Source of the DNA: an uncultured Planctomycetales bacterium
GTDB taxonomy: Bacteria > Omnitrophota > Gorgyraeia > Zapsychrales > JBDRMG01
Length of the DNA stretch: 64,000 bases
Direction of reading: 5' to 3'
Assembly (NCBI GenBank): GCA_964478715.1
Contig: CAYZIY010000011.1
Location: forward strand, 1,980 to 65,979
The notes below the pieces were generated by a model. It was not told the origin of the DNA. It made no database searches and worked only from the letters and a program-made list of their open reading frames with translations. The translations under genes and the position numbers were made by a program. Positions 1 to 64,000 of this stretch are shown here, in pieces. Numbering within the stretch: position 1 is the first letter of the stretch; every line of letters begins with the position of its first letter.

Positions 1-72
1 AATAGCCAATTTGCTATATAGCTTAACGTATTCCTCATGCATTGTCAAGATAAAATCTCGCAGAACAAGTGG

Positions 73-2157
73 TCAGCTTAGGAATGTAGTGATGCTTCCC
101 GTAAAAGTAAGGGTCAATCGATGCATGGCGCGGGTACAGGCGATATAAAGCAGGCTTCTGTCCATAACGTTTGAATAATTGACATATGTGCCCTCGGGCA
201 CAATGACCCGGTCAAACTCCAGGCCCTTGGCCATGTGCGCGCAGCAGATAAGAACTCCCTGCCTGAAAACCGAACTATGCGAGGTTAATAGATGAATTTT
301 ATGGACGGATTGATGAAGACGTTCGTGTAATGTTTCCGCCTGTTTCTGGGTTTTGCAGATTATCCCAAGAGAGTGGTGGCCGGATTCCTGAAACTCGTTA
401 ATGATGTTTATTATCTTGGATATCTCATCTTCGGCGTTTTTGCAGGACAAAATACGCGGGGTTTCGCCTCTGCGTTCTATCGCCACAAGGTCATCGTTGG
501 GCTGAATCTTTTGCGCGAATTGGGTTATTTCATAGCTCGAGCGGTAGCTTTTACACAATTTCACACAGTCAGCTTCTTTAAAAACCTCATTGATTTTTTC
601 CGCGGATGACGAACTGAACGGATTAACCGATTGATTGGCATCTCCCAGGATCGTTTTTTTACAAGAAAATAATTCTGAAAGAACCGTATACTGAATCGGT
701 GTATAATCCTGCATCTCATCGATAAGCAGATGTTTCACGCCGCTATAGGGGCTTTCAATTCCTTCAAGCCGCATCTTAAGATAAATCAAGGGAAAGGCAT
801 CCGAATATTCAAAAACAGAATTCTTTATCGGCTTAAAGAGCTTGGGCCGCCCCATCCACGCGTAAAATTCTTTATAGGCACTTCGAAGAGTCGGCAGTGA
901 AAACATTTTTCTTACGGCTTTTTTTATTGCCGCGCGTTCTTGGGATGTAATATCGTAATGGTAACAAATTCCTATATTTTGCTCGATCTCCCCAGCGAGC
1001 TTATCTAAACGTTTAAAAACCGGCATGCCGCGCGCGTCGTTAAAACGTTCTTCCATAAACCATGAAGGCACCAGCCTGCCGTTGATGATTATATCCTTGG
1101 CATGAAAGCAGGTCTTATCAATATGACGGATATATTCATCCAGTTTCGATACAAATTCGACGGAGGATTTCTCCTGAATGCGCTTACGCAGTGCATCATC
1201 ATTCTTTTGTAGAAGCAAAGTGACCTGTTCAAAAAACGTCTGGAATTTATATTTGTACCCCAAAAGCTGATGTGCCAGTTTTTCCATCTCGATTTCAGGG
1301 ATATTTTCTTCACCCAGTTCCGGCAGGACGTTAGAGATATAGTCCGCAAAAACCTTGTTCGGCGAAAGAATAAGGATATCCTTTGAGGAAACAGTGTCTT
1401 TAAACCGGTAAAGCAGAAATGCGATGCGGTGAAGCGCGATGGAAGTCTTGCCCGATCCGGCCACTCCCTGGATGATTAACACCTGCGAATTTTCATTGCG
1501 GATAATGGCGTTCTGGTCGCGCTGAATGGTAGCGACAATGTTCTTCATCTTATCGTCGGAGGCGCGGCTCAGTTCTTCCTGCAGGATATCGTCATGGATA
1601 TTAAGAGCGCTCTCAAGCATAAACTCCATCTGGCCGTTACGGATACGGTATTGCCGCTTTAAAGTGATTTCACCCGAGACGGTTCCGTCCGGGGATTCGT
1701 AGCGGGCTTCTCCTGTTTCGTAATCATAAAACATGGTCGAAACCGGCGCGCGCCAGTCATAAATGAGATTTTTATTCTCATTCTCATCAAAGAAGGCGTG
1801 AATCCCGATATAAACCGGCAGGGATTGCGTTTTCCCTTGTTCGATAAAATCAAAACGCCCGAAATACGGTGAGGTTAGCAGCTTCTGGATGCGTTTTTGT
1901 TTGGCGAGCATTGCCTGTCCTGTCAGTACGGACATGTCGATAGACTGGCGCACCGATATTTTCTCGGCGTGGTCCATCCCGGTCTTATTTTCCCAGAGAA
2001 AGTTCTTGTGCTCCCTGATCTCGCGCGCGCGGCTTGCCACCTTATTGTGAATTTCAGCGAGCGCCCCATGGAGCATATTCTTCACTTCTTCCAAGAATTG
2101 TTTTTCGTCGGTTTCGGTTCTATTGATCATAACATTTTCAAAAGACGCGTTTTTCAT
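73..2157 (-). CDS. UvrD-family DNA helicase, HelD (helicase IV)-like
   Basis: Walker A GVAGSGKTS and DExx-like LLIDEMQD motifs; ~230-aa N-terminal domain with YFGRFDF motif typical of HelD. Confidence 0.7.
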   Translation of the reverse strand: MKNASFENVMINRTETDEKQFLEEVKNMLHGALAEIHNKVASRAREIREHKNFLWENKTGMDHAEKISVRQSIDMSVLTGQAMLAKQKRIQKLLTSPYFGRFDFIEQGKTQSLPVYIGIHAFFDENENKNLIYDWRAPVSTMFYDYETGEARYESPDGTVSGEITLKRQYRIRNGQMEFMLESALNIHDDILQEELSRASDDKMKNIVATIQRDQNAIIRNENSQVLIIQGVAGSGKTSIALHRIAFLLYRFKDTVSSKDILILSPNKVFADYISNVLPELGEENIPEIEMEKLAHQLLGYKYKFQTFFEQVTLLLQKNDDALRKRIQEKSSVEFVSKLDEYIRHIDKTCFHAKDIIINGRLVPSWFMEERFNDARGMPVFKRLDKLAGEIEQNIGICYHYDITSQERAAIKKAVRKMFSLPTLRSAYKEFYAWMGRPKLFKPIKNSVFEYSDAFPLIYLKMRLEGIESPYSGVKHLLIDEMQDYTPIQYTVLSELFSCKKTILGDANQSVNPFSSSSAEKINEVFKEADCVKLCKSYRSSYEITQFAQKIQPNDDLVAIERRGETPRILSCKNAEDEISKIINIINEFQESGHHSLGIICKTQKQAETLHERLHQSVHKIHLLTSHSSVFRQGVLICCAHMAKGLEFDRVIVPEGTYVNYSNVMDRSLLYIACTRAMHRLTLTFTGSITTFLS

Positions 2158-2204
2158 AACCGATATAGCGCTCCTATAATAAAAATAAAAACCCTGTGTA
2201 CAGA

Positions 2205-3656
2205 TTATTTGTTCATTCCCTTTATGAAGCTCCGTTTTAAGGAATCGCCCAGTCTTCCCTTTTTCAATTCCCCCCAGAGAGCGGCAACGAGCAAAACAGG
2301 TATTTCTAATACAAAAACAACGAGTTCCATGGGTGTAAAAAACTTTACAATAAAAATATTCTTAAAAAGTATTTTCAAAAAGCGTCCGGGCGTATAAAAC
2401 ATAAAGCGCATGCGCCGTCCTATTTTCTTTAATTTGGCATGGCTGTATTGATCCGAATATAATTCGCCGCGGTCGGTAATATGATAACCGGGTGTTTTCT
2501 GGGCAATTTCCCGAAGAGCTGAAAATTTTTCAATCCGCAGTTTATTAAAGGTAATTCCATCAACTCCTATTTCTTTCGCGAACTTTGGAATACACAACAT
2601 CTCCTCTTCCGTCTCACCGATATTGCCAAAAATAAAATAACCGTGAAAGTATATAGGAAATTGATTAAAGACCTTAAAAGCATCTCTGATCTGCTGTGAA
2701 GTAAATCCCTTATGAAACTGCTTTAAGATCCAGTCATGCGGAGACTCTATGCCTACCAGAAGAACTTTAAAACCAGCCTTAACCATTTTTTCTAATAACA
2801 CCGGATATTTGGCGATATCAATTCGGGTCTGGGCAATATAGCGTTTTTTGATTTTACGCTTGATGATTTCATCGCATAACCGCTCGGCCCGTTTCTTACT
2901 GGCAAACACCTCGTCATCCCCAAAAAGTATGACCCCGGCCTTTGAACTTTCGATTTCATCCACTACCGATGAGATATTGCGCTCAGAATACTTCCGTTTT
3001 TGTCCCAGCGGATTCATGTTAAAGGTGCAAAACTTACAGTTAAACGGACAGCCACGGGCTGTCAAAACCGAATCAAATGAAAGATTCGCCACGCCTACTC
3101 CGTGTAAACTTAGACGATAATCATAGCGCCTTAAACTCCTGTCGAAAGCAGGGATATCGCTAGCATTTTGAAAGGCACGAAAATCATTGTGAACCAGATT
3201 GCCGTTATCCCGAAAAGAAATGCCCAGTATGTCTTTTAGAGGCCTGCCTTCCAAAATCTCTTTTATTGTCGCCTCTCCCTCGCCGCGCACGACAATATCG
3301 ACGTTGGGACATTTTTCTAAAAGTTCAACCGCCCGTTCCGTTGCTTTGTATCCGCCGGCTACTAAGGTGATGTCGGCGGGCAGATGGTTTAACAGTCCGC
3401 AGATCTCCTCAAACTGCCTGTCCCAGGTAATACTTACACCGATAAAATCAATACCTTGCTCTTTAATAAAGGATAAAAGGTTGTCCGCCTCACAGAGCTT
3501 TGTCTCTTGCCTGAGGTCCATGATAGTGATTTTATCGATAAGTTCTTTGGCGCTAGTGGCAATATATTCCAGCCCCACAGGCGGATAAATACGCATGGCA
3601 CTCGTTGAACTGCTTTCACGGTATGGATTTAAAAATAAAGCGTGTTGATATCTCAT
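2205..3656 (-). CDS. B12-binding domain radical SAM protein
   Basis: N-terminal cobalamin-binding-like domain followed by CPFNCKFC (CxxxCxxC) radical SAM cluster motif. Confidence 0.65.
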   Translation of the reverse strand: MRYQHALFLNPYRESSSTSAMRIYPPVGLEYIATSAKELIDKITIMDLRQETKLCEADNLLSFIKEQGIDFIGVSITWDRQFEEICGLLNHLPADITLVAGGYKATERAVELLEKCPNVDIVVRGEGEATIKEILEGRPLKDILGISFRDNGNLVHNDFRAFQNASDIPAFDRSLRRYDYRLSLHGVGVANLSFDSVLTARGCPFNCKFCTFNMNPLGQKRKYSERNISSVVDEIESSKAGVILFGDDEVFASKKRAERLCDEIIKRKIKKRYIAQTRIDIAKYPVLLEKMVKAGFKVLLVGIESPHDWILKQFHKGFTSQQIRDAFKVFNQFPIYFHGYFIFGNIGETEEEMLCIPKFAKEIGVDGITFNKLRIEKFSALREIAQKTPGYHITDRGELYSDQYSHAKLKKIGRRMRFMFYTPGRFLKILFKNIFIVKFFTPMELVVFVLEIPVLLVAALWGELKKGRLGDSLKRSFIKGMNK

Positions 3657-3774
3657 GTGTTATTCACATATCCTTCCCATGTCATTGATGATAGATAGGC
3701 CGGGAATTGTAATGGCCGGAATCATCAACGTTGTTGTTAATAAAACCTGAATCCTTATGAAGCAGCAAGAACTG

Positions 3775-4758
3775 TCATATGTCCTGGTTTTGCGGGTACT
3801 TCTTTTTAAAAAGCCGCTGGGCAAGCATGGATATGTGCGAACGGCCTTTATCTCCGTCTTCAAGCGCGTTTATCCATCGCTCGGGAATCGCCGCAGCTCC
3901 GTGAAAAGCACCGGCCAGAGCTCCTGTCATCGCCCCGATGGTATCACTATCTCCTCCCAGGTTAACCGCGTATACAACAGCGTCCTCAAAACTTCCGGGA
4001 TGAGACAGAAATGAATAAAGCGCGGCAGGCCAGGAATGCAATGCCGTTACGTCATTGCCCAGCAAGCTAACGACTTCGCTTTCATCCGGGAACTTTCTCA
4101 GCAGCATTCTTACATTTTTTAACGCCTGATAGAAAATACGCCCTTGTTTAGAAACCGAATCAAAGAGCTCGGATAACGTTTCCGCCGGGTCGAAATCACG
4201 CGATACATGCCGCTTTTCTATCATAATGGCGATAACGCGGGCTTGCAAATAAGCGCCTTCACAGGCTACAGGATGGTAGTGCGTCACCCGGCTCTGCTCA
4301 TAAGACGCCCGCCTTAAAAGATCCGGTTTGTCCGAATAAAAGAGCCCTACGGGAGCCGAGCGCATAACAGAACCGTTTCCGTAAGACCCTCCGGGAAAAA
4401 CCGTTAAAGCCGCTTCATTGACGCCGGTTCCATTGCGAAGCAGATCAAGGATCCGCCGCGTGCCCGGGCCATATCCGCGCCATTGGTGAAAATTGTCTAA
4501 AAAAGACCGGGCCAAATCCTCTTTATCCACTTTTTCCATTCGGATAAGTGATTCGGCCAAAGCGATCATCATTTCAGTATCATCGGTATATGTTCCTCTG
4601 CCCGCGCGTGAATCGACCATATCTTCTAAAACCCCGTATTGATATTTGATCTGTTCAGCCGTCCAGCCTTCAACAGGCATGCCCAGCGCGTCCCCTGCGG
4701 CTGTCCCCAAAAGAGCGCCTTTAAAACAGTCCAGTGTTACCACGCGCGCCATGTTCAT
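3775..4758 (-). CDS. ADP-ribosylglycohydrolase family protein
   Basis: GDALGMPVEG N-terminal and GGDSDTIGAMTGALAGAFHG C-terminal metal-binding motifs of the ARH/DraG family. Confidence 0.7.
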   Translation of the reverse strand: MNMARVVTLDCFKGALLGTAAGDALGMPVEGWTAEQIKYQYGVLEDMVDSRAGRGTYTDDTEMMIALAESLIRMEKVDKEDLARSFLDNFHQWRGYGPGTRRILDLLRNGTGVNEAALTVFPGGSYGNGSVMRSAPVGLFYSDKPDLLRRASYEQSRVTHYHPVACEGAYLQARVIAIMIEKRHVSRDFDPAETLSELFDSVSKQGRIFYQALKNVRMLLRKFPDESEVVSLLGNDVTALHSWPAALYSFLSHPGSFEDAVVYAVNLGGDSDTIGAMTGALAGAFHGAAAIPERWINALEDGDKGRSHISMLAQRLFKKKYPQNQDI

Positions 4759-4759
4759 A

Positions 4760-4966
4760 TAAGGTCTTTGCTTCTCACGATATTTACGCCCACTTTATTC
4801 ATTTCATCAAAAGCACTGTCGATATCTTCTTCATGCCGATTGACCCCTTTGCAGGCATCTTCGATAAAAGTTGTTTCAGATCCTAATCGTGTCTGCGTTT
4901 TTAACCGCAAGCGCGCCACCCGGACAAGAATCATTTTTCAAATCAATCATGATAAGTGTTTTCATG
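4760..4966 (-). pseudogene. nicotinamidase/isochorismatase (pncA-like) relic with internal deletion
   Basis: Minus-strand N-terminal MKTLIMIDLKNDSCPGGALAV (PncA-like) ends at a stop after 29 codons; a different frame encodes C-terminal ...IEDACKGVNRHEEDIDSAFDEMNKVGVNIV (PncA DGC catalytic-Cys region and C-terminus); the middle ~130 aa are absent. Confidence 0.5.
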
Positions 4967-5031
4967 TTCCTTTACATCCTTTTAAGACGACAAAAGTATT
5001 TATACATTTTAATGTGTTTTCTTGAAACACC

Positions 5032-5730
5032 CTATTTCCGCGCGAAAAACAGCCAGTCGGTATGCTTTTCGTCATTGAGAAACTTATGCTTAAAGCACAC
5101 CGGCTCAATACGGACTTCAGGAAAAACTTCATCAAGGGCGCTGGCGAAGGCCGAATTTTTTGCGTACGACCACACGCCCAGCACTCCGCCTTCGGCTAAA
5201 TGTTTCTTTGCTTTTATAAGGCCCTCCCGCGTATAAAATTGCCTGCCTTTAGTATCCAGGCGTTCGTCGGGGGAATGGTCGACATCAATCAAAATCATAT
5301 CAAACTGCTTCTTCGGTATTTCGCTGAGCCTGGCGTAAATGTCTCCTTGGGCCACTCTCAACCGCCTATCAGCCTTAAGTTTACCGCCAAGCGGTATCAG
5401 CCCTCTCTCCATCCATCCGATCACCTGCTTTAAAAACTCCACAACCTCTACATGGTGAACCAGGTCACAGCGAAGCGATTCATAGGCGGTGTATCCCAAC
5501 CCAAGGCCACCGATCAGGAGATTCAATTCTTTTCCTTTGTGCATTTCGATAGCGATCGACGCCAGGGCGCGCTCGGAGTCTGTGTGATGACTGCTCATCA
5601 GAAATTCATGGTTAAGCGTAATCTCTGTCACGGTCGCCCCGAGCTCTTGAAGAAGGTTTCTCTTTCTTAAACATAACACTCCTAACGGCGTCTCTTCATA
5701 CGCGAGTATTGTTACGTTTGATGAATCCAT
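5032..5730 (-). CDS. spermidine/spermine synthase-like (polyamine aminopropyltransferase family) protein
   Basis: GGLGLGYTA and ILIDVDHSPDE motifs resembling the PABS methyltransferase-fold family. Confidence 0.5.
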   Translation of the reverse strand: MDSSNVTILAYEETPLGVLCLRKRNLLQELGATVTEITLNHEFLMSSHHTDSERALASIAIEMHKGKELNLLIGGLGLGYTAYESLRCDLVHHVEVVEFLKQVIGWMERGLIPLGGKLKADRRLRVAQGDIYARLSEIPKKQFDMILIDVDHSPDERLDTKGRQFYTREGLIKAKKHLAEGGVLGVWSYAKNSAFASALDEVFPEVRIEPVCFKHKFLNDEKHTDWLFFARK

Positions 5731-5823
5731 TTTCTACCCTATCTTTATCCTCGACAGAAAAATTTTTTAAAATACTTCTTCCGCGTTAAGCGCGTTTATC
5801 CTGACCGGAAAAATATCGACCAC

Positions 5824-7032
5824 TTACATCTGTTCATGCCTTTGCGCGGCAGGCAATTGCCTGCTTATAAAAACAGCGGCCAAAATGACGCCCATGGATC
5901 CGGCGCTGATAAACGTAAAATTAAATCCCTGATCCAGTAAGAATCCAAAGAATGCGGGGCTCAATGCTGTGCCAAATACCGTAATTGACGAAAGCGCGGC
6001 CCTTATGCCGCCTAAATTTCGCGTCCCGTACACTTCGGCCAAAAGCGCGGTACTCAGAGTACTGCTGAATCCGACCGAAACGCCTGTTAGTATAAAATAA
6101 ATGGGCGCGATGAGCGGATGGCTGAATATGGAAAGAACTAAAAGGCCAAGAGCGAAAGGAATCAAATAAAACGGGAAGACCGCCATAGCGGAAAACCTGT
6201 CGATCAATTTTCCTCCAACCAATGAAAAAACAGTCCGTCCGGCCGCGAATCCAAGGAATGAACCCGTAATCCACTTCACCGTCCATCCTTTCTCCTGCGC
6301 CAAAAGAAGCTGATAAAAAAACAAACCCGTTATTGTAGAAAACAATACAAAAGAATTAAACGCGATAATATAAAACCGCTTGTCCTTTAATAACCGCTGT
6401 CTGGAAAAAACAGGGATTTCGCCTGGCAGGCTCTCCTTTGGCCTTATCTGGATATTCTTATTCTTTAAAGCTGTTAAAATAAACGGAATCAAAATGAGAC
6501 TGACGAATGCGGCGCTAAGAAACAAAGATCCGCGCCAGCCGGCGTATAAAATCACCATGCCGATTGTGATCGGGAAAAAGGCCTCACCGGCTGAATACCC
6601 TAAAGCGGAAAGGCTTAAGGCCATGCCGCGCTTGGAATCGAAAAACCTTGAAATGGACGTTTGGGAAATATGCGTAAGCAGACCCTGCCCGGCAAGCCTG
6701 AGCCCCCAAAGCCCCAAAAATACTAAAACAGGATTGACGGAGAAACCTAGAAGCGAGCAGGAAGCCATCAAAAGAAAAACTGCCGCGAGGGTATAATCGC
6801 GCAGATGAACCTGATCTATGAATTTGCCGAGAAAAGCGAGAGTCAATCCGCTCATGATCGTGGCTGACCCGTATATCATCCCGAATGAAAAACTGCTTAA
6901 ATGAAATTCGTTCATAATATCCGGCACATACAGAGAAATCAGAAACGTCTGTCCAAAGCTGGAGAAGAGAGCCAAAGAGAATCCAAAGGAAATGAGTTTT
7001 TTATTGTTCAGGAAGAAGAAAAGGTATGACAT
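5824..7032 (-). CDS. MFS transporter
   Basis: ~12 predicted TM segments in two-halves architecture, 402 aa. Confidence 0.6.
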   Translation of the reverse strand: MSYLFFFLNNKKLISFGFSLALFSSFGQTFLISLYVPDIMNEFHLSSFSFGMIYGSATIMSGLTLAFLGKFIDQVHLRDYTLAAVFLLMASCSLLGFSVNPVLVFLGLWGLRLAGQGLLTHISQTSISRFFDSKRGMALSLSALGYSAGEAFFPITIGMVILYAGWRGSLFLSAAFVSLILIPFILTALKNKNIQIRPKESLPGEIPVFSRQRLLKDKRFYIIAFNSFVLFSTITGLFFYQLLLAQEKGWTVKWITGSFLGFAAGRTVFSLVGGKLIDRFSAMAVFPFYLIPFALGLLVLSIFSHPLIAPIYFILTGVSVGFSSTLSTALLAEVYGTRNLGGIRAALSSITVFGTALSPAFFGFLLDQGFNFTFISAGSMGVILAAVFISRQLPAAQRHEQM

Positions 7033-7042
7033 TTGCCGATCA

Positions 7043-8080
7043 TTATTCTCTTAAATTAGTTCGGGCGTGTAAATAATTTTCAATAATTTCCCCTATACGG
7101 CGGGCCGCAATCTTGTTTGCTTTTCTGTTAGGATGCGAGTCAGATCCCTCCACCCAAAGGTCGATGTCTTTCCGGCCGTAAAATGACGGGGTCAGATCAT
7201 ATGCCTCAATATCGTATGAAGAAAAAAATCTAAGCATAGTATCATGTATCGGATGAAATGGATGTTTTTCGTCGAGTTTATATAATTTGGGGTAAATCAC
7301 CACAATGAGTTTGAAATTCATGGCCTCCGACATTTTCTTAAAATCAAGAAACGCCTCTTTACACTCTTGAAGTTCTTTCGATTCCGTGCGATAAGGCGTA
7401 AAATATTCGTTTATTGTTGTTTTTGTGAGAATGTGTTTATAGTATGCTGTCCGTATCGTGGTCAACAGCCTTGAGGAATACCATTTCTTTTTCTGTTCAA
7501 TAATATTATCAAGCTCTCTTTTTAGGTCAACAGCGCCGCAATTAGAACAGACATCTGCCGCGCAGTCATTGATCAGGAAGCCTATAATTACCATATCGGG
7601 CTTATAGCGTGATGTGTATTTCCGAAAAAGATCATATTGGAATTGCGTGTCCGCTCCTGGCCGGCCCCCGTTTAAAATTTCTATATCATCCCATCCGGCT
7701 TCATGAAGATACTTTTCCGTCAGCTTTGGCCAGCTGCTGGCGTTGGTCAATTTAAAGCCATAGGTGAAAGAATCTCCCACGGCCAGTATCCGGAATTTTT
7801 CTGTCTGAAGAGGATATTCGGCATCCCGTAAACCCAGAGAGTTGCTTTCTCCTTCCAAGGTCATCCCGTTAAGCACGGATGTTCCAACATCCGATACCTC
7901 AACGTGATTCCAATTATTTGCTCTATCATTCTCTGCATAATGCCAATTGATTGCAATCGGCGCAAATTCAAAAAACCTTAAAATTATTTCTCCAACAAAA
8001 AAAGAAAAGACAAGCGACAAAACGACCAAAAAAGCATTATTGAAAACATATTTCTTATATTTTTTGTTATTCATATTCAT
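7043..8080 (-). CDS. SGNH/GDSL hydrolase family protein (N-terminal membrane anchor)
   Basis: ILAVGDSFTYGF block I motif; N-terminal hydrophobic helix. Confidence 0.6.
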   Translation of the reverse strand: MNMNNKKYKKYVFNNAFLVVLSLVFSFFVGEIILRFFEFAPIAINWHYAENDRANNWNHVEVSDVGTSVLNGMTLEGESNSLGLRDAEYPLQTEKFRILAVGDSFTYGFKLTNASSWPKLTEKYLHEAGWDDIEILNGGRPGADTQFQYDLFRKYTSRYKPDMVIIGFLINDCAADVCSNCGAVDLKRELDNIIEQKKKWYSSRLLTTIRTAYYKHILTKTTINEYFTPYRTESKELQECKEAFLDFKKMSEAMNFKLIVVIYPKLYKLDEKHPFHPIHDTMLRFFSSYDIEAYDLTPSFYGRKDIDLWVEGSDSHPNRKANKIAARRIGEIIENYLHARTNLRE

Positions 8081-8103
8081 GGGATAATAAAAAGGTTTTT
8101 TAA

Positions 8104-9045
8104 TTAAAATGATATATTAAAGGCTTCATTATTTATTCCTTTATATGCGTGTCCCTCTGCGTCGCAAGGATTGCAAAATCCGTAATCATGGCACAAAAAA
8201 TAATCCTGAGGCACATTAATATCTAAACCTTTCTGAAGAATATTCCCGAGCTTATCCGAATGCCCAGCATAAAGCTTGTAATGGCAGTTATATATGTCAC
8301 CGTTCGGAGCGAAGAGCACCTTGTGCATACGGCAGAATATATCCTGGCGCCCCCTCTGGCCGAAACCTTCTCTGTAGTCGCAATAATTTCGTATGCCGTC
8401 TTGCTGTTGATATTCTATACCACAGCCCGATTCATTAGGATAAAGCTTGTCTTTATCGTACCCTGTAAAGCGCTGAAGTTTTACAAGAGGATGCACGTTA
8501 CGCAATCTCTTCCTGTAGCTCTTGACATCTGCGCTATGTGCCGGATGGGCTACTATAAATACATTATGAGTGAAAAGTCCCGTTTTTTTAACTCTTTGAA
8601 GATTCTCGATGAATTTTTCGATTGGCATATAAAGAAAATGGTAGGAAAAATTAAATTTAAGCCAGTTTTTTCTTTTTATTTGCTTAAGCAGCGCGGCGTC
8701 TTTATAAAAAGGAGAGCACAGATTTGATGTTACCGTTATATTCCAATCGTTGTCCAGATTATTAATAATATACGCAAAATCGGGATGCAATGTCGGCTCA
8801 CCGCCCGTAATGGATATTTTTTTGCGTTTGGCTTGCCTTAGAAAACGTTTCTGGCGCCTGCCTTTCAGGCTATTTAACGATTCAACCCACTTTCTGCCGC
8901 TTATTATGGGATATTTCTTTGTGGGCACGGCCGGGGCCGTTATCTTTTGCACGCAGTACTCACAGCTTAAACTACAATTTAGATTTAAAAAAACTCCGTA
9001 ATAACTGTTAAATGTGTTATGAATCGTGCGCAAATTTTGTGACAT
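8104..9045 (-). CDS. radical SAM protein with Cys-rich C-terminal (twitch/SPASM-like) region
   Basis: NLNCSLSCEYC (Cx3Cx2C); C-terminal CHDYGFCNPC and additional Cys. Confidence 0.55.
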   Translation of the reverse strand: MSQNLRTIHNTFNSYYGVFLNLNCSLSCEYCVQKITAPAVPTKKYPIISGRKWVESLNSLKGRRQKRFLRQAKRKKISITGGEPTLHPDFAYIINNLDNDWNITVTSNLCSPFYKDAALLKQIKRKNWLKFNFSYHFLYMPIEKFIENLQRVKKTGLFTHNVFIVAHPAHSADVKSYRKRLRNVHPLVKLQRFTGYDKDKLYPNESGCGIEYQQQDGIRNYCDYREGFGQRGRQDIFCRMHKVLFAPNGDIYNCHYKLYAGHSDKLGNILQKGLDINVPQDYFLCHDYGFCNPCDAEGHAYKGINNEAFNISF

Positions 9046-9123
9046 AGATTACCTTTTTCAAGAATAACTGTCTGCGGCCAACATTTCTTAACAAAAATCG
9101 ATTAGTTTCGCTTCGCGCGTTTT

Positions 9124-9801
9124 CTATCCAAAATACTGCGCTAATCTTCCCTCAAATCTTAAAGCAGAAAAACCAAACTGAGATTTAATCTTTGCGAGGG
9201 TGCTTTTTTGATAAAAAAATACGTGTGTGGGGTCATTTTTATAATACCATCTTTCGAAATCAGTATTCTCTGAAAATAAATCAGTCATGCAAAACAACAC
9301 GCCCGTGGATTTTAAAAGAGACCGCAGGCGTTTAAACTCTTTCGCGGGCGAATGAAAATGCTCGATCACTTCACAGCAAATAATAAAATCATACTTCAGC
9401 TCAAGAGCCGCGGGATTGTTCCAAAAATACGGGTCGTATAACTCAATGGAATATCCTTTATCCCGAAGAAGCTTGGCGGCAACCGGTCCTGTCCCCGCGC
9501 CGTAATCCAGCCCCTTGCGCTCTTTGCCGAACATCTTTTGCACCCTATAAGTAATGGGTTCAACAAATTTCTGGTACCCGGGATCATCGACATTGTTGTT
9601 ATGTTCCTCGTATCTTCTCTTCTCGGACTCCGGTGGAATAAAGCGCGTCCGGTCCAAAAACACCCCCAAACAGCACTCACACTGATGATATGTTCTGTTA
9701 GGTATTTCAAGAAAAGAGTTCGCGGGCCCCCCGCACAGAGGGCATTGGGCTGATGGAATTTTCTCTTTGTCCCTGGTGACAATATTATCGGGTTCTCGCA
9801 T
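9124..9801 (-). CDS. class I SAM-dependent methyltransferase with N-terminal zinc ribbon
   Basis: CPLCGG...CECC ribbon then DYGAGTG SAM-binding motif; start moved to internal Met to limit overlap with prfC. Confidence 0.55.
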   Translation of the reverse strand: MREPDNIVTRDKEKIPSAQCPLCGGPANSFLEIPNRTYHQCECCLGVFLDRTRFIPPESEKRRYEEHNNNVDDPGYQKFVEPITYRVQKMFGKERKGLDYGAGTGPVAAKLLRDKGYSIELYDPYFWNNPAALELKYDFIICCEVIEHFHSPAKEFKRLRSLLKSTGVLFCMTDLFSENTDFERWYYKNDPTHVFFYQKSTLAKIKSQFGFSALRFEGRLAQYFG

Positions 9802-11410
9802 ACAACGGCACCTTATGGTTCGCGCGCGGGGAATCAAAAAGAGCAATAGACGGATTGCCCTCGGCAAAATATTTTAAGGACCATTGCGATTCAAAGAGTA
9901 TAACTTTTCTATCCTGATCATCCCGCGCCAAGACCGCGCCGCTTGGCAGAGCACGTTTTAATTCCTCATCCTCAAGAGACGATTCCATCCATCGCAATAT
10001 TTTCCACGGCATCATCTCAAGACGGGTGTCCGCCTTATATTCGTCTTTCAAGCGGTACTGCAAAACCTCAAACTGCAAAGGCCCTACGGCGCCTAAAAGC
10101 GGAGTCGGCCGCTGAGAATTCTCCAAATAAAATGTCTGCGCAATATCTTCGGCAAGCAGATGTTCTAATCCTTTTCTGAAGGATTTGTAAGTGGCGGCTG
10201 AGGCATACTGTAAAAAAGCGAAACATTCCGGCGCGAAACGGGGAATTTCTTCAAAGGAAAGGCCGGTATCGGTACTTATGGTATCCCCGATCCGAAACTC
10301 TTTTTTTGTGACAAATCCGATAATGTCTCCTGGAAACGCTTCACTTGTAAGCTCACGGTCATGCCCAAAAACATTAAAAGAGTCGGACAAGCGGATTTCG
10401 CGTCCTGAGCGGGCGTGAAGCACTTTCATGTCGCGGTAAAATCTCCCCGAACAAACCCTGGCAAAAACCACGCGGTCGCGGTGTAAAGGGTTCATGTTGG
10501 TCTGGACTTTAAACACAAAAGAGGAAAAATGCGGGTGATCTATCGGAATGATGTTACCGTTAGCTTTTCTGGGTTTCGGCTCTTGAGAATACTTCAAAAA
10601 GCTTTTTAAAAGAAACTCTACTCCGAAATTATTAGCTGCGCTGCCGAAAAAAACAGGCGTTGTTTTTCCTTCCCGCACGGCGTCTTGATCAAATCCCGCG
10701 TGCGCGCCGTCTAACATTTCCAGCTCCTCGGCGATTTCCCTGTATGTTTGTTTATGCAACAGGTTTTTTACTAAAGGATCAGAGAGATTCCGCACTGCAA
10801 CCGGAGCTCTGTATGAGCCGCCGGGAACCCGTTCAAAAAGATGTACCCGCTTGCCCATCCTGTCATAAATGCCTTTAAAATCGGTGCCGTTGCCTAACGG
10901 CCAATTAACGGGATAAGCATGCAGATGAAGAACTTTTTCTAATTGATCAATAAGCTCAAGAGGAGATTTGGCGGGCCGGTCAAGCTTATTCATGAAGGTA
11001 AATATCGGAATGCTCCGCTTGCGGCAGATTTCAAAGAGTTTTAACGTTTGGCTTTCTATGCCCTTAACCGCGTCGATCACCATAACAACCGCGTCCACCG
11101 CTATTAAAACCCGATAAGTGTCTTCCGAAAAATCTTTATGCCCCGGCGTGTCGAGCAGATTAAGGCGGTAGCCCTCATAATCAAACTGCAAGACGGTTGA
11201 GGATATCGAAATCCCGCGCTTTTTCTCAAGCTCCATCCAGTCGGAAGCGGTTTCGCGCTGTTTCTTTTTCGCGGTTACCGATCCGGCCAGGTCCAAAGCC
11301 CCGCCGTACAATAACAGCTTTTCCGTCAGCGTTGTTTTACCCGCGTCGGGATGCGAAATAATAGCGAATGTCCTTCGCCGCGAGGCCTCCCTTTTTATCT
11401 GCATATCCAC
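9785..11410 (-). CDS. prfC: peptide chain release factor 3
   Basis: AIISHPDAGKTTLTEKLL G1 motif, DTPGHKDF G3 motif, ~540 aa, RF3 domain order. Confidence 0.85.
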   Translation of the reverse strand: MDMQIKREASRRRTFAIISHPDAGKTTLTEKLLLYGGALDLAGSVTAKKKQRETASDWMELEKKRGISISSTVLQFDYEGYRLNLLDTPGHKDFSEDTYRVLIAVDAVVMVIDAVKGIESQTLKLFEICRKRSIPIFTFMNKLDRPAKSPLELIDQLEKVLHLHAYPVNWPLGNGTDFKGIYDRMGKRVHLFERVPGGSYRAPVAVRNLSDPLVKNLLHKQTYREIAEELEMLDGAHAGFDQDAVREGKTTPVFFGSAANNFGVEFLLKSFLKYSQEPKPRKANGNIIPIDHPHFSSFVFKVQTNMNPLHRDRVVFARVCSGRFYRDMKVLHARSGREIRLSDSFNVFGHDRELTSEAFPGDIIGFVTKKEFRIGDTISTDTGLSFEEIPRFAPECFAFLQYASAATYKSFRKGLEHLLAEDIAQTFYLENSQRPTPLLGAVGPLQFEVLQYRLKDEYKADTRLEMMPWKILRWMESSLEDEELKRALPSGAVLARDDQDRKVILFESQWSLKYFAEGNPSIALFDSPRANHKVPLYARTR

Positions 11411-11426
11411 GATTGATTTCTAAAGA

Positions 11427-13538
11427 CTATTTTGTTTCAGCCTTCTTTTTGCTTAAGTTACACCGCTTCATTTTATCGATTTCGACCAACTTGACTTTAA
11501 AACGGTCACCTGTCTTAACTACTTGGCTTAAATCCTTGACAAAATCATTTGAAAACTCAGAAACATGAACCAGTCCCTGCTTGCCCGGCAGAAATTCACA
11601 AAAAGCACCGAAATTCTGAACTTTGACCACCACGGCGTCATAGATTTTACCGATCTCGGGAGCTTCCGTAAGGCCGTTAATAAAAGTAACGGCCTTTTGA
11701 GCGGCTTCTTTGCTGAAAGCCGCTACCAAAACCTTACCGTCATCGTCGATATCTATGGATTCGACCCCCGACTCTTCCTTAATCCGCTTGATCATCTTTC
11801 CACCGGGGCCTATAACTTCGCCAATCTTATCCTGCGGGACTTCGGTCATTACGATCCTTGGGGCGTGTTCAGAAATATCGCTTTTAGGAGCCGCGATAAC
11901 GGAAAGCATATGCTCTAAGATCGACATCCGCGCTTTACGTGCCGATTCCATACCCTTAACCAGTATTTCCATCGGAAGTCCTTTGATTTTTAGGTCAAGC
12001 TGTATCGCGGTAACGCCTTTTTTGCTTCCGGCGATCTTGTAATCCATGTCACCATGATGGTCTTCCATGCCGATGATATCGGTTAAAAGTTCATACCGGT
12101 CTTTATCAAAGTCGCTGACAAGCCCGATTGAGATACCCGCGATCGGGTTTGTTATAGGCACTCCGGCATCCATAAGGCTTAAACAGCCGGAGCATACGCT
12201 GGCCATTGACGAAGAACCGTTGGATTCAAGGATCTCGGAGACCACCCTGATGGTATAAGGAAACTCTTCCCTTGAAGGCAGAACCGCCTTAAGAGCCTTG
12301 GCTGCCAAAGCGCCGTGACCGATTTCCCTGCGTCCCGGTCCGCGGCTTGGACGAGCCTCGCCGACGCTGAATGACGGAAAATTATAATGGAGCATAAAGT
12401 TGTTATACGCCAGATCCTGCAGGCCTTCGATCATCTTTTCATCCCGCTTTGTTCCGAGCGTGACAACCGCCATGCTTTGGGTTTGGCCGCGGCTGAATAA
12501 AGCTGAGCCGTGTGTGCGCGGCAAAACACCAATTTCCGCGCACAGAGGCCGCAATTGGTCCAATGCCCTGCCGTCAAATCTCTTTTTTTCATTCAAAACG
12601 AATTTTCGGATCACTTCGGACTCGATTGTATCGAATATTGCGCGGACATCTTTTTCCGTGACTTCGTTGCCTTCGCTCGCATATTCTTGATACACAGACA
12701 TATCATTTAAAAGATCTTTCAGAATATTTTTACGAAAGTTCTCTTTTTCCGTTAAGTCTAAGATCTTAGAATAACCGTTGAGGCGGTCAAAACACAAGCG
12801 TGAAACATTTTCTTTTAATCCGGGATGACGCGCGGACAGTGTAAGCGAGGCTTTTTCTTTGCCCGTTTGATCACGCAGCTCATCCTGAATGGTAAGGATT
12901 CCTTTTAATAACGGTTCAGCGAATCTGAGTCCTTCGGCGACTTTTTCTTCCGGGACCTCTTTTCCTTCTCCCTCGATCATGACAATTCCGTGACGTGAAC
13001 CAACGACGAAAAGCTCCAATAAACTTTCCTCGCGCTCGGTGTATCCCGGGTTTACGATAAACCCGCCGTCTTTCATCCCCACGCGTAAAGCCGCAACAGG
13101 CCCGTCAAAGGGAATGTCGGAAATGTGAAGCGCCGAGGACGCGCCGATAGCGGCAAGGACATCCGGATCATTCTCGCCGTCACTGCTGATGACATTACAG
13201 GTAACGACAACATCATAGTAAAATCCTTCCGGAAACAACGGGCGGATAGGCCGGTCGATGATCCGAGCCGTTAGTGTTTCTTTTTCCGTGGGGCGGCCTT
13301 CCCGCTTAAAAAATCCTCCGGGAATACGCCCGGCCGAATAAACTTTTTCCTGATATTCAACCATCAAAGGCAAGAAATCTGCCCCTGCCTTTGGGTTCTC
13401 AGACATACATGCCGCGACCAGCACAACCGTTCCGCCGCAGGTTACCGTTACCGCGCCGTTGGCCTGTTTCGCGACCTTGCCGGTTTCAATGATTATCTTC
13501 TGACTGCCCAATTGCACTTCTACTTTGCTAGAATTCAT
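11427..13538 (-). CDS. pnp: polyribonucleotide nucleotidyltransferase (PNPase)
   Basis: 703 aa; two RNase PH domains, KH and C-terminal S1 domain; highly conserved PNPase sequence blocks. Confidence 0.9.
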
Positions 13539-13582
13539 CGCTTCTCCTTTTTTTATTTAAAATCTACTTTTTGCACCTTTTT

Positions 13583-13892
13583 TTATGAAAATGTTTCCGC
13601 GCGCTTAATGCACATTTTTGTTTTCGGCAGTGCTCTGCGCCGTTTATCTTCAATAAGCCCCTTACCATATGCGCATATACTAAAATTCTGATTGTTAATA
13701 TTAGCCAGGTTCTTTTCTAACCCCTGAAGCACATTTTTAAGAGAGCGTAACGTCTGTTCTTCCCATCCTTCCGTGGGATCGATTTGAAATAAAAGGCTTA
13801 CTCTTCGCCTTTAATTTCTCAAGATTCCGCTTAACCGCGTCTATCTGCTTGTGAATCTCTTTTTTAAGCTTTTCTTTCTCTTCCCGTAGCAT
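13583..13892 (-). pseudogene. DksA/TraR-family zinc-finger-like protein, apparently frameshifted (~103 aa if joined)
   Basis: Frame 0 encodes the coiled-coil N-terminus MLREEKEKLKKEIHKQIDAVKRNLEKLKAKS...; the +1 frame encodes ...LKNVLQGLEKNLANINNQNFSICAYGKGLIEDKRRRALPKTKMCIKRAETFS, which aligns with the DksA motif [29 protein letters not shown] (2 of 4 Cys retained). No start codon exists in the second frame. Confidence 0.35.
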
Positions 13893-14376
13893 ATTTTACC
13901 TTTTTGTTAAATAAAATCATAACGCCCATGCACTTCTGGACACCATCCGTCTGATATCAATTATTTTTTTAAGAAAATAAGGATACAAAACGTCACGGAG
14001 TTACTGCTTCTTAAGGCGGAGTAACCGGGGACGAAGTCGAAACTCGGAGAGGTACCAGCGCGAAAGGGGATTTACTGATATTATATTTAGGCTTCTTCAT
14101 TTGAGTGGCATGTTACCATTTAACCGCGCGAAAGTCAATCTTTAACTGTTCCGTAACTGTTCCACCCATTAAAAATAATATTATCCTCAATACGGCTTCT
14201 TATCGATCCTAATCATGCCGAAAAGCGCTAACAATCAGCAGTTTTCCAGCTCGATCGCGCGATGTCCGGCCCCGAAACAGCTAGTGACAATCTTTAAGAA
14301 TTTATCGCGCTTTATCTCCTTAAAACAACTTCTGGAATTATAGCATTCATTAGGATATAAGGAAAGCGATGGGTGA

Positions 14377-16431
14377 TCAGAATTTGCCGGTGACCCCAAT
14401 CAGAAAATTACGCTCCGGTGCCGGATAATGGTCTTTATCCAGGGATCCGCTCTTTTTGGCGGCGTAGCTGTAATATTTTCCGTCAAAAATATTATTCAGC
14501 TCCAGAAAGAATTCCAAGTGCTTAGCCTCAAAGCTGAATTTGCTGTCCATTACACAATACGGCTTAATGCCCGCTGTGATATTCTCAGTATCATTAAGCG
14601 GGTAACGAAATCCTGTATAGCGACCCGATAGGGTGATGCCGAAACGTTTTATAAAATTCAGACTCAAACCCCAATTGGCCTGATGTTTGGATGTCATGGG
14701 AATTTGCTTGCCGTTGTTGTCACCATCAACAAATTCCGGATTCTGATAGGTGTAATTCGTGAAGAATTCCAGCCTGTCCAAAATCTCTAGATCAAGCATT
14801 TTTAGCAGATTGGTGGTTTGGCTAACCTCGAATCCGGTACGGCGGGTTTTACCATAATTGTCGTTTGCTCCCGATCCCCAGGGGCCACCTTTGGGATCAT
14901 AATAAATTTCATTATTGAGATCCATCCAGTAGAATGTTCCGTTGATTAGCACTTTATCCTGCCAATTATGTTTCAGGCCGGCTTCATATTGAAGACCGGT
15001 TTGCTGTTTCAAATCGGTATTAAGCGTTCCTGTAAAAGAATCATACCATTCATCGGTGGCCAGATATCGGAAGGTCTGCTCCACATCGAAGAAAGCATTA
15101 GACCCTCTGGCGTATTCATACTTCATCCCAAATGTGTTGACGGATTCCGCAGGCGAGGCCGTGTCATAGGTGATCGTTCCGGGAATAAAGCCGGCTCGTT
15201 GATCAAAGGTGTAATCAGCTTCATGAAAACGTGTACCGGCATTGGCGTGGATGTCGTCCCAAAATTCATATTCCGAAAATAAATAAAAGCCGCGTTCTTC
15301 TTTAGATATGGTCAGATTATCGCTGTTCGTGCCGCTTCCGATGATTTGATTAGTCGTATCATAATAATCGATTCCGGTCACAAAATTGAATTCTTTATCA
15401 AAGATTGTCTGATTAAAGACATATTTAGAGGTCAAGCCGAAGGAATCTATTTCTCTTTTGGTATTGAAATTAAAATCAGCGAACGAACCGTAGGTGTCAC
15501 GGTTACGATAAGAAAAATCTACCACAAAATGACCCCAGTCAATATCTTCGGGCCAGGGCCTTACATCAATAACCATTTGTATAAAGCGGTCGGTGGCATT
15601 GGCAAAGTTATTAGGCTCAGCCGTTCCCTTTCGCCCGAAAGTTTGCAGCTCGCTGGCGCTTAATCCTCCGGGTAGTCCATAATCCGATTCGTGCCAACCG
15701 GTATGCAGATCAAGGCTGATTTTATCGGAAAGTTTGTATCCGAATTGACCGTTAAAATCTTTGGTTAAAATATCTCCGTTATCCCTATGGCCTCCGGTAT
15801 CATAATATTTTGAGGAAATCATGTAGGAAAGGTTGTGATCAAGCCCCAGGAAATCAAATGGCTTAGATCCGAATAGCTGGGTATTAACGCCCTCTGTGCG
15901 GAAACTCCCATAAAGGGCCTGAACTTGGCCTGATAGATCCCCTTCGCCTTCTTTGGTAATAATATTGACGACGCCGCCAACGGCATTATCTCCATAAAGA
16001 ACAGATCCGGCTCCGCGGATGATTTCGATTCTTTTAACGATTTCCAGAGGAATCTGTAGGAAGTCGGGTCCTGTCATATCGATGGAATTGACCTTGCGGT
16101 CATTGACCAGAACCAGGACATTCCGGGCGGCTGTGTCGCCGAATCCGCGGATATCGACAACAGCAGTCTGGATTGTTCCGGTGTCATAAACGCTAATACC
16201 CGGCTGTTGTTTTAGAATATCAGAAACAGTTTGAGCGTTTAAGACTTCGATATCTGTGGTATCGATTATTGTCACATCGGAGGAAACTTTATATCCATGC
16301 TGAGCGATACGGCTGGCCGTGATAACGATAGATCCTAAGTCAACAACATCTCTTTCTTGCCCCATCACCATACCTAAGCAAGAAAGAAGAAACGCGAAGC
16401 TTAACACATAAATACGCAAATTATTCATCAT
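14377..16431 (-). CDS. btuB: TonB-dependent outer-membrane receptor (BtuB-like vitamin B12 transporter)
   Basis: Signal peptide, TonB box/plug domain (DVVDLGSIVITASR), C-terminal aromatic residue (ends ...TGKF); preceded by a cobalamin riboswitch. Confidence 0.75.
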   Translation of the reverse strand: MMNNLRIYVLSFAFLLSCLGMVMGQERDVVDLGSIVITASRIAQHGYKVSSDVTIIDTTDIEVLNAQTVSDILKQQPGISVYDTGTIQTAVVDIRGFGDTAARNVLVLVNDRKVNSIDMTGPDFLQIPLEIVKRIEIIRGAGSVLYGDNAVGGVVNIITKEGEGDLSGQVQALYGSFRTEGVNTQLFGSKPFDFLGLDHNLSYMISSKYYDTGGHRDNGDILTKDFNGQFGYKLSDKISLDLHTGWHESDYGLPGGLSASELQTFGRKGTAEPNNFANATDRFIQMVIDVRPWPEDIDWGHFVVDFSYRNRDTYGSFADFNFNTKREIDSFGLTSKYVFNQTIFDKEFNFVTGIDYYDTTNQIIGSGTNSDNLTISKEERGFYLFSEYEFWDDIHANAGTRFHEADYTFDQRAGFIPGTITYDTASPAESVNTFGMKYEYARGSNAFFDVEQTFRYLATDEWYDSFTGTLNTDLKQQTGLQYEAGLKHNWQDKVLINGTFYWMDLNNEIYYDPKGGPWGSGANDNYGKTRRTGFEVSQTTNLLKMLDLEILDRLEFFTNYTYQNPEFVDGDNNGKQIPMTSKHQANWGLSLNFIKRFGITLSGRYTGFRYPLNDTENITAGIKPYCVMDSKFSFEAKHLEFFLELNNIFDGKYYSYAAKKSGSLDKDHYPAPERNFLIGVTGKF

Positions 16432-16443
16432 TCTTTCCTTTCC

Positions 16444-16480
16444 ATAAAAAAAAATCCCAGCCGAAAATACGACTGGGATT
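16444..16480 (-). terminator. riboswitch expression-platform intrinsic terminator hairpin
   Basis: On minus strand aatcccagtcgtattttcggctgggatt followed by a U9 tract, ending ~12 nt before the btuB ATG. Confidence 0.55.
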
Positions 16481-16690
16481 GCACCCTTGATTTCTTGATC
16501 CCGATTTATTCGTTTGTGATGTTATACACCCGTAACGTGACAAACGTGAAACTATAGGCAGGCCTTCTGGCTTACGGACGAATGTCCTACTCCTCTTGCC
16601 TTCTCACCCTTATGAGTAATGGCTGATTAAGAGTTTCGTTTCCGATTACAGCGGCGGGACCGCGCCTGAATCGCACAGGCTTTCCTTTTA
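16453..16690 (-). promoter_or_regulatory. cobalamin (B12) riboswitch
   Basis: Minus-strand ggtcccgccgctgtaa (GGUGCC/CGCCACUG-like), ataagggtgagaaggc (GGGAAGGC-like) and B12 box gtaagccagaaggcctgcc; sits in the 5' UTR of the TonB receptor gene. Confidence 0.75.
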
Positions 16691-16735
16691 ACTCTGCGTT
16701 TTTAAAATAAGCAGAGCACTCTATAGCGAAAATTG

Positions 16736-17242
16736 TTATGCTGTCAAAAGAACGCGGGCCATCTGTGTATCTTTGATCCGATAGGCAATGATCTCATAAA
16801 TCCCAAAAAAGACAGTACTGTAAAACACAGTACTGATAAGCGTTTTTCTGAAAAAAGGCAGGGCAAGAATAAAACACTCCTGCAATCCCGCAAGCGTGTG
16901 GGGATACCATCCCATCAGCCAGACGCCGAAGTTGGTGGTCAGGAAAAATATGACCGCCGAAAGTAAGCTCGCGCCAAAAATCATAACCGGAGTTTTTCTT
17001 TTCCTTAAAGCCAGCCCAATAAAAGCCACAATCAAAATAGAGCCCCAGGTAAATAAAATAATATTATGCACTCCCAAAAGGACGTCAGTGATCATCATCA
17101 AGGCAACCGGCAGCAACAAGGCTAATTTCCGGTTTAAATAGACGCCTCCGAAAAGGATCAACGCCAGAAAGGGAGTAAAGTTTGCATCATGGGTTATGAT
17201 TCGCGCCACTATACCAGCCAATAAGATAAGAATAGCAAGCAT
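16736..17242 (-). CDS. small polytopic membrane protein (possible ECF-S/BtuM-like vitamin transporter)
   Basis: 168 aa, ~5 TM helices; immediately upstream of the B12 riboswitch-btuB unit. Confidence 0.35.
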   Translation of the reverse strand: MLAILILLAGIVARIITHDANFTPFLALILFGGVYLNRKLALLLPVALMMITDVLLGVHNIILFTWGSILIVAFIGLALRKRKTPVMIFGASLLSAVIFFLTTNFGVWLMGWYPHTLAGLQECFILALPFFRKTLISTVFYSTVFFGIYEIIAYRIKDTQMARVLLTA

Positions 17243-17334
17243 GGTTTTCTCCTGTTTTTTTACCTATTTTATTTTACCTATTTTTTTTCATCTGTATATT
17301 TCTCAAGGAAGCAAAAGGCACCAGGAAGCTCTCC

Positions 17335-17826
17335 TTATCCCTGATTCTTTTGTGTAATTTCCCTGATAAGAAGCAAAGATCTCTGCAGGCCTTCTTTGTT
17401 CTGATCTTGACTGAAAAGCTCAGCGCTTTTCTTAGCGCTGGCCAGCGCTTTTTTCGTGTTTCCTTTAAAATTATAATTAATGGCCAGCATGTAATGGAGA
17501 TCCGGCTCATTGGGAGCGACGCGTGTTGCGGCAACAAATGTATCAATGGCGCGATCGGGCTGATTCAAATTCATGTAAGTCCGGCCCAGGATCAGATACG
17601 GGTCCAAATCATTGGGATTTCTTTTGATGGCTTCATCAAAACTATTGATAGCCTGAATAACATTTCTTTCTTTTAAATGTTGTAGGCCTTCCTGGATAAG
17701 ATCGTTCTGCTCTTTTTTTGCGGAAGCGACTTTATTTTCGGATTGATTAGATCCGCAGCCGCCAACGCATAATATCAGTACCAGGACGAAAAATGATAAA
17801 AACTTCATAGTGCATCTCCTTTTCAT
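17335..17826 (-). CDS. TPR-repeat lipoprotein
   Basis: Signal peptide with lipobox LCVGGCGS; TPR repeats. Confidence 0.55.
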   Translation of the reverse strand: MKRRCTMKFLSFFVLVLILCVGGCGSNQSENKVASAKKEQNDLIQEGLQHLKERNVIQAINSFDEAIKRNPNDLDPYLILGRTYMNLNQPDRAIDTFVAATRVAPNEPDLHYMLAINYNFKGNTKKALASAKKSAELFSQDQNKEGLQRSLLLIREITQKNQG

Positions 17827-17888
17827 TGATTATATAACTTAATATGGAATACTCTCCCTGTCAACCGAAAATATCTGATCAAGAATAT

Positions 17889-18932
17889 TTATTGCAGATT
17901 ATTGACGGCAATGGATGTCAGTTGCGATAAAGCGTCAATTGAATCGATGCTGTGTTGGTTAAAAATATCTTCTTCGCTTTTGGTGTGTAAATTCAAAATA
18001 CCGATAAGTTTGTTATTTAAGACAAGAGGAGTAACATAGGCATGCTTGATGTCCTCTCGCTTGAGGAAAGGCTGAATCCGGTTATTTTTACAGCGCGTTC
18101 CGTGTATAATTACCGATGATCGCTGATCAGCAACGGTGCCGGAGAGGCCTTCTCCTATTTTGATTCTTGTCTTTCCGGCAATCTGCGGGTCAAGCCCTCG
18201 AGAGGCCATAATTTTTAAAGTTTGACTGCGCTGATCTAAAAGCATTACCGAACCACATTGCGCTCTAGTGACCTTCAGCACAGAATCAAGGAAATGGGCC
18301 AGGACTTCATCAGCATAAACAGTGGCAAACAATTTCTGGGCTTTGCTTCGGATTTCATCCGGGAGAAGATCGTGGTGGAGTGATTCTTTTTTGAAGATCA
18401 ACTCTTTTAGCTTGAGCTGAAGAATATAATTTCCGATTCTGTCGATTAAATCCAGCACAGATTTGATGCCCACAAATGACAAGACCCGCATCTCATTAAT
18501 TGCCTCCAAGAGATTATTGTCGTCAATCTTTAAAGAATCAGCGATTTTTTGATATTCTTTTTTTTCAAGTCTTTTATTTAGAATCACAGGACCTATGACA
18601 ATGTATGCTATCGCTTTATTTTCATCGATATTTAGAGGAACGGCAAAGTTGTGCAGGTCAAATTGGTAGTTGTATTCCAAATAAAATCCATGTCGACGAA
18701 ATTTGTCAATAAAGACACTATGCTCTTCATTAAGCAGATCAAAGTGGACCGGATGTGTTGAAAGAATGCTCCATCCGTAGCGATCCATTTGAGGCGGGAT
18801 AATGGTTTTTCCCGTACGATCCGTAATGAAGATGTTAATCCGAAGGACATCGACTAAAAACCCAAGGATCTCACTCCATTTGTCTTTTTCTATAACTTGC
18901 GCTAACAGATTGTCAGATTTCTCCGGATTCAT
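17889..18932 (-). CDS. GAF domain-containing sensory protein
   Basis: C-terminal GAF-like region; translationally coupled (4-bp overlap) to the upstream response regulator gene. Confidence 0.4.
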   Translation of the reverse strand: MNPEKSDNLLAQVIEKDKWSEILGFLVDVLRINIFITDRTGKTIIPPQMDRYGWSILSTHPVHFDLLNEEHSVFIDKFRRHGFYLEYNYQFDLHNFAVPLNIDENKAIAYIVIGPVILNKRLEKKEYQKIADSLKIDDNNLLEAINEMRVLSFVGIKSVLDLIDRIGNYILQLKLKELIFKKESLHHDLLPDEIRSKAQKLFATVYADEVLAHFLDSVLKVTRAQCGSVMLLDQRSQTLKIMASRGLDPQIAGKTRIKIGEGLSGTVADQRSSVIIHGTRCKNNRIQPFLKREDIKHAYVTPLVLNNKLIGILNLHTKSEEDIFNQHSIDSIDALSQLTSIAVNNLQ

Positions 18933-20329
18933 TCACTGACCTTTTTAAACGGGATATCGAATTTTTTCATTTTATTATAAAGAGTGGTTCGGTTTATTCC
19001 GAGTTGGGCTGCGGCTTTATTGCGGTTCCAATTCGATTGCCTTAAGGCCGAGAGAACCAGCTCCCGCTCAGGTTCTTCTAAAATGGATTTTAGCCCCTTT
19101 CCCTCTACGGGTTTCAGCGAAGAGCTTTCGAATTTATCGGAATTAGGGATATCCCATGCGTTGATGATGTGAGTTTTAGACATGATACAGGCTCCCTCAA
19201 TTGCGTTTTCAAGTTCGCGAACGTTGCCGGGCCAGTTGTATTCTATTAATAATTTTCTCACATCCGGGGACACATTTTCAATGCTTTTGTTGTTTTTTTT
19301 ATTAATTTTCTTTATAAAATGTTCGATCAAAAGTGGAATATCTTCTTTGCGTTCACGCAAAGGCGGCATCTCGATGCCGATTACGTTAATCCGATAGTAA
19401 AGATCTTCTCTGAACTGGCTTTTAGCAACCAGTGTTTTGAGATTTTGATTAGTTGCAACAATGATGCGGGCATTGGTCTTGCGGGTTGTATTATCCCCGA
19501 CTCGCTCAAAGATGCCGTCCTGCAGGACCCTCAGCAATTTTACCTGCAGATTAGGAGAGAATGCGTCGATCTCGTCGAGAAATATCGTTCCGTCTTTGGC
19601 GAATTCGAATCGTCCCTCTTTATCCTTGATTGCTCCCGTAAAAGCGCCTTTGACATGGCCGAAGAGCTCGCTTTCCAAAAGAGTTTCCGAAAGCGCGCCG
19701 CAGCTGACCTCGATAAACGGTTTTTTACTGCGGACGCGGTCTGTCTTGTGTATTGCCTGCGCCACCAGCCCCTTTCCCGTTCCGCTTTCGCCCGTGATCA
19801 TGATTGTGGCATGAGAATTGGCTACCGATTCTATAATATGATAAACTTTCTGCATTTTCTCTCCAGGTCCGATAAGATCATGAAATCGATGAGGGCGTGT
19901 TTTGGAAACTAGCTGGCGCAATTCTTTGTTTTCCTGCACTAATCTTTTTTGTTCCACTATTTTATTAAGCAGAATCTTGATTTCAGTGTCGTTAATGGGC
20001 TTGGTGATATAATCGGTGGCTCCTTTTCGCATGGCCTCCACCGCGCTTTCGATGGTTCCAAATCCGGTGATCAGGATCACTGCGCATTGCGCGAACTCCC
20101 TCTTGATCTGTTCCAGAAGTTCGATCCCGCTCATTTTGGGAAGCATCATGTCAGTGATCACGATATCGATAGGATTTTCTTTAAGAACATCGAGGGCTTC
20201 TTCCGCAGTGGGCGCCATGAAGGCATTATATTTTTCGATTCTCAGAATTTCATAAAGTGATTTTCGGATCAGAGGTTCGTCGTCTACAATCAGGATATTA
20301 TAAGGGTGGTTTTCAGCTAGCATCGTCAT
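18929..20329 (-). CDS. sigma-54-dependent response regulator, NtrC family (PrsR-like)
   Basis: Receiver domain (DD...K), AAA+ sigma-54 interaction domain (GESGTGKG, GAFTGA), C-terminal Fis-type HTH. Confidence 0.85.
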   Translation of the reverse strand: MTMLAENHPYNILIVDDEPLIRKSLYEILRIEKYNAFMAPTAEEALDVLKENPIDIVITDMMLPKMSGIELLEQIKREFAQCAVILITGFGTIESAVEAMRKGATDYITKPINDTEIKILLNKIVEQKRLVQENKELRQLVSKTRPHRFHDLIGPGEKMQKVYHIIESVANSHATIMITGESGTGKGLVAQAIHKTDRVRSKKPFIEVSCGALSETLLESELFGHVKGAFTGAIKDKEGRFEFAKDGTIFLDEIDAFSPNLQVKLLRVLQDGIFERVGDNTTRKTNARIIVATNQNLKTLVAKSQFREDLYYRINVIGIEMPPLRERKEDIPLLIEHFIKKINKKNNKSIENVSPDVRKLLIEYNWPGNVRELENAIEGACIMSKTHIINAWDIPNSDKFESSSLKPVEGKGLKSILEEPERELVLSALRQSNWNRNKAAAQLGINRTTLYNKMKKFDIPFKKVSE

Positions 20330-21617
20330 TTAACAACGGGAGGGTGACTTTAAAAGTTGTCCCGCCTCCGATTTGGCTATCGATGGCAATATGTCCGTTA
20401 TACGCTTTAATGATTTCACTGGTGATTGTCAATCCCAGTCCGCAACCCTTATCGATGTCTTTTGTCGTAAAAAAAGGCTCAAAAATATTCTCCAGGTTTT
20501 CTTCCGGAATACCGCAGCCGGTGTCTTTGATATGGATTTCAACAGCTTTATCCGCCTGTTGAGTTTTTATCGTGATATCTCCTTCTGCATCCATTGCATC
20601 AATGCTGTTACGTAAAAGATTGACCGCTATATGTTCAATTCCAAAATCTGTAATTTCGGGCAAATTTTGCGCAAATTGTTTATCGATTCGAATGTTTTTA
20701 TGATAAATGTCGAGCTTGACGGCTCCCAGGGCATCTTCGATAGCGTGGTGAATATTGACTCTCCTGATTGTCCTCGGGGCATTACGGGAGCAGGCGAGAA
20801 GATTCTTGACGATATTGGCCATGCGGTTCAATCCCTGTTTTGCCTCAAGGAGATAGCCGCGGATTACCTCGTCTGCCTGAAGTTGATCGAGGCTTAAATT
20901 CACATAACGCAATACACCGTCTAGAGGATTGTTGAGTTCATGGGCGATCCCGGCTGTGATTTTACCGATCGAGGCGAGGCGTTCCTGAATAACGATCTGC
21001 TTCTGAAGGCGGTCGGTGGTCTCTTTCTTTTTCCCCAGCTCGTCTTTCAGAGTTTGAGATTCCCTTAGGACTGTTTTGAATTTTTTATACAATTGAGTGC
21101 GACGGTAATTGAGGGCGATTTGACTTGAGAGAAAATCCAGGATCTGAAGCTCTTGAGGAGAAAAATTCTGCCCTGATTCCTTATCGGCAATATTAATAAC
21201 GCCAACCAGAATATCTTTGATCATTAAAGGTGAGCAGATAAAGGATGGCGTGCGGTAATTTTTGCGGCTTTGGTAATCGGGGAAACGCTTGTCGTTGGCA
21301 ATATCGGAAACGAAAATGGGCTGTTTCATTTCAGCGACTTTGCCGACGATTCCCTCTCCCAATTTTTTCACCAGGGTATCCTCTTCCTGTCTTTGCATGC
21401 CCCTGGCAATCTTTAAAATCAATTGCTGGCCGTTTTCGCTCAATATAAAAATGGATCCTCTCTGGGCCTTGAAGAGCTCTAGAGTTTCTTTGAGAGAGAT
21501 TTCAAGCAGGTCTCGGTCGGTTAACGAAACAGTGACAGCATTACAGATCTTTGAGATTTTCTTAAACAGATCTTCGTTTGTTAGGTCAACAAAGTGCGGG
21601 TGAGCCTCTCTATTCAT
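20313..21617 (-). CDS. sensor histidine kinase with N-terminal GAF domain
   Basis: H-box AHELNNPL, HATPase_c (G-boxes DTGCGIP, GLGL), GAF domain; no TM segments. Confidence 0.8.
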   Translation of the reverse strand: MNREAHPHFVDLTNEDLFKKISKICNAVTVSLTDRDLLEISLKETLELFKAQRGSIFILSENGQQLILKIARGMQRQEEDTLVKKLGEGIVGKVAEMKQPIFVSDIANDKRFPDYQSRKNYRTPSFICSPLMIKDILVGVINIADKESGQNFSPQELQILDFLSSQIALNYRRTQLYKKFKTVLRESQTLKDELGKKKETTDRLQKQIVIQERLASIGKITAGIAHELNNPLDGVLRYVNLSLDQLQADEVIRGYLLEAKQGLNRMANIVKNLLACSRNAPRTIRRVNIHHAIEDALGAVKLDIYHKNIRIDKQFAQNLPEITDFGIEHIAVNLLRNSIDAMDAEGDITIKTQQADKAVEIHIKDTGCGIPEENLENIFEPFFTTKDIDKGCGLGLTITSEIIKAYNGHIAIDSQIGGGTTFKVTLPLLNDDAS

Positions 21618-22501
21618 TATGGTTTAAGCGTGACATCCGCATCAGCTTCTTCCACCACATCGAGTTTTTCGATCATCTGCTTGAGGATTTGGGCTAACGG
21701 ATGTTTCGGATTTTCATCGAGGATGTCTTGATAGAGATTGATTGCCCTTTGCTTATCTTTTAGTTGCGTTAAAGAAATGATATTGATCGATTTTAAGATC
21801 GGCTCGGCTGTTTGAGGATGCGGATATTTTCTCAAAGAAAGCGACAGGGCGTCCAGCGCTTGATTCCAGCGCTTAGCGCTCATATAACAATTAGACAGTA
21901 AACCCAGGAGTTTGAATTCCAAATTCTTTGAAGGATCACTATTGAGCATCTCACGATAATGAATGATCGCGTTATTATAGGCTAAGGTGGCCTGCGGCTG
22001 ATTCCCTTTGTTTTCGTAATATTTCGCGATATACAGAGGCCCGGAAAGACCTTCTTCTGTTTGAGGGTATTTCTGGATCATCTCTTTGTAGATCTTTTCG
22101 GCTTCTTCCCAGTTTCCCTGCGCTTCCTGAACTTTGCCCACAGAAACCATGGCTAAGGCACAGATGTTTCTGTTGTTGGGAAATTTTGGGCATATAGAAC
22201 TGAAAATCTCTTTCGCTTTCTCATAATCTTTCTTGATGAGATAAACGCGACCCAAAATAATATGAGTTTGCGGAGTAAATTTGGAATCAGGGAAGCGCGT
22301 GATCACGGCTCGATATTGACCGGCCAGTCTCTCGAAGGCTTGATCAGGAAAAGATTCCGTGCTTTTAACCATTTTGGCAAATTGTCGATCGGCTTTCCAG
22401 AGCATTTTTTCCGCCGCAAAATCGTCTTTCTGAGATAAAAAGGTTAAAATGCCGAAGACCCCGATAAGGATAATGCAGAGAATAATGATCGTCTTTTTCA
22501 T
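21617..22501 (-). CDS. TPR-repeat protein with N-terminal membrane anchor
   Basis: N-terminal TM helix, multiple TPR-like repeats. Confidence 0.5.
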   Translation of the reverse strand: MKKTIIILCIILIGVFGILTFLSQKDDFAAEKMLWKADRQFAKMVKSTESFPDQAFERLAGQYRAVITRFPDSKFTPQTHIILGRVYLIKKDYEKAKEIFSSICPKFPNNRNICALAMVSVGKVQEAQGNWEEAEKIYKEMIQKYPQTEEGLSGPLYIAKYYENKGNQPQATLAYNNAIIHYREMLNSDPSKNLEFKLLGLLSNCYMSAKRWNQALDALSLSLRKYPHPQTAEPILKSINIISLTQLKDKQRAINLYQDILDENPKHPLAQILKQMIEKLDVVEEADADVTLKP

Positions 22502-23379
22502 AATCGTTCCTTTGCTGATAGGTAAAATATGGTTGTCGCGGTAAGTATTACCGCTTCCAGCATTAATTGCACGATAATGCTTATAGCAATTATAATTGCC
22601 TGGATTTGGGGAAAGCTTATCATAATTTGACCCGATAAGACAATTTGCCGTATCAAAATTATCGGAACATAAAGAAACATGGGTAAAAAGATGACAAACG
22701 CTATAAACCAGAAATGACGAAACAGCACCTTGAAGTTTTCGAGTATTGCCTTATGGATTTTAACCTTTTCAATCACAACGATAGGAAGAATAAAGGCGTA
22801 GAGGATTGTAATAAAAATGTTGATCAAGAGACCGAAGTAAGGCTTTCCGAAAATAACAAGATTTTTAACCGCCGCATACAGGCCTGTTTCCGAGCGGATA
22901 CGCAAAGCTCTATCAAAAGCAATATCGTAAATTTCAAGAAAAAGAAAGACAGTCGCAAAGGTTAAGACAGCCGCCAGGACAATATGAATATATTGTGATC
23001 GAATCTTGCGAAAAACAGATTTCAGAGAAATATTTTTTCCGGCATTAACGAATTCCACGATTCCGATCACAGAGGCGCTTAAGAAACTGCCAATAAAAAG
23101 ATATACCGGAACCTGGGCATCAAAAAATAATTTTGGGAGTAAGTCGTAAAAGAAAGGAAAGTGAACAAATCGAAGCGCAAACTGTTTCTCGATTATGGGG
23201 CCAAAGAAATTGACCAATGGCCAGCGCGGAGCAAACATGAGGATTTCTAATATCAACAGCTGGATGAAGGCCGTAATCACCAATGGATACATAATAACAG
23301 GATGTCCCACAAGGGTATTGACACTTGTCTTAATCAAATCAAGGACATGTTCCTTCTTTCCGGTCGATTTTCTCATCAC
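22498..23379 (-). CDS. polytopic membrane protein of unknown function
   Basis: 293 aa, ~7 hydrophobic helices; 4-bp overlap with downstream TPR gene. Confidence 0.4.
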   Translation of the reverse strand: MMRKSTGKKEHVLDLIKTSVNTLVGHPVIMYPLVITAFIQLLILEILMFAPRWPLVNFFGPIIEKQFALRFVHFPFFYDLLPKLFFDAQVPVYLFIGSFLSASVIGIVEFVNAGKNISLKSVFRKIRSQYIHIVLAAVLTFATVFLFLEIYDIAFDRALRIRSETGLYAAVKNLVIFGKPYFGLLINIFITILYAFILPIVVIEKVKIHKAILENFKVLFRHFWFIAFVIFLPMFLYVPIILIRQIVLSGQIMISFPQIQAIIIAISIIVQLMLEAVILTATTIFYLSAKERL

Positions 23380-23430
23380 AGCTCCTTTTTCAAAACTTGT
23401 TCATTTTTAATAACTTACATTGGAATGCAA

Positions 23431-23459
23431 ATTGTAGCACAGGGAAATCCTGCTGTCAA
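23431..23459 (-). promoter_or_regulatory. sigma-70-like promoter (TTGACA-17-TACAAT) for the membrane/TPR/HK/RR operon
   Basis: Minus strand ttgacagcaggatttccctgtgctacaat, ~50 nt upstream of the ATG at 23379. Confidence 0.4.
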
Positions 23460-23470
23460 TAATCCTTGAA

Positions 23471-23508
23471 TTCAAAAAATAATGGCAGGTTAAATTTAAC
23501 CTGCCATT
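23471..23508 (-). terminator. intrinsic terminator of the PEP-CTERM gene array
   Basis: Perfect hairpin aatggcaggttaaa/tttaacctgccatt followed by a U6 tract on the minus strand. Confidence 0.55.
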
Positions 23509-23592
23509 ATCGTTTTATAGAGATGCATAAAACAGGCTGTTATCGACTTGCTGTCTTTAAGTCGATAGTATCTTTTGCTTTAAACGCCTGCC

Positions 23593-23889
23593 TTATCGAC
23601 TGATTTTTCTCTTATAAACAGCCATGGCAGCCAATCCGCCCGTTAACAAAAGCATTGTAGCCGGTTCGGGATTATGAATTGTCGCGATCGTTTCCGGTCC
23701 GGTTTGCAATGTTGTGACGATTGTTGCGCCGCCATCTCCTGTTCCTCCTGTCGCAGCCGGTGATGCCGGTCCACTGACGCCCAGAGCGCTTGCTAGACCG
23801 CCCCCGCCGCCAGTTTGACATCCGTATACAAACGGCAATACCACAGAAAGAATGCTGAAGTTGATGAAGCGTGCTAATGTTCTTTTCAT
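23593..23889 (-). CDS. PEP-CTERM sorting domain protein (Gly-rich, small)
   Basis: C-terminal PEPATMLLLTGGLAAMAVYKRKISR; signal peptide MKRTLARFINFSILSVVLPFVYGC; ATG start preferred over upstream TTG. Confidence 0.75.
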   Translation of the reverse strand: MKRTLARFINFSILSVVLPFVYGCQTGGGGGLASALGVSGPASPAATGGTGDGGATIVTTLQTGPETIATIHNPEPATMLLLTGGLAAMAVYKRKISR

Positions 23890-23923
23890 AATTGACTCTT
23901 TCAAGATAAATGTGATTAAATGA

Positions 23924-24781
23924 TTACGATCTCTTTTTTCTAAAGCCCACAAAACCTAAAAGGCCGCTTCCAAGAAGCAGTAAACTCATCGGTTCCGGTA
24001 CGGGAGCGACTTTGGTGATTAAAAACATTGTATCATTATAGTCACTGTCAAACATTGGATCATCTAATGCGAGATCTTCAAACCCGATTAAATAAGTGTG
24101 ATAATCAAGTGTGATTTCGATAGGATCAGCATCACCCAGCTGAATCCACAGTGTTTCGCCTTCCAGTTCGGGAAGATGATAAGCCAGCATGTGATCTAAC
24201 GGATCAGAATTTAAATCCGGATCAGAGTACCATGTTTTAACTTGAGAACCATAGACGCTGGTCAAAGAAAATCCGAAATTCTCAAAACTTGTAAACGGAT
24301 TAATGCCGCCTGGAAAAGGATTACCGGATGTTCCGTCTCCTAAAAATCCATCATTAGGCCCTAAATTAATGACATCGATAATGTCATCAGGTAAGGTTGC
24401 GCCGTATTCAAAAACGCCTAATGTGTTGCTGGCAGCAGCGCTGAGTCCAATTGCAGCGAAGTTACTGGCCTGATCTCCGCCTAAATCATACCAGTATGAG
24501 TTGGGAACGGTGACCATGGCTGAATCAGCATCTTCATTGCTGGAATAAGCCTCAAATCCCAAAAGAAAATTGATGGCTTCATACAATTGAGGATATTGAT
24601 CTTCTCCAGTATAATCCGGATTCTCATTGTTAGACTGTTGCGGGGTTTGGACCGCATCTGGCGTGGAATCATATCCGTCCACAGTCATGATCGGATCATA
24701 CGGACCCGGATCGGCGATCGCCATTGTGCCAAAACTCGCAAGCGCCAGACTAATCGCCAGGCTTAAGATTAACTTTTTCAT
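23924..24781 (-). CDS. PEP-CTERM sorting domain protein (acidic)
   Basis: Signal peptide; D/E-rich; C-terminal VPEPMSLLLLGSGLLGFVGFRKKRS. Confidence 0.8.
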   Translation of the reverse strand: MKKLILSLAISLALASFGTMAIADPGPYDPIMTVDGYDSTPDAVQTPQQSNNENPDYTGEDQYPQLYEAINFLLGFEAYSSNEDADSAMVTVPNSYWYDLGGDQASNFAAIGLSAAASNTLGVFEYGATLPDDIIDVINLGPNDGFLGDGTSGNPFPGGINPFTSFENFGFSLTSVYGSQVKTWYSDPDLNSDPLDHMLAYHLPELEGETLWIQLGDADPIEITLDYHTYLIGFEDLALDDPMFDSDYNDTMFLITKVAPVPEPMSLLLLGSGLLGFVGFRKKRS

Positions 24782-24865
24782 TTGACTCCTCCTTATTATT
24801 ACTTCTTTGTTTTTATTTTTTTCGTATATTAACGGACACCTTTGGCAGTGCCGATCAAGCTGAGG

Positions 24866-25627
24866 TTATAAAATCCTTTTCTTCTTTAATCCTATAAGGC
24901 CTAATAAACCGCCCGATAATAATGAAAGGCTTATCGGTTCGGGAACGGCATCGGTTGTCCTTGCTGTTAAAGCCAGAGAACCTCCAAATTCAGCGTTTAA
25001 GAATTCCGGCCAGCTAATATCCCATGGAAGCTCAATTTCTTCATTTTCTAAGATTGCCGGAATGGAATCATAGAGCGCCAAATAGACTTCTCCGCTCTCC
25101 AAGTCGCCATTGATTAGATATCCCCCGATATCATCATCGCCTTCAGAAAGAGGAATTCCGGAAAGGTAAGTTAAGACGTCTTCTTCGCTGGCTCCAAGGA
25201 GTCCGGACAGAGAAAATGTTCCTAGTTCGATACCGGATTCCGAGAAGCTTTCTTCAAAATCGCCTTCCTCATAGCTGCCCTCTGCCCAGAGATCTGCATC
25301 GAGAGTCCAGTCGTAAACGGTATCCCAGTCTGGAAGATTCCAGTCAAATTCATAAGCTACAGCGCCAACGCCGAAAAAAGGACCATGAGAATTAAGCTCA
25401 TCCAAAATTTCAGAATCCATCTCCAACCAGGATTGTGTTTCCAGGTCGGGTCTGCTGTCATAAGGGAAATACCCCGGCTCTTCATCATCCAGCCAGGCTT
25501 CAGGCCCGTAAAGAATACCTCCGAAAAAATCAAGGGTTGAGGTTTGGGCTGATGCTGAGCTGACCATGAAAGCTAAAGCAATAACTGCAAGAATGATACT
25601 TTTCATTCGACCTTTCCTTTCTTTCAT
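24866..25627 (-). CDS. PEP-CTERM sorting domain protein (highly acidic)
   Basis: Signal peptide; C-terminal VPEPISLSLLSGGLLGLIGLKKKRIL. Confidence 0.8.
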   Translation of the reverse strand: MKERKGRMKSIILAVIALAFMVSSASAQTSTLDFFGGILYGPEAWLDDEEPGYFPYDSRPDLETQSWLEMDSEILDELNSHGPFFGVGAVAYEFDWNLPDWDTVYDWTLDADLWAEGSYEEGDFEESFSESGIELGTFSLSGLLGASEEDVLTYLSGIPLSEGDDDIGGYLINGDLESGEVYLALYDSIPAILENEEIELPWDISWPEFLNAEFGGSLALTARTTDAVPEPISLSLLSGGLLGLIGLKKKRIL

Positions 25628-25631
25628 TATT

Positions 25632-26282
25632 TTATTGTTTTCTTCTTTTAACCGCGAAACCGACTAGACCTGTCCCTAGCAATAAAAGAGAAGCCGGCTC
25701 AGGCACAACAGGTTCACCATTTTCCGCCAGGACCATTCTCGCAAAAGCAAATCCGTTTGGATTCTGATCTTGTTCATTAAAAGCGACATTGATTGTCATA
25801 GCAGCGATATCCCCCTCAGTCCAGCCGAAAAATTGAGCACCGGAATTTCCCGCGACCGGAATAGTCAATGAAGAATCATCGCTCAATGTTAAAGTGACAT
25901 CGAAAATACTGTAAACATTGGGTTCAATCTCCAGTCCGAAGGCATAAAGAGAAGAATCGAATGTTCCCGTCAAAGTGTTAGGGCTGCTGACTAAGACAGC
26001 GCCGGTATAACCGCCGGACCATGTGGCCCAACCGGATCCGATTGTGCGCCTCGTTAAGTCGGCATCGAAGCTGATCGATTTGCTTTGAGGCAATGATAAC
26101 GGGGTTCCGGCCGTCAAGACATCGCCGTTATTGGGAAGCTGAGGTGTAAAATCAACATCAAAAAATGAATCCACAGCTCCTTCCCAGCTGGCTCTGTTAT
26201 CCCAGAGCGTTATCGCATGCGCGTTTTGCGCTAATGCGATACTCACGCAGATGACCAGAGCGGAAATTAGATACTTTTTCAT
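25632..26282 (-). CDS. PEP-CTERM sorting domain protein
   Basis: Signal peptide; C-terminal VPEPASLLLLGTGLVGFAVKRRKQ. Confidence 0.8.
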   Translation of the reverse strand: MKKYLISALVICVSIALAQNAHAITLWDNRASWEGAVDSFFDVDFTPQLPNNGDVLTAGTPLSLPQSKSISFDADLTRRTIGSGWATWSGGYTGAVLVSSPNTLTGTFDSSLYAFGLEIEPNVYSIFDVTLTLSDDSSLTIPVAGNSGAQFFGWTEGDIAAMTINVAFNEQDQNPNGFAFARMVLAENGEPVVPEPASLLLLGTGLVGFAVKRRKQ

Positions 26283-26283
26283 A

Positions 26284-27030
26284 TTAGCTCCTCCTTCTTT
26301 TTATAAGACCAATTAGTCCCAGTCCTAGCAAGCTCAACGTTGCCGGTTCGGGGATAACGGGTTCTTCTTCGCCCTGACCGACCCAGCTGGCCACATTGAT
26401 TGAGAATTGTCCGTTGTCCGCGTATGACCAGTAATCATCGCTGAAAACATTGACATCAAGCATCGCTAATACATTATCTTGAGGGCCCCACAATGTCGCG
26501 ATGCTGTCGTCAAAAAGGGAAATGCCGCCGTCAGCCCGCCCGCCGTTCGGAACATAAATCGAACTGACGCCATTTGTTAATGCGTGATCGAGAACCGTAT
26601 TGTAAACACCGTTTGTTTCGTAATTCGCGTCATGTCCACCCAGCAAGGAAAGGAATGATTCATTCCATGTATTCCAACCGGTATTTTCGCCCATGAAGAC
26701 AACGCGACCGCCGTTATTTATGAACGAACTAAGATTCACGGCTTCAGCTGTGTTGAGTGATCCCGGTGAAGCATCCCAATCACTCTTTCGAAGGTCTACC
26801 CATACAGCATCGGCATTTGCGACCTGTGAAACATCGCCAAGGTTTGATACGACAGTAAAGCCTCCTGAGTAACTCGCGTTTAAGGCGGATGTCATTTGCG
26901 TCCAGTAAGAACTGCCGTAACCATAGTTGGTGCTATGCATTGATTCAGAAACTAAAATATAGGCCTGCGCCTGACTGCCCGCAAAAAGAACTAAAGAGAT
27001 GATTGCCATGGTTACAAATATTTTTTTCAT
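26284..27030 (-). CDS. PEP-CTERM sorting domain protein
   Basis: Signal peptide; C-terminal IPEPATLSLLGLGLIGLIKRRRS. Confidence 0.8.
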   Translation of the reverse strand: MKKIFVTMAIISLVLFAGSQAQAYILVSESMHSTNYGYGSSYWTQMTSALNASYSGGFTVVSNLGDVSQVANADAVWVDLRKSDWDASPGSLNTAEAVNLSSFINNGGRVVFMGENTGWNTWNESFLSLLGGHDANYETNGVYNTVLDHALTNGVSSIYVPNGGRADGGISLFDDSIATLWGPQDNVLAMLDVNVFSDDYWSYADNGQFSINVASWVGQGEEEPVIPEPATLSLLGLGLIGLIKRRRS

Positions 27031-27077
27031 TTCTGACCTTTTCTTTATTATTAATAGTTGAACGTGCTAATCTGGCA

Positions 27078-27656
27078 CTAAACCGTCATTTTTTTTCTAA
27101 TCAATCCAACCAGCCCCAACCCTAAAAGGGTTAAAGTTGCCGGCTCAGGAACCGGGCACTGGGTTTCGGGAGTTAAGCCGGTGATATCAAGATCGTAGGT
27201 CCAGCCGGAGCTTCCGCCACCTGTAAATCCAAAATCGCTATAGCCTGTCGCGGCAACACCATAATATCCGGAAGAAGCAATGGCATAGTTGTAGATAGCT
27301 GAATTATAGCCGGTGTATCCATCATCATTGTAAGCAAGCTGAACTCCCGATGGAGAATAAAATCCAAGCAAAGGATCGTTTGTGTAGCTTGTGCCGCCAG
27401 GAGCGACATAGATCATCGTGATGATGTCGCCGGATGTGGCGTAAAATCTGTAGAAATCAACGGAGCTATCTCCAACTCGTGAACCATCAATATGGACCGT
27501 TCCATCATGTCCATAGAGAAATTGTGCCGTACCAAAAGAATTGTTTGTCTCAACTTCTGTATAAATGGTAGCTTGAGCTGCAGGAGTTAATGTTAAAAGA
27601 AGTCCTATAATTCCAATCATAACCAGTAAATACTTCATGCCTTCTCCTTTATCCAT
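27078..27656 (-). CDS. PEP-CTERM sorting domain protein
   Basis: Signal peptide (probable start MKYLLVM); C-terminal VPEPATLTLLGLGLVGLIRKKMTV. Confidence 0.8.
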   Translation of the reverse strand: MDKGEGMKYLLVMIGIIGLLLTLTPAAQATIYTEVETNNSFGTAQFLYGHDGTVHIDGSRVGDSSVDFYRFYATSGDIITMIYVAPGGTSYTNDPLLGFYSPSGVQLAYNDDGYTGYNSAIYNYAIASSGYYGVAATGYSDFGFTGGGSSGWTYDLDITGLTPETQCPVPEPATLTLLGLGLVGLIRKKMTV

Positions 27657-27667
27657 TATTGAGGTTT

Positions 27668-28543
27668 TTAACGCGCACCTTCACCCGTTAAGACAACACG
27701 GATGGTCCTTACTATAATTGTTAAATCCGTCCAAAGACAAAGTTTACGGATGTAGAGTAGATCGTATTTGATTTTTTTCTTCACATCGTTGATTGACTCA
27801 TCGTATTTATGCCAAACTTGAGCCAAGCCGGTAATGCCGGGTTTGACTTTCAGTCTTTTTTCATAATCAGGGATTACTTTTTTGAATTCATCGACAAACA
27901 TGGGGCGTTCCGGTCGCGGACCGATCAGGCTCATATCCCCTTTAAGGATATTGACAAACTGCGGTATTTCGTCCATGTGGGTTTTACGGATTAGCCCGCC
28001 CAGCGGAATCAATCTTTTATCATTATCCGAAGCCCACACAGGGCCGGAATGATCTTCAGCATCAACATGCATGGTTCGAAACTTATAAATGGTAAAAAGC
28101 TGCCCGTTTTTTCCCACGCGCGTCTGCTGGTAGATAATGGGACCCCGGCTTGTCAATTTGATCAAGACAGCCAAAAAGAGACAGATGGGCGAGGCGAGAA
28201 TGATCCCCATGGCAGCGGCCACAATATCAAAAAGTCTTTTGACTTTCTGATAAATTTTTCGGACAAAACCTACCATCATGCCGAAGATGCCGCTTCCAAA
28301 AAGAGCCAATGTGGTTGGCTCAGGGGCGCGCGAACGGGATTCTTCGGGTAAAACCGGTTTAATAGATTCAATACCTTGACGATTAACAGATGGATGATCG
28401 TGCGGCTTGATTAAAGAGAGTGCAGCCCAGGTTGTTGTCCCAAAAATAACGACCAAAGCAAAAGCGGAAATAGCCAAAGTAACCCGTTTAAATCTTTTTT
28501 TGGATTTTTTTCGGTAAATTGTTCGAGAAAGCGCTTTCTTCAT
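27668..28543 (-). CDS. polyprenyl glycosylphosphotransferase (bacterial sugar transferase, EpsL/WbaP-C-like) with N-terminal PEP-CTERM-like module
   Basis: Catalytic domain with KRLFDIV...PICLFLAVLIKLTSRGPIIYQQTRVGKNGQLFTIYKFRTM and DEIPQF...GPRPERP; N-terminal 100 aa carry a signal anchor plus APEPTTLALFGSGIFGMMVGFVRK. Confidence 0.8.
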   Translation of the reverse strand: MKKALSRTIYRKKSKKRFKRVTLAISAFALVVIFGTTTWAALSLIKPHDHPSVNRQGIESIKPVLPEESRSRAPEPTTLALFGSGIFGMMVGFVRKIYQKVKRLFDIVAAAMGIILASPICLFLAVLIKLTSRGPIIYQQTRVGKNGQLFTIYKFRTMHVDAEDHSGPVWASDNDKRLIPLGGLIRKTHMDEIPQFVNILKGDMSLIGPRPERPMFVDEFKKVIPDYEKRLKVKPGITGLAQVWHKYDESINDVKKKIKYDLLYIRKLCLWTDLTIIVRTIRVVLTGEGAR

Positions 28544-28771
28544 GATACCTTATATTGAAGCAAATAGCGTGCCATAATTTCATAAAGAAGGCAGAATTAT
28601 GGACAAATCTTATCTTATTGTCATTCAATGTGTTATGCGTCAATAATTTGGCATGAAAACAATTAGTCATGGTAAAACCTACCAGAGGTATGACATACCA
28701 TGACAATACCATGTCCTAAACCTTCGACATGTTTTACCCTTTCATCATTTATTTATTAATTCTGATTTTAT

Positions 28772-29416
28772 TTATGGTAAATATTCCTGCAGGAGCGGTA
28801 TGATTGTCCGGACAAAGTTCTTCATGACGGAAATCGTTTGGGGTGTATTTTCATATGTTGCGGGTGAGGATACACGGATCAGGGCACTGCTGGCTGATTG
28901 TCCCACTAAAGTTTTTAGGGCAATCAGGATCTGCTGCTTCCAGTAGCTAGAGGTGAATATATTACCGACTTTAAACCAATAAAAAGCGATTTGTTTGTCT
29001 CCTCTTCCCTCGAGAGAGAGACGGTTGACGTCAATCACCAGATTTTCCTTTGGGACCGGAATCTTGTCTTTTTCATTTTCTAAAATCGTAATGCCGCCGC
29101 CGGTGTAGCAGACTTCCGGAGGATGCGTGGCCTTGCGGTTGTTTTCCGTGTAGACAATAAATAAAAACATCTGCTCGCCTTCGGGATTCGAATATTCCCG
29201 CACAAAGGCGTTGCGGGTTTCCAGAATCGCATATTCCTTGTCGCTGATAGGCAGTTCCCGCGAGGTCCATTCTCCAATTGTTTTGGGGAACAGATGAATG
29301 TCAACCGATGTTGTCTGCTTGTATCGTTTGAAATACAGCGACCATGTGATCACGGCCACTAAAAGAAAAATTGTAATTAAGACGATAAAATTTTTGTCTT
29401 TCTTGACACGCATCAT
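28772..29416 (-). CDS. EpsI-family exosortase-associated protein
   Basis: ~210 aa, N-terminal anchor, periplasmic domain typical of EpsI (DUF3485-like); 4-bp overlap with the exosortase gene. Confidence 0.65.
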   Translation of the reverse strand: MMRVKKDKNFIVLITIFLLVAVITWSLYFKRYKQTTSVDIHLFPKTIGEWTSRELPISDKEYAILETRNAFVREYSNPEGEQMFLFIVYTENNRKATHPPEVCYTGGGITILENEKDKIPVPKENLVIDVNRLSLEGRGDKQIAFYWFKVGNIFTSSYWKQQILIALKTLVGQSASSALIRVSSPATYENTPQTISVMKNFVRTIIPLLQEYLP

Positions 29417-30255
29417 TCCAAAACCTTTCCCACAAAATACAACAATACGAAAGCGATCGCAAAGACCAGGAATCCGGAGAAATCATGCACAAAGCCTGTG
29501 GCATATTGCGCCCCCCAGATTTCCGAGACAAAAGATAAAAAAATCACACGGATCACATTGGTGATAATGGCGATAGGAATTGTTGAAAGAAACAGTATCG
29601 TTTTTTTCACCCAGCCGGTTGTCATCCAGTAGGCAAAAATGCTACCCAGCGCGGTCAATGAAATCAGAGAGCGTAGTCCGCTGCAAACATCATCGACGAC
29701 AACATGGGTATGGCGCATCTTGATGATGCTGCCTTCCCGGATCGCCAGGATGTTCATCTTATTGAGTATGACGGCTGCGATATGGGCGGCGAACAGTTTC
29801 ATTTTAAAGCTGATATTGCTGATTACAACCATCGGAAGCGGAATCATAAAAAACAAAAAAGCAATGGGAAACGCGACAATTTTTAATATCGCGAATCCGT
29901 AAAAATGAAGAATCAAGCCGATGAGAACAAAAAGCATGGAAAAACCGGACGTAAAATAGACGCGGAACAGAGAACTAAAAACATGGATAACCAGGCCTAT
30001 GATGATCAGCTTCAATCCCAGCGGAGATGATTTGATCTTGCACTTGGCCAGTTCATCTCTCTTTTGCCAAATGAGATAAATGCTGACGAAAGGAATTAAA
30101 ATTCCATGTGAATAATAGGAATCACGGGCAAACCACCTCTGCCACATCCAAAGAAACGTCGGAATATACATAATCAGAAAGACGGCGATGAGGATGAGTT
30201 CGGACTGGAAGTTTTTAGCCGTTTTGAGCAGGTTTTTAGTACTAAGCTTTTTCAT
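29413..30255 (-). CDS. exosortase (EpsH/Xrt family)
   Basis: 280 aa, ~8 TM helices, conserved active-site region VDDVCSGLRSL (Cys and Arg of exosortases). Confidence 0.75.
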   Translation of the reverse strand: MKKLSTKNLLKTAKNFQSELILIAVFLIMYIPTFLWMWQRWFARDSYYSHGILIPFVSIYLIWQKRDELAKCKIKSSPLGLKLIIIGLVIHVFSSLFRVYFTSGFSMLFVLIGLILHFYGFAILKIVAFPIAFLFFMIPLPMVVISNISFKMKLFAAHIAAVILNKMNILAIREGSIIKMRHTHVVVDDVCSGLRSLISLTALGSIFAYWMTTGWVKKTILFLSTIPIAIITNVIRVIFLSFVSEIWGAQYATGFVHDFSGFLVFAIAFVLLYFVGKVLE

Positions 30256-30511
30256 AATATTGCCTCAAGCCTCAAGTTACAGGCTGCAGACACATGCTTC
30301 AGGCTACTTGCCCCATATTTTTTCGATCTGTTTCTATGAACGTCTACTGCCAGTATATGGGCCATCTTATAAATATCTAAATCTCTGTAATTTTGCATTC
30401 ACTTTTACTTCTATATCTTGCAACCTGTGGTTTAAGTCACCAGTATTCAGCCTGTAAGCTTGCTGGCTGAATCTGTAGCCTGTGACTTGCAGCCTGCGGC
30501 AATAATTAATG

Positions 30512-31669
30512 TCAAACACTTCTCGCCTTCTCCCACCTGATCGACTGCCCCGACGAGAGATATTTGAGAAATCCCACCAGAGCCGAAAAATTCAATAAGC
30601 AAAACACGTAGGGCACATAGCAAAGCCATGCAATGGGTTTAAGCATACCATACTTTTTATCTCTTAACAAGTATCCGCACAGCGCCAGGATATAAAACAG
30701 AATCTGCAGCATCATGACTTCAAAATAACATCCAAAGATGGATGTCGCCAAAGGCATATTGACCAAAAATAAACCGATCATCAAAAAGGGAGCCGTCACC
30801 CTTAAAAATTTATGAGAGAAAAACTGGATAGCGATCGGGCTTTTGCCGGGATGAAAAAGATGGGCAAAAGCCCGGAACATCTGAAAATTCCCATAAAGTG
30901 TTCGTGTTTTCCGTCGGTGTTCTTCTTGTGGATTATCTGCAGGCTTATCATAAGCAATGGCCGAAGAATCAAAAATCGCCCGGTGACCCTTTTCGATTAT
31001 TTTAAGCGGAATATACATATCATCGAGAACAATATCTTCCGGAGGACTGCAAAAAAGTTTTTTTCGAATAGCATAAATTGCACCTGTTGCTCCAAGCATA
31101 GAATGAACTTTGCTTTCCGAGCTTCGCATCAACTTTTCATAATTCCAATACAAAGAAATCCCTCTGGATGTCGAACCTTTAGCAGATTTAAAAATAAGCT
31201 CACCACTTGCGCAACCTACTTTTGGATCCTCGAAGTTCTTTACTAGATTAGAGACGGCATTTGGATCAAATTCTTGTCTAGCATCTGTGAAAACAAGAAT
31301 CTCTCCCTTTGCTCTGCTGACAAGATTGTTAAGAACGCTAATCTTTCCTCTTCGATTTTTTTTATCTATAACTACTATGTTATCGGCTATGTTTTTCTTG
31401 ATAATCGATGCGGTATTGTCGCTGCAGCCGTCGCATCCAATGAGGATCTTGAGTTTACCTTTTTTATACTTGAGGCTCTCAAGATTCTTAATCTTATTTT
31501 CAATGACATCAGCTTCATTGTAAACCGAGATGAGGATCGAGACACTTGGCGTGATCTCTCCTCTCTCTACTTCCTTCTCTTGATAAAAAGAAAGTATCCA
31601 GATTCCAAGAGGATATCCGAAATAGCAATAAATCAATAAGATCAAAAACAACCAAAACAAGAAGCTCAT
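30512..31669 (-). CDS. glycosyltransferase family 2 (membrane-associated, processive-type)
   Basis: VSILISVYNE...DGCSDNT GT-A motifs, C-terminal TM helices. Confidence 0.7.
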   Translation of the reverse strand: MSFLFWLFLILLIYCYFGYPLGIWILSFYQEKEVERGEITPSVSILISVYNEADVIENKIKNLESLKYKKGKLKILIGCDGCSDNTASIIKKNIADNIVVIDKKNRRGKISVLNNLVSRAKGEILVFTDARQEFDPNAVSNLVKNFEDPKVGCASGELIFKSAKGSTSRGISLYWNYEKLMRSSESKVHSMLGATGAIYAIRKKLFCSPPEDIVLDDMYIPLKIIEKGHRAIFDSSAIAYDKPADNPQEEHRRKTRTLYGNFQMFRAFAHLFHPGKSPIAIQFFSHKFLRVTAPFLMIGLFLVNMPLATSIFGCYFEVMMLQILFYILALCGYLLRDKKYGMLKPIAWLCYVPYVFCLLNFSALVGFLKYLSSGQSIRWEKARSV

Positions 31670-31670
31670 T

Positions 31671-32480
31671 TTATTCCTTTACAATTGCGATAATCTGATC
31701 CGAAAGACGTTTATGGTAAATTGTTAGGAAACAACTAACAACGTAACTTCCGAGCAATGCAATGATATCGTTTGTTTTGAGAATCTTATTGAAGAAAAGC
31801 AAAATACCACCGTGAATGAGAAAGAATGAATAACAATGCGATTGCACAAGAAATAGGGCTCTGTTGAATGCATGCATCCTTTCTTTTGGTTTAATCTTTA
31901 AGACTCGAAATCCCGAGAAAAATTGTCTAAATAGAAATCCGCCAAAGAAAAAGATGTAAAAGAAATCGCTGCTTGGAACCAGTATTAAGAAGGCAAAGAA
32001 GCCTGTGACCATCAGAACGCTTCTGTAGATGGCATTTTTAACAAGCATTAGTACAGTTGCAAAACAGTAAAGGATAAGAATGAGAGTGATGAACCAGGAA
32101 ATAACATAGACGGGATTCTCAATAAAAAGACTTAAACCCAGGAATGTCATAGCGTCTTTAAACAGCGACGAGGATTTGTAACCTATGAGTGCATTAATGA
32201 TTATCACTACCAGGATAACACTCCAGTAAGGAACTAAAATCTTCAAGAATCTTTTCTTAAGCCACTTGAGCGGTGAAATTTTATTTTGGAAGGCGAAGTA
32301 GCCAGAAATAAAAACAAAAGCATGGAGTCCGAAAACATCAAGGTTAAATGTTTCATAACCTCTTTGGCCGAGGAAGTGAAAAAGAAAGATTGCATTCATC
32401 GCGAACAGGCGAACCAAACTGGCCCAAAATATCGGTGACGAATCGAAGCTACTGCCTGCTTTCATTCCTTTACTTTTCAT
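31671..32480 (-). CDS. acyltransferase family 3-like membrane protein (EPS O-acylation candidate)
   Basis: Polytopic; FVFISGYF-type motif. Confidence 0.5.
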   Translation of the reverse strand: MKSKGMKAGSSFDSSPIFWASLVRLFAMNAIFLFHFLGQRGYETFNLDVFGLHAFVFISGYFAFQNKISPLKWLKKRFLKILVPYWSVILVVIIINALIGYKSSSLFKDAMTFLGLSLFIENPVYVISWFITLILILYCFATVLMLVKNAIYRSVLMVTGFFAFLILVPSSDFFYIFFFGGFLFRQFFSGFRVLKIKPKERMHAFNRALFLVQSHCYSFFLIHGGILLFFNKILKTNDIIALLGSYVVSCFLTIYHKRLSDQIIAIVKE

Positions 32481-33653
32481 TTAAAAAAGTCCTTTTAAAC
32501 TTTCCTGAATAGTATCCCATGAATACTTCTCTTGCGCCAGTTGTCTTGCGCTTATTTCGATCTTTTTGCGCTTCTGTTCATCAACAAACAGTTTGCCAAT
32601 TTGATCAGCAAAGCTTTTCGGATCATCTGCGATGAGGATGTTCTTATCGTGCGAAATATCAATTCCTTCAGCCCCTATCGATGTAGAAACGATGGCTTTA
32701 CCAAGAGCCATTGCTTCAAGAATCTTAAGCCTGGTTCCGGATCCGATTCTTAAAGGAACGACAAAGACATGATGTTCGCACACGGTTTGCTGAATGTTGT
32801 CCACAAAACCCAAAATAGACACGCTGGGATCATTTTTGGCTAATAATTTTATTTTCTTCGTAGGATTTTTGCCAACAATTGAAAAGCATGCATCGGGATG
32901 ATCTTTTTTCACAAGCGGATATATTTCTTCAAGAAAATAGCATGCTGCATCTTCATTAGGATGCCAGGCCATCAGCCCCACATAAATCAATGACTTGGGT
33001 CTATGCGGTGTCTCAGCTGGATAAAACTGTTCAAGATTAACCCCGTTTGGGACAACATCGACGGGCTTCTCTCCAATGCGGTTAATGATTTCTTGTCGAT
33101 CTATATCAGAGCACGTTAGAATTTGATCAAATCTTGACCACATAGAGGTCTCGAAGGTCTTTGTCTTGGCGTATTGGATTTTTGCAAAGCATTTCTTAAG
33201 GGGATTACTTTCAATCGCCTCATAGCGCTTAATAATACTAGATTCGATATTGTGCTCACAAAGAATTGACTTACATGGAAGCGGAAATTCAATATGAGAA
33301 GATTGATAAACTGAATCACACAGCACAAGATCTATTTCTTCAGATGCCATTACTTCCTTGATCTTAACAGCAAGATTGGATGAGGATACTCGAAGAACAT
33401 TGTAAGGAAGGTTTGAAAATACGCTTAGAAGAAGCAAAATAATCTTTTTGACATATGAAGCCGAGATTTTAGGCACAAGATGGATTTTTGCACACAGTGA
33501 CCCAATCTCCGGTTCGATCTCTTCCCTTCTTCCGGGACAGATTAAATGAATTTGGTTATTGGCTGCCAAACCTTTGAGAATATGAAAAGTGCGCATGCGG
33601 TGGCCATTGATCAAAGGGAAAGGCAATTCTTTTGTGATGAACAGTATGTTCAT
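32481..33653 (-). CDS. glycosyltransferase family 4
   Basis: GT-B fold, C-terminal E-x7-E region (EAMALGKAIVST). Confidence 0.75.
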   Translation of the reverse strand: MNILFITKELPFPLINGHRMRTFHILKGLAANNQIHLICPGRREEIEPEIGSLCAKIHLVPKISASYVKKIILLLLSVFSNLPYNVLRVSSSNLAVKIKEVMASEEIDLVLCDSVYQSSHIEFPLPCKSILCEHNIESSIIKRYEAIESNPLKKCFAKIQYAKTKTFETSMWSRFDQILTCSDIDRQEIINRIGEKPVDVVPNGVNLEQFYPAETPHRPKSLIYVGLMAWHPNEDAACYFLEEIYPLVKKDHPDACFSIVGKNPTKKIKLLAKNDPSVSILGFVDNIQQTVCEHHVFVVPLRIGSGTRLKILEAMALGKAIVSTSIGAEGIDISHDKNILIADDPKSFADQIGKLFVDEQKRKKIEISARQLAQEKYSWDTIQESLKGLF

Positions 33654-33682
33654 TGGAGCATGTCGATGGCTTTCTTCTTCGC

Positions 33683-34792
33683 CTATATAAGAAGATTAAG
33701 AAATTCCAAAGCAGGAGCGGCGCGAATTCCTTCAGGGGTGATGTAGTTCTTTTTGCCCGTAGCATGGATTTGCCAGGCTTCGGATTTCGGAAACTTGTTT
33801 TTTAGATACTTCAATGATTTACTGATTGCATCATCCGAGTATTTGCATTCAATTAATGTGACTGGAGAATTGTTTTCAACAATGACAAAATCGACTTCCC
33901 GTCCGTCGATATCCCGGAAATAGCGAAGATCAATATCGCGTCCTTTAGTGTCCTGCTCATAATGAATCCATTTTAAAAGATGTGATGCCACCAAATTTTC
34001 AAAGCGCTGCGGCCATTGCGGCACCAGAGACCAGTCAAAATGATAATGCTTTTGCTCTTTTTTGACGGCTCGGATCTTTGGTGCGCCAAAGGGGCTTAAT
34101 CGAAAGATCGCATAAATTCTTTCAAGCACGGCGATCCAGGACGAAAGCGTTTTATGGCTCACCTGGAGGTCTTCACGTAAGGCGTTTAATGAAAGCGGAC
34201 TCGCCACAAGATCTGGAAGGCGAATCATCAGGAGTTCCAGGCGGCCAAGATCCTGGATTCTTTCTAAAGAGAGAACGTCTTCGCGAATCAATCGATTGCG
34301 ATATTCCCGTGACCATCTTTTGGCTTCTATTTTTGATCCACCGAGAAAAGGTTCGGGAAAGCCTCCCAATTCAAGAAGAGACATGAAATCTTCTTGTTTC
34401 CTGATTTTTAGCTCTGCAACAGATAGCGGATGGAGACGCAGATAATGATATCTTCCCTGAAGAGAGTCTCCCCCAAATCGGTATAAATCCAATCTGGCGC
34501 TTCCGGTTACGAGGATTTTAAGGTTTTTTGGCGAAGCATCGTATAAACCTTTGAGATAATTACGCCAACCCCTATATTTGTGCAACTCGTCAAAAACAAG
34601 GAATTTAGCTGGTGGAAGCTCACGCTTGAGGATGAGCTCACGATGTTGTGCAATATCCCAATTCAGGTATCCTTTGAAATCTTTAAGAACGGCTTTAGCA
34701 AGGGTTGTTTTTCCGACCTGACGCGGTCCTCCGAGAAACACCATTTTTTTGGATAAATCGTGATTAACTTGAGAAGTCAGATAACGTTTCAT
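33683..34792 (-). CDS. AAA+ ATPase with C-terminal DUF4143 / PD-(D/E)xK-like domain (COG1373 family)
   Basis: Walker A GGPRQVGKTT, Walker B LVFDELH; C-terminal DIDGREVDFVIVE...IECK nuclease-like motif. Confidence 0.7.
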   Translation of the reverse strand: MKRYLTSQVNHDLSKKMVFLGGPRQVGKTTLAKAVLKDFKGYLNWDIAQHRELILKRELPPAKFLVFDELHKYRGWRNYLKGLYDASPKNLKILVTGSARLDLYRFGGDSLQGRYHYLRLHPLSVAELKIRKQEDFMSLLELGGFPEPFLGGSKIEAKRWSREYRNRLIREDVLSLERIQDLGRLELLMIRLPDLVASPLSLNALREDLQVSHKTLSSWIAVLERIYAIFRLSPFGAPKIRAVKKEQKHYHFDWSLVPQWPQRFENLVASHLLKWIHYEQDTKGRDIDLRYFRDIDGREVDFVIVENNSPVTLIECKYSDDAISKSLKYLKNKFPKSEAWQIHATGKKNYITPEGIRAAPALEFLNLLI

Positions 34793-34798
34793 GATTCA

Positions 34799-34827
34799 AT
34801 TATACAATGAATTTCCACCATAGTCAA
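34799..34827 (-). promoter_or_regulatory. consensus sigma-70 promoter (TTGACT-17-TATAAT) ending 6 nt before the ATPase ATG (leaderless transcript predicted)
   Basis: Minus strand ttgactatggtggaaattcattgtataat tgaatc ATG. Confidence 0.4.
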
Positions 34828-34893
34828 ATTTACTCGCGTGTATTCTTGACAGTACTCAAAAACAATAATTATTGTATTTTCGTACTCTTTAAT

Positions 34894-36012
34894 CTATTTA
34901 GTGAGTTGAGCGTATAAGTCAAAATATTGCTTCGCCATGGTTCGGGCAGAGAATTTCTCTTTAACAAGTTCATGTCCCTTCAATGCCAGTTTACGTGCCT
35001 TTTCTTCGTTTTCAATTAAATCTTCAACAGAATTGGCGATGCTTTGGGGGCAACTATGTTCGATTAAAAAACAATGTTCGCCGTTTTTGACAATGGAAGG
35101 AATGGCGCCTACTTTTGTGGTCACAACAGGCAGTTGGCAGGCCAGCGCCTCCAGCAAGACAAGCGGAAGTCCTTCTCTTAATGAGGGCAAGACAAAGATG
35201 TCAAACGCTTTGTAATAATCCTGAATATTTTCTCCGATTCCCGCAAAAACCACATTTCCTGAAATGCCTAATTTTTGTGCACGCATCTCAAGCAGGTGTC
35301 GCATATCCCCTTCTCCCACAAGCAAAAAGGTTGTATTGGGATGGGCTTCTATAATTTCTCTGGCCGCATCCAGAAGAAAAACCAAGCCTTTTTGAACACT
35401 CAGACGTCCGACATAGCCGATTATGCGGTGACCTAAGGGGATATTAAATTTTTCGCAAATTATTTTTTTATGGTCCTTCTCATTAGAAGAAAATTTATCC
35501 AGATCGATTCCGTTGTAAATGGTAACGGACTTCGATTTAACAAGAAGTTCTGAGCGAATCTCCTTTGAAATAGCGTCCGATACCCCGATAACGGTATGGA
35601 AGAAATTCATAAGCAGTCCATCAAGAAACTCGTAGCAGAGCAATTTTTTACTCTCTTTAGTCCACAAATGATTGGTGGCAAAAAGTTTTGCCGGTGTGAA
35701 TCTGGCCGCCAGCCATCCGTAAAAATCAGCCTTGTAATCATGACAGTGAACAATATCGATTCCATTGTTTTTGATGATTTTCCTGATGGTCGATACGCAG
35801 GAGAAATCGATCTTTCCTTTGCAGTCACAAGGAAAAGCCTCAATGCCGCAATTTTCTGCTTCGCGCACCAGCTCATCATGCGGATTTGAGGTACTGCGCA
35901 AACAAGCGATCAAGCATTCGACATCTTTTTCTTTCAGCTCTTTGCAGAGATTTAAGATGACGCCTTCAGCGCCGAAAAAACCACCAGAACTTCGTAGATG
36001 TAATATTTTCAA
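34894..36012 (-). CDS. glycosyltransferase family 4
   Basis: GT-B; ...REGLPLVLLEALACQLPVVTT. Confidence 0.75.
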   Translation of the reverse strand: MKILHLRSSGGFFGAEGVILNLCKELKEKDVECLIACLRSTSNPHDELVREAENCGIEAFPCDCKGKIDFSCVSTIRKIIKNNGIDIVHCHDYKADFYGWLAARFTPAKLFATNHLWTKESKKLLCYEFLDGLLMNFFHTVIGVSDAISKEIRSELLVKSKSVTIYNGIDLDKFSSNEKDHKKIICEKFNIPLGHRIIGYVGRLSVQKGLVFLLDAAREIIEAHPNTTFLLVGEGDMRHLLEMRAQKLGISGNVVFAGIGENIQDYYKAFDIFVLPSLREGLPLVLLEALACQLPVVTTKVGAIPSIVKNGEHCFLIEHSCPQSIANSVEDLIENEEKARKLALKGHELVKEKFSARTMAKQYFDLYAQLTK

Positions 36013-36057
36013 TCAGACCTCCCCTGCTCAAAGGTTTTGAGTTTTGAGTTTTGGGTT

Positions 36058-38076
36058 TTAATCTTCCTTCAATACTATTTCCGCCAACTCTCTCCTCGCC
36101 TCTTCCCAGACATCCGGATCGGTAGACCAACTGATGTCCGCATGAACATACGACGGATCCTTAGGGTCGGTGACACCCACTTCCCAGAGCACTTTGGGGA
36201 TCATTTCATTGACAATTTCTTTCACTCCCTGAGGATCAATTTTGGCGGCCATGGTCAGATAATCCACATCCTGAATTCCGCGGCGCCAGTGTTTAAGCCG
36301 CAAACTGGCAATAGGCCCATCCAGCCCATAATCTTCTCTGCGGAATCGCTTTTCTGTGCCGGGATAGAACAGAACGCCGTCACCGTTGCTATAATCCGAA
36401 CCGGTTTCTCCGTATTTCGCGTGCCGTTTATCCCATTTCCGGCCAAAGGTCCAGGCACTTTCAAAAACATTGGTTTCATGATTCGCATGCGAAGGATTTC
36501 GATAAGATGTGGAGTGCCAATAAAACCACCGGGCAATTTTATGTTTAAATTGGGTCCATCCGACAACGCGCAGGGCCACACCGTCATCCTCAATGGCAAA
36601 AGATCCGGTCGACGGCCGCCATCCGTTATAAGCCCAGTAATCTTTTCCTTCTCTTTGGTAATTTTTAACGATTGGGCCAAAGACATCCGCATCGCCCCAG
36701 CCGGTAAAAGCGATATCAACTGAGGGCATGTGCTTTTCGACTCTTGGAAGAAGACTTGTGGCAAGTGTTCTTAAGCGTTTCCCTTGTTCAGGATTTTCAT
36801 CAATCCAATGGGCCCACCGCTCCACATCATCAAAACTTTTTGATCGAGGCTCATCCAGTAAATAAAGGAAATATTCCACTTTTGGCGCATATCGCTTAAA
36901 CCACTCCACCCAGAGATTGCTTAGGAGCCATAAGTCCCGCTTATTATCTTCATTCCATTGACGCCTCCATGCTCCATAGGTCCCGATGGAATACACATTG
37001 CTTGTTGATGCCTTGCCCGGACCGTCATAGCCGTTTTTTTGAGAAAAAGCGTCACCGCTTAATACATCCACCCATTTTTTGGTATGATCATCAAACCTCT
37101 CATCAGTATTGCTGGGCTCTATCCCCATGCCGGGATCAATGAGGGAAATTTTATGACGATGCGCAACCTTATGATGATTAAGCCAGATTCGATCCAGTCT
37201 TTTTTTATCCTGTTTGCTGACTTTACTCCAGTTAGGCCACCTCTCTCCATAATAGCGGTCACGGATATCTTCATCCTGGTAATAAAGCATGGTTTTCGCA
37301 TGGGGTAAATCTGGCAAAGCAAAATTTAAAACCTCAAGCTGAACAGGAATTGAAACATCTTTTTCTGTCGCTGACTTTACAGTAAGAATGCCTTTATAAA
37401 AACCCTGATCGAGATCCTTTGGAATATAGATATCAATCCAGATGCTCTGGTTATTTTCCTTTTTTATGTCAAAGGCGCCGACAGCTTCGATAGGAACGGC
37501 GATGTCGGGATAAAATTTATTCGCATTGGGGCGGTTTTCAAAGCGGCCGCGGGACTTTCCTTTAGGTAATTTATAAGGCAGGCGTAATTTTTCGGGGACA
37601 TGTCTTTCATCATATTCGGGACGGTACAGAAGACGCGTCAGCCCTTTGATTTGCAGATAACGGATATAAAAAAGCTCAATATTACGATCCACAAAATCAA
37701 ACACATTATTTTTCGGGACTTTTTTAGAGCTTATCGTTTGACCGCTGTCGTTTTCCAAATGATCAAAAATAATATGGACATCCTGCAGATCCCTGCGCGG
37801 GGCCTCGATAATCAGATTGAAGGCAATCACCTCATTGCGGGCGCCGAAAAGACGGATTCTCTCCCCGTCCCAAATGCTGTTGGTGACGTCTTTTCCTCTG
37901 GCGGCTCTCAGCTCATCCCGGGTGACCTTATCTTCCCCATTGTTGGCCCAGATTTCAATTGGCCGGCTGAACACAAGACTCTTAATCGGTTTTTCTTTTG
38001 AAATCCCGACAAGGGCGATGAAAAGCCCTAAAAGCAAGATAAAAATTCCTAGAAGTCTATTTCTGTCTTTTTTCAT
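36058..38076 (-). CDS. large membrane-anchored hypothetical protein (possible DUF4091-like glycoside hydrolase/EPS-processing enzyme)
   Basis: 672 aa, N-terminal TM anchor, Trp/Tyr-rich extracytoplasmic domain; no recognisable catalytic motif. Confidence 0.3.
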   Translation of the reverse strand: MKKDRNRLLGIFILLLGLFIALVGISKEKPIKSLVFSRPIEIWANNGEDKVTRDELRAARGKDVTNSIWDGERIRLFGARNEVIAFNLIIEAPRRDLQDVHIIFDHLENDSGQTISSKKVPKNNVFDFVDRNIELFYIRYLQIKGLTRLLYRPEYDERHVPEKLRLPYKLPKGKSRGRFENRPNANKFYPDIAVPIEAVGAFDIKKENNQSIWIDIYIPKDLDQGFYKGILTVKSATEKDVSIPVQLEVLNFALPDLPHAKTMLYYQDEDIRDRYYGERWPNWSKVSKQDKKRLDRIWLNHHKVAHRHKISLIDPGMGIEPSNTDERFDDHTKKWVDVLSGDAFSQKNGYDGPGKASTSNVYSIGTYGAWRRQWNEDNKRDLWLLSNLWVEWFKRYAPKVEYFLYLLDEPRSKSFDDVERWAHWIDENPEQGKRLRTLATSLLPRVEKHMPSVDIAFTGWGDADVFGPIVKNYQREGKDYWAYNGWRPSTGSFAIEDDGVALRVVGWTQFKHKIARWFYWHSTSYRNPSHANHETNVFESAWTFGRKWDKRHAKYGETGSDYSNGDGVLFYPGTEKRFRREDYGLDGPIASLRLKHWRRGIQDVDYLTMAAKIDPQGVKEIVNEMIPKVLWEVGVTDPKDPSYVHADISWSTDPDVWEEARRELAEIVLKED

Positions 38077-39260
38077 GAATCAACATCTTTCCATTGTTTA
38101 ATAATAGCATCTACAGCCCCTTGAATGCTGTATTCTTTCGATTTTTCAATGCTGTTTCGCCCCATTCTCTTAATTTCTTGCGGGTTACCCAGCAATAGTT
38201 TTACTTTTTCTCCCAAAGATGAGATATCTCCGGCTTCCACCAAATAACCATTATAGCCGTCCCGGACCATATCAGGAATGCCGCTGATTTTGGTGCTGAT
38301 AATCGGCAGCCCGCTGGCCATCGCCTCCATGATGCTGACCGGACTGCCTTCCAGATAACTGGGAAAGACAAAGACGGATGTGTGATGATAATAGTGGCTT
38401 AGGTCATTGTTGTGAACGGCGCCGGTAAATGTTATTTCTTTTTCTAGATTGAGATTGTTGGCCTGTGATTTAAACTCTTCCCTATCTTGACCTTCTCCAA
38501 CAATGGTGCAGTGGACATCAAGGCCTTGCGATTTAAGGTTAGCGACGCACTGAATAAGATCTGCAATTCCTTTATGCTTTACCTGTCTTCCAACAAAAAT
38601 GATCTTGTTTTTTGGGTAAGATCTGATTCCTTTGGAGTGAAACTTCTTAATATCAATTCCTGTTGTGTTGACAATTGTTTTTTTGTTGGAAAAGAAAAAA
38701 TTCTTATCTATGTTGTCTTTTAGCTCGCTTGAGACCGCAAAACATACCTGACAATGCTTGATGACTGGCTCGAAACTTCTTTTTCTAAACAAAAGATTCC
38801 CGGTTCCTCCATTGTGGAATGAAAATGGGATGCCGGTAAGCCGCGAGGAGAGCATAGCAATAACGGTTTGTCCCTCAGCAAAATAGCAATGAATATGATC
38901 AGGATTTTGCTTCTTGATATTGATTGCGATCCAAAGGTATTTTAAAAAAATTTTCCAGTTAATCTTACGAGCAAAGACATCGACAAGGATGGACTCATAG
39001 ATCGATAATTTCGAAAACAAAAATATTATATGCGCCATAACCGCTCTGCCAAATGTTGTTTCCTTTTTTATATAGAAAACGGGACATTCAAGATAGTGTT
39101 CTTTTTGGAATACAGATTGATTTGATGGCTCATTAAGGGAATAAATGACAACACTGATACCTCTTCGCTTTATCTCAATAATTTGGCTAGCAATAAAGGA
39201 ATTGGAGATTTTTGGAAACTCACCGACGAAATAGGCGATGTTTTTAATTTCTTTCTTCAT
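38073..39260 (-). CDS. glycosyltransferase family 4
   Basis: GT-B C-terminal motif FPSYLEGSPVSIMEAMASGLPIIST. Confidence 0.7.
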   Translation of the reverse strand: MKKEIKNIAYFVGEFPKISNSFIASQIIEIKRRGISVVIYSLNEPSNQSVFQKEHYLECPVFYIKKETTFGRAVMAHIIFLFSKLSIYESILVDVFARKINWKIFLKYLWIAINIKKQNPDHIHCYFAEGQTVIAMLSSRLTGIPFSFHNGGTGNLLFRKRSFEPVIKHCQVCFAVSSELKDNIDKNFFFSNKKTIVNTTGIDIKKFHSKGIRSYPKNKIIFVGRQVKHKGIADLIQCVANLKSQGLDVHCTIVGEGQDREEFKSQANNLNLEKEITFTGAVHNNDLSHYYHHTSVFVFPSYLEGSPVSIMEAMASGLPIISTKISGIPDMVRDGYNGYLVEAGDISSLGEKVKLLLGNPQEIKRMGRNSIEKSKEYSIQGAVDAIIKQWKDVDS

Positions 39261-40398
39261 ATTCTTGGCCCTTGGCGATGCGAAGAAATAACTCTTCGTA
39301 CTTAGCTATCATTTTTTCTTTTGAATAATTCTCGACAGACTTCCTTCCTGTTTTACTGATTCGCTCTCTCATGGTGTGATCAGCTTTTATCTGCACAATC
39401 GCATTAGCCAAATCATTCGGTGAATTATCTTTTACAAGGAGCCCATTTTGATTATGTGTAATCAATTCATTGTTGCCGATAACATCAGTGGCAATAATGG
39501 GTGCTTGGGCTGCCATCGCTTCCAAAAGACTAAATGGCAGCCCCTCAAAATATGACGGCAGACAGAAACAGTCGATTGACTGCATCAGCTGGGGGATATC
39601 ATAACGCGGTCCCAGAAAGATCACTTGCTTCTTAAGATTTTTTTCATCGACTAATTTCATAATTTTATCTTCCAGGGGGCCGGATCCGCATAAGAGCAGC
39701 TGAATGTCTTTCTCTCCTTTTTCTTGTAAAATTCGTAAAGCGTGGATTAAACAGGCGTGGTTTTTCTGTTTTCGAAAATTAGCGAAAAGTCCCAGGGCAA
39801 AACTGTTTTCTTCAAGCCCCAGCTTTTCGCGGTATTCTTTGCGGTTAAAATCAGATAAGCAATACCGCTTAAGATCAATACCGTTAGAAATATAATGAAC
39901 TTTATTTGCGGGCACATTCAATTTTGTCCGGAAATAATCGCAAGCTGATGGAGATGCGCCCACAACAGCATCAACTCTTGTGAGAAATAGCTTCTCGATA
40001 AACAATGATTTAGGTGTTGTGTTAGGATCAAGGTCAAGACGCGTATGCTCGACATGTATCATGGGTAATTTTTCGCATAGCTTCAAAGGAGCAATGCCCT
40101 GGATCAAGGGGCTGGCGTGATGGGTGTTGACGAGATCGATGTCATGTTTAAGGGCGATTTCCCTTAAAGAAGAAAAAACAGAGAATTTCGATCGAATGCC
40201 GTCTTGATGGATCACGTAAAAAGGCAGATTCAGCTTACGGAATTCTTTTTCCAGTGAACCGGTAAAAAAGACGGTTAGAACGGGCTGGAATTTTGTTTTG
40301 TCCAGAGATGCGATCAGATCAAAAACGAGCTTTTCCGATCCGCCGGTGTCGAAGTTGGGAAGGATGAAAAGGATATTTATCGGCTTTCTTCTTTTCAT
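39244..40398 (-). CDS. glycosyltransferase family 4
   Basis: LPSYFEGLPFSLLEAMAAQAPIIAT. Confidence 0.75.
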   Translation of the reverse strand: MKRRKPINILFILPNFDTGGSEKLVFDLIASLDKTKFQPVLTVFFTGSLEKEFRKLNLPFYVIHQDGIRSKFSVFSSLREIALKHDIDLVNTHHASPLIQGIAPLKLCEKLPMIHVEHTRLDLDPNTTPKSLFIEKLFLTRVDAVVGASPSACDYFRTKLNVPANKVHYISNGIDLKRYCLSDFNRKEYREKLGLEENSFALGLFANFRKQKNHACLIHALRILQEKGEKDIQLLLCGSGPLEDKIMKLVDEKNLKKQVIFLGPRYDIPQLMQSIDCFCLPSYFEGLPFSLLEAMAAQAPIIATDVIGNNELITHNQNGLLVKDNSPNDLANAIVQIKADHTMRERISKTGRKSVENYSKEKMIAKYEELFLRIAKGQEYEERN

Positions 40399-41660
40399 TC
40401 ATTTCCTTCCATTTTTTCAGCTTCTTTTCTGAGAACATTCTTTAAAGCAACTAATATAGCGATGAAAATGTATTGATTCCAATAATAAGCAACCGAAAGA
40501 AACATGGATGAAATCATAAAAGTGACAAGCGATGCCGTTAAGCCATAAGCAAGGATGTGATATCTGTAATTCTTGAGCTTTTGGGCGTAATAAACAATGC
40601 GCTTAACACTCATAAACCCACTGATTAAGAAAAACAGATAAAGTATAAGTCCAAGAACGCCAAGCTCCACACCTATTTGAATATAGGCATTATGCGCGAC
40701 CATCCATTTGCCGATGACTCCCTCTTCCTGTTTTTGCGCGCCTTCGGCGAGGGAAAAATTCTTAATGCCAACTCCTAAGGGATTGCTTCTAAATGCCAAA
40801 AGACCGCGCTTCCAAATAGCAACACGACCAACTCGCTCATTGGTATAGCTGTACCCTTCAGAGTCAAATATCGACATAAAACGACTTTTATACTCACCCG
40901 GGAGTACTGTGAGTAGGATGAGAGCTGCGCAGAGCACGAACATAACAAGCTTAAATTTTCTTCGTCTATAGATGAGAGAAAAGAAGGCTATGATACCTGT
41001 CAAAACTCCTAAATAACCGCCTCGAGATCCCGTGTAAAGAACAGCATATCCAATGAATATTGTTGAGCTCAAAAACAGAAGTTTTTTAAACTTGGATCGA
41101 TTAACGTATGTTAGATAGAGGCCAATCGGGATGGCCATCGCAAGCACCAATGCAATGTCGTTAGGATTATTAGATGCGAGAGTTGAAACACCAACAACGC
41201 GGGGTGTTCCATCATGAGCAATGATTACATTCCCAACCCAGAAAGAGACAACGACACGCAAAGCGACAAAACTACAGCACCAAAAGATTGTGTTGATTAG
41301 AAGACTAATCTTACGCTCATTGTTGGCTGCTATCGTTATTAATAAGAATGTAATGAATACTTTCAGGAAAGAATTGCTCCAGTATTGAAATGAGTTATAT
41401 TGCCAGTAGGCAAACGGAATAAGTGCAACAGCAAGTAATTGCAGTGATAGAAATAATCTAAAGCTCGGTTCTTTAATAATAAAGCTTTTACGGCTTCGCT
41501 CGAAGAAGCAAAATATCAAAGAAATGATAATCAGGATTCTTGCTAAATTAATCTTTGTTTGGATAATAAAAAGCAATGGAAGGAATTCATAGGGTCGTAC
41601 ATAAACAAATATTAAAAAAGTGGCAAGAAAGAGAATTGCGGCTGTCAGGCGTTTTTTCAT
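40395..41660 (-). CDS. O-antigen ligase-like / Wzy-type polysaccharide polymerase
   Basis: ~10-12 TM helices with a large loop; position between GT genes in a Wzx/Wzy-type locus. Confidence 0.6.
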   Translation of the reverse strand: MKKRLTAAILFLATFLIFVYVRPYEFLPLLFIIQTKINLARILIIISLIFCFFERSRKSFIIKEPSFRLFLSLQLLAVALIPFAYWQYNSFQYWSNSFLKVFITFLLITIAANNERKISLLINTIFWCCSFVALRVVVSFWVGNVIIAHDGTPRVVGVSTLASNNPNDIALVLAMAIPIGLYLTYVNRSKFKKLLFLSSTIFIGYAVLYTGSRGGYLGVLTGIIAFFSLIYRRRKFKLVMFVLCAALILLTVLPGEYKSRFMSIFDSEGYSYTNERVGRVAIWKRGLLAFRSNPLGVGIKNFSLAEGAQKQEEGVIGKWMVAHNAYIQIGVELGVLGLILYLFFLISGFMSVKRIVYYAQKLKNYRYHILAYGLTASLVTFMISSMFLSVAYYWNQYIFIAILVALKNVLRKEAEKMEGNE

Positions 41661-42787
41661 TTTGCGTGCTCCTCAATCATAGATTGAAAATAAGATAAAT
41701 AGCATTCTGGAGAATAGCGTTTTTTGATTTCCTGAAGAGCGCGCTTTCCCATTTCGCCTCTCAAATGATGATCTTTAAGAAGATGTTTAATCTTCATTGA
41801 GAGATCTTCTATATTTTCTGATTCAAAGAGGAATCCGTTAATTCCATTTTGAATAAAAAATGGAATACCCCCCACGTTTGATCCGATAATGGCTTTTCCG
41901 CAAGCCATGGCTTCAAGCATCACTCGCCCCATTGCTTCAGACCGAGATGGAAGGACAAAAAGCGTGCAGTTTTGGAAGTATTCTATAGCTTCGTTATAGA
42001 AAACGGGCTTAAGGATTTCAACGCGAGGATTTCCTTGAGACATTTTAAGATAATGTTGTCTCTCGGATTCTCGACCGTGACAATGGCCGATGATTTTTAA
42101 AGTGATGTCTTTAAACTCACCAGAGATCTTGATAAAGGCTTTTATGAGAATATCAACTCCCTTGCGATGAAATGGATGCCCCATGAAAAGAATATAGTTA
42201 TCATTTCTGGCTTTTGCAACATCGAAGACGTGCGTTGGGACAAAATTGAAAAATACATGAGTCTTCTTGTTTTTAAGATACGGATTCCAGTCAAGGATTT
42301 GATCTTTATTAAGGAATTTAACGTGATCCGCTTGAAAAAGCGATATCTTTGTCAGGATAATAAACAGCATTCTTTTTACTTCGGCTTTAAGGCCGGTACT
42401 TTTTAAGAATGCGTCTTTCTTGAGATGGCCGTTGATTTCAATGACTAACTTGGCTTTCGTAAGGTATTTCAGGACAGAAGCGCAAAAGCCATAAAGCAAA
42501 GGATCGTAACTCACAATAATATCCAATGGCTTGCTTTTGTGAATACGAATACCGGTTTTTATAATTTCGATTACGTAATGAATATGGCGCTTCAATTTGT
42601 TTTGGATATTTGGCAGGGCGTGATAAATGAAATCGCCAAAATGAAGACCATCATATTTTCTGTCTGATGGAGAAATGACATGTCCATAACTCAATCGAGA
42701 GAGAAACACAAACTTATCTTTAAAATTGGGCAAAGTCGGATTGAAATAGAGTGGTTGAATAAATAATATGTGTGGTTTTTTACTCAT
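41657..42787 (-). CDS. glycosyltransferase family 4
   Basis: LPSRSEAMGRVMLEAMACGKAIIGS. Confidence 0.7.
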   Translation of the reverse strand: MSKKPHILFIQPLYFNPTLPNFKDKFVFLSRLSYGHVISPSDRKYDGLHFGDFIYHALPNIQNKLKRHIHYVIEIIKTGIRIHKSKPLDIIVSYDPLLYGFCASVLKYLTKAKLVIEINGHLKKDAFLKSTGLKAEVKRMLFIILTKISLFQADHVKFLNKDQILDWNPYLKNKKTHVFFNFVPTHVFDVAKARNDNYILFMGHPFHRKGVDILIKAFIKISGEFKDITLKIIGHCHGRESERQHYLKMSQGNPRVEILKPVFYNEAIEYFQNCTLFVLPSRSEAMGRVMLEAMACGKAIIGSNVGGIPFFIQNGINGFLFESENIEDLSMKIKHLLKDHHLRGEMGKRALQEIKKRYSPECYLSYFQSMIEEHAK

Positions 42788-44334
42788 AATTTAATTTCCA
42801 TTGCTATGATGGAGTGGGCCGGCACAGTATAAGTTTGGGATTGAGATACTGTTATCGGATTCAAGGGCCTTATCTTGACAAGTCCTGGATGACCATCGTT
42901 CTGCGACATGAGATTCGGCCCACTTAGAATCCATTGATGAGCTGTGTATTGTCCTTTACCGATGCGATCAAAATTCAGAACTACTTCAATATCATCTGTG
43001 GCATGTTTATTGATTAGAATAATTCCAAGCTTGTTTTCTTTTTCGAATTTGCTCGCATAGGCAGAAATATAAGGAACCTCGCCTGCATAGGATGAGGCCC
43101 AGTAGTCCCTTTCTTTCATATAGACTGGCGAATTCACAACAGTGCTTTTAATAGAGATATCTCCGAAGTGGTCTTTAAATAGCTTAATTGCGTAAGCTTT
43201 GGGTCGTATTGTTTTTTGATCCCACTTCACTCCCCCGCCTCCTTCAGCGGGATGCCATCCTCTGATTAGTCCGTAAGGGCACTCTTGAAAGCGATAATGA
43301 GTTGCAACGCTTATACCATTCTGAGCGAATTGTCCGAGCGTATCAGCATAAAAAATTGCATTCGCAAGCGACCATTGAACAATTCCTTTTGCATAATCTG
43401 GTCCGGAGTTAGCTGTTGGCGCATCCCAGGCGCCATCCCATTCAAGAAATCCAATTTCAATCATGCCTTTTCGATGAGGAGCTTCTTCAGCGATAATGCT
43501 GTGGACTCTTTCAACAATGGTTGGAATTTCGAGTGAATTCGCCATTACTTCTTGGGGTGTTGGATGGGAGCGGCCCCGATAGGTATTGCCGGGATTCGTA
43601 TGATTGGGATACCAATGGATGGAAACAAAGTCTATGGCATCAGCCGCTCCTCTTATAATAGTGCGGTCCCAATCAACTTCATCGAAATATCGCTCGCCCC
43701 AATTAGCTCCAATCTTGATGTTGGGATCTATGGTTTTCATAGCAGCAGAATAGTTCTTAAGCGTTTGAACATATTCCAATGGGCTCTGATATCCCATATC
43801 CCAATCGCCGAATGCTTCATTTCCGATTTCCCAGTATGTTACCGGAGTATCGCTTTGCTTATTCATATAGTGAACTAATCCGGCCGCTTCTTTAGGCGTT
43901 CCGGTTTCGATATTGATTTGCATAATGATATCCATGCCTGTTTTTTTAGAAAAACCACTAACGGCTTGCACTCTTCCCATGGGCATATTGACAACTTTTT
44001 CATTATAGTCTGCATAACCACCTCTCCAATGCCATCCTGGAGAATCTCCACCAGGATAGCGGAAACATGTCAAGCCAATATAGTCAATAAAACGCCAGAT
44101 AGGAGGATCGCTTTCCATTTTGGGAGCAATATTAGTTCCGTAAATCAAGCGGTTGATAGGATGCAGCTCATTGCTGGGATCAATCTTGATTACAATAACA
44201 CCCTTATGGCGATCGTTCTTTTTTTTCTGACGGAAGATGCTGATTATTCCAAAGGTATGGATTATATAAAATCCTACGCTAAGACTCAGTATGATGGTTA
44301 TGAACAGGATATTTTTTTTAGATATCATTTTCAT
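42784..44334 (-). CDS. clan GH-A glycoside hydrolase (GH51/GH79-like), membrane-anchored
   Basis: N-terminal anchor; RYPGG and WEIGNEAF (catalytic NE) motifs. Confidence 0.55.
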   Translation of the reverse strand: MKMISKKNILFITIILSLSVGFYIIHTFGIISIFRQKKKNDRHKGVIVIKIDPSNELHPINRLIYGTNIAPKMESDPPIWRFIDYIGLTCFRYPGGDSPGWHWRGGYADYNEKVVNMPMGRVQAVSGFSKKTGMDIIMQINIETGTPKEAAGLVHYMNKQSDTPVTYWEIGNEAFGDWDMGYQSPLEYVQTLKNYSAAMKTIDPNIKIGANWGERYFDEVDWDRTIIRGAADAIDFVSIHWYPNHTNPGNTYRGRSHPTPQEVMANSLEIPTIVERVHSIIAEEAPHRKGMIEIGFLEWDGAWDAPTANSGPDYAKGIVQWSLANAIFYADTLGQFAQNGISVATHYRFQECPYGLIRGWHPAEGGGGVKWDQKTIRPKAYAIKLFKDHFGDISIKSTVVNSPVYMKERDYWASSYAGEVPYISAYASKFEKENKLGIILINKHATDDIEVVLNFDRIGKGQYTAHQWILSGPNLMSQNDGHPGLVKIRPLNPITVSQSQTYTVPAHSIIAMEIKL

Positions 44335-45868
44335 TGATTTGACTATTGTTTTTTGATTTTTGTATATTTAGTTTAACAAAACCTAAAAGATATCGACGTT
44401 CGTCCTTGTGGAAACCGATAAGATATATAACACAAGCATAAAATCCAAGATGTGCGCTTCCGATAAGAGCAAGGCGCACAAAATCCGGCAATGCATAATG
44501 TTGCATAAATATATAAATAGGGATAATGGACACAAAGGCAATACCGATGCATGTGGTCAGGGTATTGATGTAATATTTCCATCGGCTGATATTAAGCACA
44601 TGACAGACATATATGGGCTGGATGCAAAAGCGTAAGACAAACATAGGGATCGCTGTTCCGATGGCTACACCGACAATTCCGTAGTTTTTCACCAGTAGAA
44701 TACTCAGGATAAGATTGCATATTCCTTCAAGCGCTCCTGACCAGGCCAGAAATTTATGGCGCGAAATATTGTAAAGGACTGATGTAGAAGGTTGCTGCAT
44801 CAGCATAATGACTGTCGGAGGAATCAAGATAACAAGCACCGTATAAGCATCAACATAATCAGCGCCCATCCATCGCACGATAAAATGTTTGCCATAAAGC
44901 AAGACCATCGCACCGATAAAACAAGTCATATAGATAGAAATTTTGGTTGTCAGCAATAGCTTACGTCGAATCTCTTCATAGTTCCCTCTTCCTTCATCTT
45001 GGCTAAAAACAGGACCGATCAATCCTAGAGATCGGAAAAGGAATGTTGAGAAATAAGTTACGAGCGTTGCCGCAATGGAATAATGGGCAACAGCGGAAAG
45101 TCCTACGAAAGAAGCGATAACAACAGAATCTACTCGATGCACCAGGATGTGTGCCAATCGACCGATAAAGGAATAGATGCCATAGGAGAAAATTTCTCTT
45201 ATTCTACGGCGGTCAAACAAGGTTGTATTCAATCGCAATCTTTTTTCTACCGAGAAGGCAAAATAAATCCATAAGACATAGGTCAGGAGAGATACGCAAA
45301 ACACAATGAAACCTAGCGTTACGATTCGGTATCCTAAATTGAAGAAAATAACAATGAGGATGTTTCTTAGCAAGAGCTCTGTTAACCTAATTCCTGCTGT
45401 AACTTCATAACGTAGATGGGCGTGGATGACGCCGCCAAACGAACGCGTAGGAAAACCGATCGACAAATTTAAACCGGCCATTAAAATTAAAATTCTAACA
45501 ATACGCAACTCATCAGGAGACTGGACAAAAAAGCGGCTACAGATAACCAAAAGAATGGTTAGCAGAAATACCACAACGCCAATGATTAGGTAAAGGATAA
45601 AGGATGTACTGATGACCGTATTAACTTCATCCACATCATCTCTTCCAATGGCCCGGGATACAAATCTGCCCACTGCTGAAGAGATGCCAAGATCCAGGTA
45701 GTTCATATACCCCATAAATGCGCCAATGAAGACCCACAGCCCGTACATTTTGTCGCCTAATGTATGCAAGATAAACGGCATCATAAAGAATGCAATGACG
45801 ATGCTTGCTATTGTATTGAATAGGCGAAAGAAAAATCCAGATATTATTCGCTTGCCGCGGCTAGCCAT
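44318..45868 (-). CDS. Wzx-type oligosaccharide flippase (polysaccharide biosynthesis protein)
   Basis: 516 aa, ~14 TM, MOP/MATE-like flippase architecture. Confidence 0.7.
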   Translation of the reverse strand: MASRGKRIISGFFFRLFNTIASIVIAFFMMPFILHTLGDKMYGLWVFIGAFMGYMNYLDLGISSAVGRFVSRAIGRDDVDEVNTVISTSFILYLIIGVVVFLLTILLVICSRFFVQSPDELRIVRILILMAGLNLSIGFPTRSFGGVIHAHLRYEVTAGIRLTELLLRNILIVIFFNLGYRIVTLGFIVFCVSLLTYVLWIYFAFSVEKRLRLNTTLFDRRRIREIFSYGIYSFIGRLAHILVHRVDSVVIASFVGLSAVAHYSIAATLVTYFSTFLFRSLGLIGPVFSQDEGRGNYEEIRRKLLLTTKISIYMTCFIGAMVLLYGKHFIVRWMGADYVDAYTVLVILIPPTVIMLMQQPSTSVLYNISRHKFLAWSGALEGICNLILSILLVKNYGIVGVAIGTAIPMFVLRFCIQPIYVCHVLNISRWKYYINTLTTCIGIAFVSIIPIYIFMQHYALPDFVRLALIGSAHLGFYACVIYLIGFHKDERRYLLGFVKLNIQKSKNNSQINENDI

Positions 45869-46901
45869 GATTCATTCCAGTCTGTTTTATGAACGTTGCA
45901 AGGATTTCTTTGATTTGCGACACATGTGTATCGAGATTATACTTTGACCAGGACTCTTCAAAGGCCCGTTGCCCAATATCTTTTCGTGCTTGGGGATCAA
46001 GGATCAATCGATCCAGACATTCGCCGAATGCGCGTGGTGTATCAGCGAAAAGTCCGGTTGCTCCATCTCGCATAACCAGCTTGTCTGATTCTGTCGGGCG
46101 GCATACGACTGGTAATCCTGCGGCCATGAAGGAGAGTATTTTATTAGAATCTTTGTGATACTGATCATTGCAGTTGTTCCACCAGCGAAAGGCAATATCG
46201 CCTTGCAGTAAATCTCTTTCCCAAGTCTCTCTCGTCCAATGAACGTAGTTTATGAAATCGCTTTTGTTTTTATAAGAGTCAGTTAAATAAATAACGCGTG
46301 AATCGTATTTATCGCAAATTTTTTTTAATATTGGTTCAATTTGGCTATTTTGCTTGATGTTTAATCCAATTCCTGTCCATATCATGGTTAAATTACGGGT
46401 TTTTTCACTATGCTGTTTCGGATGATTCTGATGCCAGTCATTATAAATCTGCCGATGAATGACCAAAGGTTTCATCCCTGCTTCTTGGACTATTTGTTTA
46501 GCCGCTGGCGATGCGATCAGGCAACCGTTAAAACAGCCGAATCTTTTTCGTTCAGACCCTTCAAGATGATAATAATAAATTTTTTTCATAATTTTTTTTA
46601 TCGAATTACGTTCATAGACACTCGGAAATAAAAACATATCTTGATAATCTAAAATTAGTATTTTTCCGGCATCTTTCAGTTTTTTCAATATGTCAAATGG
46701 AGGACAAATTTTAATAAAAATAAGAATGTCAAAATCAAGGAGTACTTTTAGTGAAAATGGTTCAGCAAAAAAATCGCATTGAAAACGACTGTCCTCTTCC
46801 AGTTTACGAGCCACTTTAATACCAGATTGATAAAACGAGTTGGCTGTCGTTTCTGGACCGAAACCCACTTTGAATTTTTTACACATATCGTTCGATGACA
46901 T
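45861..46901 (-). CDS. putative glycosyltransferase (GT-B-like)
   Basis: C-terminal MAAGLPVVCRP...DGATGLF resembles the GT-B nucleotide-sugar binding region. Confidence 0.4.
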   Translation of the reverse strand: MSSNDMCKKFKVGFGPETTANSFYQSGIKVARKLEEDSRFQCDFFAEPFSLKVLLDFDILIFIKICPPFDILKKLKDAGKILILDYQDMFLFPSVYERNSIKKIMKKIYYYHLEGSERKRFGCFNGCLIASPAAKQIVQEAGMKPLVIHRQIYNDWHQNHPKQHSEKTRNLTMIWTGIGLNIKQNSQIEPILKKICDKYDSRVIYLTDSYKNKSDFINYVHWTRETWERDLLQGDIAFRWWNNCNDQYHKDSNKILSFMAAGLPVVCRPTESDKLVMRDGATGLFADTPRAFGECLDRLILDPQARKDIGQRAFEESWSKYNLDTHVSQIKEILATFIKQTGMNHG

Positions 46902-48000
46902 TTTTTATATTTGTGGCCACTGCATTTGGATGATACTTATTGTGGATATGACTTCTTGATGCTTTGCCCATCATTTCTAAAATTGGTCGATTCTTTAACA
47001 GATAGATAAGTCTATTTTGAAATCCTTCAATATCATCAGGATTGATCAGATATCCTGTTTGGCCATCGTCTATGATTTCAGGAATGGCGCAGATGTTGCT
47101 CGCCACAGAGGGTATTTCAAAATTTGCTGCCTCCATAATAACACTTGGAAACGGATCATATTTTGCCGGATGAATGAGGATGTTTGATCCTTTGTAGATC
47201 TCAATAAGCTCTTGTTTTTCAATAGATCCTTTAATCTCCAGCCAAGAAAGATCTGTTGCAAAGTTATGCGGAACATTGCCGACAATGATTAGTCTGGCTT
47301 CAGGAATTTCACTGACGATTTTTTCGAAAATCGGAATTAATTTATATCCGCCTTTTCGTTTGAAATCTGTGGACACAAAGAGCACATCCTTCTTTCGTCT
47401 CGTCCAATCAACTTGATGATCCTCAGTGATCTTGCAGGCTGACCCGATGACATGCATTTTGTCTTTGGCTATTGCGTATTCATTCTGGCATGTCTCGGCT
47501 GCCCAATGGCTGTAAAAGAGGCAGCCGTCTGCTTTTTCAAACAAATTCTTTTCAAGGGCATACCATTGTTGGCGGAATTGTCCGAAGTCATCCGGCATCC
47601 AGTCGGGCCACATCTTTTCGGCATTTATAACTGTCGAATCACTGTAAGAGAAATACGGAACATTTTTCGGATTATCGACAGGACCAAAGAGGGAACCTAT
47701 TTGCAGCAGGGCATCGTATGGCTGGGTGTATTGTGCCAGCATTTTACTATATCGTTCAGTGGTCCTTATAAATGAAGAAGGATGCTTGCGGGCATGTTCC
47801 TCAAAAGCCGATTTCTTGTATTTCCATTTCTCGATATTCCAGTGAAAACTTTTTACGTAGGGCCACAGGCGTGAGAGTTTTGTTTGGGGCAGAATAAGAA
47901 AGTCAATATCAAAGAATTTCGATAAAGCACGATAAAGAACCGATTTGCTAGCACCGCTTTTTGCATTGTTCCATAGATCTAGAATAACGATTCGTGGCAT
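46879..48000 (-). CDS. glycosyltransferase family 4-like
   Basis: PSVIMEAANFEIPSVASNICAIPEIIDDGQTGYL. Confidence 0.6.
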   Translation of the reverse strand: MPRIVILDLWNNAKSGASKSVLYRALSKFFDIDFLILPQTKLSRLWPYVKSFHWNIEKWKYKKSAFEEHARKHPSSFIRTTERYSKMLAQYTQPYDALLQIGSLFGPVDNPKNVPYFSYSDSTVINAEKMWPDWMPDDFGQFRQQWYALEKNLFEKADGCLFYSHWAAETCQNEYAIAKDKMHVIGSACKITEDHQVDWTRRKKDVLFVSTDFKRKGGYKLIPIFEKIVSEIPEARLIIVGNVPHNFATDLSWLEIKGSIEKQELIEIYKGSNILIHPAKYDPFPSVIMEAANFEIPSVASNICAIPEIIDDGQTGYLINPDDIEGFQNRLIYLLKNRPILEMMGKASRSHIHNKYHPNAVATNIKNVIERYV

Positions 48001-48004
48001 GAGT

Positions 48005-48967
48005 TTATTGTTTTTGCACTCTCATTTGCTTCCATAGCAAATCGAAATGGCATAAATAGTTGATTAAAAGGAATTTCCAAATTTGTCTATTTAATGGTTT
48101 TAGTAAGATGGCTTTGAACAAAAAACTGAGAGAATTACGATAATCCGAGCAATAATAGAGTCGGATGGCCCAGTGGAAATAATGCGACGCCTTTTCGTGT
48201 CGCTGTGGTAACGTTTTGAACTCACTGGCATGATGATCAATTTGTATTCTGTGAATACGGCTTAACTTTCTTTCTATTGCTAATTGTTTGATTAATTCAA
48301 GGATTCTTTTTTGTTTCATCTCTTTAAAAGAAATAGATGATGGATTCACACGACGCATTGAAAGACATTCACTTAAGTTGGCAACAGGAAACCGTTCAGA
48401 AATTCTTAGGCACAACTCGTAATCTTCTGCAAATTTCAGCTCTTCTCGATAAAACAATTGATCCGCGATCTGTTTTTTTCTAAGCATTAGAGAGCTGTGA
48501 TTGAAACGGTTGCATTGAAAAAGTTCGGTCTTGATTGTCTTTTCATCCGTTTCGGTTTTGTATTCTTCAATGAGTTTGCCACGGTCATTGATTCTCCACC
48601 CTCCGGTTCCCAGAAGGGCGATATCGGGATTCTGATCTAAGAATTCAACCTGTTTTTGCAATCGCTGCGGCAAAGAGATATCATCTGAGTCCAGGATGGC
48701 GATATACTCCCCTCGGGATGCCTTAATGCCTACATTTCTAGCCTTCGAAGGACCTGCATTGTCTTGATAAATGTACTGCATCTTCTGCGGATGTTGAGCG
48801 CAGTATTTGTTAACGATATGTCCGGTATTGTCCGTTGAGCCATCGTCCACAATAATAAGTTCAAGGTCTTGATATGTTTGATTCACAATACTGTCAATGG
48901 CTTGCCGGATATACTTACCTGCATTGAAGGTGCTCATGATGACGCTGACTTTTGGATTAGTGCTCAT
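48005..48967 (-). CDS. glycosyltransferase family 2 with C-terminal TPR-like extension (paralog A)
   Basis: KVSVIMSTFN...IIVDDGSTDNT, DSDD; first ~124 aa identical to paralog B. Confidence 0.75.
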   Translation of the reverse strand: MSTNPKVSVIMSTFNAGKYIRQAIDSIVNQTYQDLELIIVDDGSTDNTGHIVNKYCAQHPQKMQYIYQDNAGPSKARNVGIKASRGEYIAILDSDDISLPQRLQKQVEFLDQNPDIALLGTGGWRINDRGKLIEEYKTETDEKTIKTELFQCNRFNHSSLMLRKKQIADQLFYREELKFAEDYELCLRISERFPVANLSECLSMRRVNPSSISFKEMKQKRILELIKQLAIERKLSRIHRIQIDHHASEFKTLPQRHEKASHYFHWAIRLYYCSDYRNSLSFLFKAILLKPLNRQIWKFLLINYLCHFDLLWKQMRVQKQ

Positions 48968-48969
48968 TT

Positions 48970-49923
48970 TTAATTAACAGGTTTAAACATTAAACGTGGA
49001 TTCATAAGATATTTAACAAATAGAAATCTCCATATACTTATATTAATGGGCTTGTGAAGGATTGAAAGCAATGTCAATTTCAAAGAGTTCCGGTAATCGC
49101 CGTAATCATAGAGACGTTGTGCCCAATGAAAATAACTTGAAGCCTTGGCAAAGCACTTGGCGAGAAACAAAAAACGAGAAAGATCATAATCGATCTGAAT
49201 CGTTTCAATATGATTAAGTCTATTCTCTCGTGCTAATTTCTGAAGTGTTTTTACAGATTGATCTTGGGCCACTTTTCTTTTAATAGAAATTGAACTCAAA
49301 CTTAATCGCCACTTACAGAGAAGATCAGCAAGATTAGCGAAATTATAATGCGCGGATAATCGCAAGTAGAGCTCATAATCTTGAGAATATGCCAATTCTT
49401 CACGGTAGAAACCGTATTTTTCCATACAAATTTTTCTGAACATGACAGAGCTATGGATAAATTGATTTCTTCTAATCAGTTGCTTTTTAATCATCTGACT
49501 ATCTGTGAGAATTTTGAACGTAGTTAAGATCTGATTTTGTTCATTGATAATCCACCCTCCTGTTCCCAGAAGAGCGATATCAGGATTTTGATCTAAGAAT
49601 TCAACCTGTTTTTGCAATCGCTGCGGCAAAGAGATATCATCCGAGTCCAGGATGGCGATATACTCTCCTCGTGATGCCTTAATGCCTACATTCCTGGCCT
49701 TCGAAGAGCCTGCATTGTCTTGATAAATGTACTGTATCTTCTGCGGATGTTGAGCGCAGTATTTGTTAACGATATGCCTTGTATTGTCCGTTGAGCCATC
49801 GTCCACAATAATAAGCTCAAAGTCTTGATATGTTTGATTCACAATACTGTCAATGGCTTGCCGGATATACTTACCTGTATTGAAGGTGCTCATGATGACG
49901 CTGACTTTTGGGTTAGTGCTCAC
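48970..49923 (-). CDS. glycosyltransferase family 2 with C-terminal extension (paralog B, GTG start)
   Basis: Same GT-A motifs; 5' ~375 bp ~97% identical to paralog A. Confidence 0.75.
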   Translation of the reverse strand: MSTNPKVSVIMSTFNTGKYIRQAIDSIVNQTYQDFELIIVDDGSTDNTRHIVNKYCAQHPQKIQYIYQDNAGSSKARNVGIKASRGEYIAILDSDDISLPQRLQKQVEFLDQNPDIALLGTGGWIINEQNQILTTFKILTDSQMIKKQLIRRNQFIHSSVMFRKICMEKYGFYREELAYSQDYELYLRLSAHYNFANLADLLCKWRLSLSSISIKRKVAQDQSVKTLQKLARENRLNHIETIQIDYDLSRFLFLAKCFAKASSYFHWAQRLYDYGDYRNSLKLTLLSILHKPINISIWRFLFVKYLMNPRLMFKPVN

Positions 49924-50714
49924 AGTGCATTACCCCTCTTTTTTTCGAATAAACATACTAGCCACCAGAATTCTTCTTTTTTTCCTATGCGCCACTGGAT
50001 ACCATCGGTTAAATACTTAATTGTTCTGTTTATCTTAGCGTTATTGGAGTTGCATGCATTACCGCATTGCGGACAAAGAGAAGATTTTTCCCATGCCCAT
50101 TCATTTCCAAGTGTTTGCTTTATATAAAGTAAAATTGGATTTTGATAGGACATTTTTGAACAAAATACGTATGTTTGAAGAGTGAATAATGAAAATAATC
50201 TTGTCAAATGACGTACAGAACGGAAAGATCGCACATGACCCCATGTGTGATAGACAAGACCGCATTGAGAGCATTTCGTGAAACGTTCTCGCAACTGTTC
50301 ATGATAAGGAACGCTGATAATAAGATATTTGCTGGCAATCCTGGATAATTCAGAAACGGCTTTTTGCAAAGTGTCATTCGGTAAATGTTCCAAGACTTGG
50401 CTACAGATCACCATATCAAAAGAATTATCCTTAAAGGAAATGGTGCATATATTGCCAAGTATTCTTTTCGTCTTAACATGGCTCAGGGCGATTTGGCTTC
50501 GATCAAAGGCCATAAGAGAATATTGCTCATCAATAAGGTAATTTGTCAAAGAACCGTCGCCACAACCCACATCAAGAATCGTCTTCACGTCTTGAGGAAT
50601 CAAGGCCTTTATCAAGCGTGCCTTTTTCATAAATTCTTCGTTCTGAGTTAAAATTCCCCAGTGCTCAGGTTGTTCATAGAGTTTTTTGTTATCAAAATCT
50701 TTTTTAACAATCAT
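49920..50714 (-). CDS. class I SAM-dependent methyltransferase with C-terminal zinc ribbon
   Basis: LDVGCGDGSL motif I; CSQCG...CPQCG. Confidence 0.65.
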   Translation of the reverse strand: MIVKKDFDNKKLYEQPEHWGILTQNEEFMKKARLIKALIPQDVKTILDVGCGDGSLTNYLIDEQYSLMAFDRSQIALSHVKTKRILGNICTISFKDNSFDMVICSQVLEHLPNDTLQKAVSELSRIASKYLIISVPYHEQLRERFTKCSQCGLVYHTWGHVRSFRSVRHLTRLFSLFTLQTYVFCSKMSYQNPILLYIKQTLGNEWAWEKSSLCPQCGNACNSNNAKINRTIKYLTDGIQWRIGKKEEFWWLVCLFEKKRGNAL

Positions 50715-52215
50715 GATAAGTAAGTATTTTTTGGTTTTGAATCTGTTCCAGCTGTGATAAATATAAAAGCAGAGGAGGTTTTATCCACCAAATGCTCTTT
50801 CGATAATTTTTACTGACCAAACAATGCATTAACCGTGGAACAATATAGGTGCTTTTAATAAAATGAGATCGCCCCTTCCTGACAAAAAGTAAATAGTATA
50901 AGAGCGACCTTAGAAATTCTGATCGACATGCTTGGGGATCAATACCCATAGCATGCTTTTGTTCAAATGGAATATGGGCAAATTGAGGGTAAGCGTGATA
51001 GATTGTATCTGTATGCAAATTACTGTCCATCCGCACATGAATAGGTAGAGAAGATAAAAATGTGCGCAGATCGAAATCAAGATAGGGGCTGTAAATACAT
51101 GGGATATCGCTTAAAATTGCGTATGGCGATAAACTGATTTCTCGCCTTCTTTTGTTCCAGAAGTAAAAAGAGCTGATCGGATGCGGTGTGTCAACATGAT
51201 TTTTTAGCTCAGAGACCAAATGATCAGTAGCGCAATCGATATGCATACGTTTATAGGATTCCGGAGTTAGTATGAGTTGAGCGATGTCCTCACCCATAAC
51301 CCAGTATTGAAATAATATCTTTGATAGTTCTTTTAAGCGTTCTTCTTTGAAATTTTCAATTTGTTCAGGTACAAATGTTTTCCAATCGCTGCCAAGCCCG
51401 TCGTAAATCAATTTTGTTTTACCTTTGAGAAAATCGGCTAAGATAAGTATCTGGGCATGTTCATCAGTACACATATTGGTTATGAAATTTTTTCTGATTT
51501 CATTTTTGAAGAGCTTCACTTGTTGTTTAAGCGTAATATGCTCTATCTTAAGCTCTGAACATAGGTGTTTTGCAATTCTGACATCCTCATCGGAACGTGG
51601 CGGGTAATGATCATGGGTTACGCAGAATTTCGGTTTATAACCAAGTCTATTGAGTTCTAAGAGAATGTGCCTTGAGTCTCGACCACCGCTTAAAGGAATG
51701 ACAAAATTATTATCTTTTGGCAATCGTCGTTTCATGGACTGCTGGAATAAAGATGCGTATCTATAAACGGCATCATGCCTGGTTATTTGTAGGCATTTTG
51801 TTTGAGCGCACTGTCCTTTTAATACCAAGCCGTCTTTATTCCATTGAAATTTAACAATAGGCGGTAAGGCGCGTATGTATTTAAAGGGAGTATCGTTACC
51901 AATGAAAAAACCTAATCGGATAAATACCGATAAAGCTTTGTAGTCTATTTCACGGGATGCTCCCTCCTCAAATAGCTTCCATATCGACGGTGAGAGGCCG
52001 ATTTCACCATTATGGCAATAGTAATACAGCGGATAAAATCCAAACGGATCGTTTTCAACAGTAAGAGTATTGCCATCCCAATGCCATTTAGCATAGACAC
52101 CATCTGGTTTTTGCCCTGATGAACGGGGAATCTCGTGCCCTAAAAGACAATCAGGAGAGCCTTTTACTTCGAATTGGCCGTTTATTTTTTTTGCATGGAA
52201 ATATGATTTATTCAT
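50704..52215 (-). CDS. asparagine synthase-like amidotransferase (exosortase-locus-associated type)
   Basis: PP-loop IPLSGGRDSRHIL; no N-terminal Cys glutaminase nucleophile. Confidence 0.65.
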   Translation of the reverse strand: MNKSYFHAKKINGQFEVKGSPDCLLGHEIPRSSGQKPDGVYAKWHWDGNTLTVENDPFGFYPLYYYCHNGEIGLSPSIWKLFEEGASREIDYKALSVFIRLGFFIGNDTPFKYIRALPPIVKFQWNKDGLVLKGQCAQTKCLQITRHDAVYRYASLFQQSMKRRLPKDNNFVIPLSGGRDSRHILLELNRLGYKPKFCVTHDHYPPRSDEDVRIAKHLCSELKIEHITLKQQVKLFKNEIRKNFITNMCTDEHAQILILADFLKGKTKLIYDGLGSDWKTFVPEQIENFKEERLKELSKILFQYWVMGEDIAQLILTPESYKRMHIDCATDHLVSELKNHVDTPHPISSFYFWNKRRREISLSPYAILSDIPCIYSPYLDFDLRTFLSSLPIHVRMDSNLHTDTIYHAYPQFAHIPFEQKHAMGIDPQACRSEFLRSLLYYLLFVRKGRSHFIKSTYIVPRLMHCLVSKNYRKSIWWIKPPLLLYLSQLEQIQNQKILTYHDC

Positions 52216-53191
52216 GGCTTGAGTGTTTTTCTAACAATATGTTGCTTTCATTAAGATTCGACATACAAAATATGAATTTTGTTAGAAGAAATCTCCATAT
52301 TTGTCTGTTGATTGGTTTTCGTATCAGCGCTTTACACAAAAGACTTAAAGAATCGCTATATTCACCCGCTTGATACAAACGCGTTGACCAGTGATAATAG
52401 CTTTCAGCCATTAGGTGCATTTTCTCAAAGAACCCCGTGGATAAATCTGGCCTTTCAATATCTTGACACGTGACGTCTTTAAGTTTGTGTTCTCTCGCAA
52501 ATTGGCGCATTCTTTCAGCGGATTGAGTTTGCCTGATACTGCTTGTAATGGAAATAGAATGGAGATTGATCCTTCGATAACACAATAATTGATCCAAACA
52601 AGCAAAGTTTTGGGTTTCCGAAGATCTAAGATAAAAATCGTAATCTGGCGCGCAATACAAGCCATCACGATAGAAATGCACAGATTCAAAATTTATTTTG
52701 CGAAACATAATCGAGCTATGGATAAGCGGATTACAAGACCTGAATGAATTTTTGATATCACTATCGCTTAACGGGGATTTTATTTCTGAAAAAACTTTTC
52801 CATTCTCATTAATCAGATAGCAGTAAGTCGCGCAAAGGGCGATGTCGGGATGTTTGTCTAAGAATTGAACTTGTTGTTCCAATTTTTCTGGCATCGCGAT
52901 ATCATCCGAATCGAAATTGGCAATGTACTTTCCTTGCGCATGAGAGATCGCTGTATTGCTGGCTGTGGCCGGACCAAGATTTTGATCGTGCCGAAATACT
53001 TTGATTTTTTCAGGATACTTTTGTTCATAATCTCTGGCGATTTTAAGGGTTTTGTCTTTTGAGGCATCATCAACGATAATTAACTCAAAATCCTGAAATG
53101 TCTGAGACAAAAGGCTCTCAATGGCCTCTCTCATGAACCTCGAGGCGTTATAGGCTCCCATCACTACGCTTACTTTTGGTTTTTTCTCCAT
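52208..53191 (-). CDS. glycosyltransferase family 2 with C-terminal extension (divergent paralog C)
   Basis: KVSVVMGAYN...IIVDDASKDKT, DSDD; C-terminal YYHWSTRLYQAGEYSDSL block shared with paralogs A/B. Confidence 0.75.
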   Translation of the reverse strand: MEKKPKVSVVMGAYNASRFMREAIESLLSQTFQDFELIIVDDASKDKTLKIARDYEQKYPEKIKVFRHDQNLGPATASNTAISHAQGKYIANFDSDDIAMPEKLEQQVQFLDKHPDIALCATYCYLINENGKVFSEIKSPLSDSDIKNSFRSCNPLIHSSIMFRKINFESVHFYRDGLYCAPDYDFYLRSSETQNFACLDQLLCYRRINLHSISITSSIRQTQSAERMRQFAREHKLKDVTCQDIERPDLSTGFFEKMHLMAESYYHWSTRLYQAGEYSDSLSLLCKALIRKPINRQIWRFLLTKFIFCMSNLNESNILLEKHSSHE

Positions 53192-53216
53192 GGCTGTTTC
53201 CGTTTATTCAACAATC

Positions 53217-53247
53217 CTGGCCAAGTCTTTATCCAGAAGCTCCTGAT
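53217..53247. repeat. 31-bp direct repeat (left copy), 29/31 identical to 54640-54670
   Basis: tggccaagtctttatccagaagctcctgatt vs tggccaggcctttatccagaagctcctgatt; corresponds to the 3' coding end of the SNase-fusion gene. Confidence 0.6.
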
Positions 53248-53276
53248 TTAGCAACCATCCGTAGGCCAGAATTTCT

Positions 53277-54419
53277 TTACATAAAGCGTCTTGGACTACT
53301 CCAGAGCTGATCAAGGAAGTTTTTCCAGGGAAGTATTTTAATCCCCTGAATAATTCTCGGCCGTTTTTCCAGGCACGCAACGACATAATGCTTGATTCTT
53401 TTCTCTTCTTTGAGCGCCTTCATTCCTCTTAGGTCTCTTGGAGAGATATTGCCCTTTGCCTTGGCTTCCACGGCAAGGTTGTCATTTATTATAAAATCAA
53501 CCTCGTATCCGGATTTGGACCGCCAATAATGAAGATCGCCCAAATTATGATAGTCGACAAACGTTTTCAGCTCGTGCGCCATATATGTCTCAAACGCGTC
53601 TCCGAATTCCGGCGACTTTTCTTTTATTTCCGGCCGATTTTGCAGGTATCGCACCACCCCTGCGTCGAAAAAATAAAATTTCGCGGTTGAAGTGGGCTTT
53701 CGTTTTTGACTCTTTTTCCATGCCGGGACATCAAACCCGATAAGTGTATCGCGCAAAATCTGAAAGTACTCCTGGACCGTACTGGCGGGTACCTGGGCGT
53801 CATTGGCTATATTGGCATAATTGATCAACAAGCTGTTGCAGGCGGCCGCAACCTGCAGAAACCTGCTGAATGCCGGGACATTTCTGACCAGTCCCTCGGC
53901 TGCGACCTCTTCTTTTAAATAGTTTCCGGAATAGGCCTTCAAATCCTGCTCAGGGGAGTCAGAAAAATAAATCGAAGGAATCAAACCGTTATTCAGCGCT
54001 TTGCGTAAATCGAATTTTTCCTTAAGTTCACGGTAAATAAACGGATGCAGGTTTGCCGAACGCGCCCGGCCGCCCAAAAGGTTGACGCCTCCTCTGCGCA
54101 GTTTTCTGGCGCTTGATCCTGTCAACAGAAAATGAATTCTTTGCTTTTCAATAATCCGATGTACTTCATCAAGCAGAAAAGGTAATTTCTGAATTTCGTC
54201 AATTATAATGATCTTTTCTTTGGACCGTATTTCCTGTTCAAGCCTTTTTGGCTCGCGGCTTAAAGTCAAATAGATATCGTTGTCCAAGAGATCATAGACG
54301 CGGAATTGTTTCAAGCTATGGGCTATCAGCGTGGATTTTCCCGTCTGCCTCGCGCCAAAAAGAAATAGTGACTTGCTCTTTAACGCTTTTAGGACGTCAA
54401 TCTGACGGTCGATATACAT
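53277..54419 (-). CDS. AAA+ ATPase with C-terminal DUF4143 / PD-(D/E)xK-like domain (COG1373 family), second copy
   Basis: Walker A GARQTGKST, Walker B IIIDEIQ; C-terminal GYEVDFII...VEAK. Confidence 0.7.
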   Translation of the reverse strand: MYIDRQIDVLKALKSKSLFLFGARQTGKSTLIAHSLKQFRVYDLLDNDIYLTLSREPKRLEQEIRSKEKIIIIDEIQKLPFLLDEVHRIIEKQRIHFLLTGSSARKLRRGGVNLLGGRARSANLHPFIYRELKEKFDLRKALNNGLIPSIYFSDSPEQDLKAYSGNYLKEEVAAEGLVRNVPAFSRFLQVAAACNSLLINYANIANDAQVPASTVQEYFQILRDTLIGFDVPAWKKSQKRKPTSTAKFYFFDAGVVRYLQNRPEIKEKSPEFGDAFETYMAHELKTFVDYHNLGDLHYWRSKSGYEVDFIINDNLAVEAKAKGNISPRDLRGMKALKEEKRIKHYVVACLEKRPRIIQGIKILPWKNFLDQLWSSPRRFM

Positions 54420-54538
54420 AAAATCCTCCTAGGTTAAATGACATATATGTTGTTGATTATCATGACATACAACGATATAGTTGTCAAATAAAATATGCTT
54501 AAAATTATCCTCGATCTCCATTCTTCTGTTTTTATCCA

Positions 54539-54610
54539 GGGACATACCCCGAATCAGGTAAAGGTGTGTCCCTCAGGGGTCATACCAACACATAAATCGG
54601 GGTATGTCCC
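54539..54610. repeat. 72-bp palindromic element (14-bp perfect inverted arms gggacataccccga / tcggggtatgtccc with internal sub-repeats)
   Basis: Read directly; lies between the ATPase gene and the right-hand direct repeat. Confidence 0.6.
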
Positions 54611-54625
54611 TGAGCCTGAAGTAGG

Positions 54626-55435
54626 TTACTCCACTATTCTGGCCAGGCCTTTATCCAGAAGCTCCTGATTGAGAAGGCGACCATGGCTTAAAATTGTTTC
54701 TTTATCCGTCTCCCCTTTCAAATACCAGAGATCCACAATGTAGCGGCCGAATTTGCCGGCTTTATACGAGCGGATAACAACACCGCCCTCAGAGAGGCAA
54801 TCCTCGACAAATACTTTGGCTTGGCCGCCTTTTTTCGTCCCTTTTTCCGGGCAGTTAATGCCCCGCAAACGCACTTTGTGCTCCATTTTGGCCTTGAAAC
54901 CGACATCGATATCAAGAACAAGCGTGTCGGCATCAACAACCCGGGCTACCTGTGCCGCATAGGTATATAATTTTTGGTTAAGATCTCTGAGCCGGGGCCC
55001 GTCATTTTTGTTTGTGGCCCCGGCTTCACATCTGTTTTCGTAATAATTATTGCGGATTCTCAATCGCAGTTCATGTGAGCTCCACTGATTGAGCGCGGCA
55101 CTTTGGATATAGAAGGAGCGCTCTTTTCTGTCGGCCACATACAAAAGGGCGGCATAATGCGACCAATTCAGCGGATGTCCCTCGATTTCATCTTTAAATC
55201 CGTCCGGATATTGCCGGAAAAAACGAACGCATTTTTCCAGCGTTCCTCTGGATGCGCCCGCATCGAGCGCGATATTCTTAATGACTTCTCCGCTTTTACG
55301 GGTGTAACCATAAACAGACTCTCCGATGATCCAGTAGGCATTGAGCGTCTGAAGACGCTCATCATCGTTAGCTGTGTACTGCTCGACTTTCTCCAGTCTT
55401 TTTTGAATATCTTTAACTAGTTTTTGATAAGACAT
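54626..55435 (-). CDS. nuclease-domain fusion protein: YhcG/DUF1016-like N-terminal domain + staphylococcal nuclease (SNase/thermonuclease) domain
   Basis: C-terminal VVDADTLVLDI...KVRLRGINCPEK SNase catalytic signature; N-terminal ~130 aa resemble the DUF1016 N-domain (uncertain). Confidence 0.55.
   Translation of the reverse strand: MSYQKLVKDIQKRLEKVEQYTANDDERLQTLNAYWIIGESVYGYTRKSGEVIKNIALDAGASRGTLEKCVRFFRQYPDGFKDEIEGHPLNWSHYAALLYVADRKERSFYIQSAALNQWSSHELRLRIRNNYYENRCEAGATNKNDGPRLRDLNQKLYTYAAQVARVVDADTLVLDIDVGFKAKMEHKVRLRGINCPEKGTKKGGQAKVFVEDCLSEGGVVIRSYKAGKFGRYIVDLWYLKGETDKETILSHGRLLNQELLDKGLARIVE
54640..54670. repeat. 31-bp direct repeat (right copy) at the 3' end of the SNase-fusion gene
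   Basis: See left copy. Confidence 0.6.
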
Positions 55436-55456
55436 AAGACGCAGAATGCTTGAATG

Positions 55457-56071
55457 CTAAAGCAAAATATGTTCAAGTTTTCTTTTTACGCATAAACGAA
55501 TTTTATCGTCTTTTATTTTCCTGACCCACGTACGAGCTGATTTAAAACAAAATTTTTTTCCTAAATACAGCTCCGGAAAATGACCAAATTGTTTCTTTTT
55601 TCTTGTGGATAAATATAAACAATCAACTAATGCCTTCTCCGGCTCAGCTATAAGGAATTTCCCCGTCTTTTTGTACCAGCTGAAACCCTGGAAAAATTCA
55701 GGACATATTTTGTGAATCTGAAAAGTTCCCAAAGAGGTGCTAACGGATCGACTATGAGCGGTTGAAGCCAAAGTGATAACTTGTGGTATTTGCTCCACAA
55801 TGCCGTGAAGGTGCAAGGCGCTCAGGAAAGAGACATAGGCGCGGTGTTTATCAAACAAGAGAGGTATCATTTGATAGGGGCTTACATTTCGTTGATCCCC
55901 TTGGGACCATACGCCTCTGTAAACACGCTGAACCAATCCCTGTTTTTCTAAGTGAACCAATGACTGATTGATAGCAGACGCGGATTTTCCTGAAAGAGAC
56001 ACAAGTTCTCTAGTCGCAAATACAGGTCTCTCTATTTTCTTAATAAAAAACATTAAAGACCGTTTCTCCAT
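55457..56071 (-). CDS. AbiEi-family antitoxin-like transcriptional regulator (type IV TA)
   Basis: N-terminal wHTH-like segment; immediately downstream of, and co-oriented with, an AbiEii-like gene. Confidence 0.45.
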   Translation of the reverse strand: MEKRSLMFFIKKIERPVFATRELVSLSGKSASAINQSLVHLEKQGLVQRVYRGVWSQGDQRNVSPYQMIPLLFDKHRAYVSFLSALHLHGIVEQIPQVITLASTAHSRSVSTSLGTFQIHKICPEFFQGFSWYKKTGKFLIAEPEKALVDCLYLSTRKKKQFGHFPELYLGKKFCFKSARTWVRKIKDDKIRLCVKRKLEHILL

Positions 56072-56075
56072 ATCA

Positions 56076-56852
56076 CTATCCCAATTCTTCTAAAAAACCA
56101 ATTGTTTTTAATTTGATTTCATCCCAGTTATTTTCATTAGTGTACAAAGATTGATCTTCCGCGCTGAAATAAGCGACGACTGAATCTCGAAATTGTTCAT
56201 AGCTGACTTGATACACATTTTCCGAAGCTTTTTTCAATTTATCCGGGTTGACTTTGAGTTTTCCCTCTATCTCGGAATCATATTGTGAATTCAGAATATA
56301 CAGATCGAAAATATCCCTGGCCTGAAGCTCTTTGCGGTTTATCAGGGCATCAATTTTTTGTGTGATGGCCGATGAAATTTTGTAATGGGATATTAATAAT
56401 GGCGCCAATCGATAATGCCGGAGAATGGAGCTGGAGACAGATTCAACTTCTGCTTGGCCGCGAAAGCCCCTCCGGGAAAACTCAATTTTTGTAAACAAAT
56501 CTTCGCCTGAGGAGTTCAACAAATGAATCTTAAATCGTTGCGTTGTTTTTGTTTGTTTAGCGTATTTCATATCAGGCGGAATCAACCGCTCAACACCAAA
56601 CGAATTCAGTATGTCATGAAATGAAGCCGCGGTGAGAATATCCATGACAGTATCTTTGATTTTGTAAACCGCAATATCGCAAATATCCAGATCCATATCT
56701 TCTGAGTAGCGGAAGCTTTTAAAGAAAAATCTTAAATTTGATCCGCCTTTAAGCGCGAAGAAACTCTGCTTAACTTTCCTGGAAAACAGCCGAAGGAATT
56801 CCAGATGAAAGATTTCTCGTAAATCCAGATTATTGTATGATTTTGCGTTCAT
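56076..56852 (-). CDS. AbiEii/AbiGii-family nucleotidyltransferase toxin
   Basis: LKGGSNLRFFF...SEDMDLDI pol-beta-like NTase motifs (GS...D.D). Confidence 0.55.
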   Translation of the reverse strand: MNAKSYNNLDLREIFHLEFLRLFSRKVKQSFFALKGGSNLRFFFKSFRYSEDMDLDICDIAVYKIKDTVMDILTAASFHDILNSFGVERLIPPDMKYAKQTKTTQRFKIHLLNSSGEDLFTKIEFSRRGFRGQAEVESVSSSILRHYRLAPLLISHYKISSAITQKIDALINRKELQARDIFDLYILNSQYDSEIEGKLKVNPDKLKKASENVYQVSYEQFRDSVVAYFSAEDQSLYTNENNWDEIKLKTIGFLEELG

Positions 56853-56969
56853 ATAATGTATTATAACTTAGTTATGACTAAACAACAACGCATAATTAAA
56901 ATTATTATATATTCATTATGTTCAGGGACAACCATTTATCTGGTTCAGGATACGTCGCTGGTCTTAATT

Positions 56970-57923
56970 TTATCTATTTTCCATTTCGCGAAAGCATTTC
57001 ACCGTATATCTAAGACCTTCCTCAAAATTGACCAGAGGTTTATATCCGATAACCTTACCCGCCTTCGAAATATCCGCATGGGTTTTAAAGACATCGCCGG
57101 CGCGGACATCTAGATGCTGAGGTTTGATATCTTTTCCGATGATCTGATTAAGCAGATCAACGAGTTCTAAGACGGTATGATCCCTGCCATTGGCTACATT
57201 GAGAACCTCATGCTTGATGCCGGGTGTGGTGGCGGCCAGGATATTGGCTGAGACAACATTATCGATATAAGTGAAATCGCGCGACTGCTTGCCGTTTCCG
57301 AAAATCGGCGGTTGCTCATCATTGAGAATACTGGTCGTGAATTTGGGAATCACGACCGCATATTCATCATCCAGGGCCTGCCGGGGGCCGAAGACATTGA
57401 AATAGCGAAGGCACACGGTCTCAACGCCAAAAAATTCGGCGAAGATCCGGCAGTAATATTCGCCGGTTAATTTAGATAGCGCATAGGGCGAAATCAGTAG
57501 CGGAAGCTGATCCTCTTTTTCGGGGAATTGATCCGTATCGCCATAAATCGAACTGGATGAGGCCAGAACAAACCGTTTAACCTGATGCTTGGCGGCCGCC
57601 TGAAGCATAAAGAGCGTTCCATCGATATTGACATGATTATAGGTCAGCGGATCTTTCATGGATTTGGGCACTGAGCGCGCCGCCGCCTGATGCAGTACAT
57701 AATCAATGCCCTCGCAGGCCTTGTCGCACACCAGAGCGTCACGGATATCGCCGCGGATCAGTTCGAATTTTTCGATGGATAATTTTTTAGCGAAAGCAAG
57801 ATTTTCTTCTTTTCCGGATGAAAAATTATCCAATACACGGACAAAATCATCACCCTGAATTAGTTTCTCAGTGATATTGGAGCCGATGAACCCGGCTCCC
57901 CCTGTGACGAGATAACGTGCCAT
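56970..57923 (-). CDS. NAD-dependent epimerase/dehydratase (UDP-sugar 4-epimerase, WbpP/CapD-like)
   Basis: TGGAGFIGSN Rossmann motif, YALSK catalytic dyad region. Confidence 0.8.
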   Translation of the reverse strand: MARYLVTGGAGFIGSNITEKLIQGDDFVRVLDNFSSGKEENLAFAKKLSIEKFELIRGDIRDALVCDKACEGIDYVLHQAAARSVPKSMKDPLTYNHVNIDGTLFMLQAAAKHQVKRFVLASSSSIYGDTDQFPEKEDQLPLLISPYALSKLTGEYYCRIFAEFFGVETVCLRYFNVFGPRQALDDEYAVVIPKFTTSILNDEQPPIFGNGKQSRDFTYIDNVVSANILAATTPGIKHEVLNVANGRDHTVLELVDLLNQIIGKDIKPQHLDVRAGDVFKTHADISKAGKVIGYKPLVNFEEGLRYTVKCFREMENR

Positions 57924-59190
57924 GGGGCATCCTTTCTTTAATCAGATGATTCCTTATTAATGTTCGATAGAGCCTTTGAAATTGATCGGCCACCTGTGGC
58001 CAGGTGAATTTTTCTAAAACTTTTTGATAGCCGCAGCGGCCCAGCCGCGTTCGCATTCTTTTGTTTTTCAATAAAGTCGTGATTTGATCGGCCAGTTCAT
58101 GATCATTTTCATACGCATAAAGCAGACCGTCTTTGTTTTCATCCACAACAGAACCCGGAGCCGAATTTCGGGTGGTGATCACCGGTTTCTGGCAGGCCCA
58201 GGCCTCAAGCAAAACGATCCCGAAAGATTCGCTGACCGATGGTAAGACTAAACAGTCGCTGGCATGGCAAATTTCATTCTTTTGGGATTCACTGAAATGA
58301 TTGATGATCAAAACACGCTCCCGGTCTTTGGATTTCAGCGTTTTGATTTTATTTTTTAATGCTTTTTTGTAATTTTCACTCAAAGATCCGGCCAGGATGA
58401 GTCTGGCTTTGGGGATTTTTTCACAAACGAGCGCGAAAGCCTGGATCAAGCCATCAATGCCTTTTTCTTTTGACAAGCGGCCCATATAGAGAATGACAGG
58501 ATCTTTTTTCAGTCCATAGATCGATCGAAAGTCGTTTGTTGGCGGTACGGGAAAATCCGAAAAATCGATCGCCGGAGAGATAACCCTGATTTTATGGGGA
58601 TCAATGCCTTTTTGAATCAAAAAATTCTTTTCAAATTCGGTGAGCGCGACCACGCAATCGCAATCTTGAAGGGCCGTATAAATAAAGGGATTTTTAACCC
58701 ACTGATCATGAATATGCAAACAGGGAATAATCACATAAGGAAATTTGCGGATGCGATGCGCCAGATAGGCCCAGATAGTGCTGGCATTGCAGGAGTTAAT
58801 ATTGCAGACCACATCGGGCTTATGCGCGAGGATTGCCTGGATGCTTTGGGGGACGACTCCTCCTCTTTGCATCATCGCAAACCAATCTTTCAAAATCGCG
58901 CGAGATAATCGGTATCCGCCTCTGATTTTCGGTAAATGTTTAAACACGAACTGTTGAATTCTTTTCGACGGAGGAAAACGCCGTATTTTAACGCCGTTTA
59001 AGGTTTCATAGCTAAGCAAAGAATTGATTTGGCCATTGGGATTGCGCAGTTGATTAATCGTCAAAGCTTTGGCGGTAAAAACAGTGACATCCTCTCCCTT
59101 TCGGGTCAGGTGTTCGGAGAGTTTCTTAAGATGGATTTGATTCCCTCCGATGGATGGATGGTAAAGATGGCTTATGTGCAGTATTCTCAT
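57868..59190 (-). CDS. glycosyltransferase family 4
   Basis: LPSVSESFGIVLLEAWACQKPVITT. Confidence 0.7.
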   Translation of the reverse strand: MRILHISHLYHPSIGGNQIHLKKLSEHLTRKGEDVTVFTAKALTINQLRNPNGQINSLLSYETLNGVKIRRFPPSKRIQQFVFKHLPKIRGGYRLSRAILKDWFAMMQRGGVVPQSIQAILAHKPDVVCNINSCNASTIWAYLAHRIRKFPYVIIPCLHIHDQWVKNPFIYTALQDCDCVVALTEFEKNFLIQKGIDPHKIRVISPAIDFSDFPVPPTNDFRSIYGLKKDPVILYMGRLSKEKGIDGLIQAFALVCEKIPKARLILAGSLSENYKKALKNKIKTLKSKDRERVLIINHFSESQKNEICHASDCLVLPSVSESFGIVLLEAWACQKPVITTRNSAPGSVVDENKDGLLYAYENDHELADQITTLLKNKRMRTRLGRCGYQKVLEKFTWPQVADQFQRLYRTLIRNHLIKERMPHGTLSRHRGSRVHRLQYH

Positions 59191-59257
59191 GGCTTAATAG
59201 CTTGGGCACAAGCGCACAAGACACAAGGCCACAAGATAATACAGAACCTTATAGATA

Positions 59258-59338
59258 TGTGACTTTGTGACACTGTGAATTTGACCTGTGACTTTGTGAC
59301 ACTGTGAATTTGTGAATTTGACCTGTGACTTTGTGACC
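59258..59338. repeat. tandem direct repeats of a 29-bp unit (tgtgactttgtgacactgtgaatttgacc), x2.5 with a 9-bp internal duplication
   Basis: Read directly; 8 TGTGA(C/A) pentamers in 80 bp plus one more at ~59369. Confidence 0.7.
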
Positions 59339-59375
59339 AACCTTTATCTTTTTTTGTTATTGCGACTTGTGACGT

Positions 59376-60161
59376 TTATAGATATCGATAAATATATTCC
59401 GGCAGATGATATTCGATATTGGTTAACACATGACCGAGCAGATGGGCCTGGGTCTGATGCAGGAGCTCTTTAGCGCGATGGACAATCCCGCGCTGGGTGC
59501 GGCCGGCCTGGATAACCAGAATGGCGCCGTCGCATTCAGCGGCCAGGATGCCCGGATCGGTGACGGCAATCAACGGCGGGGTGTCCAGGAGAATCAGGTC
59601 GAATTTTGCTGTAAGCTTCTCAAGCAATTGTTTCATTCTCCGGGATCCCAGAAGCTCGGCCGGATGAGCCGGGGTTCCTCCGGACGGAATGAATGTTAAA
59701 TTTTCCAGGTCGATTGAAAACATGACATCCTCGACGCTGGTCTTCTCCTGCAGGACTTCCGAAAGGCCTTCTTTGGGATCAACGCCCAAATATTGAGCCA
59801 TGCGGCCGCGGCGCAGGTCGGCATCGATCAAAAGTATTCTGGGCCTATGCATGGCATGGGCCAGAGAGATGGCCAGATTGAGCGATGTGATGGTTTTACC
59901 TTCGGCTCGGATCGAGCTGGTAATGACTATTGTTTTAGGCGGTTTAGATTTATTAAGTGAAAGAAGGTTGGTGCGCAGGATTTTGTACTGCTCGGTGATC
60001 GGGCTTTTGGGATCGAAATAGGTCACGATACGCGAATCGATGCGCGAGTCTCCCATTTTGCGCACGATGACGTGCTCGGCTTCTTTGACTTTGGCGAGGC
60101 GTTCGAGCCGGCTGACTCTTTCTTCCGAGGCCTTTTTGAGTGCATTAGTGATTTTTCCCAT
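59376..60161 (-). CDS. polysaccharide-biosynthesis tyrosine autokinase (BY-kinase catalytic protein, EpsG-like)
   Basis: Walker A-like SSIRAEGKT, A' ILLIDADLRRG, B DLILLDTPP, C-terminal Tyr cluster EYIYRYL. Confidence 0.75.
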   Translation of the reverse strand: MGKITNALKKASEERVSRLERLAKVKEAEHVIVRKMGDSRIDSRIVTYFDPKSPITEQYKILRTNLLSLNKSKPPKTIVITSSIRAEGKTITSLNLAISLAHAMHRPRILLIDADLRRGRMAQYLGVDPKEGLSEVLQEKTSVEDVMFSIDLENLTFIPSGGTPAHPAELLGSRRMKQLLEKLTAKFDLILLDTPPLIAVTDPGILAAECDGAILVIQAGRTQRGIVHRAKELLHQTQAHLLGHVLTNIEYHLPEYIYRYL

Positions 60162-60178
60162 GGATGATTTCCTTTCAA

Positions 60179-61162
60179 TTATTCGCTGAATATTTGATGT
60201 TGATTGACGGAGATAATATGGTCTGACATTGGCGGATCACTTTCTGCATCGCAAGAATGATCTGATTCCGGGGGTTTATGATCGGCTGTATTTTTTTCTG
60301 TTTTATGGTGCATATTCTTATGCATGTGGGCCTGTCTTTGAAAATCTGGAGCCAGCTGGAGCATGGGCGACTCAGCGATGACTTCCAGCATGATTTTTTC
60401 ATCGATGAGTCGCCGGTCATGGGTAAAAGCTGTCAATAAGGCGCTGTCGCAGATTTGGTTAATCAGACGAGGAACACCTTGAGAAAATTTGTAGATGAGA
60501 TTGAATGCTTCAGGAGTAAAATATCTTTCCTGCAGACCACCGGCGACATGAAGGCGGTGGAGAATATATTTGCGGGTTTCTTCTTCGTTGATAGGGCTCA
60601 GGTGATAATAAACCGCGATTCGTTGACGGAATTGATCAAGCTTGTGAAGTCCCAGTTTTTTCTTAAGTTCCGGCTGGCCCATCAAAATGATTTGAATCAG
60701 TTTTTCCGTTTCGGTTTCCAGGTTGGATAACATGCGGATTTCTTCAATCACCGACGGCTTGAGGTTTTGCGCTTCATCAATGATCAAGACAACATTATGA
60801 TCATTTTGAAGCTGTTTAATCAAATACGCATTAAGCTGGGAAAGCAGACGGGCTTTGGAGCCGTTTTGAAAGTCAACTTCCAGATCCTCGAGGATGGCAT
60901 AAATCAGGTCTTTGCTGTTGATCGAGGTGTTGGTGATCAGCGCTGTTTGAGTGTCGGCGCTGAGTCTGTTAAGCAGGGTTCGGCAGACAGTCGTTTTTCC
61001 GGAGCCGATTTCACCGGTGATCACTACAAAGCCTTTTCGCTCTTCAATCGCATAAATCATGGTACTTAAGGCTTCCGTATGCTTGGGGCTGGCAAAGAAA
61101 TATTTCGAATTAGGCGTAATGTTAAAAGGCGGTTCTTTAAAACCGAAAAATTGGGTATACAT
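60179..61162 (-). CDS. ExeA-like AAA ATPase (PEP-CTERM-locus secretion ATPase type)
   Basis: Walker A GEIGSGKTT, Walker B VLIIDEAQ. Confidence 0.7.
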   Translation of the reverse strand: MYTQFFGFKEPPFNITPNSKYFFASPKHTEALSTMIYAIEERKGFVVITGEIGSGKTTVCRTLLNRLSADTQTALITNTSINSKDLIYAILEDLEVDFQNGSKARLLSQLNAYLIKQLQNDHNVVLIIDEAQNLKPSVIEEIRMLSNLETETEKLIQIILMGQPELKKKLGLHKLDQFRQRIAVYYHLSPINEEETRKYILHRLHVAGGLQERYFTPEAFNLIYKFSQGVPRLINQICDSALLTAFTHDRRLIDEKIMLEVIAESPMLQLAPDFQRQAHMHKNMHHKTEKNTADHKPPESDHSCDAESDPPMSDHIISVNQHQIFSE

Positions 61163-61192
61163 GATGCTCCTTCCTTATTCTCCGCTATTTTT

Positions 61193-62503
61193 CTAATGGA
61201 TCACATTGGCGATAAAGACCGAAATGATAACGGCCATGATTCCGGCAATGATCAGGATGCCGGCGATCCAGCGTTCTCGGGTTCTATGATCCTGATATTC
61301 GTCCATGCTGATGATGCTGGAGATGGCGCCCAGAAGCGGCTGGCCCAGATATTCTTTGGCATCCTGGACATCGAGAAAAGATTTATCCAAGAATTCGCGC
61401 ATAAAAACAAGCCCGACACCAAGCGCTAAACCGGCGATCAGTCCCATCGCGGCGGTAAGCGGTTTGTTGGGGCTGATGGGGCTGATCGGCAGAAGCGGCG
61501 GATCCAAGATCGTATAACGCGTGCCTTCTTTTGACGACTGCAGGCGCTGGGTGATTTTGGCTGTCTCGAGCCTCTGTAAAAGCATATTGTAAATCTGCTC
61601 ATTGACCTTAACATCGCGGCCCATCACGTCGTCTACTTTATCCATGATCAAAATTTTCATCATACCGTCTTCGAGGTTCCCTTCCCTTTTATCCTTGTCA
61701 GAAGAAAACTGGCCGGTTTTGATCGTGCCGCTTTGCAGATCGTCAAGCGTTTTTCTGATTTCATTAACCAGGGGGCTTGTGCTTTCTTTGCTTAAACGGG
61801 CGTCTTCGATATATTCCAGATCTTCTTTCTTGAGTTCTTCCTTCTTGGATTCGATCTGGGTGCGCAGTTTTTTGACCATCGGGTGCTCTTCGGTGGAATC
61901 GATCAAAAGCGTGTCGAGTTTTTCCTGCAGTTCGGCGATTTCGGCCGACTTGATTTTACTGCGATAGACCTGGAGCTGCTCTTCGATAAAGTTGATGGCA
62001 TCGGATGTTTCTTGGTTCTGGATTTCGACATTACGTTCGATAAAAATTTCAGTGATGGTCTTGACGATACTCTGGGTGGTTTGGGGATCTTTGCCGATGT
62101 AGGCCAGATCGATGATATTTTTTCCGGTGAGCCTGATAATTGTGTTATTGCGGATCTTTAGGATCAGTTGCTCGAATTCCTGGCGGTTTTTGATGTCTTG
62201 ATCCAGATTGAGGCGCTTAACGAGCTTGACCAGGCTGTTCCAGCCGAGCATGGATTCTTTGATCGTGGCGATGCGTTCTCCGACGGTGGTTGAGACAGCA
62301 ATCTCTTGAAACAGCGGATTATCGGTCTTGCCTTCCAGGACAAGGATTTTCGTGTTGGCTTTGTATCTTTTGGGCAGAAGCAATCCGCTGCAAATCCCGA
62401 TAATCAGTCCCGCAAAGACGGGGATGATGATGAACCATTTCCGCCGGAAGGCGATCCGCAGGTATTCCATGGGGGAAATGGATTTTTCTTGATGTTCGTC
62501 CAT
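61193..62503 (-). CDS. polysaccharide chain-length determinant (Wzz/PCP-like, EpsF-type)
   Basis: TM helices at both termini around a long coiled-coil periplasmic region. Confidence 0.65.
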   Translation of the reverse strand: MDEHQEKSISPMEYLRIAFRRKWFIIIPVFAGLIIGICSGLLLPKRYKANTKILVLEGKTDNPLFQEIAVSTTVGERIATIKESMLGWNSLVKLVKRLNLDQDIKNRQEFEQLILKIRNNTIIRLTGKNIIDLAYIGKDPQTTQSIVKTITEIFIERNVEIQNQETSDAINFIEEQLQVYRSKIKSAEIAELQEKLDTLLIDSTEEHPMVKKLRTQIESKKEELKKEDLEYIEDARLSKESTSPLVNEIRKTLDDLQSGTIKTGQFSSDKDKREGNLEDGMMKILIMDKVDDVMGRDVKVNEQIYNMLLQRLETAKITQRLQSSKEGTRYTILDPPLLPISPISPNKPLTAAMGLIAGLALGVGLVFMREFLDKSFLDVQDAKEYLGQPLLGAISSIISMDEYQDHRTRERWIAGILIIAGIMAVIISVFIANVIH

Positions 62504-62571
62504 TAAAAGGTCCTTTCTTTTCTTATGATATGAATCGTTTGTCTAAATTTTTCTTTGGATAAGCAGCATAA

Positions 62572-63375
62572 TTAAAATCCTGTGACAGCCATGCGGCCGG
62601 CGCCGGCCGCGGTGCTGACCGGTTGGGCCACGGGGGCGATCACGCGCATGGCCTTGGTCATGACGGTGGCCGGGATATAAAGCGTGTCCCCCGGTTTCAT
62701 CACCAGATTTTCTCTCAGATCTCCTTCATAGAGAAGATTAAACACATTGACATAGGTGATATCGGTTTCGCCGGAATCATTAGGGGTAATCAGGCGGCAT
62801 TTCTTGGTTGAGGCGCCGAGAGTGGGCAGTCCCGACTGGACCAGGGCCTCCCGGACAGTAATGGTGTCTCCCCGCATAAATATTTTACCCGGTTGGTACA
62901 CTTCGCCAATCACGTAGACCACTTTGCTGTTGTAACCGGTGATCTTGACGGTTACCTCTGGCGCGATGATAAATTTTTTAAGAAGAGAGGCGAGTCTATT
63001 TTGCAGCTCATCTTTAGTGAGGCCCACGGCTTGGACGTCTCCTACAAATTCGTACTGAATCTTTCCTTCATTATTAATTACGTACTCACCGCTGACCTCA
63101 GGATGTCGCAGGACGCTGATTTCAATCACATCATCCACTCCCAGAGTGTAATTGCTGGCATCACCCAAAGGCAGCTCGTCTTTAAAATCGATGGGAGCTT
63201 TCATGGTAAATTCTTCAGCGAGACCGCCGGTTTCTTTCTGTTGCAGACCAGGAACAGCCTCAGGTAAATCGGTCGTAGCCACCCCCACGGTTCCTTGCGC
63301 AGCTACCGGGCAAACGCCCAGCACAAAAGAAATGACGGACGCCCAAATGATTATTGCTATTTTGTTATTTTTCAT
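62572..63375 (-). CDS. polysaccharide export protein (Wza/OPX-like, EpsE-type)
   Basis: Signal peptide MKNNKIAIIIWASVISFVLGVCPVAAQ; PES and SLBB-like domains; ATG at 63375 with agagga RBS preferred over upstream start. Confidence 0.7.
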   Translation of the reverse strand: MKNNKIAIIIWASVISFVLGVCPVAAQGTVGVATTDLPEAVPGLQQKETGGLAEEFTMKAPIDFKDELPLGDASNYTLGVDDVIEISVLRHPEVSGEYVINNEGKIQYEFVGDVQAVGLTKDELQNRLASLLKKFIIAPEVTVKITGYNSKVVYVIGEVYQPGKIFMRGDTITVREALVQSGLPTLGASTKKCRLITPNDSGETDITYVNVFNLLYEGDLRENLVMKPGDTLYIPATVMTKAMRVIAPVAQPVSTAAGAGRMAVTGF

Positions 63376-63512
63376 TTTTTTTCCTCTTTCTGATTTCTGA
63401 TTTTTTCCCATTATCTCAAATTTGTGTAAGCCCACTTAAGCCCTGCCTTTCATGAAATATTTCTTAAACCAGGACGGTTCTTTTCAAAACGGGTTGGATT
63501 TAAGGACATCGT

Positions 63513-63698
63513 TTAGGCCTCAAAGACTGCTTCGTGAAATTGTTTAATGTGGGCTACGTCTGTGTCGTCGTAGACTCGCCATCCGCGCCAATCTCTTTTA
63601 GGTTTCCTTACTTTTCCTACTTTTTCCCAGCGGGCAATTGTTTTCGGACTTACGCCCACCAAACCCGCAACATCGGTAATTGTCAGCCTTTTGTTCAC
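63513..63698 (-). CDS. MerR/excisionase-type helix-turn-helix protein (61 aa)
   Basis: LTITDVAGLVGVSPKTIARWEKVGK HTH. Confidence 0.45.
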   Translation of the reverse strand: MNKRLTITDVAGLVGVSPKTIARWEKVGKVRKPKRDWRGWRVYDDTDVAHIKQFHEAVFEA

Positions 63699-64000
63699 CT
63701 TCGACTCCTCCTTTACAACAAATTCTTTTAAGCTTTTTCTTACTCCTTATTTTTTAATTTAAATTCTCTACCCTTTTAAGAAGCAATTATTATGCCAGTA
63801 ACAGTATTCTTTAGCAAGAGTTTATTTTTGGCTTCTAATTTAATATAAATCAACATGTTACCGCACAATTATTATAAGTGGCCTTTAGTCCCATTCAGGA
63901 TAAATTTGACCAAGCGTCTAAATGTCTCAACATTACTGTCTATGACATACCAGGACAAAGTGTTTAAAGACTTCCCCTGGTTGACGTTAAGGATTATGTT

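Follow-up and report, generated by a model that had tools for sequence, protein, structure and literature searches.

The closest described system is the XrtA/PEP-CTERM locus (Haft et al. 2006, PMC1569441), in which an exosortase with three motifs accompanies EpsI and a number of PEP-CTERM proteins that have signal peptides, and genes for a TPR protein, a histidine kinase and a sigma-54 regulator lie nearby. A sigma-54 promoter precedes the PEP-CTERM genes, which are known sigma-54 targets in Proteobacteria (PMC1569441; PMC9850573) and typically form single-gene operons (PMC1569441). The PEP-CTERM domain itself is C-terminal 'virtually without exception' (PMC1569441). PEP-CTERM loci may also encode a PF02397 priming sugar transferase, as in the EpsB_2 family (TIGR03013), whose members are large phosphoglycosyl transferases (PGTs) of ~443 aa. 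In Aquincola, EpsB2 is needed for floc formation, and the polysaccharide genes are reported to be RpoN-independent (PMC9850573). Small PGTs consist of the core only, and large PGTs have a 4-TM bundle and a PF13727 domain (PMC10312794). A conceptual analogue of the sorting reaction is the sortase A/LPXTG/lipid II system of Gram-positive bacteria, which has no homology to the exosortase system. There, a Cys transpeptidase cuts a motif ahead of a TM helix and a basic tail, and the acceptor is an undecaprenyl-pyrophosphate-linked precursor (summarised in PMC1569441).

An XrtA-like locus in Omnitrophota

The region described here (Table 1) is best read as the part of an XrtA-like exopolysaccharide locus of ~46 kb that forms its protein-sorting core, and very probably is a PEP-CTERM/exosortase system with six substrates. 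It lies in a window (the whole stretch of DNA analysed) of 64 kb from a probable member of the phylum Omnitrophota, unlike the locus of PMC1569441. On the minus strand, the exosortase and EpsI genes, which overlap by 4 nt, are followed directly by a separate operon of a PGT gene and six PEP-CTERM genes (cargos C1 to C6), with a terminator at its end. The six tandem PEP-CTERM genes next to an exosortase are confirmed, but such an array is nothing unusual; what stands out is a PGT that carries a sorting tag. This tag, a conserved sigma-54 promoter with a response regulator nearby, the Omnitrophota-wide module and two recurrent cargo families go beyond the initial annotation of this DNA.

Table 1. 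Features of the sorting region, by position in the window
Feature	Position	Strand	Remarks
PocR-GAF sensory protein	17889..18932	-	PF10114 + PF13185; syntenic; last gene of conserved module
NtrC-type sigma-54-dependent response regulator	18929..20329	-	Syntenic across related loci
GAF-domain histidine kinase, cytoplasmic	20313..21617	-	GAF/HisKA/HATPase domains seen in orthologues
TPR protein	21617..22501	-	Syntenic across related loci; PrsT-like by position
memb293, polytopic membrane protein	22498..23379	-	Always follows PGT-cargo block
Sigma-70-like promoter, TTGACA-17-TACAAT, extended TG	23431..23459	-	Ahead of downstream operon; consensus match alone
Intrinsic terminator of PGT-cargo operon	23472..23511	-	Hairpin 23478-23511, then U tract
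C6, small lipoprotein, HNPEP-type PEP-CTERM tail	23593-23889	-	TIGR02595 19.9
C5, acidic PEP-CTERM protein with DUF4114-like region	23924-24781	-	TIGR02595 25.4
C4, very acidic PEP-CTERM protein, lineage-specific	24866-25627	-	TIGR02595 19.2
C3, acidic PEP-CTERM protein	25632-26282	-	TIGR02595 30.7; one orthologue, in locus L003
C2, acidic PEP-CTERM protein, lineage-specific, weak paralogue of C1 and C3	26284-27030	-	TIGR02595 22.9
C1, acidic PEP-CTERM protein, lineage-specific	27078-27656	-	TIGR02595 19.2
Monotopic PGT, priming enzyme, N-terminal PEP-CTERM module	27668..28543	-	PF02397 225.5; TIGR03025 301.4 vs cutoff 295.6
Embedded PEP-CTERM domain of PGT, residues 73-96 APEPTTLALFGSGIFGMMVGFVRK	28256..28327	-	TIGR02595 21.7 vs 16; PF07589 21.4 vs 20.7
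Palindrome GAAAGCGCTTTC	28527..28538	-	Candidate operator or leader element
Sigma-54 promoter (-24/-12) TGGCACgctatTTGCT	28559..28574	-	Just upstream of PGT
EpsI	28772..29416	-	TIGR02914 108.9 vs cutoff 42.8; PF11984 119.2
Exosortase, XrtA-like	29413..30255	-	TIGR02602 179.8 vs cutoff 105.6; PF09721 224.7
Membrane GT2 glycosyltransferase	30512..31669	-	PF00535 + PF13641; first gene of conserved module

Like the XrtA system, the locus has genes for Wza, a chain-length determinant, a tyrosine kinase, 'pepcterm_ATPase', an O-antigen-ligase-like protein and stp1-like proteins, and for each of these the best NCBIfam match is to an XrtA-system family. However, the XrtA equivalog cutoffs were all missed: XrtA scored 186.1 against 208 (the exosortase reached no subtype cutoff), PrsR (TIGR02915) 400.7 against 502.6, PrsK (TIGR02916) 82 against 300, PrsT (TIGR02917) 40.4 against 312, pepcterm_ATPase 305 against 325 and ChnLen 250 against 279. 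The TPR protein and the GAF kinase were thus rejected as members of the PrsT and PrsK families, and the top match of the response regulator is AtoC-like (433.9). The kinase is soluble, whereas PrsK of XrtA systems is a transmembrane protein, and the cargos share one operon with the PGT instead of occupying single-gene operons.

Three motifs of the exosortase, C191-x-G, N233-x-x-R236 and H257-x-x-x-G261, do not vary among 30 orthologues and are the same as those described in PMC1569441. The active site had been given as CxGxR; the Cys stands, but the Arg of C-S-G-L-R varies among orthologues, and the invariant Arg is R236 of N-x-x-R. Unrecognised PEP-CTERM domains, or an exosortase lacking the conserved Cys or Arg, had been named as grounds for rejecting the annotation. 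TIGR02595, TIGR02602 and TIGR02914 recognise all six tails, the exosortase and EpsI, and the exosortase has a conserved Cys and a conserved Arg. Coordinates and profiles likewise agree with the placement of exosortase and EpsI beside the array.

Synteny comparison indicates that the module is common to ~30 Omnitrophota genomes. The PGT adjoins the exosortase/EpsI pair in every related locus, a GT2 orthologue lies beside the exosortase in most of them, and the number of cargo genes varies from 0 to 8. The membrane protein memb293 had no Pfam or NCBIfam match in profile searches. It has 22 homologues, the named ones from Omnitrophota, and is syntenic in ~25 loci; L038, a locus from Elusimicrobiota, and L039 also have it. 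Its AF2 model (pLDDT 87) gave no fold match with E < 0.27 in the PDB.

The cargo proteins and their operon

Open reading frames, inspection and TIGR02595 agree with the initial annotation that six consecutive minus-strand genes encode proteins with a signal peptide and a PEP-CTERM tail. By inspection, the signal peptides are all Sec-type, with A-x-A sites in C1-C5 and a lipobox in C6, and the C-termini consist of (V/I/N)PEP, a TM helix and an R/K cluster. The TIGR02595 cutoff of 16 bits is passed by all six tails and that of PF07589 by five (C4 scores 18.4 against 20.7). Every mature region is acidic (core pI 4.05-4.35, K+R 0-3%), with a D+E content from 4% to 24%, the latter in C4, which has a net charge of -46. 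The acidity claimed earlier was therefore found throughout, but the low complexity only in part, as low-entropy stretches are confined to C1, C4, C5 and C6. Nor did the supposed acidic repeats hold up on comparison: the passengers are mostly unrelated, and similarity outside the tail is limited to a weak likeness among C1, C2 and C3 (~28% identity, E ~1e-8).

Only C5 and C6 belong to cargo families that recur in related loci. The C5 passenger, which scores 26.1 with PF13448, just below the cutoff of 27, has homologues in 10 other loci and represents a conserved cargo family. C6 is a protein of 98 aa with the lipobox VYG|C and a Gly/Ser-rich linker; its lipobox Cys is invariant in an alignment from 18 loci, and its gene is conserved and usually the last of the cargo genes. 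No homologue of the C1 passenger was found in the other loci. The start of C1 is likelier to be Met7 at 27638, a codon preceded by the Shine-Dalgarno sequence GGAGAAGG, and in C4 Met8 at 25606 is likelier than the start of the long ORF. C6 starts with ATG; a TTG at 23952 would give a longer, less likely ORF.

The cargo genes and the PGT gene appear to be co-transcribed, as previously proposed, a well-supported inference given a single sigma-54 promoter 5' of the PGT, short gaps and one strong terminator after C6. From the PGT through C6 the gaps are 11, 47, 1, 4, 84 and 34 nt (longest ORFs, ATG start for C6), and the intergenic gaps of the array hold no further promoter match. The promoter is the only zero-mismatch sigma-54 match in the window, and of 32 non-redundant related loci, 28 have TGGCA[CT]-N5-TTGCT at the same place 5' of the PGT (29 of 33 with the window included). 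The position of the PGT directly behind a sigma-54 promoter differs from the RpoN independence reported for the Aquincola polysaccharide genes. We consider the NtrC-type response regulator a candidate activator of this promoter.

The terminator, also noted earlier as a hairpin with a U tract after the array, has a 15-bp stem and a 4-nt loop (-21.8 kcal/mol, z = -8 vs shuffles). The sigma-70-like promoter beyond it agrees with the consensus at 11 of 12 positions, the best match of the region. The palindrome GAAAGCGCTTTC lies 20 nt 3' of the -12 element, where it overlaps codons 2-6 of the long PGT ORF; 11 of 29 loci have it, with up to 2 mismatches, 20-26 nt beyond the promoter, against 37 matches in total in 595 kb of locus sequence. 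The PGT may start at ATG 28543 or at TTG 28477 (the NCBI call, P0001, 269 aa). Because the ATG of the long ORF is only 15 nt after the -12 element, neither the start of the transcript nor the start codon is certain.

A PEP-CTERM module within the phosphoglycosyl transferase

A full PEP-CTERM module with correct topology precedes the PglC-type core of the PGT. From the N-terminus the protein has basic residues, a hydrophobic segment up to A-W-A, a linker of ~33 aa, RAPEP, a TM helix, further basic residues and the re-entrant helix, so that the PEP-CTERM domain sits between the periplasmic linker and the re-entrant helix. Residues 97-290 align to WbaP (8T53, E = 1e-35) and PglC (8E37, E = 2e-32), and the enzyme shares the re-entrant helix and catalytic core of WbaP and PglC (8E37/8G1N). 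In the core, D191-E192 of the MDEIPQ stretch and the PRPERP stretch are invariant. With ~96 residues of signal peptide, linker and PEP-CTERM helix before the core, it fits neither class of PMC10312794. It also differs from TIGR03013 proteins, whose profile it matches only in the C-terminal core (positions 244-443, 264.8 vs cutoff 393) and which do not have this N-terminus. The ORFs of 17.9-63.4 kb yielded no second PGT.

A regular-expression search in six frames located seven PEP-TM-basic modules in the window, all in the PGT-cargo operon and one of them in the PGT. The PGT module shares with the cargo tails the pattern PEP-x-[ST]-[LM]-x-L-[FL]-G-x-G. Residues A73, P74, E75, P76, L81, G83 and G88 do not vary among 26 homologues (57-65% identity), unlike the linker, and xAPEP is present in 120 of the 120 best PGT homologue clusters. 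The AF2 model of the N-terminal module is of low confidence (pLDDT < 50 at residues 45-83). No description of a PEP-CTERM-tagged PGT was found in the searched literature or NCBIfam, nor any mention of a sorting-signal fusion in the searched literature on PGT fusions.

Beyond the Omnitrophota loci, including in Elusimicrobiota, full-size passengers are joined through PEP-CTERM to a PGT. The fusion passengers of P0161, P0176, P0168 and P0225 are homologous to those of free-standing cargos with a C-terminal PEP-CTERM (E 2e-60 to 9e-20), so that the module before PGTs derives from a true cargo sorting signal and also resembles one. Several of the fusions bear cargo-type [VI]PEP motifs, and the fusion in L039 sits within the same exosortase/EpsI/memb293/TPR module.

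Possible roles of the module

The best overall explanation, and one we think reasonably likely from these sequence comparisons, is that the exosortase engages the PGT as well and probably cuts it. In this scenario, the NtrC-type regulator and the GAF kinase would turn on the PGT and the cargos jointly. The six cargos would be exported by Sec and held in the inner membrane by the PEP-CTERM helix until the exosortase cleaves or transfers them, making them part of an extracellular matrix with C5 and C6 as conserved members and the other four as variable ones. The exosortase would also recognise the PEP module of the PGT, most likely cutting there, with the short N-terminal peptide as 'cargo' and the TM helix plus PGT as a leaving group retained in the membrane. 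Among sortase substrates, we know of none that has the enzyme for synthesis of the lipid-linked precursor as its leaving group. Physical engagement of the module is the part we would favour, with some reserve; actual cleavage we put forward more tentatively. The module is not C-terminal and so breaks a defining feature of PEP-CTERM domains, and it may not be processed like cargo. A priming enzyme with a sorting tag suggests that polysaccharide initiation is directly linked to protein sorting; if the explanation is correct, initiation of the undecaprenyl-phosphate-linked sugar would be coupled, in both place and quantity, to the sorting enzyme of the matrix proteins.

The same conservation and synteny could also reflect docking without cleavage, with the module as an uncleaved pseudo-substrate or tether in the substrate groove of the exosortase. 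A PGT-exosortase complex would then make the lipid-linked sugar, possibly the acceptor, beside the sorting enzyme, or the PGT would compete with cargo. The residue before PEP differs systematically, always being Ala after R, H or K in the PGT and V, I, P or N in cargo, and may point to different treatment, for example binding that is not followed by cleavage; the PGT module also has fewer basic residues right after the helix, and PMC12802240 offers a precedent for PGT regulation via protein-protein contact. However, several related fusions have the cargo-type motif, and the segment before PEP in such fusions is a full-size passenger also known as ordinary cleavable cargo, which fits poorly with a tether of purely structural role. 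We regard docking alone as unlikely, if less so than a module that the exosortase ignores, a rather improbable reading in which a fossil small PEP-CTERM gene, fused to a small PGT gene, merely supplies a two-helix membrane anchor, and the locus is an ordinary PEP-CTERM/exosortase locus that calls for no other explanation. Fusion is a plausible origin, given that the N-terminal module (~96 aa) resembles C6 in size and layout, and the module's function was not found described in the searched literature or curated families. Cargo tails also show no covariation with the PGT module of their own locus (0.390, against 0.383 for other loci, p = 0.2). Yet a plain anchor needs no invariant A-P-E-P and G-x-G (120 clusters, 55-65% identity) beside a freely drifting linker, the PGT is always next to the exosortase in Omnitrophota loci, and fusions with different passengers in at least two phyla suggest repeated selection.

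That the module is a separate small upstream ORF, joined to the PGT by a frameshift in sequencing or assembly, is effectively refuted. The ambiguous start codon and the shorter NCBI product could be read that way, but this product still includes the PEP module, and the frame is unbroken in more than 120 independent clusters and in 31 genome loci from different assemblies.

The gene array, its exosortase and its cargo

Predicted in 2006, the PEP-CTERM/exosortase system occurs widely among environmental bacteria; two questions that it poses are to what partner the exosortase joins its substrates and how sorting is matched to the synthesis of polysaccharide. What is new here is a priming enzyme that carries a sorting tag, together with its conserved module, whereas the PEP-CTERM/exosortase system itself is known. 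NCBIfam release 20 holds no model for a fusion of PEP-CTERM and phosphoglycosyl transferase (PGT), and in a search of full-text literature with few subscription journals among it, we found no paper with a PEP-CTERM module preceding a PGT and none on exosortases in Omnitrophota.

The array is transcribed in the order exosortase, EpsI, a 228-nt gap, the PGT and six cargo genes (C1 to C6, counted from the PGT), with gaps of 11, 47, 1, 4, 84 and 34 nt from the PGT onward. The initial annotation had described six consecutive minus-strand genes with signal peptides and PEP-CTERM tails, next to an exosortase and EpsI and followed by a hairpin with a U tract, and this observation is confirmed, far beyond chance, by open reading frames, profile scores and inspection. 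All six tails, each a (V/I/N)PEP followed by a hydrophobic helix and an R/K cluster at the extreme C-terminus, pass TIGR02595 (19.2-30.7 bits; cutoff 16), and five of the six pass PF07589, with C4 scoring 18.4 against 20.7. Inspection of the N-termini points to Sec-type signal peptides, with n-region, h-region and A-x-A site in C1-C5 and a lipobox in C6. In the terminator hairpin a 15-bp stem closes a 4-nt loop ahead of the U tract, and none of 200 shuffled sequences folds as well as its -21.8 kcal/mol (z = -8). When the 64-kb window was scanned in every one of its six frames with a regular expression, no PEP-TM-basic module was found outside the operon. A six-gene PEP-CTERM array is in itself ordinary.

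Main features of the array, its control region and related fusion loci
Feature	Sequence	Coordinates	Strand	Matches and remarks
Exosortase	window	29413-30255	-	TIGR02602, PF09721
EpsI	window	28772-29416	-	TIGR02914, PF11984; 4-nt overlap with exosortase gene
Predicted sigma-54 promoter	window	28559-28574	-	TGGCACgctatTTGCT
Palindrome	window	28527-28538	-	GAAAGCGCTTTC
PGT (sugar transferase)	window	27668-28543	-	PF02397, TIGR03025
C1	window	27078-27656	-	TIGR02595 tail
C2	window	26284-27030	-	TIGR02595 tail
C3	window	25632-26282	-	TIGR02595 tail
C4	window	24866-25627	-	TIGR02595 tail; PF07589 below cutoff
C5	window	23924-24781	-	TIGR02595 tail; DUF4114-like
C6	window	23593-23889	-	TIGR02595 tail; lipobox
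Terminator hairpin	window	23478-23511		
Sigma-70-type promoter, near-consensus	window	23431-23459	-	TTGACA-17-TACAAT with TG
Membrane protein	window	22498-23379	-	
Longer fusion	L038	10001-11266		Elusimicrobiota MAG
Membrane protein, same family	L038	13021-13863		
Longer fusion	L039	10001-11377		
Membrane protein, same family	L039	11589-12458		
Longer fusion	L040	10001-11119		

The exosortase, just upstream of the PGT together with the adjoining EpsI gene, passes TIGR02602 (179.8 against 105.6 bits) and PF09721 (224.7 against 25.7), and EpsI passes TIGR02914 (108.9 against 42.8). Across 30 orthologues, C191-x-G193, N233-x-x-R236 and H257-x-x-x-G261 are invariant, and these are exactly the three exosortase motifs (C-x-G, N-x-x-R, H-x-x-x-G) defined by Haft et al. 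and predicted to lie on the periplasmic face (PMC1569441). An active site of the form CxGxR had been proposed; the Arg of C-S-G-L-R is not conserved, and the invariant Arg is R236 of N-x-x-R. None of the named subtype cutoffs is reached, with 186.1 against 208 for XrtA (TIGR03109), 198.7 against 400 for XrtD, 192.5 against 425 for XrtW, and lower scores still for XrtV, XrtB and the other subtype models. The profile matches make this a PEP-CTERM/exosortase locus of the XrtA kind; its exosortase falls outside every named subtype cutoff.

The mature cargo regions are all acidic, as the initial annotation held (core pI 4.05-4.35, K+R 0-3%, net charge -2 to -46), but they are not Asp/Glu-rich and of low complexity throughout: D+E ranges from 4% in C6 to 24% in C4, and low-entropy stretches are restricted to parts of C1, C4, C5 and C6. 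Nor are the acidic parts repeats of one another. In pairwise BLAST, only C1, C2 and C3 have detectable kinship outside the sorting tail (about 28% identity, E about 1e-8), so that the array is not a repeat set. The passengers, that is, the parts that precede the PEP-CTERM module, also differ in their distribution. C5 recurs in 10 other loci and C6 in at least 17 (11 of them found by phmmer with the passenger alone), C3 in one other locus, and C1, C2 and C4 in none. The C6 family is kept in at least 18 loci; its lipobox Cys is invariant, its linker is rich in Gly and Ser, and its PEP-CTERM tail is of the HNPEP type. The small C6 protein is thus a lipoprotein that bears an additional sorting anchor at its C-terminus, and it could tether membrane to matrix.

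A PEP-CTERM-like module inside the transferase

The PGT scores 225.5 bits with PF02397 and 301.4 with TIGR03025 (cutoff 295.6), and its alignment to the catalytic cores of WbaP (8T53) and PglC (8E37) covers residues 97-290. Given that S118-P119 of the re-entrant helix, D191-E192 and P209-R210-P211 are also invariant or nearly so, the protein is, judging from its sequence, a monotopic phosphoglycosyl transferase. It fits neither of the described classes of these enzymes, the small class consisting of the core only and the large class adding a four-TM bundle and a PF13727 domain (PMC10312794). It also differs from the PGT of XrtA systems, TIGR03013 (EpsB_2), with 264.8 against 393.4 bits and a match to the C-terminal 200 profile positions only.

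About 96 extra residues precede the re-entrant helix. They comprise a basic N-terminus, a hydrophobic segment that ends in a conserved A-W-A, a variable linker of about 33 residues, R-A-P-E-P, an 18-residue helix and V-R-K; on inspection, the first of these segments (basic n-region, h-region and A-W-A) read as a signal peptide. The module at residues 73-96 passes both TIGR02595 (21.7) and PF07589 (21.4), and all seven modules of the array, those of the six cargo proteins and of the PGT, fit the pattern of Pro-Glu-Pro, a TM helix of about 14-20 residues and a basic cluster. In the PGT it is internal, with the catalytic domain after it in a protein of 291 residues, and because it does not stand at the extreme C-terminus we call it PEP-CTERM-like and internal rather than a classical member. 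It breaks the rule of the founding paper, according to which the domain is C-terminal "virtually without exception" (PMC1569441).

The module is strictly conserved. Among 26 homologues of 57-65% identity, A73, P74, E75, P76, L81, G83 and G88 are invariant and the linker drifts, and xAPEP with the helix is present in all 120 of the best homologue clusters (RAPEP in 97). A frameshift or assembly artefact was considered as the source of the fusion and rejected, given an uninterrupted frame in more than 120 independent clusters. The module shares the pattern PEP-x-[ST]-[LM]-x-L-[FL]-G-x-G with the cargo tails, and the identity of cargo tails to the PGT module of their own locus is 0.390, against 0.383 for other loci (p = 0.2), which gives no signal of own-locus covariation. 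In the AF2 model the catalytic core is confident and the N-terminal module low, with pLDDT <50 for residues 45-83.

The predicted topology has the N-terminus inside, the linker outside, the helix returning through the membrane, the basic residues inside and the enzyme in the cytoplasm. This would place the PEP of the PGT on the periplasmic face, the same face as the predicted exosortase motifs (PMC1569441). There are two candidate starts, ATG at 28543 and TTG at 28477 (codon 23), the latter being the NCBI call (protein P0001, 269 aa, against 291 aa from the ATG). The ATG lies only 15 nt past the -12 element of the predicted promoter, so that the transcript would be nearly leaderless; the TTG would drop the basic n-region seen in homologues. 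Since no second PGT was found among the open reading frames of about 17.9-63.4 kb, the tagged PGT presumably serves the locus as its priming enzyme.

Passenger fusions and possible roles of the tag

A search of 1.84 billion representative proteins with a profile of the N-terminal module and re-entrant helix turned up longer proteins, built in this order from a passenger of 75-265 residues, [VIA]PEP, a helix, basic residues and the PGT core. In proteins P0159, P0161, P0174, P0176, P0179 and P0225 and in the fusions of loci L038-L040, the passengers are 130-265 aa long. Those of P0161, P0176 and P0168 are homologous to the passenger of a 543-aa PEP-CTERM protein encoded in L038 (E = 2e-60 to 3e-27). 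P0225 comes from an Elusimicrobiota MAG, and its passenger is homologous to that of a 201-aa cargo in the Omnitrophota locus L003 (E = 9e-20). Passengers of one kind are thus found now as ordinary cargo, now linked by the sorting signal to a PGT, which supports the view that the module is a true sorting signal. The P0159 fusion (L039) stands within the same module of exosortase, EpsI, membrane protein and TPR protein, and the Elusimicrobiota locus keeps the membrane and TPR proteins beside the PGT. In L040 there is no exosortase within 10 kb.

L040 also carries type IX secretion markers (PorV, Por_Secre_tail). A separate protein of 1011 aa (P0250) has four PEP-CTERM modules and a fifth at its C-terminal end, with an apparent new signal peptide after each internal one, and may be either a genuine polyprotein or the result of read-through, or of a mis-call, over tandem cargo genes.

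In the reading with the best support, the exosortase/EpsI pair would process the six cargo proteins in line with the standard model, from what is known of these families. Through sigma-54, the neighbouring two-component system would turn on the operon. The exosortase probably also engages the PEP module of the PGT, as suggested by the invariance of the module, its topology, its synteny and the passenger fusions. Cleavage would then free a short N-terminal peptide here and the passenger in a longer fusion, and the TM helix and PGT would stay in the membrane beside the exosortase. The module might instead be a docking element that is engaged by the exosortase and left uncleaved; the distinct [RHK]-A-PEP context of the PGT speaks for such a role. 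That it is an inert fossil of an anchor, with no present function in sorting, is harder to reconcile with its strict conservation.

Engagement of the module by the exosortase allows a more far-reaching scenario, which we consider improbable but worth stating. Here the exosortase would cut the passenger-PEP-CTERM-PGT protein at the PEP, and the undecaprenyl-pyrophosphate-linked glycan made by the TM-PGT that stays beside it would serve as the nucleophile or acceptor for PEP-CTERM cargo; in a speculative comparison with sortase, this glycan would have a role like that of lipid II. If true, the acceptor side of the exosortase reaction would be identified, and it would be explained why exopolysaccharide is kept on the cell by PEP-CTERM proteins.

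A sorting signal on the enzyme responsible for the first lipid-linked sugar is a concrete, testable physical link between sorting and polysaccharide synthesis, given that the fusion is strictly conserved, always lies beside an exosortase in Omnitrophota loci and carries different passengers in at least two phyla. The compact syntenic module could be reconstituted as one unit, and for the mostly uncultured Omnitrophota it points to a regulated surface-matrix programme.

Regulation and genomic setting

The gap upstream of the PGT holds the sole zero-mismatch match in the window to the sigma-54 consensus (TGGCAC-N5-TTGCW, with -24 GG and -12 GC, on the coding strand upstream of the operon), and TGGCA[CT]-N5-TTGCT precedes the orthologous PGT in 28 of 32 non-redundant related loci. 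We predict that this site is a sigma-54-dependent promoter. With up to two mismatches allowed, the intergenic gaps of the array have no further match, and the sole other one lies within the PGT coding region. One promoter, short gaps and one terminator suggest that the PGT and the six cargo genes are co-transcribed. The strict consensus is absent at the distant fusion loci L038-L040, and sigma-54 control may therefore be confined to the Omnitrophota module. Sigma-54 dependence of a PEP-CTERM gene was shown experimentally in Aquincola (PMC9850573).

The sigma-70-type promoter directly past the terminator is followed by genes for a membrane protein, a TPR protein, a GAF histidine kinase, an NtrC-type sigma-54 response regulator and a PocR-GAF protein, which suggests that the membrane-protein, TPR, kinase and regulator genes form a separate, possibly constitutive transcription unit. 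Their layout and domain logic are analogous to the PrsK/PrsR/PrsT trio of proteobacterial PEP-CTERM systems (PMC1569441), but they are not members of those families (TIGR02916, 82 against 300; TIGR02915, 400.7 against 502.6; TIGR02917, 40.4 against 312).

The 12-nt palindrome lies over codons 2-6 of the long PGT reading frame. In 11 of 29 loci (carriers besides the window include L007, L013, L017, L018, L023, L024, L025, L028 and L034) it stands 20-26 nt past the sigma-54 -12 element, clearly within the 5' leader in several of the related loci. With up to two mismatches allowed, only 37 copies occur in the 595 kb of locus sequence, and the palindrome may act as an operator or be a leader element. 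Separately, 8-12 of 29 loci have candidate enhancer sites of the form AACATGT or TGTTG-N8-CAACA ahead of the sigma-54 promoter, about 150-190 nt upstream of it in the loci other than the window; the window's candidates are ACATGT at 28727-28732 (-) and the perfect 6-1-6 palindrome GGTATGTCATACC at 28687-28699 (-).

From about 17.9 to 63.4 kb the window carries a single polysaccharide locus, all of it on the minus strand. Its products include Wza, a chain-length determinant, a tyrosine kinase, a "pepcterm_ATPase"-like AAA protein, a Wzx-like flippase and a Wzy/O-antigen-ligase-like protein, together with numerous GT2 and GT4 enzymes as well as a methyltransferase, an acyltransferase and an epimerase, and the best NCBIfam matches of the polysaccharide genes are XrtA-system families, all under cutoff. 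A pattern scan with one genome per species gave 31 confirmed related loci, nearly all in Candidatus Omnitrophota MAGs (some labelled "uncultured Planctomycetales" and one "Lysobacterales"). The window itself is placed in Omnitrophota through its homologues. Their common order is GT2, exosortase, EpsI, sigma-54 promoter, PEP-PGT, zero to eight PEP-CTERM genes, membrane protein, TPR, GAF kinase, sigma-54 regulator and PocR-GAF. The cargo set varies, and the PGT is the constant PEP-bearing member.

In about 25 Omnitrophota loci, the window among them, the gene after the PGT-cargo block encodes the polytopic membrane protein of about 290 aa, which recurs in the Elusimicrobiota locus L038 and in L039. 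It belongs to no Pfam or NCBIfam family, and its AF2 model (pLDDT 87) has no significant fold match in the PDB (best E = 0.27, TM about 0.44), the best non-significant matches being CTL/Pns1 and CysZ-like transporters.

Apparent secondary insertions lie in the cluster at 33683-34792, 53277-54419, 54626-55435 and 55457-56852 (-); the genes concerned are two AAA_14/DUF4143 ATPases, a DUF1016/SNase nuclease-like gene and an AbiEi/AbiEii toxin-antitoxin pair, and an AbiEii gene is also found near the module in locus L001. Two large genes stand among the glycosyltransferases of the biosynthetic cluster (36058-38076 and 42784-44334, -), one with a weak match to the GH123 N-terminal domain and the other with a weak arabinofuranosidase-like (ArfA) match and no Pfam family. 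A small "four-helix bundle" gene of PF05635, a family named for 23S rRNA intervening sequences, occurs in L001 (2714-3100), L003 (7517-7915) and L039 (1820-2173), between GT2 and exosortase or between exosortase and EpsI, where the window has a 256-nt gap (30256-30511).

Follow-up and report, generated by a model that had tools for sequence, protein, structure and literature searches.

The tie between the exosortase/PEP-CTERM system and exopolysaccharide synthesis was reportedly established in 2006 solely through co-occurrence and gene neighbourhood. We know of no acceptor for exosortase clients and, to our knowledge, what exosortases do biochemically to PEP-CTERM has itself not been established. 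Canonical PEP-CTERM proteins combine a signal-peptide-like N-terminus with the tripeptide PEP, a hydrophobic, glycine-rich helix (~18 residues) and, after it, a cluster of basic residues (Haft et al. 2006, PMC1569441); by definition, the sorting domain forms the very C-terminal end of such a protein (PMC1569441). Among the monotopic phosphoglycosyl transferases (PGTs), the large ones (WbaP type) have an N-terminal part made of a four-helix bundle and a PF13727 domain, and in the bifunctional ones (Bi-PGT) the PGT core is fused to another functional domain (PMC10312794). A literature search, covering mostly non-subscription papers, gave no published description of a PEP-CTERM signal on a PGT, in agreement with the original prediction, made from the letters of the DNA, which knew of no description of such an architecture.

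We analysed a protein of this build, designated here PEP-PGT, which is encoded in the window (the whole 64,000 nt stretch of DNA under study). The predicted anatomy, i.e. a basic tail, a hydrophobic helix, a PEP-CTERM-like block and an in-frame PGT domain, was found complete in a single open reading frame of 291 aa, without stop or frameshift:

27668..28543, minus strand: PEP-PGT, whole gene, a 291-aa PEP-CTERM-bearing small monotopic phosphoglycosyl transferase; stop codon at 27668-27670
28484..28543, minus strand: strongly basic N-region, residues 1-20, with 11 K/R of 20; predicted cytoplasmic
28424..28483, minus strand: hydrophobic helix, residues 21-40, ending T-W-A (family consensus A-W-A)
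28328..28423, minus strand: predicted periplasmic spacer, residues 41-72; start [AT]LSF[VI]KPxD semi-conserved, middle hypervariable, basic R-S-R conserved just ahead of PEP
28256..28327, minus strand: internal PEP-CTERM block APEPTTLALFGSGIFGMMVGFVRK, residues 73-96; PEP motif, transmembrane helix, basic cluster
28241..28255, minus strand: junction IYQKV, residues 97-101, five residues with Y98 invariant, joining the sorting helix directly to the PGT re-entrant helix
27671..28240, minus strand: complete PglC-like monotopic PGT core, residues 102-291; re-entrant helix with S118-P119, and D191-E192 dyad

The positive charge of the N-region is kept in homologues (median net charge +4), while its sequence itself is not conserved. 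Residues 21-40 may equally form a signal anchor that is not cleaved or the h/c-region of a signal peptide, in which case a site of the signal peptidase I type would follow A40. In 117 of 120 sequences, positions -3/-1 relative to the aligned A40 hold small residues compatible with an AxA site, and A40 itself is 93% conserved; the uncharged run of this helix has a median length of 20 residues, which makes the uncleaved anchor just as possible. The distance from A40 to PEP varies between 29 and 44 aa in the same 120 sequences. The block that follows has the layout APEP-TTLALFGSGIFGMMVGFV-RK, that is the PEP tripeptide, a hydrophobic helix and a basic cluster. In the PGT core, D191, E192 and P119 show no variation, and S118 reaches at least 90% conservation; the catalytic role of the D191-E192 dyad is one that we take over from published work on PglC. 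An AF2 monomer model of medium quality (pLDDT 72) has the order helix, linker, helix, core, with a helix over residues 2-43 and a disordered spacer (pLDDT <50 for residues 46-79).

Profile searches placed both halves of the protein in known families, as the original prediction had anticipated. Residues 73-96 matched TIGR02595 with 21.7 bits (cutoff 16) and PF07589 with 21.4 bits (gathering score 20.7); the TIGR02595 score falls within the range of the neighbouring genuine PEP-CTERM proteins (19.2-30.7 bits). Residues 102-285 matched PF02397 with 225.5 bits (cutoff 27), and the protein scored 301.4 bits against TIGR03025 (cutoff 295.55). Against TIGR03013 (EpsB_2) the score, 264.8 bits, stayed below the cutoff of 393.35 and covered only profile positions 244-443 of 443. 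The WbaP-type four-helix bundle and PF13727 domain were not found in PEP-PGT by Pfam search; just 96-100 residues stand ahead of the core. PEP-PGT departs from the definition of PEP-CTERM domains in that the block is internal, with 195 residues after it, and not at the extreme C-terminus. The exosortase that a PEP-CTERM domain requires is encoded, together with EpsI, directly upstream, likewise in loci L081, L082, L083 and L086.

Among the closest known systems are the small PGTs (Sm-PGT), such as PglC from Campylobacter (PDB 8e37/8g1n): residues 101-289 of PEP-PGT align over their whole length with residues 10-189 of PglC (E-value 2e-32), and both enzymes begin the core with KRxxD and have a re-entrant helix with Ser-Pro as well as the Asp-Glu dyad. 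The chemistry is expected to be that of PglC, i.e. transfer of a sugar-1-phosphate to undecaprenyl phosphate. PglC has nothing before its re-entrant helix, whereas PEP-PGT has 96-100 extra residues that comprise the signal peptide or anchor, the spacer and the PEP-CTERM helix. In the WbaP structure 8t53 the core aligns to residues 327-527. With large PGTs of the TIGR03013 (EpsB_2)/WbaP type PEP-PGT shares role and place (a priming PGT beside exosortase genes) as well as a homologous catalytic domain; however, their N-terminal part of ~240 residues is absent and a PEP-CTERM module stands in its stead. As in Bi-PGTs, a functional module is added N-terminally, but the module is a sorting signal for another membrane machine rather than an enzyme domain. 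PEP-PGT resembles canonical PEP-CTERM proteins in PEP, helix and basic cluster, in an N-terminus that may likewise be a signal peptide, and in the location of its gene beside exosortase/EpsI and a sigma-54 two-component system; it differs from them in the 195 enzyme residues after the block and in a 'cargo' of ~30 variable residues.

The same build was seen in all 120 best homologues, which come from independent metagenome assemblies (NCBI, ENA, JGI and Logan); those among them that bear an organism name are Candidatus Omnitrophica. The PEP tripeptide is present in 120 of 120 at an overall identity of 55-66%. Counting the query with 119 homologues, P74, E75 and P76 are invariant, A73 is conserved in 98% and R72 in 84%; A73, L81, F82, G83, G85 and G88 each reach 97% conservation or more (120 sequences), and Y98, K102, R103 and D106, at and after the junction, are invariant. 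With an entropy of 0.61 bits, the PEP block equals the catalytic domain (0.80 bits) in conservation, against 2.73 bits in helix 1 and 3.06 bits in spacer residues 51-69. Selection therefore acts on the motif and not on hydrophobicity alone. In alignment A1, 23 of 35 members matched TIGR02595 at E-value ≤ 0.01, and 30 of 35 matched the PEP-CTERM end of the PepA model. The N-extension is conserved in orthologues, with invariant APEP, and is no ordinary transmembrane linker; the outcome that would have refuted the original prediction was thus not observed.

The gene stands in a cluster on the same strand, with the following members and one candidate promoter:

29413..30255, minus strand: exosortase (EpsH family), presumed reader of the PEP signal; PF09721 224.7 bits, TIGR02602 179.8 bits (cutoff 105.55)
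28772..29416, minus strand: EpsI, exosortase-associated protein; TIGR02914 108.9 bits (cutoff 42.8), PF11984 119.2 bits
28560..28574, minus strand: putative sigma-54 promoter, exact consensus TGGCACGCTATTTGC, whose end lies 16 nt upstream of the ATG
27078..27656, minus strand: canonical PEP-CTERM protein 1, starting 11 bp past the PGT stop; PF07589 29.1 bits, tail VPEPATLTLLGLGLVGLIRKKMTV and stop
26284..27030, minus strand: canonical PEP-CTERM protein 2; PF07589 28.5 bits, TIGR02595 22.9 bits
25632..26282, minus strand: canonical PEP-CTERM protein 3; TIGR02595 30.7 bits
24866..25627, minus strand: canonical PEP-CTERM protein 4; motif clear, profile weak (NF038125 only, E-value 4.7e-4), tail VPEPISLSLLSGGLLGLIGLKKKRIL and stop
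23924..24781, minus strand: canonical PEP-CTERM protein 5; TIGR02595 25.4 bits
23593..23952, minus strand: canonical PEP-CTERM protein 6, small and glycine-rich, its true start likely an internal MKRT; tail NPEPATMLLLTGGLAAMAVYKRKISR and stop
21617..22501, minus strand: TPR protein, PrsT-like; TIGR02917 40.4 bits (cutoff 312.2)
20313..21617, minus strand: GAF histidine kinase, PrsK-like; TIGR02916 82.4 bits (cutoff 300)
18929..20329, minus strand: sigma-54 response regulator, PrsR-like; TIGR02915 400.7 bits (cutoff 502.6)

The exosortase also carries the TIGR04178 family signature (68.8 bits, cutoff 23) and reached none of the curated exosortase subtypes (XrtA 186.1 bits, cutoff 208). With XrtA, PrsK, PrsR and PrsT all below their cutoffs, the locus is XrtA-like in layout yet without a curated subtype. 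The order exosortase, EpsI, PEP-PGT, PEP-CTERM genes, unknown protein, TPR protein is common to the window and to three relatives, L081, L082 and L083; the kinase and the sigma-54 regulator come after the TPR gene where a locus reaches far enough, and the order of these three genes (18929..22501) is identical in L081, L082 and L083. The six neighbouring PEP-CTERM genes that had been predicted do exist, with PEP motifs at 27149, 26352, 25703, 24943, 23998 and 23670, and in all of them the signal is C-terminal: the proteins stop 1-3 residues past the PEP-helix-basic block, where PEP-PGT continues for 195 residues. They had been described as lying upstream; in the direction of transcription they are downstream, and small intergenic gaps suggest that they are co-transcribed with PEP-PGT. 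The sigma-54 site ahead of PEP-PGT is the sole exact match in the window, at a locus that codes for its own sigma-54 activator; a near-identical copy was found at the same place in L082, and in L086 and L002 the PEP-PGT genes are preceded by similar sites. Sites with one mismatch in the window did not exceed chance (5 found, 3.6 expected), so weight can be given only to the one exact site, to where it stands and to its reappearance in relatives. Within the window there is no PGT homologue besides PEP-PGT, and no other priming enzyme was seen in this exopolysaccharide locus of Wzx/Wzy type.

It had been proposed that the block matches the tails of the six PEP-CTERM proteins almost residue for residue. 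Similarity was indeed observed, at 7-9 of 18 positions for each tail, but the wording was too strong; among themselves the tails share 8-15 positions. In comparison with usual tails, the Omnitrophota PEP-PGT block has Ala for Val/Ile before PEP, LFG for LLG, and GM; it is an old, distinct subtype, A-PEP-[ST]T..LFG[SG]G..GM. Within the Omnitrophota family the block shares 8.5 identities with tails of its own genome and 8.3 with tails of other genomes. A recent fusion of a seventh local PEP-CTERM gene to the transferase, one of the options in the original prediction, is not supported. We also considered recent loss of a stop codon that had separated the PGT gene from a neighbouring PEP-CTERM gene; it was rejected because the fusion is old and the block a subtype of its own. 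A block of its own subtype, no closer to the tails of its own genome, could be read by the exosortase in a different way, or could escape cleavage.

Related fusions were seen beyond this family. The PEP-helix-PGT junction occurred in 14 of the 150 best 50%-identity representatives, with the spacing from PEP to GPRP either fixed at 134 aa or about 154-166 aa; the fixed spacing of 134 aa is that of PEP-PGT itself and is maintained in distant fusion variants. Ahead of the junction these relatives have nothing, a mini spacer, or an exported domain of 100-245 aa with a real signal peptide; one of them (P0165) begins directly at MPEP, and P0165, P0153 and L002 have no cargo. Junction-bearing relatives include MAGs of Elusimicrobiota (a name carried by MFC2061069.1) and Brocadiia. 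Exosortase, EpsI or PEP-CTERM genes are present in L084, L085 (Elusimicrobiota) and L086, and in the Brocadiia MAG (L002) the junction adjoins a PEP-CTERM gene. The N-terminal domain of P0130 is 46% identical (E-value 1e-63) to a stand-alone canonical PEP-CTERM protein, which indicates that the signals of the fusions derive from real exosortase cargo. In three cases the PGT signal was clearly nearer to the tails encoded in the same locus than to tails from other loci (identities of 19: L084, 14.5 versus 10.2; L086, 10 versus 6.4; L002, 11 versus 8.7); this preference was confined to L084, L086 and L002, and no such signal was detected in the Omnitrophota mini-module family. Close relatives P0125 (with VPEA), P0128, P0132, P0134 and P0140 have lost PEP and kept helix and junction, thus the transferase can exist without the motif. 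In a crude NJ tree of 151 PGT cores, rough and drawn from a sample biased by the profile used, the PEP-bearing cores fell into several small groups and not into one clade. A scan of a genome collection with the family alignment found the module in L002 only among the 80 PGT loci listed, which are generic, from other phyla and without close relatives; it was absent from the other 79.

Architecture, conservation, recurrence and context were observed directly; what they may mean for function is a matter of graded belief. Our preferred reading, to which we give about equal measures of credence and doubt, is that the PEP signal would serve as an exosortase recognition handle on the priming enzyme of the locus. 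From conservation and context we infer recognition by the exosortase, as well as its outcome, docking or cleavage. The basic tail and the first helix would be inserted via Sec, and the helix would probably be removed at the conserved AxA site, which would leave a spacer of ~30 residues of arbitrary sequence exported. PEP would then lie at the periplasmic face and its helix would re-cross the membrane, with the basic cluster and the PGT core in the cytoplasm. Such an out-to-in topology fits exactly both the re-entrant PGT fold and a normal PEP-CTERM tail. As PglC residue 10 aligns to residue 101 of the query, the PGT core opens with its own re-entrant helix, and therefore an out-to-in helix is the only way to put a periplasmic motif ahead of it. 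The adjacent exosortase would recognise this helix like the tails of the six PEP-CTERM proteins presumed to be co-transcribed; the priming enzyme would thus be brought to the exosortase and probably processed by it. Whatever is cut off, helix and transferase would stay in the membrane beside the exosortase, and the start of lipid-linked sugar synthesis would thereby be coupled to sorting of PEP-CTERM proteins.

Several other explanations have to be weighed against the recognition handle. That the gene is an artefact, with a missed stop, a frameshift or a misassembly merging two genes, one for a small PEP-CTERM protein and one for the transferase, has nothing but the oddness of the architecture in its favour and is effectively refuted: the frame is unbroken, and more than a hundred homologues from the four assembly sources share both the continuous frame and the junction length, which also excludes the missed stop or frameshift that the original prediction had allowed for. 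A plain membrane anchor, with two helices that merely hold and orient the transferase and a PEP-like sequence left over from an old fusion and not read by the exosortase, seems to us distinctly unlikely. It would agree with the helix and junction retained in PEP-less relatives, with the position of the block at the low end of likeness to the local tails and with the finding that the Omnitrophota block is no nearer to tails of its own genome. Yet a relic should decay, and here PEP is kept in every one of the 120 homologues while the adjoining helix and the spacer drift; moreover, among the loci examined the architecture recurs only in exosortase/PEP-CTERM contexts, and, L002 excepted, none of the PGT loci from other phyla listed in the scan has the module.

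Two more alternatives, both of which we hold to be unlikely, would have the exosortase act on the signal with another purpose. One is a processing switch, in which a cut at PEP would turn the transferase on or off, or the uncleaved enzyme would gate sorting as a pseudo-substrate; in the on/off form, polysaccharide priming would proceed only with a working exosortase. The conservation and context that favour the recognition handle favour the switch as well, and A73 and R72, in which the block differs from canonical tails, could tune cleavage; in addition, PGTs are known gatekeepers under control of partner proteins or accessory domains (PMC10312794; PMC12802240). It is hard to reconcile with variants that start at MPEP (P0165) and so offer nothing to remove, and there is no sign that N-terminal length matters to a PglC-type core. 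The other alternative is a polyprotein, where the exported N-terminal part is the true, here miniature, PEP-CTERM cargo, which the exosortase would release and attach to its acceptor, the transferase being a one-to-one leftover. Bona fide signal peptides and cargo domains of 100-245 aa in the fusion variants, one of them so similar to a stand-alone PEP-CTERM protein, the nearly universal AxA-compatible site and the semi-conserved start of the spacer all point in this direction. However, no part of the protein is less conserved in the PEP-PGT family than the spacer, which also varies in length, variants without any cargo exist, and the constant element is the junction of PEP, helix and PGT, not the cargo.

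The recognition handle may be taken one step further. In sortase A/lipid II and in type IX PorU/A-LPS systems, proteins lose a C-terminal sorting signal by cleavage and become attached to an acceptor, which is either polyprenol-linked or a glycolipid. A fusion of a PGT with a sorting signal would fit such a scheme, as an analogy with no homology implied; a linking sugar is described for T9SS (PMC7468200). Fusions of PEP-CTERM with PGT could then be taken for a 'Rosetta stone', suggesting that the exosortase forms a complex with the priming transferase and passes cleaved PEP-CTERM proteins to the polyprenol-linked glycan which the transferase has started; the fusion would hold the acceptor-making enzyme where the acyl-enzyme intermediate forms. 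We consider this improbable. If true, it would identify the long-sought acceptor and explain the constant company that PEP-CTERM systems keep with exopolysaccharide genes.

With a sorting signal inside the priming enzyme, PEP-CTERM sorting and exopolysaccharide synthesis would for the first time be linked physically. The signal is strictly conserved in PEP-PGT and recurs in several phyla with differing N-terminal parts. Next to its small, large and bifunctional classes, the monotopic PGT superfamily gains an accessory-module type, and 'C-terminal' sorting domains are able to function inside a protein, or at the least are maintained there by selection. As a small membrane protein that can be tagged at both ends, PEP-PGT offers a simple experimental handle on binding and cutting by the exosortase and on the effect of these on priming.

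The NCBI copy of PEP-PGT (P0001, 269 aa, 100% identical) has its start at TTG L23; the basic N-region that homologues keep is thus cut off. Annotation pipelines call PEP-PGT genes just 'sugar transferase', in this case with the truncated start as well.

We observed that the gene of the sugar transferase PEP-PGT is a single unbroken open reading frame of 291 codons (27668..28543, minus strand), as expected from the original prediction of a miniature PEP-CTERM module fused in frame to the enzyme. In profile searches the part following the module was matched, as anticipated, by PF02397 (bacterial sugar transferase domain; residues 102-285, 225.5 bits), and TIGR03025 (exopolysaccharide polyprenyl glycosylphosphotransferase) matched the C-terminal two thirds with 301.4 bits (cutoff 295.55). 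In comparison with solved structures, residues 101-289 align both to residues 10-189 of the small phosphoglycosyl transferase (PGT) PglC (8e37, 8g1n) and to residues 327-527 of the large PGT WbaP (8t53); thus the catalytic core is complete and includes its own re-entrant membrane helix, which forms the core start (KRLFD..., S118-P119). By sequence comparison D191-E192 is the catalytic Asp-Glu pair. Profile and catalytic residues together place PEP-PGT in the monotopic PGT superfamily, with the corresponding activity predicted. Assignment to TIGR03013 or to the WbaP-type large PGTs was rejected: the scores fall short of the cutoffs, and the protein lacks their N-terminal domains. At the position of the first 96-100 residues of PEP-PGT there is nothing in PglC, whereas WbaP-type enzymes have a four-helix bundle and a nucleotide-sensing domain (PMC10312794). 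The NCBI copy of the protein (P0001, 269 aa) was annotated from TTG at L23 (window position 28477) rather than from ATG at M1 (28543); the TTG start drops a Lys/Arg-rich N-region kept by all homologues, so the deposited gene start is likely wrong.

The N-terminal module consists of four parts.

N-terminal module of PEP-PGT
Residues 1-20, minus strand, basic N-region with 11 Lys/Arg
Residues 21-40, minus strand, hydrophobic stretch ending T-W-A
Residues 41-72, minus strand, polar stretch preceding PEP
Residues 73-96, minus strand, PEP-CTERM block APEPTTLALFGSGIFGMMVGFVRK with PEP, glycine-rich helix and R95-K96

Residues 73-96 scored 21.7 bits with TIGR02595 (cutoff 16), the outcome foreseen for this test, and 21.4 bits with PF07589 (gathering score 20.7). 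The neighbouring true PEP-CTERM proteins score 19.2-30.7 bits with TIGR02595; the internal block therefore matches as well as a real PEP-CTERM signal. In sequence it agrees with such a signal in every respect but the defining position, the extreme C-terminus: each of the six neighbouring proteins stops 1-3 residues past the matched PEP-helix-basic block. The flanking positive charges, together with the polar stretch between them, suggest an in-out-in topology that leaves PEP periplasmic and the transferase core cytoplasmic, on the side that a monotopic PGT core requires. Haft et al. (PMC1569441) modelled an ordinary PEP-CTERM tail with the same orientation. An AF2 model (35-sequence alignment, pLDDT 72) has a helix at residues 2-43, disorder at 46-79 and a single long helix, 86-131, entering the core.

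A search of 5.8 billion proteins yielded >100 homologues of 268-332 aa from NCBI, ENA, JGI and Logan assemblies, with 55-66% identity and 87-100% query coverage; about half carry precomputed PF07589 and PF02397 matches, and the four with an organism name in the source listing are all Candidatus Omnitrophica MAGs. As would be expected if the N-extension were conserved in orthologues, the pattern [KR][SA][RHQ]-A-P-E-P-[STA][TS]-x-x-L-F-G-[SG]-G...F[VI]R[RK][TS]Y...KRx[FLI]D was present in 120 of the 120 best matches.

Column entropies (query and 119 homologues)
PEP segment, 0.61 bits
Catalytic domain, 0.80 bits
Second helix, 1.02 bits
First helix, 2.73 bits
Spacer, 3.06 bits

In the same alignment P74, E75 and P76 are invariant, and A73, L81, F82, G83, G85 and G88 are each at least 97% conserved. 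A periplasmic Pro-Glu-Pro fixed amid drifting surroundings is not what one expects of a mere hydrophobic linker. The first helix ends in a conserved A-W-A (A40, 93%), compatible in 117 of 120 sequences with a predicted signal peptidase I site; between A40 and PEP the spacer spans 29-44 residues in the 120. The fused architecture is genuine and old, and it looks functional.

In a profile search of 1.84 billion representatives at 50% identity, 14 of the best 150 PGTs listed carry a PEP-helix-basic block at constant spacing ahead of the core. Little or nothing precedes PEP in P0165 (starting MPEP) and P0153 (14 residues), and a mini spacer does in P0121, P0122 and P0124. An exported domain of ∼50-245 residues is found in P0127, P0129, P0130, P0145, P0166, P0183 and P0219, in most of them behind a textbook signal peptide; P0138 and P0193 have an exported-type domain too, but no signal peptide in their recorded N-termini. 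In P0127, P0130, P0145, P0183 and P0219 the N-domain is large (100-245 aa) and, with its signal peptide, makes up a whole exported PEP-CTERM cargo protein ahead of the core. The N-domain of P0130 has 46% identity (E-value 1e-63) to a stand-alone canonical PEP-CTERM protein (9301..10878 in the Elusimicrobiota locus L085), over the C-terminal half of that protein and including the residues leading into PEP, which indicates that the fusions arose from true exosortase cargo. Exosortase, EpsI or PEP-CTERM genes occur in the loci of P0127, P0219 (Elusimicrobiota MAG) and P0165. Among the 80 genome-collection matches listed, the module is absent from all loci except that of a Candidatus Brocadiia MAG (L002, 7953..8678), where MGTEAEGPMPEPATLTLLGTGFIAMGVRYLRTKY precedes the PGT core without an N-domain; directly 3′ lies a PEP-CTERM protein gene, the tail of its product sharing PEPATLTLLG with this signal.

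In L002 and in two loci of other variants (L084, L086) the transferase signal resembles own-locus tails clearly better than tails from other loci. The Omnitrophota signal is not closer to its own-locus tails than to those of other loci; by its sequence it forms a separate, conserved subtype. The fused architecture of the original prediction stood, while the recent fusion of a ‘seventh’ PEP-CTERM gene was not borne out.

Features 5′ of PEP-PGT
29413..30255, minus strand, exosortase passing TIGR02602 and the exosortase/archaeosortase signature
28772..29416, minus strand, EpsI, after the exosortase in the direction of transcription
28560-28574, minus strand, sigma-54 consensus TGGCACGCTATTTGC (TGGCAC-N5-TTGC), the only exact match in the window

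The exosortase reached no curated subtype in profile search. EpsI is separated from the transferase by 228 bp; 3′ of the latter follow six canonical PEP-CTERM genes (intergenic gaps of at most 84 bp), then genes for a conserved unknown protein, a TPR protein, a GAF histidine kinase and a sigma-54 response regulator. The order from exosortase to TPR protein is repeated on the long contigs of three relatives (L081, L082, L083), with kinase and regulator completing it where the locus reaches far enough. In layout the locus resembles the XrtA system; its proteins reached none of the XrtA, PrsK, PrsR and PrsT equivalogs. Farther upstream are many GT4 and GT2 glycosyltransferases, a Wzy-like protein, a Wzx-type flippase and an acyltransferase. 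PEP-PGT is the sole PGT homologue within the 64 kb window and so is likely the priming enzyme of the locus.

A near-identical sigma-54 site occupies the same position in L082, 31 nt before the PGT start; in the window and in L082 the consensus ends 16 nt before the putative ATG start, and the leader would be unusually short. Similar sites lie 5′ of PEP-PGT genes of other lineages (78 nt before the start in L086, 38 nt in L002). With the window's site lying in the 228-bp gap after EpsI, the transferase seems to be the first gene of a sigma-54 operon that also includes the exosortase substrates.

PEP-PGT is a PglC-type enzyme, probably the priming one, with a profile-defined exosortase signal ahead of it, joined by a fixed five-residue junction. 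This signal has the membrane orientation required, lies beside an exosortase and together with exosortase substrates, and is under strong purifying selection; its proposed recognition by the exosortase, one option of the original prediction, is well motivated. The exosortase would recognise the helix; PEP-PGT would be docked there and, where cargo is present, probably cleaved, helix plus transferase being the product retained in the membrane at the exosortase. As PEP, helix and PGT are constant across all variants while the exported part varies from nothing to an entire domain, the selected function may be to make the transferase an exosortase client, a reading to which we give about an even chance.

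The block could instead serve as a cleavage-dependent switch or a pseudo-substrate, which we consider unlikely. Similarly unlikely is a polyprotein made for the sake of its exported peptide, given that the spacer is hypervariable and cargo-free variants exist. Some close PGT relatives (P0125, P0128, P0132, P0134, P0140, P0178) keep the out-to-in helix, basic cluster and [YF]xxxKR junction with PEP degraded (VPEA, LQPAG, TPEV and others). Such PEP-less relatives would suit a simple membrane anchor in which the motif is a relic, but the invariance of PEP in the homologues speaks against it, and we regard this as less probable again. Conservation of the block means that it is neither chance nor artefact, and an assembly error is extremely improbable. 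By sequence the six relatives are natural ‘PEP-loss’ variants, and the presence or absence of exosortase in their genomes could reveal what the motif is needed for.

The full-text literature searched yielded no account of a PGT bearing a PEP-CTERM signal, although prior tabulation is possible (the precomputed PF07589 and PF02397 pairs make the architecture visible to anyone looking), and no paper mentioning PEP-CTERM and Omnitrophota together. The architecture would surprise exosortase and PGT specialists alike; through it, the link between PEP-CTERM sorting and polysaccharide synthesis, long an open question, becomes directly accessible to experiment.

Several other genes of these loci deserve mention.

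Further conserved gene
22498..23379, minus strand, ∼290-aa conserved protein, between the last PEP-CTERM/PGT-block gene and the TPR gene

This protein had no Pfam or NCBIfam match. Its counterparts (L081 14259..15134, L082 12273..13142, L083 10442..11305, L084 9589..10458, L085 11021..11863) always occupy the same position, and it looks like an undescribed component of the exosortase system. The sixth PEP-CTERM gene (23593..23952, minus strand) is very small and glycine-rich; from an internal MKRT start the N-terminus of its product ends FVYGC, resembling a lipoprotein box, so the protein could carry a lipid anchor and also be sorted by the exosortase. Two paralogous AAA_14/DUF4143 ATPase genes (33683..34792 and 53277..54419, both minus strand) are inserted between glycosyltransferase genes in the polysaccharide locus. 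A relative of the GH123 glycoside hydrolase N-terminal domain (36058..38076, minus strand; L081 1..789; L083 2062..4347) is a conserved member of the exosortase/polysaccharide loci.

Follow-up and report, generated by a model that had tools for sequence, protein, structure and literature searches.

Inside an exopolysaccharide (EPS) locus of an uncultured Planctomycetales bacterium (GTDB phylum Omnitrophota), 3.65 kb between a glycosyltransferase gene and a sugar epimerase gene are occupied by genes of the nuclease, ATPase and toxin-antitoxin (TA) type. The stretch, positions 53204-56852, belongs to the window analysed here, a 64,000-nucleotide piece of one contig. An earlier, sequence-only reading took it for a single defence islet, in which a nuclease fusion and its ATPase neighbour might form a two-gene system. 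Here we ask whether these genes constitute one unit or several, and which of them belong to the locus.

Gene content of the stretch

All genes of the stretch are on the minus strand according to the ORF list, and the four ORFs and their domains were confirmed as an AbiEii, an AbiEi, a fusion of a DUF1016_N and a staphylococcal nuclease (SNase) domain, and an AAA_14/DUF4143 ATPase (Table 1). The flanking genes are also as first described. The left edge at 53204, however, is not the end of the ATPase. It falls on the stop codon of a previously unnoticed remnant, 72 nt long, of another fusion allele (relic B). ORF and repeat scans found no integrase, transposase or terminal repeats flanking the stretch.

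Table 1. Coordinates of the features in and around the stretch (positions in the window)
Feature	Position	Strand	Remarks
NAD-dependent epimerase	56970..57923	-	Pfam Epimerase 1.1e-56
Promoter-like site TTGTCC-16-TATAAT	56904..56931	-	upstream of AbiEii; consensus scan, 10/12 matches
AbiEii	56076..56852	-	258 aa; first gene of AbiE pair
AbiEi	55457..56071	-	204 aa
DUF1016_N-SNase fusion, allele A, intact	54626..55435	-	269 aa
DUF1016_N helical domain, putative DNA-binding module	55037..55351	-	aa 29-133
Compact SNase (OB-fold) nuclease domain	54629..54964	-	aa 158-269; native end after GLARIVE
Imperfect palindrome/hairpin (repeat I1)	54537..54612	.	76 nt; starts 14 nt past fusion stop
ATPase-module promoter region TTGACA-17-TG-CATGAT (predicted)	54459..54493	-	consensus scan; also marks module 5' boundary
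AAA_14 + DUF4143 ATPase (COG1373)	53277..54419	-	380 aa
3'-end relic of second fusion allele (B)	53204..53275	-	last 23 codons and stop (...KEILAYGWLLNQELLDKDLARIVE, stop); 72 nt
GT2 glycosyltransferase	52208..53191	-	Pfam 3.9e-39; first strain-specific gene

The domain calls for the AbiE pair proved right, and the pair behaves as sporadic TA/defence-type cargo inside the EPS locus. AbiEii matched its family in Pfam (8.3e-15) and PADLOC (8.4e-15) and holds all four of the motifs defined in PMC3985639, i.e. I/II (KGGS...R..DMDLD), III (K-x6-R, here KIDALINR) and IV (RDIFD). AbiEi, an antitoxin or wHTH regulator, was matched by PADLOC (AbiEi, 2.1e-24 over 163 of 199 profile positions), with scores below cut-off for NCBIfam TAA_AbiEi (47 bits against 150) and Pfam AbiEi_4 (3.8e-4). 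It starts 4 nt past the AbiEii stop codon, and the fusion follows 21 nt further on. The promoter-like site upstream of AbiEii could drive AbiEii, AbiEi and the fusion jointly; it is a candidate only, as the region has no more such sites than shuffled sequence would give.

The ATPase was correctly described as an AAA+ protein with a C-terminal PD-(D/E)xK-like DUF4143 motif (Pfam AAA_14, 5.4e-21, and DUF4143, 1.8e-30; PADLOC PDC-S01, 4.9e-52), since its translation contains Walker A (GARQTGKST), Walker B (IIIIDEIQ) and the EVDFII...VEAK motif. It has more than 8000 homologues, the top matches being 79-83% identical and from other taxa. Copies that are 81-83% identical are solitary and stand in unrelated contexts, and nucleotide similarity to their loci runs from 45-75 nt upstream of the ATG to the stop codon. 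By these comparisons the ATPase is an independent mobile single-gene unit with a predicted promoter of its own, and its suggested status as defence/TA-type cargo agrees with its behaviour as a sporadic insertion in the EPS locus. The function of the COG1373/DUF4143 family is listed as unknown (PMC3424549). A defence role for genes of the PDC-S01 or PDC-S02 type is putative here and unproven, because in the one such phage assay found in the literature four candidates gave E. coli B protection from T4, T5 or T7, and neither representative is listed as one of them (bioRxiv 10.1101/2024.09.26.614923).

The fusion architecture is real, with Pfam matches to DUF1016_N (1.3e-14, aa 29-133) and SNase (9.2e-07, aa 187-268) and the previously quoted motif VVDADTLVLDI...RLRGINCPEK present in the translation; the PADLOC PDC-S02 profiles cover its N-terminal half only (residues 2-145; down to 2.6e-18). 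An AlphaFold2 model has a mean pLDDT of 90, and the N-domain resembles the DNA-binding domains of ParB/KorB. Loss of the SNase catalytic residues was not seen: in an alignment of 30 family members the equivalents of D21, R35 and R87 are invariant (30/30) and that of E43 is retained in 29; at the D40 equivalent, 22 members have N and 8 have D. The metal-binding and catalytic residues retained in the window protein are D170, R189, E197 and R231. Activity or specificity may nevertheless differ from those of SNase, because Asn stands at the D40 equivalent and the C-terminal helix with Y113 and Y115 is absent. Inspection of the translation by eye found no signal peptide or hydrophobic segment at the N-terminus, and among SNases its nearest relatives are small nucleases encoded by phages. 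About 950 full-length relatives cover both domains at E<=1e-30 (clusters at 50% identity), and no paper treating this architecture was found in the literature. The fusion belongs to a large uncharacterised family, with an inferred nuclease role.

The hairpin downstream of the fusion folds at -48.4 kcal/mol (z -5.9), occurs once in the window, and has neither a T-run nor an Rfam match; a terminator function or a role in RNA stabilisation is possible. Relic B adjoins the ATPase stop codon, and 12 nt separate its end from the GT2 ATG. With fusion A it forms a direct repeat (D1, 85% identity over 48 nt), and over 22 codons the comparison gives pS 0.74, pN 0.13 and pN/pS 0.17 (Fisher p 4e-6), the pattern of a long-diverged allele that was, on codon evidence, under purifying selection in the past. 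Its presence would record turnover at the junction, with at least one replacement or deletion event.

Position of the fusion at the polysaccharide-locus border

The fusion belongs to an Omnitrophota clade whose members are 39-64% identical to it. In nine loci (the synteny rests on 9-10 loci, two of them close relatives), the fusion is the last collinear gene of a conserved block (export protein, then chain-length determinant, the locus ATPase, tyrosine kinase, epimerase and fusion), and strain-specific genes follow directly. In NCBIfam the block is best matched by pepcterm_export, ChnLen, ATPase and TyrKin, all with scores below the curated cut-offs. A collinear epimerase with 73-75% identity to that of the window is present in L187, L190, L191, L193, L194 and L002. 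In four close-clade loci (L187, L191, L193 and L194) the epimerase immediately precedes the fusion, with no cargo; in L190, L192, L001 and L002, cargo lies between the two. Fusion spacing to biosynthetic genes is tight in L187, L191 and L194 (-4 to 23 nt). Protein order in the window matches that of five of these loci up to and including the fusion, with nothing orthologous beyond it, and an orthologue of the GT2 gene is absent from every related locus compared. L194 and L002 are 70-87% identical through the fusion (itself 87%), and their similarity stops at the stop codon of that gene. Pairs with the most similar fusions also have the most similar kinases (L002-L194, 87/85%; window-L187, 64/67%); over all pairs, fusion identity correlates weakly with epimerase identity (rho 0.33) and not with kinase identity (rho 0.11). 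Two further close-clade loci have the fusion elsewhere in a glycosyltransferase cluster (L189) and in an island of uncertain position (L188).

Cargo at the junction is sporadic and comprises AbiE, MNT-HEPN, PIN, divergent DUF4143 ATPases and a Y1 transposase. In the wider family, 78 of 80 GTDB loci are not at EPS loci, the neighbours being TA, defence and housekeeping genes; the 133 immediate neighbours in these 80 loci include no Pfam family more than three times, and there is no conserved partner. That genes of the stretch are conserved core EPS genes in related genomes holds in part, for the fusion: by synteny the fusion clade appears to be a fixture of the EPS locus and not random cargo, whereas AbiE and the ATPase are sporadic. 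Of the proposed single defence islet, the domains and the TA and ATPase cargo in an EPS locus stand, but the fusion is resident in the conserved block.

A probable mosaic origin and its alternatives

We consider it probable (roughly 0.6) that the stretch combines, as a mosaic, three units of different history, in which the fusion is resident and a probable stand-alone nuclease. The fusion would close the conserved 5' part of an XrtA/PEP-CTERM-like EPS locus and would work as a single chain, the ParB/KorB-like helical N-domain binding nucleic acid and the compact cytoplasmic SNase domain cutting it. In architecture it is a YhcG/DUF1016 nuclease with the PD-(D/E)xK domain exchanged for SNase. 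Its most likely role would be that of a nuclease, restriction-like or for selfish maintenance, that is passed on together with the locus. The AbiEii-AbiEi genes would be a type IV toxin-antitoxin/abortive-infection module inserted into the epimerase-fusion junction, probably now supplying a promoter from which the fusion would be co-transcribed, and the ATPase a gene that moves independently and carries a promoter of its own. The junction would be both a landing pad for the cargo types listed above and a recombination boundary.

An en bloc insertion of one mobile four-gene defence island between epimerase and GT2 would suit four co-directional genes unrelated to sugar metabolism; the four genes are arranged alike in an independent assembly from this sample (L081), and the fusion adjoins a reverse-order AbiE pair in L188 and L025. 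Such an origin is very unlikely, as the fusion occupies exactly the same place in the four cargo-free relatives, the ATPase module is separately bounded and differs in distribution, relic B represents a fusion gene already beside GT2, and the flanks hold none of the integrase, transposase or terminal repeats sought. A two-gene defence system, in which the ATPase senses or loads and the nuclease executes, is quite unlikely, and as an obligate arrangement it was not borne out. DUF4143 is not among the recurring neighbour families, an intact DUF4143 ATPase being just one of the 133 neighbours (in L002); an adjacent ATPase is absent from 6 of 11 close-clade loci, four of which have no ATPase or TA genes at all; the nearest relatives of the window ATPase are solitary; and L194 does not have the ATPase that L002 carries, yet their fusions are 87% identical. 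The window ATPase also has its own predicted promoter, with the strong hairpin between it and fusion A. Fusion-adjacent ATPases are mutually 22-42% identical; those beside close-clade fusions come from very different subfamilies (22-27% identical), which argues for independent insertions and not for a co-evolving pair. On the other side, three loci have a same-strand DUF4143 ATPase directly upstream of the fusion, with gaps of 16 nt in L002, 76 nt in L189 and 105 nt in L192, and L037, from another phylum, has one as a degraded pseudogene; the window ATPase stop abuts relic B; and in L188 a chimeric ORF couples part of a DUF1016_N domain with the C-terminus of a DUF4143 protein. Four of 11 upstream positions is unexpected, because such ATPases make up about 5% of genes in these flanks by rough estimate (binomial about 1e-3, post hoc and rough), and this adjacency, commoner than the chance expectation, hints at a link. 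The mosaic model treats the repeated adjacency as a hot-spot coincidence.

The border position itself could reflect function. By analogy with homing or shuffling aids, the fusion might be a recombination-promoting or cassette-policing nuclease that binds DNA where the conserved and variable parts of the locus meet and whose DNA breaks stimulate or restrict exchange of the strain-specific cassette. The same position in nine loci, the end of similarity between related genomes at the fusion stop codon and relic B at that very point, 12 nt from the first variable gene, are in its favour, as are the 17-fold enrichment of DUF1016-family genes beside programmed-inversion targets (PMC9881135), their embedding in type I R-M loci (PMC3424549) and the reported hypervariability of Omnitrophota polysaccharide cassettes (bioRxiv 10.64898/2026.05.20.726742). 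The breakpoints need not be caused by a nuclease, however, because a conserved gene beside a variable region automatically ends the similarity; no target site, repeats or recombinase are evident, experimental precedent is absent, and nearly all of the wider family lies away from EPS loci. We regard this role as unlikely. Hardly credible is an enzyme of the EPS or biofilm matrix, for instance a secreted nuclease trimming extracellular DNA. Secreted SNase homologues modulate biofilms in Staphylococcus, and the conserved position and tight biosynthetic-gene spacing would fit, but the fusion has no export signal, its N-domain resembles intracellular DNA-binding domains, its closest SNase relatives are small and phage-encoded, and the wider family keeps company with TA, defence and housekeeping genes.

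Comparison with known systems

With the AbiE type IV TA/abortive-infection system (PMC3985639), the window pair shares the DUF1814 nucleotidyltransferase with motifs I-IV, a wHTH-type AbiEi partner and tight bicistronic coupling. It differs from the regulator-then-nucleotidyltransferase order of the prototype in having the toxin first, an order common to L025 and L188, and in having the fusion as a third gene downstream. The ATPase is an ordinary member of the COG1373 AAA_14-DUF4143 ATPases (PDC-S01), with the same architecture, Walker A/B and D...ExK motifs and the same multi-copy, patchy, single-gene distribution, and nothing distinctive.

The fusion has in common with YhcG/DUF1016 proteins (COG4804; PDC-S02) the N-terminal DUF1016_N helical domain, a single-gene organisation with no conserved partner and a place inside variable loci (type I R-M operons), beside mobile or defence genes (PMC1189080, PMC3424549, PMC9881135). 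It differs in that an SNase OB-fold domain replaces the YhcG_C PD-(D/E)xK nuclease domain, and one fusion clade is fixed at an EPS-locus border. Compared with staphylococcal nuclease/thermonuclease (PF00565), the equivalents of D19, D21, R35, E43 and R87 are conserved, and identity to small Staphylococcus phage/plasmid nucleases (about 110 aa) is 40-43%. The fusion is, in contrast, joined to a DNA-binding-like domain without a signal peptide, has Asn at the D40 equivalent in its clade, and ends after the GLAxxVE helix, short of the last SNase helix.

The locus as a whole resembles capsule and EPS loci (pneumococcal cpsA-D; XrtA/PEP-CTERM) in placing an export, chain-length and tyrosine-kinase block before strain-specific glycosyltransferases and a flippase, and departs from XrtA/PEP-CTERM loci in the sub-cut-off NCBIfam scores of its block. 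We know of no described capsule or EPS locus in which a nuclease is the last gene of the conserved block, and a nuclease fixed between the constant and strain-specific halves of a surface-polysaccharide locus is an unexpected conserved position.

The four genes and the architecture of the fusion protein

Four co-directional minus-strand ORFs are bounded by a GT2 gene, the first strain-specific gene of the window, and an NAD-dependent epimerase gene of an exopolysaccharide (EPS) locus, and the G+C content of the four-gene stretch does not depart from that of its surroundings. Pfam and PADLOC matches agreed with the domains that the sequence-only reading had assigned (an AbiEii/AbiEi pair, a DUF1016_N-SNase fusion and an AAA_14/DUF4143 or COG1373 ATPase), and the peptide motifs it quoted were found in the translations. 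That reading also took the genes as one defence islet; the observation holds and the interpretation is upheld in part, for the evidence shows one resident gene and independent insertions. Neither the AbiE pair nor the ATPase stands out within its known family.

Features of the window and of related loci (L-numbers denote fetched loci with fusion homologues)
Feature	Position	Strand	Length	Evidence or remark
GT2 gene	52208-53191			downstream boundary
Relic B, second fusion allele	53204-53275			read in frame 53275-53204
ATPase	53277-54419	-	380 aa	Pfam AAA_14 5.4e-21, DUF4143 1.8e-30; PADLOC PDC-S01 4.9e-52
TGTCAT repeats	54440-54493			candidate operator
Hairpin	54537-54612		76 nt	-48.4 kcal/mol, z -5.9
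DUF1016_N-SNase fusion (allele A)	54626-55435	-	269 aa	Pfam DUF1016_N 1.3e-14, SNase 9.2e-07
AbiEi	55457-56071	-	204 aa	PADLOC AbiEi 2.1e-24
AbiEii	56076-56852	-	258 aa	Pfam AbiEii 8.3e-15
AbiE promoter	56904-56931			candidate
NAD-dependent epimerase	56970-57923			upstream boundary
GT4 gene	57868-59190			between kinase and epimerase in the window only
23S_rRNA_IVP	L187:6374-6742			
23S_rRNA_IVP	L191:6441-6794			
23S_rRNA_IVP	L192:335-694			
23S_rRNA_IVP	L194:6539-6904			
23S_rRNA_IVP	L188:5720-6115			
Hairpin and T-run	L194:7926-8001			terminator-like
AbiE pair	L025:10166-11561			reversed order
AbiE pair	L188:9036-10593			reversed order
Degraded DUF4143 ATPase	L037:1000-1532			pseudogene
Chimeric ORF	L188:10899-11456		186 aa	DUF1016_N and DUF4143 fragments
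DUF1016 N-terminal domain-containing protein	L186 (NZ_CP091939.1):39163-40152		329 aa	Leptospira noguchii plasmid

In the fusion, DUF1016_N (PF17761) was matched at 54.9 bits (cut-off 32.8) over residues 29-133 and the C-terminal half is an SNase (PF00565) OB-fold; an AlphaFold2 model gave a mean pLDDT of 90. There was no Pfam match to YhcG_C (PF06250), the PD-(D/E)xK nuclease domain with the motif E-D-E(I/L/V)K (PMC1189080), and the PADLOC PDC-S02 profiles aligned with the N-terminal half only (residues 2-145).

Residue equivalences were read from an alignment of 30 family sequences with S. aureus nuclease, whose catalytic and Ca2+-binding residues we take to be D21, D40, T41, E43, R35 and R87. 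No sequence varies at the positions of D19, D21, R35 and R87, the equivalent of E43 is present in 29/30 sequences, that of T41 is C, A or T, and the D40 position is mostly occupied by N (22/30, the window fusion included; D in 8/30). An Asn at this position might still ligate the metal. The Pfam SNase match spans profile positions 1-77 of 107, and since every aligned member (20 homologues) stops right behind the GLAxxVE helix, the short C-terminus is a family trait rather than the result of truncation. In contrast to the canonical secreted SNase, the fusion has no C-terminal helix with Y113 and Y115; inspection of the translation by eye revealed no hydrophobic N-terminus or secretion signal.

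A search of 5.8 billion proteins returned 110 relatives in which the two domains are likewise combined, the majority in metagenome-assembled genomes of Candidatus Omnitrophota. When 1.84 billion cluster representatives were searched with a profile, 950 proteins were returned at E<=1e-30 (a family of about 950 clusters at 50% identity), and the best 150 cover both domains. Most of them are of a longer form (330-360 aa) and the window fusion is of a short form. Long-type members (e.g. P0088, P0094 and P0081) carry an insert of ~75 aa between DUF1016_N and SNase (alignment columns 176-250), with a 'VDCGF' motif reminiscent of the 'IDVGF' strand of SNase; the insert may have arisen by partial duplication or may form an additional small beta domain. 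NCBIfam has no model for the fusion protein and the literature search found no paper naming DUF1016 together with SNase or thermonuclease, in keeping with the initial reading, which knew of no characterisation of it.

Small nucleases without a partner domain, encoded by Staphylococcus phages and plasmids, are the closest SNase relatives (40-43% identity to the SNase half). A phage origin of the full fusion was rejected because viral contigs and phage genomes carry almost only SNase-alone nucleases, and a plasmid origin because the plasmid candidate is distant and Pfam supports its DUF1016_N domain alone. This candidate, from Leptospira noguchii, is 22.5% identical to the window fusion over residues 46-259; its gene adjoins Rpn-family nuclease and integrase genes, its host is cultured, and the protein might offer a way to study the fusion family in a culturable organism.

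Position of the fusion at the border of the EPS locus

Synteny was read from long contigs encoding close relatives of the fusion (39-64% identity), each of which places it in an EPS or surface-glycan gene neighbourhood. The cargo-free loci L187, L191, L193 and L194 share the order Poly_export, Wzz/GNVR, AAA_22 ATPase, small ORF, AAA_31 tyrosine kinase, epimerase and fusion, after which the genes are different in every locus; L193 has three further sugar-metabolism genes before the fusion, the last being a second epimerase. No toxin-antitoxin (TA) or ATPase genes of the inserted kinds were found near the fusion in these loci, save a DUF4143 ATPase ~7 kb downstream in L194. Elsewhere the gap between epimerase and fusion holds cargo: AbiEi-AbiEii, a Y1 transposase and a PIN gene (L190); TPR, MNT-HEPN, AbiEi-AbiEii and a DUF4143 ATPase (L192); a GT4 gene and two AbiE pairs (L001); or a DUF4143 ATPase (L002). 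The exceptions are L189, with an ATPase and then the fusion within a glycosyltransferase cluster, and L188, a dense island of uncertain position.

The window is collinear through the fusion with L187, L190, L191, L193 and L194 (export 58-68% identity, chain length 48-59%, ATPase of the block 62-69%, kinase 50-67%, epimerase 73-75%, fusion 39-64%), and downstream of the fusion no orthologues were found between the window and these five loci. Between L194 and L002, identity is 70-87% up to and through the fusion (87% for the fusion itself); the similarity breaks at the fusion stop codon and is then none, 62% and ~30%. Loci whose fusions are most alike also have the most similar kinases, which is consistent with inheritance of the fusion together with the EPS locus. 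Its fixed place at the border is, as far as we have found, undescribed.

The best NCBIfam matches of the conserved block are the pepcterm families of export protein, chain-length determinant, locus ATPase and tyrosine autokinase, all below the curated cut-offs (pepcterm_ATPase 304.8 against 324.5; ChnLen 250 against 279), and on these sub-cut-off matches the block would be XrtA/PEP-CTERM-like. A neighbourhood survey covered 80 fusion loci from GTDB species representatives; 78 of them, with fusions of at most 38% identity, gave no match to the window kinase or epimerase. A metagenome scan with the GT2 protein yielded no close relative (best 54% identity over 109 aa) and no pre-insertion site.

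Several further differences were seen around the block. Only in the window does a GT4 gene separate the tyrosine kinase from the epimerase; its 3' end runs 56 nt into the epimerase gene, and its sole homologue in the related loci lies in the variable part of L193 (39.5%). Five relatives have a 23S_rRNA_IVP gene (four-helix-bundle, bAvd-like) between kinase and epimerase, which is absent from the window. The terminator-like GC hairpin and T-run in the epimerase-fusion gap of L194 end ~14 nt before the fusion ATG. The fusion there may need read-through or another promoter.

Arrivals and remnants beside the fusion

The two-gene nuclease-ATPase system proposed from sequence alone was not sustained as a family-wide pairing, since the 80 surveyed loci have no recurrent partner; some adjacency of ATPase and fusion did emerge. 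Searches with the window proteins (phmmer) found a DUF4143 ATPase in 3/80 loci and AbiE genes in a handful. When the three genes on each side of the fusion were clustered, no family occurred in more than five loci, and Pfam and PADLOC scans of 133 immediate neighbours returned no family more than three times. The neighbours include TA and defence types (AbiE, Fic, MNT-type nucleotidyltransferases, ResIII and canonical YhcG) as well as housekeeping genes.

Directly upstream of the fusion, L002, L189 and L192 have a divergent ATPase gene in the same orientation. In L037 (Marinamargulisbacteria) a long-type fusion is immediately preceded by a degraded DUF4143 ATPase that has lost its middle and retains, in different frames, a Walker A segment and its last 120 aa. 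The window ATPase precedes relic B in like manner. The chimeric ORF of L188 combines part of DUF1016_N (profile 17-83) with the DUF4143 C-terminus (114-160) and is junction debris of the families that abut in the window. The recurrent adjacency fits either a hot spot or a site preference, though it might also reflect a facultative functional link between ATPase and fusion. The fusion-adjoining ATPases are only 22-27% identical to one another (42% for the window and L192), and L194 is without the ATPase found in L002, so they are independent arrivals.

The window ATPase has the AAA_14 P-loop and a DUF4143 domain with a PD-(D/E)xK motif (GARQTGKST, IIIIDEIQ and EVDFII...VEAK in the translation). 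It has more than 8000 homologues, the best being 79-83% identical and from other taxa. The three close copies with genomic context are solitary, beside RecQ, TPR or phosphofructokinase genes, and the nucleotide similarity runs from 45-75 nt upstream of the ATG to the stop codon, with the TTGACA-17-TG-CATGAT promoter inside it; hence the ATPase is a self-contained, horizontally mobile unit. TGTCAT motifs are repeated in its promoter region (gttgtATGTCAT ... atatATGTCAT), which may be an operator, since its nucleotide sequence is conserved among ATPase loci of other genomes (81-83% identical).

The AbiEii protein (DUF1814 nucleotidyltransferase; Pfam 55.8 bits against a cut-off of 22.5) holds motifs I-IV in its translation (GGS...R..DMD, K-x6-R, RDIFD), and the four motifs are required for toxicity in S. 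agalactiae, as determined by mutagenesis (PMC3985639). The PADLOC AbiEi match covers positions 5-167 of a 199-position profile, and AbiEi is a divergent member of this wHTH antitoxin family given its 47 bits against the 150 of the NCBIfam equivalog. The regulator gene precedes the nucleotidyltransferase gene in the prototype of the AbiE type IV TA systems (PMC3985639), whereas AbiEii, the putative toxin gene, comes before AbiEi, the putative antitoxin gene, on the coding strand of the window. The reversed order is common to L025, where the pair is 59-60% identical to that of the window, and L188, both beside fusion genes. As the fusion starts 21 nt past AbiEi, it would probably be transcribed from the candidate AbiE promoter.

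A repeat search of the window detected a direct repeat of 48 nt, with one copy at the 3' end of the fusion and the other shortly past the ATPase. Read in frame, the latter site encodes ...KEILAYGWLLNQELLDKDLARIVE*, a fusion C-terminus of 23 codons and a stop, which begins at the ATPase stop codon; 12 nt separate its end from the GT2 ATG. Over 22 codons the relic differs from the intact fusion by 11.5 synonymous and 6.5 non-synonymous differences (pS 0.74, pN 0.13, pN/pS 0.17, Fisher p 4e-6); because the differences are mostly synonymous, relic B is the remnant of a different, once-functional allele. A recent target-site duplication was rejected as the source of the repeat, as synonymous sites are near saturation and pN/pS is low. 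The relic lies about as close to GT2 as the fusion does to the first variable gene in L187 (22 nt), L191 (23 nt) and L194 (overlap). The relic fits replacement of most of a resident allele B by an incoming fusion A and ATPase, perhaps with AbiE, and it also fits a tandem A-ATPase-B arrangement from which B was then lost by deletion.

The hairpin right after the fusion stop codon has 36-nt arms and no T-run. A structured RNA was rejected, with no Rfam match in 52900-57300 at E<=1, and so was a MITE or REP repeat, the hairpin having no second copy in the window and recurring, among the fetched loci, only in L081, a short contig with the same genes at 100% protein identity. An integron cassette or attC site was rejected as no RYYYAAC/GTTRRRY-like core sites were read at the palindrome ends; no integrase was found in this region of the window.

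Proposed role and comparison with known systems

DUF1016/YhcG proteins and COG1373 ATPases are among the commonest unexplained genes of defence islands, and surface-polysaccharide cassettes are a main target of phage-driven diversification. The finding of interest here is one fusion clade that appears to be inherited as part of a surface-polysaccharide locus, where conserved genes meet strain-specific ones. In two preprints, polysaccharide cassettes of Omnitrophota are described as hypervariable and as carrying mobile, restriction-modification (R-M) and TA cargo (10.64898/2026.05.20.726742, 10.64898/2026.06.07.730766). This explains the cargo, though not why a conserved nuclease sits at the border. 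Enrichment of DUF1016 genes has been seen next to recombination-driven variable genes, and in type I R-M loci too (PMC9881135).

The fusion would be a single-chain, putative DNA-binding nuclease of SNase type that is inherited with the EPS locus, and the junction beside it would collect selfish and defence genes. A speculative reading, to which we give a probability of roughly 0.15, is that this clade is a dedicated component of hypervariable Omnitrophota polysaccharide loci that binds and cuts border DNA and thereby drives or polices cassette exchange; its gene would close the conserved part and probably open the variable operon. Upstream insertions of DUF4143 ATPases could then exploit the site or modulate the nuclease activity. 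By extension, DUF1016 nucleases, including those embedded in type I R-M loci, might be accessory factors of recombination-driven variable loci and not classical defence effectors.

The ATPase is a candidate anti-phage gene only: in the one test found, eight candidates, PDC-S01 and PDC-S02 representatives included, were exposed to T4, T5 and T7 in E. coli B, and the four reported as protecting do not include these two (bioRxiv 10.1101/2024.09.26.614923). Automated defence calling would take the four genes as one islet or system, and annotation of such stretches calls for caution.

Canonical YhcG/DUF1016 proteins combine DUF1016_N with a PD-(D/E)xK nuclease and are themselves uncharacterised (PMC1189080, PMC3424549). 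The fusion shares their N-terminal DUF1016_N, but the PD-(D/E)xK C-domain is absent and an SNase fold is present; the DUF1016 N-domain can thus be joined to a nuclease of a wholly different kind.
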